Positions 1-40,328 of a DNA stretch of 40,328 bases are shown here, one piece after another. Within the stretch, counting starts at the first letter, position 1, and every line of letters begins with the position of its first letter. Position numbers and translations under genes: made by a program. Location of the stretch: IMG/VR virus record IMGVR_UViG_3300012665_000278, positions 1 to 40,328 of that record. One strand, 5' to 3'. A model generated the notes under the pieces. That model was not told the DNA's origin, made no database searches, and saw only the letters and a list, made by a program, of their open reading frames with translations. The stretch comes from a virus (taxonomy: Duplodnaviria > Caudoviricetes).

Positions 1-155
1 ACATGAACGGTACATTACGTAGTTGGATTCACTTTATTGAATTGCGTAGTGCTAATGGTACACAAAAAGAACATCAAGAAGTAGCTAAGATGTGTGCTAC
101 GGTAATTGCCCAAGCATTTCCTATGGCAAGCGAATTTGTTCAAACTGACTCTTAA
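1..155 (+). CDS. thyX: Flavin-dependent thymidylate synthase ThyX, C-terminal fragment (5' end outside window)
   Basis: My translation from nt 3 gives MNGTLRSWIHFIELRSANGTQKEHQEVAKMCATVIAQAFPMASEFVQTDS*, with TAA at 153-155. NGTLRSWIHFIELR..NGTQKEH matches the ThyX C-terminal motif. Not in the ORF track. Confidence 0.9.
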   Translation, partial: MNGTLRSWIHFIELRSANGTQKEHQEVAKMCATVIAQAFPMASEFVQTDS

Positions 156-792
156 GCCAATCAAAATCGTTGATTAAAGACAATGCCGGATTATTTCCGG
201 CATTTTCACATCCGTACTTGTTTCCAGCGAGTGCGCCTGAATAGGCATAATAGCCATATGGCACAGCATCGTTAATTGTACACCATTGATGTAATCTAGA
301 CAACGACTCTGGATTATTAATAACTGCTAACTTACAACATTCTCTAAATGCACTACGCCATGCGCTAAAAGGATCAGTATTAAATGCGGTAATGTTACTG
401 AGTTCTTCTACAACTTTAAACTGGTTACTAATGTTCATAGTCATGTCAGTAGTAGTTGTATCCATGTTTATTGTCAGTTGTCTTGGCAATAACTTAACGC
501 CGCCATAACCATATTCTAAACCATTAACAGGATTTTTACTTCTCCAAACATGTACAGTGTTTAAATTATATTCGTCTACAATATAACTAAAATCAAACGA
601 GTCAACAATAATAGCATCGCCGTCTACAACCCAAAACATTTTTGTAAAACATTTTTTGGCGGCGGCTATATGAGCATTGTGAATGCCTTTAATTCCATGT
701 ATGCGTTTAGCTAAAGGAAATCGAGATTTTAGCTTTGAAAAATTTTCATCCGCATTAGGTTCATTATAACTGATAAAAATAATATCGTACAT
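121..792 (-). CDS. GT-A-fold glycosyltransferase-like protein (pair A, copy 2)
   Basis: 223 aa. N-terminal DIIFISYNEP beta-strand and hydrophobic strand plus DxD (FWVVDGD), then YGYGGVKL and AWRSAFRE. Clear paralog of 792..1691, coupled to it by a TAATG overlap at 792. Confidence 0.7.
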   Translation of the reverse strand: MYDIIFISYNEPNADENFSKLKSRFPLAKRIHGIKGIHNAHIAAAKKCFTKMFWVVDGDAIIVDSFDFSYIVDEYNLNTVHVWRSKNPVNGLEYGYGGVKLLPRQLTINMDTTTTDMTMNISNQFKVVEELSNITAFNTDPFSAWRSAFRECCKLAVINNPESLSRLHQWCTINDAVPYGYYAYSGALAGNKYGCENAGNNPALSLINDFDWLKSQFEQIRLP

Positions 793-1691
793 TATCGTTT
801 GCGTATAATTCTTGGGGTATTATTATAGACTGTTTTAAAAAATCTACTAGCATCCGGGTCTAAATCAACAACGTCAATTTTAGATTTTTCTCTAAGTTCT
901 TTGCCATAAAATTTACACTGATCTATAGCAACATCATCTGCTTGATCTGCATGATGCTCGTTCCAGTAGGTAGTGAGATAATCAAAGTCACGAACATTAG
1001 CATAGTCCCAATCTGTACAATTGGTAAGGTATGCTCCTTCTCGGGCGCCTAATACAGACCAAAAACCATTTTCAACATCAGCACCAATATTACACCAAAT
1101 TAGTAATCGATGAAAGTTTTGCCACCAAATCTTTTTAAGGTCGCCAACTTTAGCACCTTGGTCCAGTGACATCTTTACACCCTCACGGAATCCGGCTCTC
1201 CATGCTTGAAATGGATTTCCGTTAGTAAAGCTCTCACTATAATTATCGTTAAATTGGTAATATCTATCATCAAAGCAAAACTCAACTTTTCCCTTAACAT
1301 CATTAGGATCTGAGTTTTCATGTGTACGCATATTGTTAACAAATTCTCGTGTCCACAATTTTAAACCACCGTTACCATACATTAATCCGTTAACATGAAC
1401 TTTGCCGCACCAACTAAAAACATTGTCGCTAGATAGTCCTAACGCATCCAAATCAATTTCAACTTCTTGGAATGACGGGTCTACAATGTTATCAGCATCT
1501 ACTGTAACAAAGTACTCAGTATCACTTAACGCGGCGCAGGCCTTGTGAGCTGAATCACTGCCCTTAACACCGTGTACTCTTTTTGCCCAAGGAAATTTTC
1601 CTAATAAATCTGCGTAATTTTTTTCTGCGTTAGGTTCGTCATAACTTAGAAAAATAATATCCTGGTCTATAATTTTAATTTTATTATTCAT
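792..1691 (-). CDS. GT-A-fold glycosyltransferase-like protein (pair A, copy 1)
   Basis: 299 aa. DIIFLSYDEPNA, YFVTVDAD (DxD), YGNGGLKL and AWRAGFRE align motif by motif with 121..792. Confidence 0.7.
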   Translation of the reverse strand: MNNKIKIIDQDIIFLSYDEPNAEKNYADLLGKFPWAKRVHGVKGSDSAHKACAALSDTEYFVTVDADNIVDPSFQEVEIDLDALGLSSDNVFSWCGKVHVNGLMYGNGGLKLWTREFVNNMRTHENSDPNDVKGKVEFCFDDRYYQFNDNYSESFTNGNPFQAWRAGFREGVKMSLDQGAKVGDLKKIWWQNFHRLLIWCNIGADVENGFWSVLGAREGAYLTNCTDWDYANVRDFDYLTTYWNEHHADQADDVAIDQCKFYGKELREKSKIDVVDLDPDASRFFKTVYNNTPRIIRKR

Positions 1692-2259
1692 GTGTTACCT
1701 TTAATCCGTATGATTTAAACACAAGTTTTGAACTGATAGAAATCTTATCAATTTTATGTTCTAACGAAGTTGTAAACGGAATCTTAATACTGCTACTGTC
1801 TAATAACTGTTGTAAATCAATGTATATTGTCCTAACTAAAAAGTCAAGATCACTTTCTAATGTTACAAAAAACACCAGTTTTGATGTTAGTATGTAATCT
1901 TTATATGTGTTCTTAACAGCGTCTGTTAGTGATACATTCCATGTTTTTAAAGGACCGTTCCACTCAACAATACATTCAGCGTGAGGATTTTCTGATATCC
2001 ATTCAAACACATTATTCTTAAATGTATATCCTTCATTGCCTACTGGAATAACTGCTAAGACTGTAGTATTATCAGCAAGACGTTTGTGTCCAACTACATA
2101 GTCTTTAAAATCTTGGGCGCCGGTTAATAAGCCTTCAATATCAGAAAATTCAACTTCGATGCCGTGTTCAAATACAGAACTTTTTTCATTAGTTGCTGAT
2201 AAAATTGCGCCAGTTTTTTTATTGTAGTATACATAATACTTAGGTAATTTAGTTGCCAT
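1684..2259 (-). CDS. Hypothetical protein inside the glycosyltransferase cassette
   Basis: 191-aa ORF overlapping both neighbours by 8 and 11 bp, with a GGAG SD upstream. Beta-rich, no catalytic motif recognised. Confidence 0.75.
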   Translation of the reverse strand: MATKLPKYYVYYNKKTGAILSATNEKSSVFEHGIEVEFSDIEGLLTGAQDFKDYVVGHKRLADNTTVLAVIPVGNEGYTFKNNVFEWISENPHAECIVEWNGPLKTWNVSLTDAVKNTYKDYILTSKLVFFVTLESDLDFLVRTIYIDLQQLLDSSSIKIPFTTSLEHKIDKISISSKLVFKSYGLKVTHE

Positions 2260-3091
2260 TATTCAACTCCTCTAACCGCTGTATTATCTTCTTAGATAAA
2301 AAACTTTTTTCAGTATAGTGAAATAACTTACTTTGTTTTATGTTGCCTACAATTAATTCGCCTTTAGTATTCAATACATAAGATACACTGTCTTGCCAAT
2401 TAGTTGTAGGCAAATCCCAACCTTGTATAAATGATTTCATATGTACAAATGCTAACGGACTACACTGATGAATAATTTCATCTTCAAGTCCAGATAATTT
2501 AATTGCAATTGCTGTTGCTAAATCCATGCTTAGGACGTTTTGATAATTATTAGGGGCAAATTTATCGTAACACCATTCCCAGTTATTACACACAAACTCT
2601 AATGTTTTGTAAAACTCGTATGATGTTTGATTCTTTTTAAAATAGTGTAGGGCACAATACGGCCCAGGTAGACTATTTGAAATAAATGCTTTTCTATATA
2701 CAGTATCCGTTACAGATTCAAGTTTATGATTAGTTATTTGAGAACAATATGTGAGGTTATAAGGTTTACAAAAATCCCACCAACTTGATATATCTTCTAA
2801 CATGATCATATCACTATCTAGTACTATAGTTTCTTCGTACGGTGTTACATGATACAATTTCCATCGATGCTCGGCAGCATATCTTGTTGAGGTATTTGTA
2901 TCAACCCAAGGTATTGGAATTATATTATCAAAGACTTTTTGATATTTTTTAGGAACAATATCATTAGTAACTAAGGTCACATTCTTATGAGTGTGTTGGC
3001 TAAATTTAATACTCAGTGCTAGAGCATAGGCCTGCTGAACATAGTTAACACTATTAGTGTTTTGAGCGAATATTAAAAATCCCTTAGACAA
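2249..3091 (-). CDS. GT-A-fold (GT8/GT71-like) glycosyltransferase-like protein (pair B, copy 2)
   Basis: 280 aa, TTG start with GGAGAG SD. KGFLIFAQN, VTPYEETIVLDSDM (DxD), SMDLATAIA and a late FVHMK His motif. Paralog of 3084..3929. Confidence 0.7.
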   Translation of the reverse strand: MSKGFLIFAQNTNSVNYVQQAYALALSIKFSQHTHKNVTLVTNDIVPKKYQKVFDNIIPIPWVDTNTSTRYAAEHRWKLYHVTPYEETIVLDSDMIMLEDISSWWDFCKPYNLTYCSQITNHKLESVTDTVYRKAFISNSLPGPYCALHYFKKNQTSYEFYKTLEFVCNNWEWCYDKFAPNNYQNVLSMDLATAIAIKLSGLEDEIIHQCSPLAFVHMKSFIQGWDLPTTNWQDSVSYVLNTKGELIVGNIKQSKLFHYTEKSFLSKKIIQRLEELNNGN

Positions 3092-3929
3092 GTTGCTCTC
3101 CTTCTAACACACGAAGCAGGCTGATCTTATTCATAACATGTACGTCAATGCCTGATGTTTTTACTGCTAGATATTGTCCAAGGTGGCTCTGTTTCTCTAC
3201 GAGAAATTTAAACTTATCATCTTTCATCTCAATTAAAATATCTCGATCTTGAATGTATGTCATAGTACCCGGTAACGGTGTAGCAAATTGGCCGTTTGTT
3301 TTACCGTTCATAATGTGTATAGCAATACTAAAAGCATAGTCATTACGATATGTTGCTGAATCGATGCCGTATAAAATTTTAAAATAATTCCAGTTTGCTT
3401 TAATATACGTAATTAAATCAAAGAAAGCGGCAGTTACTTTATTTTTTTCAAACACAAAAACAGTTGCCCAGTAAAACGGAATAGAGTAAGAATTTAATCG
3501 TTGGAAACACGCAGTATCTCTCCAGCCTGCTAGATCAAAGCTATTTTGATAAATTTGAAAATCGGCATCTACTTCAAACGCAGACTTTAGTATTGAAGAA
3601 CTTAAAATATAATCGCTATCAACTACTAGTGTTCGATCATACGGTGTTAAATCATAAGCACGATTTCTTGATAAATTTTTCCACTCTAATTTTTTACTAG
3701 CCATTGTTCCGTCATAAAATAATTTTTGAGTAGACGGTTCTGATTGGATTTCAATAATTTTATCAAAGGGGTGTAGGTGAAAGTTTTCATCAAGCCACTT
3801 GCGATTGTCAGTTACAATACTAACTGGAATATTTAAAAACTTTTTAATTCTCGTTGCAGCAAATACTGCTAATCTAGTGTAGTCAATACTAGCATTATTA
3901 TGAGCAAAAATTAATGCGCCGTTGCTCAT
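3084..3929 (-). CDS. GT-A-fold (GT8/GT71-like) glycosyltransferase-like protein (pair B, copy 1)
   Basis: 281 aa. NGALIFAHN, LTPYDRTLVVDSDY (DxD), RNDYAFSIA and VHVMNK. ATGA overlap with the upstream ORF. Confidence 0.7.
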   Translation of the reverse strand: MSNGALIFAHNNASIDYTRLAVFAATRIKKFLNIPVSIVTDNRKWLDENFHLHPFDKIIEIQSEPSTQKLFYDGTMASKKLEWKNLSRNRAYDLTPYDRTLVVDSDYILSSSILKSAFEVDADFQIYQNSFDLAGWRDTACFQRLNSYSIPFYWATVFVFEKNKVTAAFFDLITYIKANWNYFKILYGIDSATYRNDYAFSIAIHIMNGKTNGQFATPLPGTMTYIQDRDILIEMKDDKFKFLVEKQSHLGQYLAVKTSGIDVHVMNKISLLRVLEGEQLV

Positions 3930-4276
3930 AGGCCAGTCATATCCTCAATTTTTCTTTTAGATTTAATTTCAGCAAATTTAACAGAATAATCGTTAATGGC
4001 TTGAAAGTAGCTGTCTACAATATTATTGTAAAACGATTGTACGTCAGTAATTAAAATTGGAAAGTTATTAGAATCAATAAACGGAACATCAGAGTTGTGT
4101 CCCATTTCTAATACGTTTTTTGTAAAGTTAATTAAGGAATAATCAATTTTAAAAGTACCACCATTAGTGTAGTATATTAATTTTTGATTAAATTCTTCTA
4201 AGATTATTCTGCGTTGATTTGATAAGGTTGCCATGTAATTAGCAACTTCAAACGCTTGTTCAATTCGTTCGTCCAT
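3926..4276 (-). CDS. Hypothetical protein, first gene of the cassette; possibly like a tail-fibre chaperone (DUF4376-like)
   Basis: 116 aa with GGAG SD. Pattern is helix, NGGTFKID, helix, FIDSNNFPILI, long C-terminal helix. The chaperone resemblance is by eye only. Confidence 0.6.
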   Translation of the reverse strand: MDERIEQAFEVANYMATLSNQRRIILEEFNQKLIYYTNGGTFKIDYSLINFTKNVLEMGHNSDVPFIDSNNFPILITDVQSFYNNIVDSYFQAINDYSVKFAEIKSKRKIEDMTGL

Positions 4277-4296
4277 AGATAACTCCGTAATGTACT

Positions 4297-4325
4297 ATTA
4301 TACACTACAGTAGTTATCTGGTCAA
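4297..4325 (-). promoter_or_regulatory. Sigma70-type promoter for the glycosyltransferase cassette
   Basis: Minus strand reads TTGACC (4325-4320), a 17-bp spacer, then TATAAT (4302-4297), about 20 nt before the ATG at 4276. The spacer contains GATAACTA (4318-4311), one mismatch from the late motif GATAAATA. Confidence 0.75.
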
Positions 4326-4335
4326 TACTTTTGAG

Positions 4336-5223
4336 TTAAACGATTCCGGACGAAGTAGCTGCCGGTGTTGCTACAGTAACCGATCCTGATGATCGATATA
4401 CTTTTACGTCACTAGTTAATGTACCTGTAACGTCTTCGTCAATGTCCCATGGAGGATTTGGAGCTGGCGCAGATGTTGCGTCATCACGGAATTGAATTTC
4501 AAATACTAGCTGACTAGTGCTTGGCGCACGAGCATAGATTCTATATGAGTTCGGAACATAACCTGTTGATACAGTTTTTTCGTATACTAGTTGGTTAGTA
4601 GTTGTTAGATCATACCAACCAATACTTGTTCCTGATCCGCCACCAGTAGGTGTTGTAGTATCATAGTTAAAGTATACAGTACCAATTCCTGATAAGTTAG
4701 AAACCCAAGATTGGTCTTTTGGTGAGCTAGATGTGTTTGTTAAACTAGCACTAAATTCAAATCGACTGCCGGTGTTAAAAAAGAATCGAGCGGCGTCTGC
4801 GCTGGCAAAGTTAATAGTAACTGTTTGTACTCTAACACCGTTCCAGCTGGCAGTTCTTACAATACTTCCAAAGCTAAGAAATTCGCGAGTTGCTTCAGTA
4901 ACTGGTGGAGCAACTAGTCTATTAGTAGTAGCAGTATCAGCACCTAGCATATATGCCGCACGGGTTGCTTCTGTAACTTTTACGTTTGTAGCAGGCTGAG
5001 TCAATACTGGATCAGTTCCAGTTTGGTGTTTTAAGCACTTAACTAAATCAGTTCTTAAATTGTTCCACTGCGCAACAGATATAATAGCATTTGTAGCAAC
5101 TTGGCTACTAGATACAGTTTGTCCGTATCCAAAGGTTGCGGAACCAGAGCCTAATACGGTGGCAATCTTTGTTTGAATTGCGTTGTAATCTGTTACTAAT
5201 ATTAATGTATCTTGACCGGCCAT
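4336..5223 (-). CDS. Putative virion structural protein (Ser/Thr-rich, beta-rich C-terminal domain)
   Basis: 295 aa, last gene of the fibre cluster, with its own late-type motif and GAGG SD. N-terminal DYNAIQ..IATVLG.G...GYGQ and QWNNLRTDL segments. Confidence 0.6.
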   Translation of the reverse strand: MAGQDTLILVTDYNAIQTKIATVLGSGSATFGYGQTVSSSQVATNAIISVAQWNNLRTDLVKCLKHQTGTDPVLTQPATNVKVTEATRAAYMLGADTATTNRLVAPPVTEATREFLSFGSIVRTASWNGVRVQTVTINFASADAARFFFNTGSRFEFSASLTNTSSSPKDQSWVSNLSGIGTVYFNYDTTTPTGGGSGTSIGWYDLTTTNQLVYEKTVSTGYVPNSYRIYARAPSTSQLVFEIQFRDDATSAPAPNPPWDIDEDVTGTLTSDVKVYRSSGSVTVATPAATSSGIV

Positions 5224-5244
5224 GTGTTATCCTCGTTTCGTTTC

Positions 5245-5252
5245 TATTTAGT
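5245..5252 (-). promoter_or_regulatory. T4-late-like promoter motif ACTAAATA
   Basis: Lies in the 31-bp gap upstream of 4336..5223. The TAAATA core recurs in other intergenic gaps and resembles the T4 gp55 consensus TATAAATA. Confidence 0.6.
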
Positions 5253-5254
5253 AA

Positions 5255-6727
5255 TTAAAGAATTACACATTCAACTAATTTGATGTTAACATCATCACTA
5301 GATTCTAACGCAATGGCAAATACATCAGCGTTGTTACCAACAGTTGCTTGAGCAGTACCGTTTGTTCCTGCTACTAAACGTTGGCCTTTCTTTACGTGCC
5401 CAACAACTTTAACTGGAATACGTCCTTTAAGAGCAACTACTGTGCCGCCTTCTAATTCGTCATTCATTAAGTAAGCTGGGTTTGCACTAACTGCGCCAAT
5501 CGCTCTATAACCAACTTGTGCAGCAGTTACTTCTTTGTCGCCGCCGATCATTAATACTGTACCAACATCGTATTCAGCATCAGCTAGATATTTTTCCGCC
5601 AAGTCGGCGTAGTTAGCTGATGTAGCCGTTCCGTGGAATACATTGGCAAATACATCACTATCAGCATCTCTAGCAACTATAGTGTCTGGACTCGATGAAA
5701 CTGATGCGTTTAAAAAACTTGTTCCTAACTGTAAAGAGCTTGATTTTGTAGCAGTACCACTAAATGTAACAGCGTGAACTGTTTTATATCTTAAAGAATT
5801 AGTACCAATATCAGATTCGTTATCGTAACCCGGAATAATATCTGGGCCAATTAACTTCATAGGAATTGATTCTGTACGGATAGATCCTTTAGTAATGAAT
5901 ACTATTGTATCGTTGAACCCGTTTTGAATTGTAGGAGTTGTATTACTTGCGTTAAACACACGTAATTTAGGTACTGTACCAACAGTATAACCAGCGTCAG
6001 AGAAACTAACTAGTTGTCCAAATCCTGCGTTATCTGCTTTTACAAACTGGTCAGCACCAAAGCCACCTAGTCTGTCAGCGTTAGTAGCTGTTCCCCAGAA
6101 TCTAAATCCTGTTTGAGTTTCACCTGGGAATGTTGGATTGTTAGTATTCTTTAATGTAATACCTTGTTGGATTGTTGTAAACCCTTCAATTGCGCTAGTA
6201 GCACTGTCTAAAGTAAATACAGCATCTGGACTAATAATAAAAATAGTTTGACCGTTAACGATTGCTTCAATAACTGCGTGAGTATTACTGTTAGTGTCTC
6301 GAACACTCTTTGAACGCATTTGCGTAGTTTGAGACCCAGCAACACCCTGTGGGCCAATAAGTGTGAAATCAGCACCATTCCAAGAATATAACTGTTTGTT
6401 TACAGTATCAAACCAGAAATCACCAGTTGTTAAACCTGAAGGTCTAGATCCCCCAACTTCAGCGCCACCTGTTGTACGGAATTTTGAACCATCATAAAAT
6501 TTTAACTTACTAGTACCGCTGTCATACCACATTTGACCTGCGATAGCTTTAGGCGGAGGATTAGCGTTAGAAAAGTTTTCTAGCAAATATAGAAAGTTTT
6601 CGTTTTGAATTTCACCGTATCCGGCGTAATTCTTACCGATCATTTTAAGATCAGTAGTTGTGTCAATAGTACCGTCAGCAACTGTAGTTACAACTGCTCC
6701 GTTATATCTGTTAATGGTGTATGGCAT
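5255..6727 (-). CDS. Tail fibre/spike protein with C-terminal peptidase G2-like intramolecular chaperone
   Basis: 490 aa. Shared N-terminal anchor (GKNYAGYGE..ENFLYLLENF..GQMWYD). C-terminal ADLAEKY...GAVSANPAYLMN...VALKGRIPVKVVG resembles the phi29 gp12-type autocleaving chaperone. Confidence 0.75.
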   Translation of the reverse strand: MPYTINRYNGAVVTTVADGTIDTTTDLKMIGKNYAGYGEIQNENFLYLLENFSNANPPPKAIAGQMWYDSGTSKLKFYDGSKFRTTGGAEVGGSRPSGLTTGDFWFDTVNKQLYSWNGADFTLIGPQGVAGSQTTQMRSKSVRDTNSNTHAVIEAIVNGQTIFIISPDAVFTLDSATSAIEGFTTIQQGITLKNTNNPTFPGETQTGFRFWGTATNADRLGGFGADQFVKADNAGFGQLVSFSDAGYTVGTVPKLRVFNASNTTPTIQNGFNDTIVFITKGSIRTESIPMKLIGPDIIPGYDNESDIGTNSLRYKTVHAVTFSGTATKSSSLQLGTSFLNASVSSSPDTIVARDADSDVFANVFHGTATSANYADLAEKYLADAEYDVGTVLMIGGDKEVTAAQVGYRAIGAVSANPAYLMNDELEGGTVVALKGRIPVKVVGHVKKGQRLVAGTNGTAQATVGNNADVFAIALESSDDVNIKLVECVIL

Positions 6728-6750
6728 TTTCCGTTATTCCTTAGTCCTAG

Positions 6751-6758
6751 TATTTATT
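6751..6758 (-). promoter_or_regulatory. T4-late-like promoter motif AATAAATA
   Basis: Intergenic, 23 nt upstream of the ATG at 6727, followed by an AAGGA SD. Confidence 0.6.
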
Positions 6759-6788
6759 CTAATTTGGCTAGTAATCGCAACCTAGATC

Positions 6789-8471
6789 TTACAAATCAGC
6801 CTGGAAAATCCAAGCGCCACTGACTAGGGCAAACTTCTTAGCAGTCCCAGTATCAACACCCCAAATTCTACAGATTGTACCTTCTCTATGTTCATCATCT
6901 ACAACACTTGCCGGATAAATTTTGTTAATAATTGTTGCAGCAATAGTAGCATCATCGAGACCGCTAATATTTGCTGATAACCCTAATCCTACTGTTTTTG
7001 CGGTATTTAGAAGTGTTTGTTTGTTTACTGCGTCTGTTAAGTCTACTGGGTCTTGTAAGCTCGAGATACGTGACATGCTTACATCTACAGTACCGTCAGT
7101 TTCAGGACTCTTAGGTACCAAATATATAGTACCTGTACCCTGTGTGCTGTTAACATAACTAATTGTGTTAGCATTAATATAAATGTCGTCAACTTGTAAA
7201 CTTGTTAATGTTCCAACACTTTCTAAGTTTGGAGCATAGTATGAATATACACTCAACGCATCTAAAAGAGGACTACCGTTAATACTGTAAGATTTTCCAG
7301 TTATTAAATCAAGATTTTCAGTACTAGTCCAAGCAGTAGTTGCCTTAGTCCAAGTAAACAACTTATCAGATGACTGGTCTAAACTAGCAATTAATCGGAT
7401 TCCGCCGCCGGCTGCTGAGTCATCGTCAGGAGCATCAGTTTTAGCCAGTTCAATCTGCGCATCTTCAATTGCTAAGTTAGTGGTGTTAATAGTAGTTGTG
7501 GCGCCTTCAACTAACAAATCACCACGGATTCTAGTATTACCGTTAATATCTAGCGTATCAGTAGCTGGGGATAAGTCTGTAGTAAAAATACCAATGCGTT
7601 CGTTTTCAGCGTCGATTGTTAAAGCAGTTGATGGCCCGTTACCATTTAAAATATTAATTTTAAAATCTTGATTAATAATGTTTGAATTAAACTGTATATC
7701 ATCAGTACTGATTTTAATTTCATTATTTTGATTAACGCCTAACACTAACGGAGTAGTATTGGCAATTGTTACTGTTCCGTAAGCTCGTGTGTTGTCAGTG
7801 CTTGATAAGAAACTACTAGCTGTTTTAAGAACGTTGCCGTCTCCAACTAACGCATCAGCTTGTGTTACTGGGACTTTAAATTTGATCCCCGAATATGAGC
7901 CAACGTTGAATCCGATTTCAATATTGCCAGTGTGGCCAGCAATTGGATTCAACGGTGTGAAAGATTCTTTAGCAAAAATACCCATCAGTGTTTGGGCAAC
8001 ATATAACAAGACTACTGTGTGATTAATACTGTTGTTATCAAGAACATCAATTGCTTGTAATCCACTAATACCTTGTTGCTGTGTATATATAGGACCAGCT
8101 AATAAAGTAGTTACACCGTCATTGAAGTACATCTGTTGACGATAACTGTCGATCCAAATATCACCTTGAGCAATAGTTGATGGCACTGCTGGTGCTACAA
8201 TAGTACCGCCTGACACTTTAAATCCAGTGCCGTCATAAACCTTTAATCGTGCTTCACTTGTATCATACCACAACTGTCCTTGAATTGGATAGTTTGGCAT
8301 TGAAGTGTTAGCAAAATTTTCTAATATTTTAATAAAATTTTCATTAAACACTTCACCGTATGAGCTAGCATTTTTACCAACTAAGGTAACGTCTGATGAC
8401 GTTTGATCAATTGTACCGTCAACTACTTCTGTTAAAACAGTCCCGTTAGTTTTGTTAATAATGTAACTCAT
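6789..8471 (-). CDS. Tail fibre protein (paralog family)
   Basis: 560 aa. Same N-terminal anchor (GKNASSYGE..ENFIKILENF..GQLWYD), plus trimeric fibre-type motifs GDLLVEGATTTINTTNLAIED and LQDPVDLTDAVNKQ. Confidence 0.75.
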   Translation of the reverse strand: MSYIINKTNGTVLTEVVDGTIDQTSSDVTLVGKNASSYGEVFNENFIKILENFANTSMPNYPIQGQLWYDTSEARLKVYDGTGFKVSGGTIVAPAVPSTIAQGDIWIDSYRQQMYFNDGVTTLLAGPIYTQQQGISGLQAIDVLDNNSINHTVVLLYVAQTLMGIFAKESFTPLNPIAGHTGNIEIGFNVGSYSGIKFKVPVTQADALVGDGNVLKTASSFLSSTDNTRAYGTVTIANTTPLVLGVNQNNEIKISTDDIQFNSNIINQDFKINILNGNGPSTALTIDAENERIGIFTTDLSPATDTLDINGNTRIRGDLLVEGATTTINTTNLAIEDAQIELAKTDAPDDDSAAGGGIRLIASLDQSSDKLFTWTKATTAWTSTENLDLITGKSYSINGSPLLDALSVYSYYAPNLESVGTLTSLQVDDIYINANTISYVNSTQGTGTIYLVPKSPETDGTVDVSMSRISSLQDPVDLTDAVNKQTLLNTAKTVGLGLSANISGLDDATIAATIINKIYPASVVDDEHREGTICRIWGVDTGTAKKFALVSGAWIFQADL

Positions 8472-10606
8472 TAAATGACCCCAGTAAAGATAATATAATT
8501 AATTGTCTGATATGGATTCATAGTAACCATTGGCTGACCAATTCTTGGACTAATAACTCCGCCAGTGTTTGGCACTGATAAACCTGTACTTGTGTTCACA
8601 TCTGGACTTCCCGGCGGTGTCACACCATTTGGATCGTTTGACACCCCTGGGCGACCTACAGCAAAATAATCTGCTTGGCCACTTGACAACGTATGTTTGT
8701 GTTCTGGTAAATTAGCAACTGCGATTGTACGTTGTTCAGCGCCTGAGGATGAACCCAATGTATCAGCTGTAACGTCAGTTACTCTGTTTGCTGATCCGCC
8801 TCCGGCATCAATAATAATGCTTGGATCGTCTTTGTCTGGAACTTGAAGACCATTATCCATATTATCTCGACCTAAGGGGAATCTTCCTCTAAAGTCGGGC
8901 AACGCAAATGTGCTTTTTCCAATTAACAACGCAGGTGTTTTATATGTATATCCAATGATAGCAAATAATGTTGGGAAATCACCTACACGGATTTCACTAC
9001 CGTCGCACAGTAAATAACCATCTGGCGGAATTGGGCCAGCATAAGGAAATATTGCGCCAACTGGGACTGTAGGAATGTTACTTACAAATGTTGCTTTTGA
9101 AATCTTTCTTAATCCAGAACCTTGACGGAATACTAATAGTTGATCAAGTTGTTGCGAATCAGTAAGAGCTTCTTTACTTGTAATAATGTCTTGGTTAATT
9201 GTAGTATTAAATGTTGCTACACCGTTACTTGATTGTCCGTTAAAACTAATTTGTTGACTAGATACATCGCCTGCTAAACTAAAAACCGTTGGGCTTAATA
9301 ATCTTGCGGCAGCTCCTGTGATGTTTCCTGATAATGAACCAGTAAACGATCCGCTGAAGTTACCAACAAACGACTCAGCATAAATGTTTCTAAATCTACG
9401 TGACGTAGATCCAATATCATATGATACATTTCCGCCATCTGTACCAGGCAATAGTACTGGACCAATGATTGGCAAATCGCTTGAATCTAAATTATTAAGA
9501 TATACTTTTGAATATGTAGTTAAGTCGCCACCAATTTTAGCTTGTTTAGTTACACTAATACCGCCAGCAGTAGTAATACTAGCGTCACCGCCTAGTATTG
9601 TAGCATCTCGGGTATCGATAACAGTTACGTTACCTGTAGAATATATGTTACCCTGTACATCAAGTGCTTCAATTGGGTTTGTATTTTCTGGGCCAATACC
9701 AACAAAGCCTGTAGAGTCAATGTGTAAAGCAGTAGTAGGGAAACCTGATGTATTAACTTTAAAATCAATACTATTTCCGCTAGTCTTTGAATACAAAGAA
9801 GTCGATGTCGGGTCTGTAGTGATAGAAAAACTTAAATCGCTACCAATACTAATACCACCGTTGGATCTAATGTTAAACGGAAAGCTAGATGTACTAACTT
9901 TATCGCTTCTTAGAAAATTAGACGAAGCAACAATTTCATTGTTAACTACTAATGAGTCTGCTTTTTCAGCAGTTCCCCAAAATTTAGATGGTGCTGTTGA
10001 ACTTGTAGCATCTGTTGCACTTAAATTAATACCTTGGCCAATAGTTGGAAATCCAGGTATTGTTAATTTAGGAATAAAGTTTGTTTTACTTACAATAGCA
10101 ATAATATAATTATTAGCATACAACGCAATTACACTATTCTCAGTGTCGTTTGTATCAACGATAGTTTCTACTGTAGGGCCTGTTTTAAGTCCAGAGCTAA
10201 ACTGTGGGCCAATCAATAACCAGTTAGAACCAGAGTAAACATATAACTGTTGGTTTTCAGTATCAACCCAAAGGTCGCCGGCAATACTATTCGATACACC
10301 TGGCGCAGTATTAGACTTCTTTACACTACCTGCCGCTGTCCAACTAGTACCGTCAAATACTTTTAATAAGTTTACTCCAGCTGTGTTATCATACCATAGT
10401 TGCCCTTGTACAGGACTAACAGGAGCTGTGTTTCTAGCAAAATTTTCTAATAGATGTAAAAAGTTTTCAGCAATAACTGGACCGTAGCCCGCATAGTTTT
10501 TGCCTGGAAACTGTAAACTTGTTTGACTATTTAAAAACTGATCCTCAACCGTAATACTTGGCTTAGCAGGATTAGTAGTTTCAGTGAATTTAACTTGATA
10601 TGGCAT
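8471..10606 (-). CDS. Tail fibre/baseplate protein with C-terminal tail-collar domain (T4 gp10/gp12-like)
   Basis: 711 aa. Shared N-terminal anchor, collar motif VPVGAIFPYAG..PDGYLLCDG...TFALPDFRGRFPLG, HxH metal motif (LPEHKH) and terminal NPYQTINYII. Confidence 0.85.
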   Translation of the reverse strand: MPYQVKFTETTNPAKPSITVEDQFLNSQTSLQFPGKNYAGYGPVIAENFLHLLENFARNTAPVSPVQGQLWYDNTAGVNLLKVFDGTSWTAAGSVKKSNTAPGVSNSIAGDLWVDTENQQLYVYSGSNWLLIGPQFSSGLKTGPTVETIVDTNDTENSVIALYANNYIIAIVSKTNFIPKLTIPGFPTIGQGINLSATDATSSTAPSKFWGTAEKADSLVVNNEIVASSNFLRSDKVSTSSFPFNIRSNGGISIGSDLSFSITTDPTSTSLYSKTSGNSIDFKVNTSGFPTTALHIDSTGFVGIGPENTNPIEALDVQGNIYSTGNVTVIDTRDATILGGDASITTAGGISVTKQAKIGGDLTTYSKVYLNNLDSSDLPIIGPVLLPGTDGGNVSYDIGSTSRRFRNIYAESFVGNFSGSFTGSLSGNITGAAARLLSPTVFSLAGDVSSQQISFNGQSSNGVATFNTTINQDIITSKEALTDSQQLDQLLVFRQGSGLRKISKATFVSNIPTVPVGAIFPYAGPIPPDGYLLCDGSEIRVGDFPTLFAIIGYTYKTPALLIGKSTFALPDFRGRFPLGRDNMDNGLQVPDKDDPSIIIDAGGGSANRVTDVTADTLGSSSGAEQRTIAVANLPEHKHTLSSGQADYFAVGRPGVSNDPNGVTPPGSPDVNTSTGLSVPNTGGVISPRIGQPMVTMNPYQTINYIIFTGVI

Positions 10607-10609
10607 TTA

Positions 10610-11218
10610 TTAAACTCCCGATAAACCAGTTAAACTCTGGATACGCACAGTATAATCAATTTGGATTAATCTGTTTAGTGATTTTTGTACAGGATGAAAT
10701 ACCACGTGGGTTAATAGTAAACTGTTTCCAGTGTTACTGTAAGATTTTAAACCTAATTCATCAAATACGTAAGCACTTTCGTTGTTATTTGTGTTATCAT
10801 ATGCTAGTTGTCCGCTTGGCTCGCCGTAATCTAGCAAACAAGTAATAAACACATCTGTATAATTTGTGCCAGTTACGTGGCGTGTTTCAATGTAATTTCT
10901 TAGAGGATCACTATTATTGCTTGATCGATCGTCAACTACTTTTGCGTAAGTTTGATTATACAAACTAGCATTAGTTCCAGAGCTGTTTGGAGTTAAGTAA
11001 GTAATAATACCTGTAGGATCAACGGCTGTTCCTCCGTTTCCAAAGGCCATTTCGTAAACGAAGCCTTGGCCGCTATTAGCAATACTTTGTGCTAGGGCAA
11101 TACTCATGTTCTCATAGTGAATAGCATTACGTTTATCAATGTAAATTTCACCAGAAACAGGGTCATGTATCTTAATATGACCTTCAATGTGTACGCCTGT
11201 TGTGTCTTTGCTCTGCAT
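10610..11218 (-). CDS. Putative baseplate/virion structural protein
   Basis: 202 aa in a structural context with its own late motif. FDELGL...LLTHVVFHPVQKSLNRLIQIDYTVRI resembles the beta-sandwich baseplate-attachment domains at the N-termini of myophage fibres. Confidence 0.6.
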   Translation of the reverse strand: MQSKDTTGVHIEGHIKIHDPVSGEIYIDKRNAIHYENMSIALAQSIANSGQGFVYEMAFGNGGTAVDPTGIITYLTPNSSGTNASLYNQTYAKVVDDRSSNNSDPLRNYIETRHVTGTNYTDVFITCLLDYGEPSGQLAYDNTNNNESAYVFDELGLKSYSNTGNSLLLTHVVFHPVQKSLNRLIQIDYTVRIQSLTGLSGV

Positions 11219-11238
11219 AATACTCTCTCTTTATTGTA

Positions 11239-11246
11239 TATTTATC
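11239..11246 (-). promoter_or_regulatory. T4-late-like promoter motif GATAAATA
   Basis: Intergenic, 20 nt upstream of the ATG at 11218. Confidence 0.65.
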
Positions 11247-11266
11247 AAGTCTTATTATCTGCTAGT

Positions 11267-13948
11267 TTAATTAACTAGTATGTTAACGTTAGGTGCTGGA
11301 AATATACCAAGTCGCACATTCATTGTTAACAGCGTAGAAGACAGAATAGTAATGGGTAAACTAGCTGAATTGTCAGTTACTGTTACAGTTCCAGTTAATG
11401 GCACGTTAATATCAGCTGATGAAAATGGATACACAGAACCACTAACACTTGTACTCCAACGAGCATTTGCGCCTATATGGGTATCGATTTGATTTGGCGT
11501 GTTTTCATAAAATACTGCTTCGTACACCATATTTGGACTTCCTAATGTACCACTAGTCGATGCAGTTCCTTCCCAACGAACCCTATAAGTTCTATTAGGA
11601 GCAACACCTTCTGTTCCATAGTATATTCTCTGTGCTGAGTTATCAGCACAACTTATCATAATTTTAGGGATTGGAGGATTAGAAGCACTTAGCTGAGCAT
11701 ACTCTTGAGATCCTGCCCCAAAGGTAATGTAGGTGTTTGTACCAATGCCAATAGTAGTATAACTTACTCCTAAATATTGTACAGACCACGGTAATGTTAT
11801 TATCCAATAGCCATCATCTTGGTTGCCTGTAAATGGAATTGCGCCTGTGCCAGGTGTTGCCGATGCTAATGATGCCGCCCCTAATAAACTATTTGTTATT
11901 GGAGTTGATGAACCGTTAGCAACACTTTGCGTAGTTATTCTATTGCTATTATTTGGCCGAGTATTAAAACTACTTGTTCCCGAAACTAATGTATCAGAAC
12001 TATATATGCCGCTGAAGGCGCTTGTAGTTAATACCGGCTCACTAGAAGCTCTTGGCTTTGCTGTAACAATATAAGGAACTAGTGTGCCGTTTGCCACATT
12101 AGTTGTTGCTACTGTCATTGTAACTGTATTTCCAGTTATCACCGTGTTTGAGCTAGCTGTTAAACTAAAAGTAGCGGCAGCATTATAACTGTGAAAATTA
12201 CGTTTACGGGGATAAACTAATCCACTAGGCGGTCTATGTTTACTAGTTGCTTCTGGAAAAGGAACTGGATGGAACCCGCCAACTTCAGCGGTAGGCATTC
12301 TAGTGCCTTGTAACAATAACATTTGTTTGTTACTTGCTGGATTATATGAGAACCCGGCATCTTTCCAATCTTGTGCCCCACCATTGGTACTAATAACTGT
12401 TTCAGGTGCAGTGTACTTAAGGTATTCTCTTGCGTCTGCCTGTGTCATCCTTGGATATTTTTCTGCTATACAAGCTAAAACTCCTACAGTGTTTGGACAA
12501 CTCATACTAGTGCCAGGACATTTCTTAAAATTATTATTAACAGTATCAGTTAATCCCAGTGCGGCTACACGAGGGTCAGGGGCATTATTAGAATCATACA
12601 ATGAGGCACCAGCTGTCCATATACTTTGTACACCAGAGCCGGGGGCCCACACATCGATACGTGGCCCGTAGTTGCTAAATTCTGCTTTGTAGTCGCCTAC
12701 TTCAATACCTGTTGAGCTATATACGCTTGACCCACTTGGCTCGTTGTGTTGACCTATTGCTCCAGAAGTAATAATTTTTGTATTTTCAGTACCACCGTCG
12801 GCAGCTCCGGGACTACTACCTCTGTGAATGTATAATGTTGAGCCGCTCTGTACCATAGTATTGTTATAATCTAGGCCGTCTATATCATCTTGGTAAAAAT
12901 AACTGTTGCCGGCGCTAGCAACTATGATAACACCTTCGGCCATAGCATCAACCATATCAGCATCTGTGGCGGCGTTCCTTGCTGGAAACGCACCGGTAGT
13001 ATTAAGTCTAGCAATATTATTAACAATGTTAGCATCCCATACATATGAACCAGCTGTTCCGCTTGTTGGGAAATACTCAACACCTCGTATTGTAAACTTA
13101 GATACATTAGCCGTGTTTACTGCGCCGCCTCGATAACCCCAACTATTATTCATTACAGTTGGATTTTTAACACCGGTTAAAGGATTAATAGGTTTATTTT
13201 TATGAAACTCTCGAACATAATCAATACTATTATTATATGTAAGATTGTATATGTTAGCATCACGTGCCCAACCTTGTGTATTACCTGCTACAGTTCCAGT
13301 TGTGTGAGCGCCATGTTGTTGTAATCTGTTTGACGAATAAGGGTATTGCCCAACTGCTCCCCCGGTTACTACAGGATTATGAATATACCAATTATATTCA
13401 ACCATTCTGCTGTAGCCAGTCCCGTCAGCATTTTGCTGGTATTCAAGAGTCGTAGGATATGGACAGCCATCATCCATAATTACCACGTCAACGTTCCTTC
13501 CTGAACAATCTGATATTAGAGAACCTGAGAACTCTACAGTTCCGTTGATTCCCCAATTAGGAATATCTTCTTTTCGTAAGCATCGAAGAAGTCCCCAATT
13601 AAGATCAGCAGAATTACTGCCAACACGTTTGTCAAATTGTGTTGACGTTTGTTCAAAACCGTATGTACCTTTAATAAACCCTAAGTCAGCTGGATTTAAT
13701 TCAACTGCTAGTACTCGTGGATCATTTCTAATCTGTGCCGCTTCGTCATACGTCAGCATGTAGTGGGTATTTCTACTAATTGGTCTGCGATTAATGCATT
13801 CAACTGCACGCTTAGGAAGATATAAATTGCCGCCGATCTCTTCCATGTCGTTATAAAATGCTGTTGAATCTTCAAAATCTTTGAGAGTAACTATATACTC
13901 TTTTAAACTCTGATCTTCAGGGTTGCCGAGATGTGGAATTGGATCCAT
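11267..13948 (-). CDS. Subtilisin-like S8 serine protease with propeptide and C-terminal beta-rich domains
   Basis: 893 aa. Catalytic motifs in S8 order: VDVVIMDDG (Asp), HGAHTTGTVAG (His), VASAGN (oxyanion Asn), FSNYGPRIDVWAPG and GTSMSCP (Ser). I9-like propeptide EYIVTLK...IRNDPRVLAVE. No signal peptide. Confidence 0.92.
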   Translation of the reverse strand: MDPIPHLGNPEDQSLKEYIVTLKDFEDSTAFYNDMEEIGGNLYLPKRAVECINRRPISRNTHYMLTYDEAAQIRNDPRVLAVELNPADLGFIKGTYGFEQTSTQFDKRVGSNSADLNWGLLRCLRKEDIPNWGINGTVEFSGSLISDCSGRNVDVVIMDDGCPYPTTLEYQQNADGTGYSRMVEYNWYIHNPVVTGGAVGQYPYSSNRLQQHGAHTTGTVAGNTQGWARDANIYNLTYNNSIDYVREFHKNKPINPLTGVKNPTVMNNSWGYRGGAVNTANVSKFTIRGVEYFPTSGTAGSYVWDANIVNNIARLNTTGAFPARNAATDADMVDAMAEGVIIVASAGNSYFYQDDIDGLDYNNTMVQSGSTLYIHRGSSPGAADGGTENTKIITSGAIGQHNEPSGSSVYSSTGIEVGDYKAEFSNYGPRIDVWAPGSGVQSIWTAGASLYDSNNAPDPRVAALGLTDTVNNNFKKCPGTSMSCPNTVGVLACIAEKYPRMTQADAREYLKYTAPETVISTNGGAQDWKDAGFSYNPASNKQMLLLQGTRMPTAEVGGFHPVPFPEATSKHRPPSGLVYPRKRNFHSYNAAATFSLTASSNTVITGNTVTMTVATTNVANGTLVPYIVTAKPRASSEPVLTTSAFSGIYSSDTLVSGTSSFNTRPNNSNRITTQSVANGSSTPITNSLLGAASLASATPGTGAIPFTGNQDDGYWIITLPWSVQYLGVSYTTIGIGTNTYITFGAGSQEYAQLSASNPPIPKIMISCADNSAQRIYYGTEGVAPNRTYRVRWEGTASTSGTLGSPNMVYEAVFYENTPNQIDTHIGANARWSTSVSGSVYPFSSADINVPLTGTVTVTDNSASLPITILSSTLLTMNVRLGIFPAPNVNILVN

Positions 13949-13949
13949 G

Positions 13950-15923
13950 TTATGCCTCTAGTTGTACTAATGTCACAGTTACCGTGATTGTAGTAGTTGT
14001 TCCGCTTCTGTTAGTAACAGTAGCAGGAATTGAAGTTGTTGGAAGCAACTCATTATTAAATCCTAGCACACCAGGTGTTAATAAAATTGTTTGGGCGCCG
14101 GTTGTAATAACTTCAGCAATAACGCCAGTGCCAGGAGCAGGATCAGTTGTAATTGTACGTGACGCATCAGCAGTTCTTGAAGTTGTATCAGAATATAATC
14201 TTACCCAAGCTGCCGCGCTGGTTTGAATCTTAAGTAACATATAAGACTTAAATCCAGTGATAGCAATGTTAGCAGTAGCCGCATCGGCAATCGATGCTGT
14301 AGTAGCAGATGCTGTTGTTCTTGAAGCCATTGCTCCGCCGCCACCACCTCCTGAGACAGTAGTAAACGTGAATACTCCAGCACCGTTAGTAGTTAATACT
14401 TGTCCAACTGTGCCGTCTGTAATTCCTAATCCTAGTAAGGTTGTAGGAATTGTTGGCTTGTTAGTTAAATCTACATATGATCCGCTAAACAATGTTGGCT
14501 TGTTTAAAATAACACCAAGGCCAGTAGTAGCGTTCCAATCTGTTTGAACTTGTGGGCCTGGAATTACTGGAGTGTTTGTTAAGTTACTATAGTTTAAGAA
14601 ATAAGCACTGTCAAATCCGTCAAGTGTATCAGCATCAGTACCAGCGCCGCCAGTAGTTGCGTCACTGCCCGGTACCCAATTAGTGCCGTTCCACTTTAAT
14701 ACATCGCCGGATGTTGGCGGTGTGCTTGTTGTATCAACGTCACTTAACGCAGTAATCGATGTTACAAGAATTGGTTTATCTGTTAGATCATTATAAGAAC
14801 CGCTAAACAATGCCGGCTTGTTTTTAATAAAATCTAAACTAGCATTATTTGATTGCGTCCAATCGCTTTGTATTTGTGCGGATGGGATTGTTGGCTTGTT
14901 AGTTAAGTCAGCATAACTACCGCTAGTAGCTACTGTAGCAAATGTTGGTTTGTTAGTTAGGTCAGCATAGCTTCCGCTAAACAATGTTGGTTTATTAGTT
15001 AAGTCAATATATGAACCAGATGACGCAACTACTGACAACGTTGGCTTGTTAGTTAAATCGGTATATGATCCGCTAAACAATGTTGGTTTATTTTTAATAA
15101 AGTCTTTAGCAATGTTACTAGTCTGTGTCCAGTCGCTTTGTAATTGGGCCGCTGGAATCGTTGGCTTGTTTTTAATAAAATCAACTGCTGAAGTCGTTGC
15201 TTGATTCCAGTCAACTTGTACTTGGCTAGTAGACGCTGGCTTATCAGCTAAGTCGTTGTAAGAGCCAGTAGTTGCTACAGTAGCTAGTGTTGGCTTTCCT
15301 GTTAGATCAACATAGGCGCCACTAAACAATGTTGGCTTGCCAGATAAGTCTGAATACAGTCCGCTAGTTGCTACAGTAGCTAGTGTTGGCTTTCCAGTTA
15401 GATCAGCATAAGCACCTGTAGTAGATACTGCCGCCAACGCAGGTTTATTAGCCAAGTCTGTATATGATCCAGAAGTAGCCACTATAGAAAATACCGGTTT
15501 GTTAATAATTCTAGTAACACCGCTCACTGCCGACCAGTCACTAGGTAATTGAACGTTTGACTGAGCATTAATTGTTAACGTGTCTGTTGTTGCGTTTGTA
15601 CTGAGCGTAACGTTAGTACCAGCCACTAAAGTTAACGTGTCTGCTAACCCATCTGCTACAATGTTTTCTTGACCCTGGACCGCAAGGATTTTAAAAGATC
15701 CTCTATTAGGAGCAGTGTTTGTTATAGTCACAGTGCCTGCTTGATTAAGAACACCGAGACCTTCACCTGCTTGGACACTAGTAACTGTGCCAATTGTTTC
15801 ACCTGTTCCTAGTACCGCATAGATCTCATCAAAGTTTTGATTTATCTTTGCCCCGGCGGATCTAAGCGAATCGCCTGTGCCGTCGTTGACTGTAGTACCT
15901 GTATTAATTACTTGCTTTGCCAT
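13950..15923 (-). CDS. Tail fibre with T4 gp9/gp10-type N-terminal domain and internal repeats
   Basis: 657 aa. N-terminal MAKQVINTGTTVNDGTGDSLRSAGAKINQNFDEIY is the gp9/gp10 signature. It is followed by a repeat shaft, LSDVD...GDVLKWNGTNWVP, a poly-Gly hinge and a ~125-aa tip domain. Confidence 0.85.
   Translation of the reverse strand: MAKQVINTGTTVNDGTGDSLRSAGAKINQNFDEIYAVLGTGETIGTVTSVQAGEGLGVLNQAGTVTITNTAPNRGSFKILAVQGQENIVADGLADTLTLVAGTNVTLSTNATTDTLTINAQSNVQLPSDWSAVSGVTRIINKPVFSIVATSGSYTDLANKPALAAVSTTGAYADLTGKPTLATVATSGLYSDLSGKPTLFSGAYVDLTGKPTLATVATTGSYNDLADKPASTSQVQVDWNQATTSAVDFIKNKPTIPAAQLQSDWTQTSNIAKDFIKNKPTLFSGSYTDLTNKPTLSVVASSGSYIDLTNKPTLFSGSYADLTNKPTFATVATSGSYADLTNKPTIPSAQIQSDWTQSNNASLDFIKNKPALFSGSYNDLTDKPILVTSITALSDVDTTSTPPTSGDVLKWNGTNWVPGSDATTGGAGTDADTLDGFDSAYFLNYSNLTNTPVIPGPQVQTDWNATTGLGVILNKPTLFSGSYVDLTNKPTIPTTLLGLGITDGTVGQVLTTNGAGVFTFTTVSGGGGGGAMASRTTASATTASIADAATANIAITGFKSYMLLKIQTSAAAWVRLYSDTTSRTADASRTITTDPAPGTGVIAEVITTGAQTILLTPGVLGFNNELLPTTSIPATVTNRSGTTTTITVTVTLVQLEA
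14454..15554 (-). repeat. In-frame coding repeat array of the fibre shaft
   Basis: 11 copies of G[SAL]YxDLxxKP and 5 of QxxxDW...NKP. Identical nucleotide copies include 31 bp at 15269-15299 and 15365-15395, and 24 bp at 14475-14498 and 15063-15086. Confidence 0.9.
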
Positions 15924-15927
15924 TTTA

Positions 15928-18900
15928 TTATCCTTGGTCCATTGTTACGTTTGAACTGTCAAATGTGCCAGCCCCGTTGTCAAACGTTGTTGCCACTTTC
16001 TTTTCATATTTAGCGATAGTGTTATACCAGATTCCTGGACTATCTTTTAAGAATCTTGCTACTTTATTTTCATCATCAAGAATACTAACAGTAGTCTTAC
16101 CATCCCAGTCAGTACCTGTACGCTTAACTACAGTAATACGAGTACCAAACGCAGGAGCAACTGTCAATTTTACAAAGTTATCTTCACCGTTAACTGAAAA
16201 TTCTGCGTCAAACTGAACATCGCCCTCAGGGCTTTCTGGATGATTAGTAATACTGTGAACCTTATAAGGTTTCTTCTTCAATCGTGTACCACCGACAAAC
16301 ACTTCAATATCATTAGATTGGCCAAAATCTATCGGTAGTGCTAATGGACTCCAATTAGTTGTTACTGTTGGTAAAATCCCTGTTGAGCTCTTGTTATTAA
16401 CATAATACACACCAGCATAAAGTACTACATCATTCTTAGCATACATAACCGTTGGTCGGTACGTTGCGTCAAAATTATTATTAGATGATGCTGTTAAATT
16501 AAATCCGTATTCGTTAAACCATCCAACAAGGCCGGTTGGTTCATAATTAGGCAACGTAACATCAGTAAGGCCTTTAGTTGGAGTAAAGTTAATTGGAACA
16601 ATGTTAGTACCGTCAGATACAATCGTTTCTGTTATAGATACATCCACATACGGAACTGTTTCACTCGCTCCAATGTCTTGTACATACGAACCAGCTTTAT
16701 GAACTAGTGGAACACCTGTACCTAATGTACCGCGTCTAATTTGTCCTAGAACATTTCCAGTTAGTGTATAGTATTCAATACGCTCACCGCGGATTTCAAT
16801 AACACCTGGCTTGTTAGCTAATCTGTTTGGAATATCAAACGTAGTAGCATCGTCAACTGTAATCGTTGTAGCAGTCTGCGTTAAATCAAGTGTTAGTTTT
16901 GTTTGCTTGGCCGCACTTAGACGCTTGTAATGAATACGATTTAACATATCTTTAAATTGCATATAAGCGATACTCGTACCTAACACATCACTACTAAATG
17001 TTAATAGTGTATATGTTTCATTGTACGATGGAAGTATGGCTAAGGTAATACTTTGCTTATCACTGTTCACTTTGAAATCAATACTAGGTGTTAGCAACTT
17101 GCCATCTTTAATTACCCAAACATATCTATCGTCAATCACTGGACGGTCTAATACAATGTATCCACCTGACAGTCCAGTATATGTATAAAACTCTGTCGTA
17201 TTAGGAGTAACTACAACGTCTGATGTGATAGTTACCGCAGTACTTTGAATATCTAAGATATCGTGTTTATAAGCACTAATTATTTCTACAGTTTGACCAA
17301 GAGCAGGTGCTTGTGTAAATTTAATTCTTGGAGGGTTAGGTAAGTAGGCGTAGCCTTGCTCTTGTTTAACGCTAACAATCAACTGAGCACCAATATTAGT
17401 ATCACGTAGTAATTGATTTAAACGAACTGTGATTCCACTTAGGTCAACATTATAATCAATGCCAGGATCTAATAAGTTACCAGCTATCAACACACTAATA
17501 TTTTGACTTGATACTGAGTACGGTAGGAACTTAGTCGGATCTACTGTGTAATTAATCTGATTACCTTTAATCTTAAAGTATATGTTTGTAGGGCCAGGAA
17601 TAATATTATCGCCAACACGTACAATCATATTTGATTCGCTTGGTAGTGCATCACCAACTTGTGAAGTTAGTGAATAGGTATCAGTGCCGCTTGGAACAAT
17701 TTTTTGTGAACTTATCACAGAGAATGTTTGTTCAGCGCCGCTTACTATTACAAAATTAATCAATGCTCCAACAGTTGGTGGTACAACGAATCTAATACCA
17801 ATTCTATCTGAATTTTCGTATGACGAATCTGTTTGGAATAGTTCAACTGATTGAGGTTGTCCATTAACATACACTAGTGACGTTACTGTTTCTAACCACG
17901 GCGCTTTTGTAATAAACTCTGTAGTAGTACTGTCGCCGATAAAGTAATCTAAATCTAATATTCCAGAACCGTTGAATCCAAAGCTGAAGATTGCGATGTT
18001 AATGCCGACGGCAGGAGTATTAATAAACGTTACAACATTACTTGCGTAGTCGTATGTATAATCAACACCGTCTGTCAATATTAGTGATATTGATTCAATA
18101 GTTCCGTCAATGTTACGTTGGCCTCTTTGTGTTTTAACTACGATAGCATGAGGACTATTTGGTTGTTGCGACACTGAGAAGTTAACTTCATTACCGTCAC
18201 CAATGTAACTATCAAGTTTAATATTTGCTGAACCTCTTTGCGGTTTATCGTAAACTTTAATTGCTACAGTATCAACTACTTGGCCAGGAACAACTTCTTC
18301 CGGTGCTGGGCTACTAGTTGGGGTTACAAAACCGTCACCATCTAATATAATGTCTTCAGCACGTAAACCAGTAGCACTTGAATATGTTAGATCACCGCCA
18401 CTTAGCGCAGTATCATAATCAGCATCTTGTGGTTTAATAGAACCGTCACTAGTACTCTTACGTAGAATAAATTGATCACCATCGTTAATAGTAAAGCGAT
18501 CGTTTACTGGAGTGTATTCAAAAATGTTAACTTGGCTTCGTGTGCCGTCACCTAACCATGTAGGCATCACTACATCTGGTTTATTAGCCAGCGGTGTGCC
18601 AACATAGGCCGGATCGTCAATTCTTGCAGGTGTTGAAAATGCTTGAATAGTAATCACTAATTGATTTGGTAATGGGTCAGTTAACTGTACTGTTCCGCTA
18701 GCTAATGGCGTAAAGTCAGTTGGGCTAACTAATTCTCTTGTAAAGGTTGCTGTCGAGCCGGCTGGAACATCTTTAAATAAAATTTGATCTAGTCGGACAT
18801 CTGTACTATTAATAATTTCAACAATTTTAGTATTGTATCCAATTGTATCTAATACATAAGGCGTAACTGTTAATACATCGCCAACTTTAAGTCCTCGTGT

Positions 18901-21900
18901 TCCAGTGTCAGTAATATCTGTAAAAATCAAATTACCGTCAATAGCTCCATCGTTGGCAACACTTAATTGAATAATGTTTCCAAAGATATCAGTAACTGTT
19001 ACAGTGCCTGAACCTAAACCTACTTGGCCGGTAACTCTCATGCCTACGTAGATGCCACGATTGTCAGCAACTGTTACTGTAATATCGCCATTGTTACCAG
19101 TAGCGGCTACTGTAACCGGAATATTAGTCACAGTAATGATGTTACTTCCTGCTACATTGTTAGGAGAAACTAATACTCGTGTTTGTTTAGACGCATGTAC
19201 CTGAGGAGGAAATATATTATAAATGCTAAAATTATAACCAGTTGTTATGCCGTCTGATACATATGAAATTGTATCTAACTTAGAATGGTAAACGTTAATT
19301 TTTTCATCAAGAGCAGGAACGTATGGAAGTGTAAACACTGAGGTTCCGGCGTCTACTGATACAATGTAGTCGTCAAATGTGCCGTCAAAGCTGTCCCACT
19401 TGTCTGAATAATAAGGCAGTGATCCCCAACCGCCGCTAACATCAAATCCAAGACCACTAACAATAACACCACCGTAGTCAATACCAGTCATTAACTGTGC
19501 TAAGTCTTTACCTAGTTCGCCAGTTGTTGGATTGTAGTAGTATTGAATTCGATCAGCGGCATTTAGCATCGACCAATCTTTAATATAGTTAACTGTGATT
19601 GTTGCCCCTGATGGCGGAGCTTCATCAAATTTGATTGAACCAGAATAGCTAGTATACCCGCGAGCAGTTGACTTAACAATTGATAGAGTATAGTTTACTC
19701 CAATAGTGTCTACGCCGTTTATCGACACTGTTGATTTACCCACTTGGGAATTAGGCGCCCATGTTAATGGGAACTGTAATCGACTACCTGTGCCAACTAA
19801 TGTTTCTGTTTCTTGTAAGTTAGTAATATAGTAGGCTTGTGTTATTCTATCAAACTTCATTTTAACAAGACTTGATCTTACAACACTCTTACCAATAGTG
19901 GCAATAACTCTAGCAGGTTCACCAATCGGTGAAAGGCCACCATCAATTATAATTTCTGGAGCACTTAAATATCCTTGGCCAGACTTAGACAACACTATAC
20001 GATTAACTTTACCGTTAGCAATGAACGCTCTAGCAGTTGCTCCAGATCCAGAATTGCTTATAATTCTTACTGCCGGTTCAGTAATATATCCTGATCCGCC
20101 GTCTACGATATTCATTTCTGTAACAACAAAGCCAACATTATCTAACCAGTGTTTCCACGGATATGAAATAATAGCATTGCTGTTGGCTGTTATCTCACCA
20201 TCAATTACATTAGTAACAATGTTTGATAATTGGCCGTTTTCAAATACTGGTGGTACATCAAAGTCGGTAACTGATAACTCAGCGGTATCAATTTTTGTAT
20301 ATCCGCTAATGTATTCTCTAATTTTTGTTCTGTAGGGTTTTACTTCAGAAACATAATCTTCAAAATCTGAAAGGTTATCATTTCTATAAGTTACATGCTG
20401 TTGTAAATCTCCAACATTGTGTTGAACCTTGACAAAACTTGTCTTAAAGATCCAATCAATATAATTTTGTTCGCTTAACGCATAACGCACAGTAACAAAG
20501 AATAAATTTAAAAACTCTGATTTAAGATCGTCAATTAAAATATTATTTTTTAACGCTAACAGAATATTTCGCAACTCTTTAGATGCTACGTTATCGAATA
20601 TTGCTACATCGTATAATGTACCATCGTAACCGTACTGAGTATCAGCAAACTGATATAACGAAGATTTAAACTGTACTGTTCCGTTCTGCATACCGATAAC
20701 ACGGTAGCTCTGCGTCCAATCAACTGAATTAGACTCAGCGTACTTTTCTAATAACATCCAGCCGCTGTTGTTACTTGTTAATACTTTAACTGTATCGCCT
20801 GTTTCAGCAGTAATAGTATTAAGATCTGAAAGAGTGTTTATCGAGTAGTCAGTAGCAGTAAACTGATTATATCCAGTAGCATACCAATCTACATAAGACC
20901 AATATCTTCTTGTGTCGTATGTTTGAGTCTGAATACGTGACCAAACTTGTGTTTGCGGCTCGTAGCCGTAAGTACTCCAGTTACCGCCGGCTTGACTATC
21001 ACTCTTAACTAGAACTGTATAGTTTCTAATAGTTAAGAATGTATTAGTTGCGTCATATCCAGAGCCTTGAGAAATAATTTCTGCTCCAGAAATTCTGCCG
21101 TTGGCTCCTAATACAGCTCTAATCTTTGCGCCAGAGCCCTGGCCGGTGACTGTAATATACGGGGCTATTAAATATCCGCTACCTTTATTGATAATTGTTA
21201 CGTCAACAATTTTACCGTCAACGATAACTGGAATAGCCGACGGGCTAGTGAATGTTCCAATGCCGGCAAATCTTAATTCATCATCAGTGTCTAACACAGT
21301 ATCGTATAGTCCTGAAATTATAGATGGTGCTGGATCAAAAGATAACAGCGAAGTAATGTCTCTAGACTCTGTTATCTGTTTGTTGATTAATACACTATTA
21401 ACATTTTCAAATAATTGTTTTAGTGCTTCAAATCTATTAACAAACATACCTTGTCTTGGTCTATTTTCAACACCGTATCGAATCTTAATAGGCAGTGTTG
21501 TATCAGGCACAACTCGATCATATATGTCTTTGCCGCATAAACTATCAAACCACTTGTCTTCAATCTTGGCAGGGATTGCTGTATCTGGATTATTACTAAT
21601 TAATTTCCATTGTGTGTGGATATTTTTATCTATCTTATCAACGGTCCAATATTCAATTGACAACACTACGTTAGCATCTGCTAGATCAGGTTTGATGTTT
21701 ACTAAACTAAAACTGTTAGCACTAGTTAAGGCAATATATTTGTATCCGGCGCCTCGAGGATTGCTAATTAGATTAGCAACGTCTTGACTAGATACTTGTC
21801 TGTTAGGTACGTTAGGAACTGTCTTTTTATTCTTAACCCAATAGTAATAAGTGTTCTTTAATGTTTTAGAAACGTTGTCGTATTTCTGTACACGACTATA

Positions 21901-24900
21901 CACATCGTCACCGTATAAAGTTTGTCCGCTAATATCGTTTGCTAGGCCGTCTTCGGTGTCTGCTTGAGAATTCCAATCTGAAGGTATATATTTTGATTCA
22001 ACCCATTCATAAACGTCAATACTTGCTCCAGGGAATAGTGTATTCCAGGTGCTGTTTCTATAAACAATATCGTTATCGTAGCTGTCATAGAACTTAGCAG
22101 TTCTTAGATCCCACCATAACATACCAACTTGAGATGTTGTCCAGGCCATGCCGTCATCAACATTAACCTCACTGTTACCTACTGAATAAGTTGCTGGGTC
22201 ATAAAATGTTTTATACTTAATTTCTTGATCTGCTGAACCTGGAATTTTTCCTTGGTTTGAATCTATCACATCAAGATATGTGATTAGTTTGTTAGTAGTT
22301 TTATTGTATAAGAATGCCTGTTTAATTTTATTAACATCAGGTTTATCAATTTCACTATGGATTACACTCCAGCTATAAGTATTTGGCGCCTTGCCGTACT
22401 GGAATACTCGACCTGTTTTAATTCCGTTAACTTCAGCGTATGGTGCGCTAACAACAATATAGTTTGCGCCAACAGCAAAACCTTCGCCGTAGCCCGCATC
22501 ATCAACGTTTTCATTTTTTAGGCTTTCGCTGAATATCCACTTTGTACCGTATTGGTCATAAACATCAACTCGGCCACCGTTGACTGCTGTAGTAACAAAT
22601 CTAGTAATGTTATTATCAAACGTTGTTGGTGTTGCGCTAGTACCAGATGCTGGATTACCAACATATTTTGAAGTACGTTGGGCGCCTGTACTTGTTGTAA
22701 AGGTAAATGAATCGTATGTGTCTAAATATTTGTCAGAAGTTATTGTAGAATAGCTGTCAGCGTTCTTACTATACACAACTAATGTTTTAGCATTATTCAT
22801 AAATGCTACTTTAGACCCAAAGAATTGTGCTGTCTCTGGATTAGGATTTACTAACTGCTGATATAGCTCATAACTTGATACGGGCTCATTATCAACTATG
22901 GTAGTAGTATATTTGTATATTGTTACAGAACCTTGATCTGTTTTTTCTAAGTCGGCATATATTGACGAAACAGCAATATATAATCCGTCATCTGACACTG
23001 AATTATTAAGACCGTACTCTGGCTCTAAAGATGATCCTACTAGAGCATCAATGTTAACATACTCGTTGTTAATTTCTTTATACAAATATAAAGAATTTAC
23101 TGATTCACTTGGAGCTGAAATTAATAAAGTAGAATTATCTTTACTAATTGAAATTGAAGTACCGAAGTTTCCAGGAAGTTCTTCTGGTGATACTAAAATA
23201 TTTCCGTACCCCCAACCAGTAGAAGTGAAATTAATAATGCCTACTGGTAGATCATCAGGTTGAAGGTTTAATCGAATAGTAGTTGAATCAATAACTGAAA
23301 TAACAACTTGGCCGCTGTTAAAGCCTGCGCCAACAATAGCCATGCCTGGTTCAATACCTACCGAACTAGTAACTTTTACTATAGGACCAGAACTGCCTGC
23401 TGGATTATATGAAGTAGTTACTCGTGTTCTAGTTTTATAATTTAATTCATAAACTACACCTTGTTCATTATTTGCGCCAGTGGCACCAATAAACAATGTG
23501 TTTTCACCAAACGCCAGGCTTGCGCCAAACAACTCTCCATCGGTTGGTAAAGGACTAATAATAGTGTCAACAAGTTCAAATATGTTATTTGAATCTTTTC
23601 TATAAATTGACACAACACCTTGTTGTATTTTAGTAGAGTTAGTACCACCAATCTGGAACGGCTCAGCTACTACATATTCTAATTCTTTCCAATATGCCAA
23701 GTTTAATCTTGTTTCAGCCTGATCTAAGAACAACGGATGATCTGCTGGGCTGTGTGTTACTTTAGATCTAAAAAATCTACCTTGATAGCTTACAATAACT
23801 CCAACAGTATAATCGTTGTCTTGCTCATTCCATGTTATATCGTTGTAGGCTGTAGATACTCTGTTAGCTAAAGGAGTGCCAGTTGCTAGCCATTCAGCAT
23901 CTGCTGATAATGCTAGTACACCGCCAGTTAAATAATCAGGAGTTGCGTTACTGCCTGCGATAGTATTTGATATAAACGGTGCTGTAATTGTTTGACGTTG
24001 AATCCACGGTGATGCTAAACTTGCCTTGTCGTATACCGCAAGCTCGCCTAGGTTGTTTGAAACAATCGCAATCACACCTTCGTTATTAATAATAACTTTT
24101 CTACCGTATGCTAACCCGTTAGCATTAACAGTATTAGCTATTTCTTCGTTATTATAAACTGGAGAAAATTTCCAAGTAGACCATTTGCCTTGGCCGGCAT
24201 CGTCAACCCATAGTAGTTCATTTTCTTTTAAAACTTTAGGTAATAATTCGTCAGCTCGATCAATAGCAAGGGATACTAATTCACCGGTAGCTTCGTTATA
24301 CACATTTTTTGCTCGTTGAGTAGTAAACACAAATACTACCATTGGATCTTGTTCAACAAACGGATCTGGGAAGTCTACAATGTCAGCATCAACAACTAGT
24401 TTGTTTAAAGTTATTGATTTTATTTTATAAAATCCTGAAAATTTACTAACTTGGGTAATTCCAATTATATTTCCAACTACTAAACTAGTTAATTTGTCTG
24501 TGGTTATAGTTAATTCTTTAACAGTATCATCGTATGAAACATCATTGATACCAATATTAGCATCTGTGTATCTATAAACATTCCACTCACGGCCTTCAAA
24601 ACCTACCCATACATAGTCACCGTTGGCAAACTGAGAAATATCCTGTGTAAGAATATCATCAAACGTAGATAATGTTAACGCAACTTCATCAGGTCTTACA
24701 TATCCTGGTGTTCGTAAATATGGTGCTGATGTTAATGCTAGTGGCCACGGGGCGTTATTATAACCTAACGGTTTTAAATAAATGTCGTTAGGCGTTTGTC
24801 TAGCAATAAAATCAATTTTGTTAGGATCAATACTGTTAACTAATTCAAACCCTTGAGGGTTATTTTTAAATACTGCTTCATCTAATACAAATTCAATATT

Positions 24901-27900
24901 TTCAAAGGCAGAGCTAGCACCGTATTGACCAACACGTAATGCCCACTCTTCGTAAAATTTTAAACTTTCTTGGTTGTCAGCACTTAATACATCAAATAGT
25001 TTATTGAAAACGTTTTGTGTACCTTTTTCAATAATCATGCCTTGATAAAATTTAAATTCACTAACGCCATCTTGAATAATATTACTCAAGTACTGACGCT
25101 TTTGATAACCAATTAGGTGTTGAGCCATTGCTTGTTGTGACGGGTCAAAATTATCACTGTCAAGGCTGTAAAAATCAGTAAACTGGCTTGCTTTATAACT
25201 CCAGTTAGGTAACAACTGAGCAGTAGGTGCTCCTTCGAGTCTAATCCAATTAGTTGGCTCAAACGATTCTGAACCGACTAAAAAGGATGAGGCACTATAA
25301 AAGAATTCTTTATACTTTACTATGTCACCTAGGGCATAGTCTTTCCAAGATTCCCATTCGGCGATTACTGCTTGATCAAAAATAAAGCCAGGCACGTTAA
25401 ATCCGCCGTACCAGTTAGTACTTACATACCCTGCTACTTTAATGCGTTCTTGTCTGTATCCACTAGCAGGGCTGTATATAGTATCATTAAACATTGTAGT
25501 ATTATTAAGCAACAATACTTGTTCTTTTTGTACTAGATAAAATGATCCGCCATATATACCATCGTCGCCTGCTGGTTCGTAACTGGCTGCGTTGTCATCT
25601 CTATATGAATTTAAAAAGTCCGGTTCAATCGGAGTGCCGTCAACTTTAAATATTTCATAGCCGTTAAACGAGTTTGTGACATCATCTACTACACATAAAT
25701 TTGTAGCAAATGATAATCTAGAGGCTGCTGGACTTAAACTAATTACACTACTGCCAACTGTACTCAAACCGTCTAGTTTAACAAAATCATCTTCTGTAAA
25801 AATAGCACTTGGCTCAGAGTTACGAATAACACGATAATAATCGCCGTTGTACTGTACAATCTCTCCAAATGAGTAAGCATTAAAAGCTACCCAGTCGGTC
25901 CATTTGTCTTCTCCTGAAGACCAGTTTTGTGTAGTCCAGAACAAGAATTCTTTAGCACTAGTTTCCCAGTTAGTAACTGCGTTTAATGCTGGATTATATT
26001 CATCAAAAATAAATCCTTGGTCTTTTAAATATTCCCCGTAGCCTAGTAAAAAGTCAACAACTTCTTGGCTTGTTCTAAATTTTGTACCGTAAGGAACTGT
26101 AACAGGATCTACACGATCCCATGCTCGTCGCAATGTTGCTTCTCGGCCGCCAATGACCGGTAACGATGCTAACGGTTCATAAAACTTTTGATCAAATGTG
26201 GTGCTGGCGGTATGGATTACTCGTACTCTATAATACTTGCCGCTGTATAACACAATTTTTCCAGCGGCATATCTAGATCCCGTTGTCCAAGAAATATAAC
26301 TTTCACTAATCCCGCCAACATTAATAGTAACGCCGGACTGTATCCACGGATAAGATTTAAAGTAAGGTTGTGATTTACTATAACCTTTTATTTCAAAACC
26401 GTCTGATAATTTTGTAACAATTACTGCGCTGTATGTTATCTTTCTCACAGGACTTGAACTGTTTAAAATAATGTTATAATCTTCCGGTGGAACAAATACG
26501 TTGCCTTGACTTAACGGAGTCTTACTATCTAATAGTAAATTAAATTTTTCTTTACTTGTAAACGCACCAATACGATAGCTTAATTTTGCGTCTAATTGTT
26601 GTAAATCATAAATGTAAGAATTATAAGATCTTAAATTATCACTTAAAATATAATCAACAATATAGTTAATAATGCCGCTTGTGTAAACATTATTTGTACT
26701 AGAATATATGCTAGGAAGTTTTATACTGCTAGGTGTTACACGAAGTCCAGTATCACTGTATATTAACTGGCCTGCCACGTTTCTTACAATACGAGATCTG
26801 TCTAGTAGTGTGCCGAATGATTTAGCTGGCTGTAATAACATTGCCGCTAGCAATACGCTAAACGGATAATGAGAGCTTCGGCGCCATGACGCTTCAATTG
26901 GGCTTACATCTCCGAATACAAAGTCGCCGGCGGTAGAAGCAGTAGTAATACCTTCAGATAGTCCTGATGCTAACGGGCTGATAATATTCCCCTGTTCATC
27001 TACAGGAATCTTATCTATTAAAAATGGTCGAGCAAGTGATGCTTTTCTAATTGGCGGCACGCCCGGCTGTCTAATTACACCGTCAGACAAGTCTTGCCAC
27101 ATGACAAGGTTGTCACTAGTATACGGGGCAGGGCCGTAGACGTCAACCCACCAGCTAGGCTCTTCACTAAAATCTAACATTTCCCAAGGACAGATATTAG
27201 GACGATCAGTATCTAGTAACCAGCGGTATACACCTCTCCAGTATCCCGGAGTTTCTCTGCCATCAGGAGCATAGTGTCCTCTGTAGTTAAATGTTAAACT
27301 GTTATTTCTATCATAACTAAGTGGCTTTGTAAAGTCTTTATCAATATAAGAAGTCCACTTATAAAAACTTGGAGCCAGCACCTGATTAAACTCAGATAAT
27401 GAATACGGTGTTTCTCTGTTGTATCCTGGAACAATATTTCGAATATCAAAAATAGTTGGATCGTAAGTAACTTTAATGTTGTTATAGATACGTCGTTCAA
27501 TTTCTAAAATTAAATCATCTCGATAGTCACCATAGGCAAGTACCTGACTGCCATCGTGGCCTTGTAGCATCTCTCTTGGAGTAACTAAACTTGTATCAAG
27601 ATATTTTTTAGGTTCGTATTTTGGCCAAATGCCTAATTTAGTAGGAGTAGATGGTACAAATGATCCGTTAGTATTGTCGTATTCGTAAATTGTAATTAAA
27701 TCGTCAACTGCTAACGGTGCTGTAATAACAACAAATCCTTGGTCACTAAAGGTATAATCTTTTCCGTGCAACAACTGTGTTACTTTGTTAGTAGTAACAT
27801 CTGTGTAGTAAATGATAACAGCTTTTGTTGATAGTGATGTTAAATTAAAAACAGATGTTAATGGATATGTTTGAACTCGACTGTCAACAATATTGATTTC

Positions 27901-30561
27901 AGCTTTAATACTGGCGCCATACGGCACCATATCGCTAAAGAAATAAGGATGATTACTAGGTTTATCTCTATTAATCTTTTGTAAAATTAAGTCAACGTGT
28001 TTTACTGTATCAGTGTCAACGCCTAATGATTCAGCTACCGCAATAAAATTGCGTTTAAATCTATTATAGTCATCTCGAGACTTTTCAATAGCCTTAACAA
28101 TATTATTAGAGGTTGACGTAATATGATATAAACTTAAACTTGCCGGGCCAGAGTGTTGTACAAACTTAGTACCGTACTGAGTTACATTTCCAACATCTCG
28201 TAAGTTACTAGGGCCTGGAAATGTTCCAGCAAACACATCTAGATTGTCAACAATACTGCTAACATGATCAATAACTTCACCTAGTGTAAAGTCGCCAATC
28301 GTACTGTTTAACGGATTGTTTTGTAAGTTAACTGGAATTTCATAATGTCCGTTGCTGTTAATTGATTGTTTCGCAAAGGCACGGATTGTTAATACATCCG
28401 AAGTTGTAATGTCAGTAGTTAGAACAATTTTTTTATAAACAACGTCGTCAACAATATCCCATTTATCTTTGTCTAATCGAATACCGTTAACATATACCTT
28501 AACTGTTAAGTCAGCTAGGTTGTTAATATCGTCAAAGATGTCTAAGTAAAAGTTATTAGTTAACTTAGAATTTTTATAAATTCGCAAGGCGGCTTGGGTA
28601 ACTGGAACTTTACACACTTGCCAGCCGTTAACATATGAAAACGACTCTGTTGTATTGTTAATTTTTTGTAAGAATCCAACGTTTGTAGTTTTAGTTAAAA
28701 CATCTGTAATGTTTTTATACTGGAATGAATCGTAGGCAAGGTCAAAGGTAAAAACAATATCACCAATATTGTTAATATTTTTGTAGGTTAATGGAAATCC
28801 TAAATTACTGTCTGTAGTACCTGAGCCTACTTTATATGAGAATATTTCTGTTCCAGAAAAAGTTGATCCGTCATATACTGATATATCGCCATAACTATAA
28901 CCGTCATTATCATATACATCAAACAGAGGTGATTGATTTAATTTTGTTTTTTGTTGTGCTTGTTTCCATTCGGTCCCATTGTACCAAAAAGTTTTACCTT
29001 GATTTGTTACTCCTTGCTTAACTAGAGCAATGTCGCCGTGCGCCGGTGTATTTTCTAAAACTAAATGCATTTGACGTACATTGTTAATTGTAGAAAAAGT
29101 AACTTTAAAAATTTTATTTCTTACAAACACATCTGTGTCAGCAGTAAACAGCACACGTTGGTTTTGTGTTAGCGGAATACCGTCAACGTTATAACCAATG
29201 CTGCCTTCAATGGTTGAGAATACATCTGTTGTAAAAGTATCAATTAGGTCAACGTCAGGAATAGCAGTTGTACCAAAGTTAAACAATCTTAAGTTTGCTT
29301 CGAATTCAATAATAGGACGAACAGCACGAGCTGTTTGATCTAAGGATGGTACTTTATCGTTAAATCTTGCGCTAGCTTCGATGGCATCTTTATGAAACCA
29401 TCTATTGTAACGACTCCATGGGTTTAGGTCGTAACTGGCTCTATTGATAACCACGTAATCTCGCGTGCCGGCAAATGCTGTAGCATCACTAAAAGGCATG
29501 CTGTCAAACGGGATAGTGTCAAATAAGATTGATTCTGATGTAGTGTACGCACTTACTAACTCTAATGATGTTTCATTAACTAAAGTAATACCTGTGCCAA
29601 CTCCTTCAACATAATAGTATCCAGTTGAATACTCAGCCGGGGTAACGTTACCAATAAATCGCACTTTCATTCCGTTACTAAGTGCAGTACCGTTAGCTAA
29701 CTTATATGTTTGTTTGCCTAATACCTCAGTGCTAACATCAATTGAAGTGTTTTCGTCAATTGATAATATTTGTACTACACCGCCAAGGTCAATGTCATTT
29801 TCACTAAGGTAGTAAAGTAAATCAGGTGCGCCATATGGTACTGTAAAAGTAATAGTACCGTTGGTTACCGCAAACTTATCAAGGCCGCTAGTAAGATATC
29901 GATCTTGTGAACCTGTAGTTTTAGTGGTTTTAAAACTAAACGGATTAGCAGGACTGTTAATAGTGAACTTATAAGTCTGACCTCTGTATAACTTTAAAGT
30001 TGGATTACGAACTAAGCCTGTAGGGTTAAACATATAAACATTGTTGTCGCCCTCGCTTTCAATCGTAACAGTGTATGAGCTTTCAATTTTATCTTGTTGA
30101 CCGGCAATGGCAATTACATCGGGGCCGTATGGTAACCAATAGTAATTTTGAAAGTTAACAAACTTATCCCAATCAATATGCGGATCCCAAGAATACATTT
30201 CTTGTTCGTTAACACGGGCATGATTAGATAAATTTCCGCCAAAGACTTCTAACTGATTAATATAGTCTTGGTAATCTTTAAAGAATGTGTTGTTACCTAG
30301 TTTGTCGTTAACAACCAGGCCTGGCTCTAACTGATATCGTTGTCTTAGAGTAGTTGCAGCGGCAATAAAGATATCGTCGCCGGTCGTGGCTTTAGCATTT
30401 TCTCTACCAATATATCCGTTAATTTTTTTAACGGTGCCTGGTTGTACTAGTTGATCAACAGTTGCTTGTAAAAACTTTTTATTAGCATCAGACTGATAAA
30501 ATTTTGGTAGAAAGTTAGAACTTTTTCTACCGTTTGCATTTGGGTTCACACTATCAGCCAT
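15928..30561 (-). CDS. Giant multidomain baseplate wedge protein (gp7 position)
   Basis: 4877-aa uninterrupted ORF, coupled by TAATG to gp6 and followed by a gp9-like gene, which is the T4 gene order. Contains GSGY..P.V.I...G.GA.A.A baseplate motifs, FG-GAP-like blades, CBM-like modules and Ig-like repeats. Confidence 0.8.
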   Translation of the reverse strand: MADSVNPNANGRKSSNFLPKFYQSDANKKFLQATVDQLVQPGTVKKINGYIGRENAKATTGDDIFIAAATTLRQRYQLEPGLVVNDKLGNNTFFKDYQDYINQLEVFGGNLSNHARVNEQEMYSWDPHIDWDKFVNFQNYYWLPYGPDVIAIAGQQDKIESSYTVTIESEGDNNVYMFNPTGLVRNPTLKLYRGQTYKFTINSPANPFSFKTTKTTGSQDRYLTSGLDKFAVTNGTITFTVPYGAPDLLYYLSENDIDLGGVVQILSIDENTSIDVSTEVLGKQTYKLANGTALSNGMKVRFIGNVTPAEYSTGYYYVEGVGTGITLVNETSLELVSAYTTSESILFDTIPFDSMPFSDATAFAGTRDYVVINRASYDLNPWSRYNRWFHKDAIEASARFNDKVPSLDQTARAVRPIIEFEANLRLFNFGTTAIPDVDLIDTFTTDVFSTIEGSIGYNVDGIPLTQNQRVLFTADTDVFVRNKIFKVTFSTINNVRQMHLVLENTPAHGDIALVKQGVTNQGKTFWYNGTEWKQAQQKTKLNQSPLFDVYDNDGYSYGDISVYDGSTFSGTEIFSYKVGSGTTDSNLGFPLTYKNINNIGDIVFTFDLAYDSFQYKNITDVLTKTTNVGFLQKINNTTESFSYVNGWQVCKVPVTQAALRIYKNSKLTNNFYLDIFDDINNLADLTVKVYVNGIRLDKDKWDIVDDVVYKKIVLTTDITTSDVLTIRAFAKQSINSNGHYEIPVNLQNNPLNSTIGDFTLGEVIDHVSSIVDNLDVFAGTFPGPSNLRDVGNVTQYGTKFVQHSGPASLSLYHITSTSNNIVKAIEKSRDDYNRFKRNFIAVAESLGVDTDTVKHVDLILQKINRDKPSNHPYFFSDMVPYGASIKAEINIVDSRVQTYPLTSVFNLTSLSTKAVIIYYTDVTTNKVTQLLHGKDYTFSDQGFVVITAPLAVDDLITIYEYDNTNGSFVPSTPTKLGIWPKYEPKKYLDTSLVTPREMLQGHDGSQVLAYGDYRDDLILEIERRIYNNIKVTYDPTIFDIRNIVPGYNRETPYSLSEFNQVLAPSFYKWTSYIDKDFTKPLSYDRNNSLTFNYRGHYAPDGRETPGYWRGVYRWLLDTDRPNICPWEMLDFSEEPSWWVDVYGPAPYTSDNLVMWQDLSDGVIRQPGVPPIRKASLARPFLIDKIPVDEQGNIISPLASGLSEGITTASTAGDFVFGDVSPIEASWRRSSHYPFSVLLAAMLLQPAKSFGTLLDRSRIVRNVAGQLIYSDTGLRVTPSSIKLPSIYSSTNNVYTSGIINYIVDYILSDNLRSYNSYIYDLQQLDAKLSYRIGAFTSKEKFNLLLDSKTPLSQGNVFVPPEDYNIILNSSSPVRKITYSAVIVTKLSDGFEIKGYSKSQPYFKSYPWIQSGVTINVGGISESYISWTTGSRYAAGKIVLYSGKYYRVRVIHTASTTFDQKFYEPLASLPVIGGREATLRRAWDRVDPVTVPYGTKFRTSQEVVDFLLGYGEYLKDQGFIFDEYNPALNAVTNWETSAKEFLFWTTQNWSSGEDKWTDWVAFNAYSFGEIVQYNGDYYRVIRNSEPSAIFTEDDFVKLDGLSTVGSSVISLSPAASRLSFATNLCVVDDVTNSFNGYEIFKVDGTPIEPDFLNSYRDDNAASYEPAGDDGIYGGSFYLVQKEQVLLLNNTTMFNDTIYSPASGYRQERIKVAGYVSTNWYGGFNVPGFIFDQAVIAEWESWKDYALGDIVKYKEFFYSASSFLVGSESFEPTNWIRLEGAPTAQLLPNWSYKASQFTDFYSLDSDNFDPSQQAMAQHLIGYQKRQYLSNIIQDGVSEFKFYQGMIIEKGTQNVFNKLFDVLSADNQESLKFYEEWALRVGQYGASSAFENIEFVLDEAVFKNNPQGFELVNSIDPNKIDFIARQTPNDIYLKPLGYNNAPWPLALTSAPYLRTPGYVRPDEVALTLSTFDDILTQDISQFANGDYVWVGFEGREWNVYRYTDANIGINDVSYDDTVKELTITTDKLTSLVVGNIIGITQVSKFSGFYKIKSITLNKLVVDADIVDFPDPFVEQDPMVVFVFTTQRAKNVYNEATGELVSLAIDRADELLPKVLKENELLWVDDAGQGKWSTWKFSPVYNNEEIANTVNANGLAYGRKVIINNEGVIAIVSNNLGELAVYDKASLASPWIQRQTITAPFISNTIAGSNATPDYLTGGVLALSADAEWLATGTPLANRVSTAYNDITWNEQDNDYTVGVIVSYQGRFFRSKVTHSPADHPLFLDQAETRLNLAYWKELEYVVAEPFQIGGTNSTKIQQGVVSIYRKDSNNIFELVDTIISPLPTDGELFGASLAFGENTLFIGATGANNEQGVVYELNYKTRTRVTTSYNPAGSSGPIVKVTSSVGIEPGMAIVGAGFNSGQVVISVIDSTTIRLNLQPDDLPVGIINFTSTGWGYGNILVSPEELPGNFGTSISISKDNSTLLISAPSESVNSLYLYKEINNEYVNIDALVGSSLEPEYGLNNSVSDDGLYIAVSSIYADLEKTDQGSVTIYKYTTTIVDNEPVSSYELYQQLVNPNPETAQFFGSKVAFMNNAKTLVVYSKNADSYSTITSDKYLDTYDSFTFTTSTGAQRTSKYVGNPASGTSATPTTFDNNITRFVTTAVNGGRVDVYDQYGTKWIFSESLKNENVDDAGYGEGFAVGANYIVVSAPYAEVNGIKTGRVFQYGKAPNTYSWSVIHSEIDKPDVNKIKQAFLYNKTTNKLITYLDVIDSNQGKIPGSADQEIKYKTFYDPATYSVGNSEVNVDDGMAWTTSQVGMLWWDLRTAKFYDSYDNDIVYRNSTWNTLFPGASIDVYEWVESKYIPSDWNSQADTEDGLANDISGQTLYGDDVYSRVQKYDNVSKTLKNTYYYWVKNKKTVPNVPNRQVSSQDVANLISNPRGAGYKYIALTSANSFSLVNIKPDLADANVVLSIEYWTVDKIDKNIHTQWKLISNNPDTAIPAKIEDKWFDSLCGKDIYDRVVPDTTLPIKIRYGVENRPRQGMFVNRFEALKQLFENVNSVLINKQITESRDITSLLSFDPAPSIISGLYDTVLDTDDELRFAGIGTFTSPSAIPVIVDGKIVDVTIINKGSGYLIAPYITVTGQGSGAKIRAVLGANGRISGAEIISQGSGYDATNTFLTIRNYTVLVKSDSQAGGNWSTYGYEPQTQVWSRIQTQTYDTRRYWSYVDWYATGYNQFTATDYSINTLSDLNTITAETGDTVKVLTSNNSGWMLLEKYAESNSVDWTQSYRVIGMQNGTVQFKSSLYQFADTQYGYDGTLYDVAIFDNVASKELRNILLALKNNILIDDLKSEFLNLFFVTVRYALSEQNYIDWIFKTSFVKVQHNVGDLQQHVTYRNDNLSDFEDYVSEVKPYRTKIREYISGYTKIDTAELSVTDFDVPPVFENGQLSNIVTNVIDGEITANSNAIISYPWKHWLDNVGFVVTEMNIVDGGSGYITEPAVRIISNSGSGATARAFIANGKVNRIVLSKSGQGYLSAPEIIIDGGLSPIGEPARVIATIGKSVVRSSLVKMKFDRITQAYYITNLQETETLVGTGSRLQFPLTWAPNSQVGKSTVSINGVDTIGVNYTLSIVKSTARGYTSYSGSIKFDEAPPSGATITVNYIKDWSMLNAADRIQYYYNPTTGELGKDLAQLMTGIDYGGVIVSGLGFDVSGGWGSLPYYSDKWDSFDGTFDDYIVSVDAGTSVFTLPYVPALDEKINVYHSKLDTISYVSDGITTGYNFSIYNIFPPQVHASKQTRVLVSPNNVAGSNIITVTNIPVTVAATGNNGDITVTVADNRGIYVGMRVTGQVGLGSGTVTVTDIFGNIIQLSVANDGAIDGNLIFTDITDTGTRGLKVGDVLTVTPYVLDTIGYNTKIVEIINSTDVRLDQILFKDVPAGSTATFTRELVSPTDFTPLASGTVQLTDPLPNQLVITIQAFSTPARIDDPAYVGTPLANKPDVVMPTWLGDGTRSQVNIFEYTPVNDRFTINDGDQFILRKSTSDGSIKPQDADYDTALSGGDLTYSSATGLRAEDIILDGDGFVTPTSSPAPEEVVPGQVVDTVAIKVYDKPQRGSANIKLDSYIGDGNEVNFSVSQQPNSPHAIVVKTQRGQRNIDGTIESISLILTDGVDYTYDYASNVVTFINTPAVGINIAIFSFGFNGSGILDLDYFIGDSTTTEFITKAPWLETVTSLVYVNGQPQSVELFQTDSSYENSDRIGIRFVVPPTVGALINFVIVSGAEQTFSVISSQKIVPSGTDTYSLTSQVGDALPSESNMIVRVGDNIIPGPTNIYFKIKGNQINYTVDPTKFLPYSVSSQNISVLIAGNLLDPGIDYNVDLSGITVRLNQLLRDTNIGAQLIVSVKQEQGYAYLPNPPRIKFTQAPALGQTVEIISAYKHDILDIQSTAVTITSDVVVTPNTTEFYTYTGLSGGYIVLDRPVIDDRYVWVIKDGKLLTPSIDFKVNSDKQSITLAILPSYNETYTLLTFSSDVLGTSIAYMQFKDMLNRIHYKRLSAAKQTKLTLDLTQTATTITVDDATTFDIPNRLANKPGVIEIRGERIEYYTLTGNVLGQIRRGTLGTGVPLVHKAGSYVQDIGASETVPYVDVSITETIVSDGTNIVPINFTPTKGLTDVTLPNYEPTGLVGWFNEYGFNLTASSNNNFDATYRPTVMYAKNDVVLYAGVYYVNNKSSTGILPTVTTNWSPLALPIDFGQSNDIEVFVGGTRLKKKPYKVHSITNHPESPEGDVQFDAEFSVNGEDNFVKLTVAPAFGTRITVVKRTGTDWDGKTTVSILDDENKVARFLKDSPGIWYNTIAKYEKKVATTFDNGAGTFDSSNVTMDQG

Positions 30562-33500
30562 TAATTACTCCCGTATGTTGAACTTGTAATATTTTGTTGT
30601 GCTGTTGATGTTGAAACAACAGTTGTGCCTGCGATTGATTTAATAACACTAGCAGTAATTCCTGAAATAATTTCTATATCGTTTACCGTTGCGCCGTTGA
30701 TAAAAATTTGATCACTAGCTGATTTAATTTCAAATAAGCCACCAAATCCTACTCCGCCCTGGCGTGGTACAATAACAAAACTTGAGACATCCGGTGCTAA
30801 TTGATTAACAACGTAAGTTGATAATTCTGTAAAATAGAATGTATCTCCAAAGTCCCAGTTTTCTAAAGCAAAAAACTGATTTATTGCGGTAATAGCTCGA
30901 GCTTTAATATCGTTATCACTAATCACTCGGCTGGCATTTTTAATAATTTTAAACGAAGCTTGTAATTCTAGTGCCGCTGTTGCGCCAAATAGAATTTTAT
31001 AACTTACTGGATGGTATACGATTTCATCGCTTACTGATTTAATTAAGTTTAGCGACGGTGCCATAATATCGTATAATTCGTCAGAGCCTGGAGGCAATGG
31101 TTTTGAAGTTGTTGCTCCAGATAGCCACTGTCTAAAGTTTGTATCATAATTTTTTGTCAATACATAAGTGTCGATAATGTTGCTTGCTCCGGCATCTACT
31201 CTTGACTCATAATCAGCACTGTGAGTATATTGGAACTTTAATAAATCTCGTCCTTGGTATACTTTATATTGTAAACTAACCGCAAGTGGATTTTTAATAC
31301 TGTACTGTTTAACTACTTTAGTATCAACGAAATAAAAATACTGTCCGTCGGTATATCCTGAAAAATTGTTTGGTTCAGTTGGCAGGATTATTAATGCGCC
31401 GGTACGGATAGCATCTGAATATTTGTAATCGTCTTGTCCTGTAGCAATCGAATATCTTTCTTGAACAATATATTTTGACGGATCTGTAGCATCAGGTGCT
31501 ACAATGTTTAAAAACAATTCAGGGTTATCAACAACGCCGTTGTCATCACTGTCAGCAAAAGTAACAATTAATTTTTTGTTATCAACATATCCGTCTAATC
31601 CTTTAAACTCTTCAACAATTTCCCATACTAAATCAGTAGTAAACGGTAGAGTACTATTAAGACTATTCAGATCAGTATTGATACTAAGAATATTAATTTG
31701 ATCTTTAATCACATTTGATGTACGGCTATCATAAATTTTGTCGTTGCCATCGTAATAGAATCGAATCTGGTTGTCACTTTCAAAAATATATCGTTGCTCT
31801 CTACTGGTAACGGTATAGTACTCGTTGTCAGTTGTGAATAGCAACATCCAGCTAGAATCTTGTTGTTGATTACTAGAGTCGCCTTGTTTTCCTAGACTAA
31901 AATCACTTGTTGAATTTAAATTAGATTCAAAGATAACTTGCCAAGTTTGTGTTACCGCATCGTAACGAAGGCCAAATGGCTTGTTGGCAAATATCAAATC
32001 AATCATAACAGTGATGACTGATGTGTCTATTGCTGTTCTCCATCTTGGAACAATTTGTGTTACAATAGCGCCTGCTGGGATAACACGGTTAAGTAATATT
32101 GGTCCAAAGCCTGTTGTTAGTGTACCTTTACCTGCGGCTGTTCCGTCGTCAGTTACTGATATAACCTCAGCCCATACCGACGAAGCAGATCCTGCTACTG
32201 TTGGTACTCCATTCATTAATTTATTCGATTGTGTTGTATCAAAATACTGACCGGTAGGAGCTGTAAATTTAACTAAAGATCCTGCTTTAAAATATTTTAA
32301 GTCAGTAGCAGTAAATGATCCAACTTTATAAATTGCGTTGCTGTCGTCAGCGGCACCTACATACCCTGTGGAACTATTGCTATCAGATGTTTTGTTGTAC
32401 CAAGCAATATCTAAGCTCGCAGTAATAAAATTAATGTAGTTTGTGTAATAAAAATTTCTAACATTTTTTCGTTTTAGTACATCTAATACTGTATTATAAA
32501 TTATACCTTCAATATCAGTCTTAGTAACATACGAGAATCGTGTTTCATCTACATATTCTTCTTTATAGATAATACCGTCATCAGCAAACAATGTAGTTGA
32601 ACTGTATTTGCCAGTTGGATCAATAAGATCAAAATAACGGCTAATACCAGAACTAGTTCTGTTTATAGATTTGACTTTTGATATAGCAGTGCTTACACTT
32701 AGCGGACTAATATTATAGTCCTCGCCAGTGATCATTCTATTCTGTGTATAATACGTTGCTGGCGCATTTGCTTTGATGCTTTCATTTGACTCTGAAGCAG
32801 ATGCGTTAGACACGCTAGTTGCTAACGCTAGACTAAGTGTTAGAGTTTCAACTTGACCAGTTGCTGACACATAAGGAACACTTATGCTTACGCTACGAAT
32901 ATCTTGGGTAGTAATAGTATAATCTAAACCGTTACTTATACGATAATAAGTTCTAAATGATCCAGTTGGAAGATTACCAAAGGTGCCATCACTAAATTGT
33001 AAGCTGATAAAATCACTTGCTCTAGTAACTACTGCGTAGATGTTTCTAATGTTTTTACTAAGGCTGTTATAGATAATATTGTTGCCTTCAAAGTTTGAAA
33101 CTTTAGTCCATAGGTCAGTTTCATCACCGTTTTGATCAATAGAGTACAACCACACATCGGTGTTATTAATGTTCTGAGCATCAACGTCAACAGACTCATT
33201 GCTACTTGGTTGTGCTATTGAAAAAGTACCAGTGTTAAGTGTACCTTGTACAAAATTTAAAAAGAATCCAGTACCTGCTGAACTTGCGCCGTGGCCGTCA
33301 TCTCTATAGATACATGCTAAGGTGTTTGTTACTCTTGGATCTTCTTCGTATATAAACGACTGCCCTTTAAAAGTAGTACTGGTAACTTCAAAGTTCATTG
33401 ATCGGCCAGCTACTGTCTTTGAGAATCCAAAGATAGGAACTCCGCCAATGTTAGACTCCAATCGATATTGTTCAGTAGGGATACCGTATATTATAGCAGA

Positions 33501-34025
33501 GTCTGCTGGGTTACCAAATTGCTGAGTTTGCGGCATTGCCGCGTTCATAATTTTAATAAATTGATCGTTCCAGTTACTGTTGCTCGGGTCGTTCCAGGTT
33601 ATTACCTGACCACTCATATTGCGGCCATTGCTATCAATAACATTTTCAGTAGTGGAAACTGTTTGAAACTTTAACAGTCCTTGCGCAGCCACGTTACGTT
33701 TAGCATTATAGCTAATCATACGTGCTAGACGTAATACGCTATCACGACGTTCTGCTAGTTCTAAAAAGTTTTCACGGGCATTTAAGTCAACGCGGAAAGC
33801 TATGCTTTGGCCCAAGAACGCAATAAGGTCAATTAGGGCAAGGTATTCGCTAGACTCGATGTAATCGTTAAAATCTTCTGGATAGTTTTGACGAATATAG
33901 TCAATCATAGTACGACGAAGATTCTCAAAGTCGTAACTTTGGAAGTCTGCGTTACGGAAACTTTGATACACCCGTTGCCAGTCTTCAGCAACTAATAATC
34001 TATTTTGTCTAGTCGTTACACTCAT
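30561..34025 (-). CDS. gp6: Baseplate wedge subunit, T4 gp6-like (enlarged)
   Basis: 1154 aa. DFENLRRTMIDYIRQNYPEDFNDY, ENFLELAERRDSVLRLARMISY, LQFSDGTFGNLP and ESNESIKANAP..YYTQNRMITGEDY are gp6/baseplate-J motifs. Adjacent to gp25. Confidence 0.9.
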   Translation of the reverse strand: MSVTTRQNRLLVAEDWQRVYQSFRNADFQSYDFENLRRTMIDYIRQNYPEDFNDYIESSEYLALIDLIAFLGQSIAFRVDLNARENFLELAERRDSVLRLARMISYNAKRNVAAQGLLKFQTVSTTENVIDSNGRNMSGQVITWNDPSNSNWNDQFIKIMNAAMPQTQQFGNPADSAIIYGIPTEQYRLESNIGGVPIFGFSKTVAGRSMNFEVTSTTFKGQSFIYEEDPRVTNTLACIYRDDGHGASSAGTGFFLNFVQGTLNTGTFSIAQPSSNESVDVDAQNINNTDVWLYSIDQNGDETDLWTKVSNFEGNNIIYNSLSKNIRNIYAVVTRASDFISLQFSDGTFGNLPTGSFRTYYRISNGLDYTITTQDIRSVSISVPYVSATGQVETLTLSLALATSVSNASASESNESIKANAPATYYTQNRMITGEDYNISPLSVSTAISKVKSINRTSSGISRYFDLIDPTGKYSSTTLFADDGIIYKEEYVDETRFSYVTKTDIEGIIYNTVLDVLKRKNVRNFYYTNYINFITASLDIAWYNKTSDSNSSTGYVGAADDSNAIYKVGSFTATDLKYFKAGSLVKFTAPTGQYFDTTQSNKLMNGVPTVAGSASSVWAEVISVTDDGTAAGKGTLTTGFGPILLNRVIPAGAIVTQIVPRWRTAIDTSVITVMIDLIFANKPFGLRYDAVTQTWQVIFESNLNSTSDFSLGKQGDSSNQQQDSSWMLLFTTDNEYYTVTSREQRYIFESDNQIRFYYDGNDKIYDSRTSNVIKDQINILSINTDLNSLNSTLPFTTDLVWEIVEEFKGLDGYVDNKKLIVTFADSDDNGVVDNPELFLNIVAPDATDPSKYIVQERYSIATGQDDYKYSDAIRTGALIILPTEPNNFSGYTDGQYFYFVDTKVVKQYSIKNPLAVSLQYKVYQGRDLLKFQYTHSADYESRVDAGASNIIDTYVLTKNYDTNFRQWLSGATTSKPLPPGSDELYDIMAPSLNLIKSVSDEIVYHPVSYKILFGATAALELQASFKIIKNASRVISDNDIKARAITAINQFFALENWDFGDTFYFTELSTYVVNQLAPDVSSFVIVPRQGGVGFGGLFEIKSASDQIFINGATVNDIEIISGITASVIKSIAGTTVVSTSTAQQNITSSTYGSN

Positions 34026-34044
34026 GATTCTATCCTAATAAATG

Positions 34045-34052
34045 TATTTATC
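34045..34052 (-). promoter_or_regulatory. T4-late-like promoter motif GATAAATA
   Basis: Intergenic, 19 nt upstream of the gp6 ATG, followed by an AGGA SD. Confidence 0.65.
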
Positions 34053-34082
34053 GAATAAAATTATGTGGGTAGTTTATCCCAC
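34053..34082 (-). terminator. Possible weak intrinsic terminator at the end of gp25
   Basis: Minus strand reads GTGGG-ATAAACTA-CCCAC followed by ATAATTTTATT. The stem is short and the U-tract imperfect. Confidence 0.25.
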
Positions 34083-34517
34083 TGAAAGCCCGTTATCCTG
34101 GTCAAACCGTAGCTGCATCGTCTGGCTTACGTTGTATGGCAAGTAGGTCAAAATACATTCTATTTGTATTCCAGACTCATAGGCAGTGACAATAACTTGG
34201 CTAGCTGAGATTCGAGGATCGTAGTTAATAATTGTATTCACGTTCTGAGTAATCATGTCCTGTAGTTCAGGCGTTAAGGGCTCAAACAATAAGTCCCATA
34301 TGATTGTTCCAAATTCTGGATTCATTAATCGCTCGCCTTGGCGAGTATGAAAATGATTTAATAAATCTTGTTGTATTAACTGAAAATCGTAAAGAGAAAA
34401 ATTTTCTGTGTTACTACTAATAGTACTAAACCCCCTATACATCTTAGGAGTCGGTGCTTCTAATCTGTTAGCAGGCTTTAGTGCTATTTTATCGTATAAT
34501 TCTGAATTTGAACTCAT
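34074..34517 (-). CDS. gp25: Baseplate wedge subunit / sheath initiator gp25
   Basis: 147 aa. LIQQDLLNHFHTRQGERLMNPEFGTIIWDLLFEP and IINYDPRI match the GPW/gp25 family. Confidence 0.92.
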   Translation of the reverse strand: MSSNSELYDKIALKPANRLEAPTPKMYRGFSTISSNTENFSLYDFQLIQQDLLNHFHTRQGERLMNPEFGTIIWDLLFEPLTPELQDMITQNVNTIINYDPRISASQVIVTAYESGIQIECILTYLPYNVSQTMQLRFDQDNGLSVG

Positions 34518-35932
34518 TTCTTCTTCTCCTCAGGAGGTTTAATTTTACTAAAAGTATCAGTAGTCGTTGAATACTTAGGTGCGCCAGTTGGATCTACTGG
34601 AGCCGCAACTGCTTTAGTTTTGTCTTTTGTAAATGCCGTTGGGTTTAAGTTTTCATGTCCCATCCACGGCTCGCCTGTTTTAGTAGCAGATATTCTGCCA
34701 GGACGTCTATTTGCCTTTGCGGCTTTAGTAGCAGTTGGGCCGTTCATATCAATACTGCCCGCTGTTTCTCTATGGGCGGCACTGTTAATATTAGTTTGTC
34801 GAGTAGCTGTCATATTTGCGTTTGCGCCAGCATTTAAATTTATATCACCTGCTATTGATGTAAGATTAATATCTCTTTCAGCAGTAAGATTAATATCAGT
34901 GTTTGAATACACACTAACACTATCTTTAGCATAGATATCAATTTTGCCGTTACTAGTCAGTTCAATCCATGTAGTGCCGCGAGCATTACCAATATAGATT
35001 AAATCTTCTGAGTTGTGTAAAAGTATTTGATGTCCTGTACGTGTACGGATGCGAAATAATTCGTTATGCGGTATATCAGCTCGATCGCCTGGAAGTTTTG
35101 GTGTAGGTTCACCTTGCTCTACTGCGGAATATTCTGGGGGGCCGCCTGGAGAATCGGGAAAGATACCAGCTGTGGTTTTTCTTAAGTATTTGTCATCGCC
35201 GTCGTCCATTACAAATGTAGTACCACCAAGGCGACTTACAAACGCATCAGGAATTGCGTGTTCTGCTTTGCCTACCTTACCACGTTTAGCACCGTTACGT
35301 TTGTCTAGCGGGCCTGGTGTACTGATACCAAATACTGCGCTAGGAACTTCTCGGCGAGCACTGCTGGTAGTAATACCTCTAGTGTCATCTTTAACAAGGC
35401 CTTGCTCTTCAAGGTACTTAACAGAAGTAATATGTTTAGGTTTTTTAATTTTAGTAGGATCCGACGGAGTAGCATTTAATTTCTTATTATACTCTGCTAC
35501 TGGTAATCTTCCGCCGCCTTCAACAACTTGTTCGGTGGCGGCATTTCCAGGAACTGAAAAGTTCATGTTCTCATCAGGAATACAACCAATCCAGTATCCA
35601 CGACGTGGATCACCATCGATGAAGATTACCATAACTCGAGATCCAGGATCAGGAGGTATCATCCACATACCGTATGATTTCTGTGTGTTATTATAATCGT
35701 TAGGGTCTTGAGCAACATGAGATACATCTGTCTGACCCCAGAACGGTGACATCATTTTAACTTGATGTAATTCACCTTCAGAGTTAGTATTACCAACGTC
35801 TCGTAATATTTCAACTTCTAATACACCCATGTAACTTGGATCAAGGTGACTAACAACCCTAGCTATAAATGGGCCTGTGGCGCCGCCTGCTTTGGCGGTG
35901 TCCGGTGAATGATCTTCGTTGTAGTTTGCCAT
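34514..35932 (-). CDS. gp5: Central spike / hub protein, gp5/VgrG-like (OB-fold plus beta-helix, no lysozyme domain)
   Basis: 472 aa. OB-fold motifs ARVVSHLDP.YMG.LEV and GMWMIPPDPGSRVMVIFIDGD...GYWIG, then beta-helix IRTRTGHQILL..SEDLIYIGNARGTTWIEL and DINLTAERDINL. Adjacent to gp25. Confidence 0.85.
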   Translation of the reverse strand: MANYNEDHSPDTAKAGGATGPFIARVVSHLDPSYMGVLEVEILRDVGNTNSEGELHQVKMMSPFWGQTDVSHVAQDPNDYNNTQKSYGMWMIPPDPGSRVMVIFIDGDPRRGYWIGCIPDENMNFSVPGNAATEQVVEGGGRLPVAEYNKKLNATPSDPTKIKKPKHITSVKYLEEQGLVKDDTRGITTSSARREVPSAVFGISTPGPLDKRNGAKRGKVGKAEHAIPDAFVSRLGGTTFVMDDGDDKYLRKTTAGIFPDSPGGPPEYSAVEQGEPTPKLPGDRADIPHNELFRIRTRTGHQILLHNSEDLIYIGNARGTTWIELTSNGKIDIYAKDSVSVYSNTDINLTAERDINLTSIAGDINLNAGANANMTATRQTNINSAAHRETAGSIDMNGPTATKAAKANRRPGRISATKTGEPWMGHENLNPTAFTKDKTKAVAAPVDPTGAPKYSTTTDTFSKIKPPEEKKK

Positions 35933-35941
35933 CTATATCTC

Positions 35942-38191
35942 TTATTGTTTTGTTGCCGGTTTAGTTGACGGCTGTTTTGTTGCTGGTTTCTTAGCCGGCT
36001 CTTGAGCGGCAGTCGGCTGTGGAGTAGATACGTTAAGTACTTGGTCTTTTGTACCTTCTTCTTTAAGCTCTTGCTGAATACGTCTTGCTCCGCTTAGTGT
36101 TTGTGTAAATCGGCCGCCACGGAAGTTGCTAACAATAGTGTTTACATAATACAACCCACTAAAGCCAATTACAGGTGCGCTCTTACTTTGGCCTCCAAAG
36201 TTATACAACCCAGTGCTTTGATTAATATCAATTGGTGTTCTAAAATTAACAAGGATATCCACTTCACCACTTTGCCAATTAACTGTGCCGTCTTTGTTTA
36301 GATTACTAGTTTCCGGTTGTGAAGTATAATTGCCTTGTCCGCTTTGCGCAACAAAGTATGGATCTCCCATAATGTCCATGTTGAGTGTTATCATATCACT
36401 GCCGTAAGTAATAGCATCGTGGAATACCTTGGCTGCTCGTGACGCATAATCATCTGGGCCGCCACCTTTCCTATCAGAGCCTGTAGAAGTATTTGTATAA
36501 GAAACAGTAGTAGCGTGTGCTCCAGGCTCTTTGCTGGGATTATTACCTTTACCGAGCGGTTGTTTCTCAGCTTCTTCGCTTATATTTGATCCAGATTGTG
36601 ATTCTGTTACAATATCTTGGCTTCGTTTCAAACTATCAGCTGTAATTAACGCATCTATACTATTTTTAAATTCAATATCAAATTTTAAAACTTCAGTATT
36701 TTTACCGGTGTACAAATAATTATAATGTTTAACTGCTTGTTTTTTTAACTCGTCAAAACCCGGGGCCCTAACGTTAGGAGCGGCTAATCTACTAGAATGT
36801 GTTTCGTAAGGAATGACTCGGTACACAATTAATCTAGGAGACTTACCAGTTTGTTTTAAATTTGCTTTAGACGATAACACATAAACTTGTGTGTCAATTC
36901 TCCACCACTTACGCATACCTGTTTTAGTTAAGTTAGCGGCGTCTAATGCTAAGTTAGCATATCGACTGGCCATTAACACTTGATTAATTGCGGTTGGAAT
37001 ATCTGTATTTTGACTAAATTTAAAAGTACCCACGTTTACCGGTGATGCGTTATCACCTCGAGTGTATACCTTTGTCTTAGGATTATATACTGCGTTGTCG
37101 TTACTAACTGGAGTATCGCCCTTACGGTCAATACTATATCCCATGCTTGCTCTACCAATTGCGTTACACTGGCCATCTGGCTGGATTAGTGTCTTGTTTA
37201 CATCACTGTAGGCAACTCCTAGTTTTTTCAATATATCCGACGGAGCGGCTGTTGTTGATGTAGTAGCAGTACTCTTTTTTTCTGTTTGTGTAGAATCATT
37301 CTGCGGAGCAGATTCACTAGCAACTTCGTTTGGAAATAAAATTAAAACTTCATCAGGTACATTAACAATTTTATCTTTCTTATATTGCTGAAGGCGCTGA
37401 TTTATAACTGCTTGTAAACTCTTCTCACCTGTTTGTAGTACTTCTTGAACAGTAGCACCCTTAATTGAGGTATCGCTTTTTAAGTCTGCTGTCTTAGATG
37501 CTAAGGCAGGTGAGTTAGCGGCATTACAAGAACAACTATATTTTGCTCCGTTTTGGCTCACCTGCATATTATAACTAGTAAAATTAAAAGGTATCTGTCT
37601 GCTAGTATTTGGTACTTTTTCCATTATACCGTTTTCTTTATTGCCTCTAAAATCAATTGTCAACAAAAAAACACATTCACGATAGTTTGCCCAGCCAGCT
37701 TGTTGGGCGGCTGTTTGAATGGCTATTAAAAATAAACCCATACTATATGGTTCAATAATATCAAACGTCAAGGTAGTTACGTTCGTGTTGTTTCCCTTTT
37801 CAAAACCAATAGTGCTGTTAAGGACTAGATTGTCTATAAAAAAATCAAATTTGCCGTAAGGGGTTTGTATTCTGTTACTAGGATCAGCGTTAGCAGACTT
37901 AGCAACTAGCGGAACACGCTTACCTGCTCTATATGTAGAGTCAGGAGTGTTAAAGTCAAACTGGGTCAATACACCAATGCCAAGCACATAATCATATGTT
38001 GCGTATGCTGAAAGAGGATTTGGTATTGGTAATTTAACGTTGTTAGGATTACCAATACTAGATAAGAATGATGATATGCTGTTAACAGCACCACCAATGG
38101 CATTTGAAACGCTTGACAGAGCTGAGGCAGGCCCGGAATCTATTAAGGCTTTTGCCGAGTTAACTACAGATGTTGCGCCTTTAATATCCAT
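35942..38191 (-). CDS. Baseplate hub protein (gp27/gpD-like, enlarged)
   Basis: 749 aa, between the gp53-like and gp5-like genes. C-terminal LNMDIMGDP and FSGLYYVNTIVSNFRGGRFTQTL are typical of hub proteins. Confidence 0.7.
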   Translation of the reverse strand: MDIKGATSVVNSAKALIDSGPASALSSVSNAIGGAVNSISSFLSSIGNPNNVKLPIPNPLSAYATYDYVLGIGVLTQFDFNTPDSTYRAGKRVPLVAKSANADPSNRIQTPYGKFDFFIDNLVLNSTIGFEKGNNTNVTTLTFDIIEPYSMGLFLIAIQTAAQQAGWANYRECVFLLTIDFRGNKENGIMEKVPNTSRQIPFNFTSYNMQVSQNGAKYSCSCNAANSPALASKTADLKSDTSIKGATVQEVLQTGEKSLQAVINQRLQQYKKDKIVNVPDEVLILFPNEVASESAPQNDSTQTEKKSTATTSTTAAPSDILKKLGVAYSDVNKTLIQPDGQCNAIGRASMGYSIDRKGDTPVSNDNAVYNPKTKVYTRGDNASPVNVGTFKFSQNTDIPTAINQVLMASRYANLALDAANLTKTGMRKWWRIDTQVYVLSSKANLKQTGKSPRLIVYRVIPYETHSSRLAAPNVRAPGFDELKKQAVKHYNYLYTGKNTEVLKFDIEFKNSIDALITADSLKRSQDIVTESQSGSNISEEAEKQPLGKGNNPSKEPGAHATTVSYTNTSTGSDRKGGGPDDYASRAAKVFHDAITYGSDMITLNMDIMGDPYFVAQSGQGNYTSQPETSNLNKDGTVNWQSGEVDILVNFRTPIDINQSTGLYNFGGQSKSAPVIGFSGLYYVNTIVSNFRGGRFTQTLSGARRIQQELKEEGTKDQVLNVSTPQPTAAQEPAKKPATKQPSTKPATKQ

Positions 38192-38194
38192 GTG

Positions 38195-38494
38195 TTATAA
38201 TCCTAATACTGTAAACAAACTGCTTTTCTTTGGAATGTAAATTTTAGCGCCGGGTACAAAATCAAATATAGGATCTTGTAACACATCTAAATTTCGTTGA
38301 ATAAAGACCCACCACAAAGATGCTTCTCCATATAAGTCAAATGCTAGCAAGTCTGGACGATACGCATACTGAGCTTGAATAGCATATAAAAAATCATCCG
38401 GCTCTGCGCTTACAGGTCTAATTGCCAGTAGGTCAAGATAGTCTTGTTTAAATGGTGTTGTATACCAAGGACTAGTATTAATATATTCTGCCAT
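38195..38494 (-). CDS. Baseplate wedge protein, gp53/LysM-like
   Basis: 99 aa. YRPDLLAFDLYGEASLWWVFIQRN...DF.PG..IYIP is the gp53/LysM-type motif. Confidence 0.8.
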   Translation of the reverse strand: MAEYINTSPWYTTPFKQDYLDLLAIRPVSAEPDDFLYAIQAQYAYRPDLLAFDLYGEASLWWVFIQRNLDVLQDPIFDFVPGAKIYIPKKSSLFTVLGL

Positions 38495-38496
38495 GA

Positions 38497-39510
38497 TTAT
38501 AAGTATCCAAAAGTATTATTAAGATATCCGCCGGTAACAAATCTATCAAGACTAAATTTACGAGCACTATCTCTACTGTAAACAGGCTGTAGGGTTACAC
38601 TAAAACTGCTTTTAGTAGGAACGTGTGCTTGGCCGCCACTAGTAGTGCCACCTAATCCAAATGACCCCATAAGTCCGGCAACTTGTCCAACGCCGCCTGC
38701 TACGTTACTTACCGCACCAGTGATGCCGCCAAGGCTAGGAATGGCACTGCCAATTGATCCTGCGAGGCCGCCAACTGAATCAGCAATGCCTTCAATCTCT
38801 CCTGCCGCACTACCTACTACATCACACGCAATATAGTCAGCATCCTCAGGCAATGTTGTACTAAAACTAGTTAAGACTACTGGTACGTTTTTAAAAACAT
38901 AATTACCGTATCCGTTTAAAAATACAATTGGTGGCGGGTTACCGGCTTTTGGATCATTGCCAGCAAACTGATGAGCTAAACTTCTTAGCAGATGAACGGC
39001 CGCAATCCAATACTTGGCTTGTTCAGCATCTTCCACATTCATCTTTGCGTTAATTTCAATTGTTCCAGGGTCGCTGTTTTTCCAAACTTTAAAAGGATAA
39101 TTTGTTTGTGACACTGGAACCGTTTCATATGTTGAGTTTGCCTTGATTGAAATTGTTGGTGTATACGGAAATACTAATCCGCCAGCTTCTTTCAATGGTG
39201 CTAATACTGCGCTGTTTTTAAAACTTACCCAGTTTGGTAAACTAATCCTAACCCGCCAGTCATTGGCATTAGCGTCACCTCCAAACAACGAAACAGCACT
39301 CATTATATCGCCGATAGCTTCTCCTGCGCTCGGTAGGTCAATACTACGTACCGCACTGGCAACTCCACCGGAAGAATACGATGATGATAGCGCAGACCCC
39401 AGACGACTTGCTGTGCCGACAGCGGCACTTACTGCGCCAAATGTTGCTGTTGCGGCTCCAATTTTTGAGTTAATACTCGATCCACCGTCAAACGATTTTG
39501 CTCTAGTCAT
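38497..39510 (-). CDS. Tail tube initiator / baseplate-tube junction protein (gp48/gp54-like)
   Basis: 337 aa. Tube-fold motifs GLVFPYTPTI, GNPPPIVFLNGYGNYVFKNVPVVLTSFSTTLPEDADY and VPTKSSFSVTLQP. First gene of the baseplate operon. Confidence 0.7.
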   Translation of the reverse strand: MTRAKSFDGGSSINSKIGAATATFGAVSAAVGTASRLGSALSSSYSSGGVASAVRSIDLPSAGEAIGDIMSAVSLFGGDANANDWRVRISLPNWVSFKNSAVLAPLKEAGGLVFPYTPTISIKANSTYETVPVSQTNYPFKVWKNSDPGTIEINAKMNVEDAEQAKYWIAAVHLLRSLAHQFAGNDPKAGNPPPIVFLNGYGNYVFKNVPVVLTSFSTTLPEDADYIACDVVGSAAGEIEGIADSVGGLAGSIGSAIPSLGGITGAVSNVAGGVGQVAGLMGSFGLGGTTSGGQAHVPTKSSFSVTLQPVYSRDSARKFSLDRFVTGGYLNNTFGYL

Positions 39511-39534
39511 AATAAATATTTCCTTTTGGTAACA

Positions 39535-39542
39535 TATTTAGT
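39535..39542 (-). promoter_or_regulatory. T4-late-like promoter motif ACTAAATA heading the baseplate operon
   Basis: Intergenic, 24 nt upstream of the ATG at 39510. Identical 8-mer to the motif at 5245-5252. Confidence 0.6.
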
Positions 39543-39570
39543 TGACTTTTTAATGTGCGTAGTTTATAAT
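39542..39570 (+). promoter_or_regulatory. Sigma70-type promoter for the late sigma gene
   Basis: TTGACT (39542-39547), a 17-bp spacer, then TATAAT (39565-39570). GGAG SD at 39581-39584 and ATG at 39594. Confidence 0.8.
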
Positions 39571-39593
39571 AATACTATCCGGAGATATCATTA

Positions 39594-40328
39594 ATGACAG
39601 CAAAAGTAAATTACCTAAACAACAAGGATATGTTGTTAGAGATACACAAGAGTAAGAGCACATATTGTAGTTTTACCGATCCAAAGTACCATCAATATGA
39701 CATTATTTTGCCAAGTTTAGACAAAATAAACATACGCACGATAGCCGAAGCTAAAAGAAATCAGGCCAAAAGAATAGGTGATTTGGACTACCAAACTCGC
39801 AAAAAAGCCGGTGAAAAAGTTAAACAAGCCGACTGCGAAGTAGACTATAAGAAGATTCAAAAGACAGATTTAGTCTTTAGAATCATGACGTTTGAACACA
39901 TTCCGCTTAATAATACACGGAAGAAAAATCCTAAGAGTCTTGCGGATCACAGAGATAAAGTTAACTTTCCTCCGTTTCAACATTGGCGATTTAATGATGA
40001 AGACGAGTTAGTATGCGTTGGAAAGAGTCACTGGAAGGGTCCTTTAGATACCGGATACTTCGATAAAGATGCGGGCCAAATAACTAACACCTTAGCAAGA
40101 ATGATGATTAAACTATGTGAGCGTTATGCTACACGTGGTAACGTTCGCGGCTATACCTACAACGATGAGATGAAGGGACAAGCCATTTTACAATTAACAC
40201 AGATTGGATTACAATTTGACGAATCTAAAAGCGATAATCCGTTTGCTTATTTTACTGCCGCAGTTACTAATAGTTTTGTGCGGGTTATTAATATTGAAAA
40301 GCGCAACCAAAATATTCGCGACGACATC
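39594..40328 (+). CDS. gp55: Late-transcription sigma factor, T4 gp55-like (3' end outside window)
   Basis: 245 open codons by my translation. NYLNNKDML, ERYATRGNVRGYTYNDEM and QFDESKSDNPFAYFTAAVTNSFVRVINIEK match gp55 motifs. Not in the ORF track. Confidence 0.9.
   Translation, partial: MTAKVNYLNNKDMLLEIHKSKSTYCSFTDPKYHQYDIILPSLDKINIRTIAEAKRNQAKRIGDLDYQTRKKAGEKVKQADCEVDYKKIQKTDLVFRIMTFEHIPLNNTRKKNPKSLADHRDKVNFPPFQHWRFNDEDELVCVGKSHWKGPLDTGYFDKDAGQITNTLARMMIKLCERYATRGNVRGYTYNDEMKGQAILQLTQIGLQFDESKSDNPFAYFTAAVTNSFVRVINIEKRNQNIRDDI

What the first reader, a model, noticed from the sequence alone, without database searches (positions are those of the whole stretch)
121..4276. Six-gene cassette with four glycosyltransferases at the end of the tail-fibre region: candidate virion/fibre glycosylation system
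Seen: six co-oriented genes, every junction overlapping (ATGA, 8 bp, 11 bp, 8 bp, TAATG). Four have GT-A-type hydrophobic-strand-plus-DxD motifs (DSD, DSD, DAD, DGD), all intact. The cassette directly follows fibre and structural genes that are very rich in Ser/Thr. No membrane segments, flippase or sugar-nucleotide synthesis genes are visible. Established: GT-A enzymes use DxD for metal and NDP-sugar binding, phage-encoded virion glycosylation is known in some actinobacteriophages, and T-even phages glucosylate their DNA. Inference: this is a soluble multi-step glycan-building pathway whose likeliest acceptor, by gene position, is the tail apparatus. DNA hypermodification (thyX is adjacent) and host-surface modification are the alternatives.
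Basis: partly seen in the sequence, partly recalled or inferred. Interest (0 to 1): 0.85.

Follow-up and report, generated by a model that had tools for sequence, protein, structure and literature searches.

The report
Jumbo-phage fibre-linked four-glycosyltransferase cassette
Many large aquatic phages carry, directly behind one tail-region gene, a conserved block of four genes predicted to be sugar-transferring enzymes plus two small helper genes, which likely builds a sugar chain on the phage's own tail fibres, although the target is untested.

Summary
The cassette is real. All six overlapping genes and four DxD motifs check out. Two proteins were folded: g3 is glycogenin/GT8-like, g5 a minimal GT-A core of an unclassified family; g2 and g6 are their paralogues. 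It belongs to RsoM2USA-like jumbo myophages and is very common in aquatic metagenomes. It tracks the structural gene u1, not thyX: u1 precedes it in 53/55 close and 13/14 distant loci, and searching from u1 finds it behind u1 in 32/32. Against DNA modification, a 335-kb relative has no hydroxymethylase, C5-methylase or T4-type glucosyltransferase by Pfam, and RsoM2USA keeps its own such pair far away. Best reading: virion fibre glycosylation (about 0.5); host-surface, small-molecule and DNA acceptors remain open. It resembles published fibre-adjacent glycosyltransferase islands but has a rigid, unannotated core. This scan noted the same cassette before on other genomes.

The parts
4336..5223 (-). 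u1: last gene of the structural block, 26% Ser+Thr; candidate acceptor or anchor; likely a virion protein
   Evidence: Homologue in PA5oct (gp360, tblastn E 2e-5, 29% identity) is flagged ESI-MS/MS in its record; TAAATA late-type motif upstream in 31 of 43 relatives; no Pfam, PHROG or PDB match
4297..4325 (-). sigma70-type promoter-like site TTGACC-N17-TATAAT
   Evidence: Best site in 12 kb, 11 of 12; at least 10 of 12 in 38 of 46 distinct g1 upstream regions against 0-5 of 15-63 for ten other genes
4278..4318 (-). RNA hairpin spanning the promoter spacer, the -10 box (loop) and the g1 ribosome-binding site
   Evidence: -22.9 kcal/mol, z -5.33; 89.6% of cells paired, frequent G-U alternation, 3 pairs with double changes in 31 chosen sequences
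3926..4276 (-). g1: small acidic non-enzymatic protein; weak lead to DUF4376 tail-fibre chaperones
   Evidence: ESM Atlas nearest named cluster PF14301, score 0.90, 167 of 256 features; not confirmed by Pfam (0 of 46 members) or hhalign against three DUF4376 proteins
3084..3929 (-). g2: predicted GT8-like glycosyltransferase, DSD 104-106, His264
   Evidence: hhalign to g3 family 98.9%, E 2.4e-17; invariant D104, D106, H264; not folded itself
2249..3091 (-). g3: GT-A glycosyltransferase fold closest to glycogenin/GlyE/LARGE1/LgtC, DSD 92-94, His217
   Evidence: pLDDT 93.5; Foldseek glycogenin E 6.6e-9; Z 16.2, rmsd 3.7 over 207; invariant D92, D94, H217
1684..2259 (-). g4: divergent beta-rich accessory protein without a conserved catalytic motif
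   Evidence: Mean column identity 44%, 3 invariant columns, no invariant DxD; only viral unnamed clusters in ESM Atlas, Ig-like lead at 0.80 only
792..1691 (-). g5: minimal GT-A core (residues 4-158) plus helical C-terminal half; unclassified family also found in bacteria; DAD 65-67
   Evidence: pLDDT 95.6; Foldseek PBCV-1 capsid transferase 2p73 E 3e-5, ThuS/SunS E 1e-4 to 4e-4, nucleotidyltransferases at similar E; best Z 9.7, rmsd 3.5 over 139
121..792 (-). g6: paralogue of g5, DGD 57-59; relatives add tandem N-terminal repeats of a degenerate half domain
   Evidence: BLASTP to g5 34%, E 8e-33; 220-984 aa forms; not folded itself
3..155 (+). 3' end of thyX, convergent neighbour; not part of the system
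   Evidence: Pfam Thy1; within the locus in 64 of 80 close loci, 1 of 16 distant phage loci, 0 of 32 u1-anchored loci

Best explanation
This is a conserved six-gene block of large aquatic myophages, sitting behind the structural gene u1, whose four predicted glycosyltransferases likely build an oligosaccharide in the host cytoplasm on a virion tail or fibre protein, most likely u1 or its neighbours. Inferred mechanism: g5 and/or g6 (GT2-like, resembling peptide/protein transferases) would attach the first sugar from an NDP-sugar to a side chain; the GT8-like pair g2 and g3 would extend it; g1 and g4 would act as chaperone-like adaptors that hold the fibre or the enzymes. In relatives, swappable genes between g5 and g6 (radical SAM, aminotransferase, acetyltransferase, UDP-sugar dehydrogenase, methyltransferase-like) would diversify the sugars. 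In this lineage a sigma70-type promoter would supply the enzymes before fibres are made, while the hairpin would mute g1 translation from upstream read-through transcripts. Shown: gene anatomy, predicted folds of g3 and g5, motif conservation, synteny, promoter-like and hairpin conservation. Inferred: catalysis, order of steps, acceptor, roles of g1 and g4, timing.
For: (1) Linkage to u1 in both directions: u1 directly upstream in 53 of 55 close IMG/VR loci with room, 13 of 14 distant loci and RsoM2USA; with a u1 homologue as query, g1+g2 follow in 32 of 32 distinct loci with at least 1.5 kb of room and g1,g2,g3,g5 in 26 of 26 with at least 4.5 kb. The link survives the rearranged structural region of RsoM2USA. 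(2) The u1 homologue of PA5oct is a mass-spectrometry-flagged protein. (3) g2/g3 occur in 16 of 80 GTDB loci, all 16 with phage structural genes beside them. (4) No DNA handle: a 335-kb cassette-bearing contig with capsid, portal, terminase, polymerase, primase, helicase and RNR genes has no ThyA-family, C5-methylase, Tet_JBP or T4-glucosyltransferase Pfam hit among 300 of 306 ORFs scanned; RsoM2USA has its own dCMP hydroxymethylase (E 1e-22 to T4) and beta-glucosyltransferase (E 5e-39) about 210 kb away in record coordinates. (5) No membrane segment, flippase or export gene in the cassette. (6) g5 leans to protein/peptide transferases: fold hits to PBCV-1 capsid transferase, SunS/ThuS and a Che8 glycosyltransferase (E 1.8e-4), weak profile hit to GmaR (E 0.053), and 2 of 80 GTDB loci fuse it to a GT-B domain beside a C39-peptidase ABC exporter and HlyD. 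(7) A late-type TAAATA motif precedes g1 in 14 of 40 marine loci. (8) Precedents: mycobacteriophage capsid/tail-tube glycans (as cited in PMC12363180); glycoproteins reported for the related jumbo phage XacN1 (PMC5852040).
Against: No glycan, activity or binding was observed. Gene order in these phages is conserved generally (the thyX-MoxR block is too), so adjacency may be inherited rather than functional. u1 works without an adjacent cassette in PA5oct-like phages, which are as Ser/Thr-rich. The window's lineage uses a sigma70-type site, not the TAAATA motif of u1/u2/u5 (38 of 46 versus 2 of 46), which fits early functions as well. g5's fold hits are weak (TM about 0.3) and tie with polysaccharide transferases and nucleotidyltransferases. 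Most bacterial g5 homologues sit with radical SAM, GT2, GT4 and GT28-like genes in Bdellovibrionota and marine Alphaproteobacteria, not with peptide exporters. The DUF4376 lead for g1 failed two profile tests. None of the ten RsoM2USA virion bands named in PMC8504454 is a cassette product or ORF355, and glycans were not examined in the passages read. XacN1 gave no tblastn hit with g5 or g2, so its glycoproteins are not due to this cassette as far as detected.
Confidence: 0.5

Rival explanations
1. The cassette remodels a host envelope glycoconjugate (LPS core/O-antigen precursor, capsule or glycolipid) on the cytoplasmic side, using host flippases, to mask the receptor that the neighbouring fibre recognises (superinfection exclusion or receptor conversion).
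For: This is the published reading of fibre-adjacent GT8-rich islands (PMC7029224 passages; PMC7824862 section 22). g3's fold neighbours include LgtC and WbbM. A sigma70-type promoter allows early action. The 335-kb relative encodes Kdo- and heptose-pathway-like genes elsewhere. Co-inheritance of a receptor-binding gene with a receptor-masking kit would also give tight linkage. g5/g6 sit in bacterial glycosyltransferase clusters.
Against: The core is rigidly syntenic and highly conserved (g5 72-83% in 79 relatives) rather than host-variable, and occurs in soil, freshwater and marine phages. No membrane or undecaprenyl-handling gene in the core. Late-type motif before g1 in 14 of 40 loci. Two phage-only accessory proteins are unexplained.
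Confidence: 0.22
2. The enzymes, with the radical SAM and methyltransferase-like partners seen in relatives, glycosylate a soluble acceptor that is not part of the virion: a peptide, host protein or small metabolite used in counter-defence or competition.
For: g5+g6+radical SAM+methyltransferase-like genes recur in Bdellovibrionota without g1-g4; g5-type and g6-type clades both contain phage and bacterial members; GT-B-g5 fusions beside C39 exporters and g5-Sel1 fusions.
Against: The window and most close relatives have no tailoring gene, precursor or exporter in the cassette; does not explain the fixed position behind u1.
Confidence: 0.16
3. The cassette hypermodifies phage DNA, adding an oligosaccharide to a hydroxylated or otherwise modified base.
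For: GT8-like phage enzymes with a PBCV-1 top hit extend glycans on 5hmC, and such clusters can lie among structural genes (10.1101/2023.12.21.572611 passages). Early-type promoter. RsoM2USA encodes a dCMP hydroxymethylase. The 335-kb relative has QueD-, QueE-, FolE- and QueC-like genes and several 2OG-Fe(II) oxygenases, so an unrecognised handle is possible.
Against: No hydroxymethylase, C5-methylase or TET gene in or near the cassette in any locus annotated; none by Pfam on the 335-kb contig, where the same search finds the RsoM2USA enzyme; 30 of 31 IMG/VR fragments lack any ThyA-family match and the one hit scores as a canonical ThyA (fragments are 12-45% complete, so weak). thyX linkage is clade-specific, and ThyX makes ordinary dTMP (established knowledge). 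The Tet_JBP search had no positive control.
Confidence: 0.12

Closest known systems
Host recognition cluster (HRC) of pelagimyophages and cyanomyophages (PMC7029224, passages read)
   Same: Glycosyltransferases, chiefly GT8, and radical SAM cassettes placed beside tail-fibre genes in aquatic myophages; acceptor untested.
   Different: The HRC is described as a non-syntenic hypervariable island between VrlC and gp14. Here a six-gene core is rigidly ordered, has no Pfam/PHROG annotation, lies in RsoM2USA/XacN1/Atu_ph07-like jumbo phages, and only RsoM2USA among 50,697 phage records matched g5 or g2.
Mycobacteriophage virion glycosylation (Che8, Corndog, Myrna; Freeman et al. 2023, not held, seen only as cited in PMC12363180 and PMC12619734)
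   Same: Several phage-encoded soluble transferases acting on virion proteins; a Che8 glycosyltransferase is a fold-level neighbour of g5 (E 1.8e-4, TM 0.33, 10% identity).
   Different: No sequence homology detected; reported acceptors are capsid and tail tube; no g1/g4 equivalents known to me; unrelated phage lineage.
Chlorovirus PBCV-1 capsid-glycan transferase (PDB 2p73/2p6w)
   Same: Top Foldseek PDB hit of g5 (E 3e-5); Z 11.4 to g3; virus-encoded cytoplasmic glycan assembly.
   Different: Eukaryotic virus; similarity is fold-level (TM 0.28-0.38) and not diagnostic of acceptor.
Glycogenin / GlyE / LARGE1 / LgtC group (GT8-type; family label recalled)
   Same: g3 fold, DxD and C-terminal His.
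   Different: 9-15% identity; no Pfam match at E up to 0.1.
5mYOX/ThyS-linked phage DNA glycosylation clusters (10.1101/2023.12.21.572611) and T4 hydroxymethylase plus beta-glucosyltransferase
   Same: Successive GT-A transferases, some GT8-like.
   Different: No methylase, oxygenase or hydroxymethylase partner at this locus; RsoM2USA keeps a T4-type pair elsewhere.
Four core glycosyltransferase orthogroups of 'moraphages' (PMC12619734, passages)
   Same: Four conserved putative transferases in aquatic jumbo phages; the paper raises DNA, host and virion targets.
   Different: Whether these are the same genes could not be tested: the sequence files were not readable here.

Membership tests
GT-A fold superfamily | Rossmann-like alpha/beta core aligning with solved GT-A enzymes | tested here: met
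   g3 Z 16.2, rmsd 3.7 over 207; g5 Z 9.7, rmsd 3.5 over 139, residues 4-158; g2 and g6 by paralogy only
GT-A fold superfamily | Conserved DxD after a hydrophobic strand | tested here: met
   ExD in 6 of 18 distant g3
GT-A fold superfamily | Metal-dependent transfer from an NDP-sugar | not testable with these tools
   Needs an enzyme assay; nucleotidyltransferases also appear among g5 fold hits
CAZy GT8 (g2, g3) | Closest structures are glycogenin/LgtC-type, with DxD and a C-terminal His | tested here: met
CAZy GT8 (g2, g3) | Sequence-profile match to the family | tested here: not met
   No Pfam family at E up to 0.1; RsoM2USA orthologues none at 0.01; no CAZy library on hand. Called GT8-like, not GT8.
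GT2 (SunS/GmaR-type) (g5, g6) | Profile or structural match above background | tested here: inconclusive
   Glycos_transf_2 E 0.001 below cut-off in one fused homologue; GmaR E 0.053; SunS/ThuS tie with other folds
DUF4376 tail-fibre chaperone (g1) | Match to PF14301 | tested here: inconclusive
   ESM feature score 0.90; 0 of 46 members by hmmscan; hhalign probability at most 0.3% against three single sequences
DUF4376 tail-fibre chaperone (g1) | Directly follows and binds a fibre protein | tested here: inconclusive
   Follows u1; u1 is not shown to be a fibre; binding untested
Host recognition cluster | Fibre genes together with glycosyltransferases and radical SAM genes | tested here: met
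   Window and relatives
Host recognition cluster | Non-syntenic, hypervariable gene content | tested here: not met
   g1-g2-g3 in order in 63 of 63 close and 14 of 14 distant loci with g1; only the g5-g6 interval varies
Host recognition cluster | Lies between VrlC and neck gene gp14 | tested here: inconclusive
   Downstream neighbour here is thyX and no gp14 was annotated in the window; VrlC was not searched for specifically
Phage DNA sugar-hypermodification cluster | C5-methylase plus 5mYOX, or a hydroxymethylase, in the same cluster | tested here: not met
   Tet_JBP search lacked a positive control
Phage DNA sugar-hypermodification cluster | Sugar-modified nucleosides in virion DNA | not testable with these tools
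   Needs nucleoside LC-MS
Phage virion glycosylation system | Glycans on virion proteins dependent on the phage transferases | not testable with these tools
   Needs glycoproteomics or reconstitution

The most novel reading that the evidence does not exclude
A large, abundant group of aquatic jumbo phages encodes a dedicated fibre-glycosylation machine of a kind not described for tailed phages: chaperone-like adaptors (g1, g4) present a tail protein to a new family of protein-initiating transferases (g5, g6), a GT8-like pair elongates the chain, and a swappable radical-SAM/sugar-tailoring insert between g5 and g6 diversifies it, making glycan-decorated fibres a widespread determinant of host recognition or particle survival.
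Probability: 0.3. Interest if true: 0.8.

Novelty: new variant of a known kind. Interest (0 to 1): 0.5.

Why it matters
Glycosyltransferase clusters beside phage fibre genes are usually assumed to alter host LPS, and this has not been tested in the papers read here. This cassette is a minimal, rigidly conserved, fully soluble six-gene version with a named candidate substrate (u1), so the question can be tested by reconstitution. The g5 family is large (at least 8,000 clusters at 90% identity; 1,240 at 50%) yet has no Pfam or PHROG model. If fibres are the target, virion glycoproteins are common among aquatic jumbo phages.

Tried and rejected
Pfam and PHROG scans of the six proteins gave nothing usable: g4-STING_LBD E 0.006 below cut-off, g3-phrog_1903 of unknown function. 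Sequence searches of the PDB with g3, g6 and the u1 profile found nothing significant. Ser/Thr richness rejected as evidence. Net charge rejected as a DNA-binding test: the cassette enzymes are neutral to acidic, but so is the RsoM2USA beta-glucosyltransferase homologue. The number of 11/12 sigma70-like sites in the window (3) is at chance level (2.7 in shuffles); only position and conservation count, and one of the other two precedes the late sigma gene. thyX as a functional partner rejected. g1 as DUF4376 and g4 as a tail-assembly chaperone were not confirmed. The C-terminal half of g5 was not folded alone, so no claim of a new fold. No RNA holder listed for the stretch; no reads were laid. 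A scan with the RsoM2USA g5 found no IMG/VR relative. The g5/g6 tree is the quick version with long branches, so no direction of transfer is claimed. Long g6 goes with expanded u1 in 5 of 5 loci versus 9 of 37, but these are about three related groups, so it is a lead only. No paper describing this cassette was found in searches (open-licence library only); the moraphage files, XacN1 Fig. S4 and the preprint's tables were not seen and could bear on novelty.

Full report
Observation. I name them g1-g6 in reading order (4276 down to 121) and the upstream structural genes u1, u2 and so on. No protein has a membrane segment. None has a useful Pfam or PHROG match. g5 and g6 are paralogues (34%, E 8e-33), as are g2 and g3 (hhalign 98.9%).

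The genome. The window is the whole record held. It holds baseplate, collar, gp9/10, gp25, gp53 and late-sigma genes, and its baseplate protein is about 35% identical to those of Atu_ph07, PA5oct and 121Q-like jumbo myophages. Among 50,697 phage records only Ralstonia phage RsoM2USA matched g5 or g2; it has all six genes, with a radical SAM gene between g5 and g6 and a methyltransferase-like gene after g6 (the methyltransferase label is my reading of motifs, no Pfam hit). In metagenomes the cassette is common: 556 IMG/VR stretches for g5, 582 in a partial scan for g2, at least 8,000 protein clusters at 90%.

The enzymes. The g3 model (pLDDT 93.5) is closest to glycogenin (E 6.6e-9; Z 16.2, rmsd 3.7 over 207), GlyE, LARGE1, UGGT and LgtC, with invariant DxD and His. 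The g5 model (pLDDT 95.6) has a minimal GT-A core at residues 4-158 and a helical second half; hits are fold-level: PBCV-1 capsid transferase (E 3e-5), ThuS/SunS, WrtF, and nucleotidyltransferases, and in the viral library two uncharacterised relatives and then a Che8 glycosyltransferase at rank 6. A profile of 111 g5 sequences hits GmaR weakly (E 0.053). g2 and g6 were not folded. Fold does not settle the acceptor: DNA-modifying GT14I/GT43I are also GT8-like with a PBCV-1 top hit (10.1101/2023.12.21.572611, passages). g1 and g4 look non-catalytic; g1's resemblance to DUF4376, annotated as a tail-fibre chaperone (PMC10579305, one table passage), rests on an ESM score of 0.90 and failed Pfam and hhalign tests.

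Synteny. Among 80 close IMG/VR loci, 63 include g1 and all 63 read g1-g2-g3; u1 is directly upstream in 53 of 55 with room (misses L042, a contig-edge u1-cluster fragment, and L056); thyX is in 64 of 80. Among 80 GTDB loci, 16 have g2/g3, all beside phage structural genes; u1 precedes g1 in 13 of 14, thyX is near in 1 (two pairs of these loci are near-duplicates). Because those searches selected for the cassette, I reversed the test with a u1 homologue from a distant relative: of 80 loci, 55 distinct, 32 had at least 1.5 kb downstream and all 32 carried g1+g2; 26 of 26 with 4.5 kb carried g1, g2, g3 and g5; none had thyX. The counter-example is the PA5oct group: a u1 homologue (29%, flagged ESI-MS/MS in the record) with no cassette in the 9 kb behind it and no g2 or g5 match in the genome. 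Its u1 and u2 are as Ser/Thr-rich as ours, which removes that argument.

DNA handle test. I read a 335,231-base cassette-bearing contig in full. It encodes capsid, portal, terminase, sheath, polymerase, primase, helicase and RNR, so it is probably near complete, though it has no end repeats. Among 300 of 306 ORFs of 110 aa or more (six over 1,300 aa left out) Pfam finds thyX about 73 kb from the cassette, but no ThyA-family, C5-methylase, Tet_JBP or T4-glucosyltransferase gene; six-frame searches agree, with a working positive control for the ThyA family but none for Tet_JBP. Between g5 and g6 it carries radical SAM, acetyltransferase, DegT aminotransferase and UDP-sugar dehydrogenase genes, so the pathway comes with sugar-donor chemistry. 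RsoM2USA does have a T4-type hydroxymethylase and beta-glucosyltransferase, but about 210 kb away in record coordinates. Queuosine-pathway-like genes and 2OG oxygenases keep an unrecognised DNA route possible.

The 59-bp gap before g1 holds TTGACC-N17-TATAAT, the best site in 12 kb. Such a site (at least 10 of 12) is in 38 of 46 distinct g1 upstream regions but 0-5 of 15-63 for ten other genes, whereas TAAATA precedes u1 (31 of 43), u2 (32 of 35) and u5 (15 of 15) but g1 in only 2 of 46. In more distant lineages the class varies: sigma70-like in 6 of 15 and 22 of 40, TAAATA in 14 of 40; earlier scan notes that called the operon late-expressed fit those lineages, not this one. A hairpin (z -5.33) covers the spacer, -10 box and ribosome-binding site; in 31 sequences chosen for alignability (30 of the 46 plus L083) 89.6% of cells pair, G-C/G-U swaps are frequent and three pairs change on both sides (related sequences, structure taken from the window, so suggestive only). 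By analogy with T4 genes e, soc, 49 and I-TevI (PMC3014915, passages), read-through transcripts would be muted and promoter-initiated ones translated; this is inference.

Bacterial relatives. g5, with or without g6, occurs in Bdellovibrionota with radical SAM and GT2 genes, in marine Alphaproteobacteria with GT4, GT28-like and caspase-Sel1 genes, and in 2 of 80 loci as a GT-B fusion beside a C39 exporter. A quick tree of 76 of 110 domains separates g5-type from most g6-type sequences by a long, fully supported branch, with phage and bacterial members on both sides. The cassette is thus a phage-only g1-g4 part joined to a g5/g6 part shared with bacteria.

Mechanism and odds. Virion fibre glycosylation explains the two-way link to u1, the phage-only accessory genes, the lack of membrane parts and of a DNA handle, and the late motif in some lineages: 0.5. 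Host-surface remodelling, the published reading for similar islands (PMC7029224, passages; PMC7824862, section 22), explains early expression and co-inheritance with a fibre: 0.22. A soluble non-virion acceptor: 0.16. DNA: 0.12. Nothing here shows catalysis, an acceptor or a complex.

Known systems and novelty. It works like the host recognition cluster and like mycobacteriophage or chlorovirus virion glycosylation, but fails the hypervariability feature of the first and shares only folds with the others. XacN1, placed in the same clade as RsoM2USA (PMC8504454, abstract and passages), is reported to have glycoproteins (PMC5852040, passages) but showed no match to g2 or g5. The moraphage paper lists four core transferases whose identity with these genes I could not test. 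Searches found no description of this cassette in the library held. The scan noted look-alikes in 35 windows of 30 genomes; those notes supplied the HRC paper and the peptide-cluster lead, which I checked, and are not independent support. Verdict: real, a new variant of a known kind, interest 0.5; 0.8 if fibre glycosylation is shown.

Noticed in passing
L171:7607-8443 and L171:1890-3020 (RsoM2USA ORF10, ORF2): ORF10, listed as a putative thymidylate synthase in PMC8504454, matches T4 dCMP hydroxymethylase best (E 1e-22, keeps the Asp of the GFRND motif); ORF2 is a T4 beta-glucosyltransferase homologue (E 5e-39), next to a CofD-domain ORF1. The phage likely has sugar-modified hydroxymethylcytosine DNA.
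   Followed up: partly
L067:10900-13854, L077:5541-7844, L005:4029-5741 and others: g6 relatives grow to 446-984 aa by tandem N-terminal repeats of about 100 aa resembling a DxD-less half of the domain; all 5 loci with doubled or very long u1 have a long g6 (not independent).
   Followed up: partly
L007:1524-7328, L067:936-6383, L023:5127-7325: u1 is duplicated and extended with Ig-like (He_PIG) repeats or Gly-rich C-terminal domains in some relatives, as expected of an adhesin-like appendage.
   Followed up: partly
window 39514-39593, + strand: An 11/12 sigma70-like site (starting 39542) precedes the late sigma-factor gene; TAAATA 19-24 nt before u1, u2, u5, u9 and u14 marks the likely late promoter.
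   Followed up: partly
window 182-204: A 9-bp GC-rich inverted repeat inside the 3' end of g6, 27 nt after the thyX stop; possibly the terminator between the converging units.
   Followed up: no
window 11267-13948 and 15928-30561: An 893-aa subtilase (Peptidase_S8) and a 4,877-aa virion protein with a CBM5/12 module inside the structural block.
   Followed up: no
L138:8753-13695 and L146:8741-14350: Bacterial GT-B plus g5 fusion proteins next to a C39-peptidase ABC transporter and HlyD: candidate glycopeptide clusters; no precursor identified.
   Followed up: partly
L107-L143 (Roseibium, Sulfitobacter, Tateyamaria, Ruegeria and others): g5 in a conserved neighbourhood with a GT4, a GT28-like protein and a caspase-Sel1-peptidoglycan-binding protein.
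   Followed up: no
L093-L105, L110, L111, L139, L144, L145, L153, L160 (Bdellovibrionota): g5, often with g6, radical SAM arrays and a methyltransferase-like gene, without g1-g4.
   Followed up: partly
L082-L092, L094, L096, L097, L100, L106, L109, L114, L141: Jumbo-phage contigs binned into bacterial and archaeal MAGs of unrelated taxa; those labels should not be read as hosts.
   Followed up: no
L248-L264 (335-kb relative): Rich auxiliary gene set: alternative oxidase, heme oxygenase with bilin reductase, phosphate ABC transporter, PEP carboxykinase, Kdo- and heptose-pathway-like genes, carbamoyltransferases, queuosine-pathway-like genes.
   Followed up: no
L002:12237-13457: A tryptophan-halogenase-family gene inserted between g6 and thyX on the opposite strand.
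   Followed up: no
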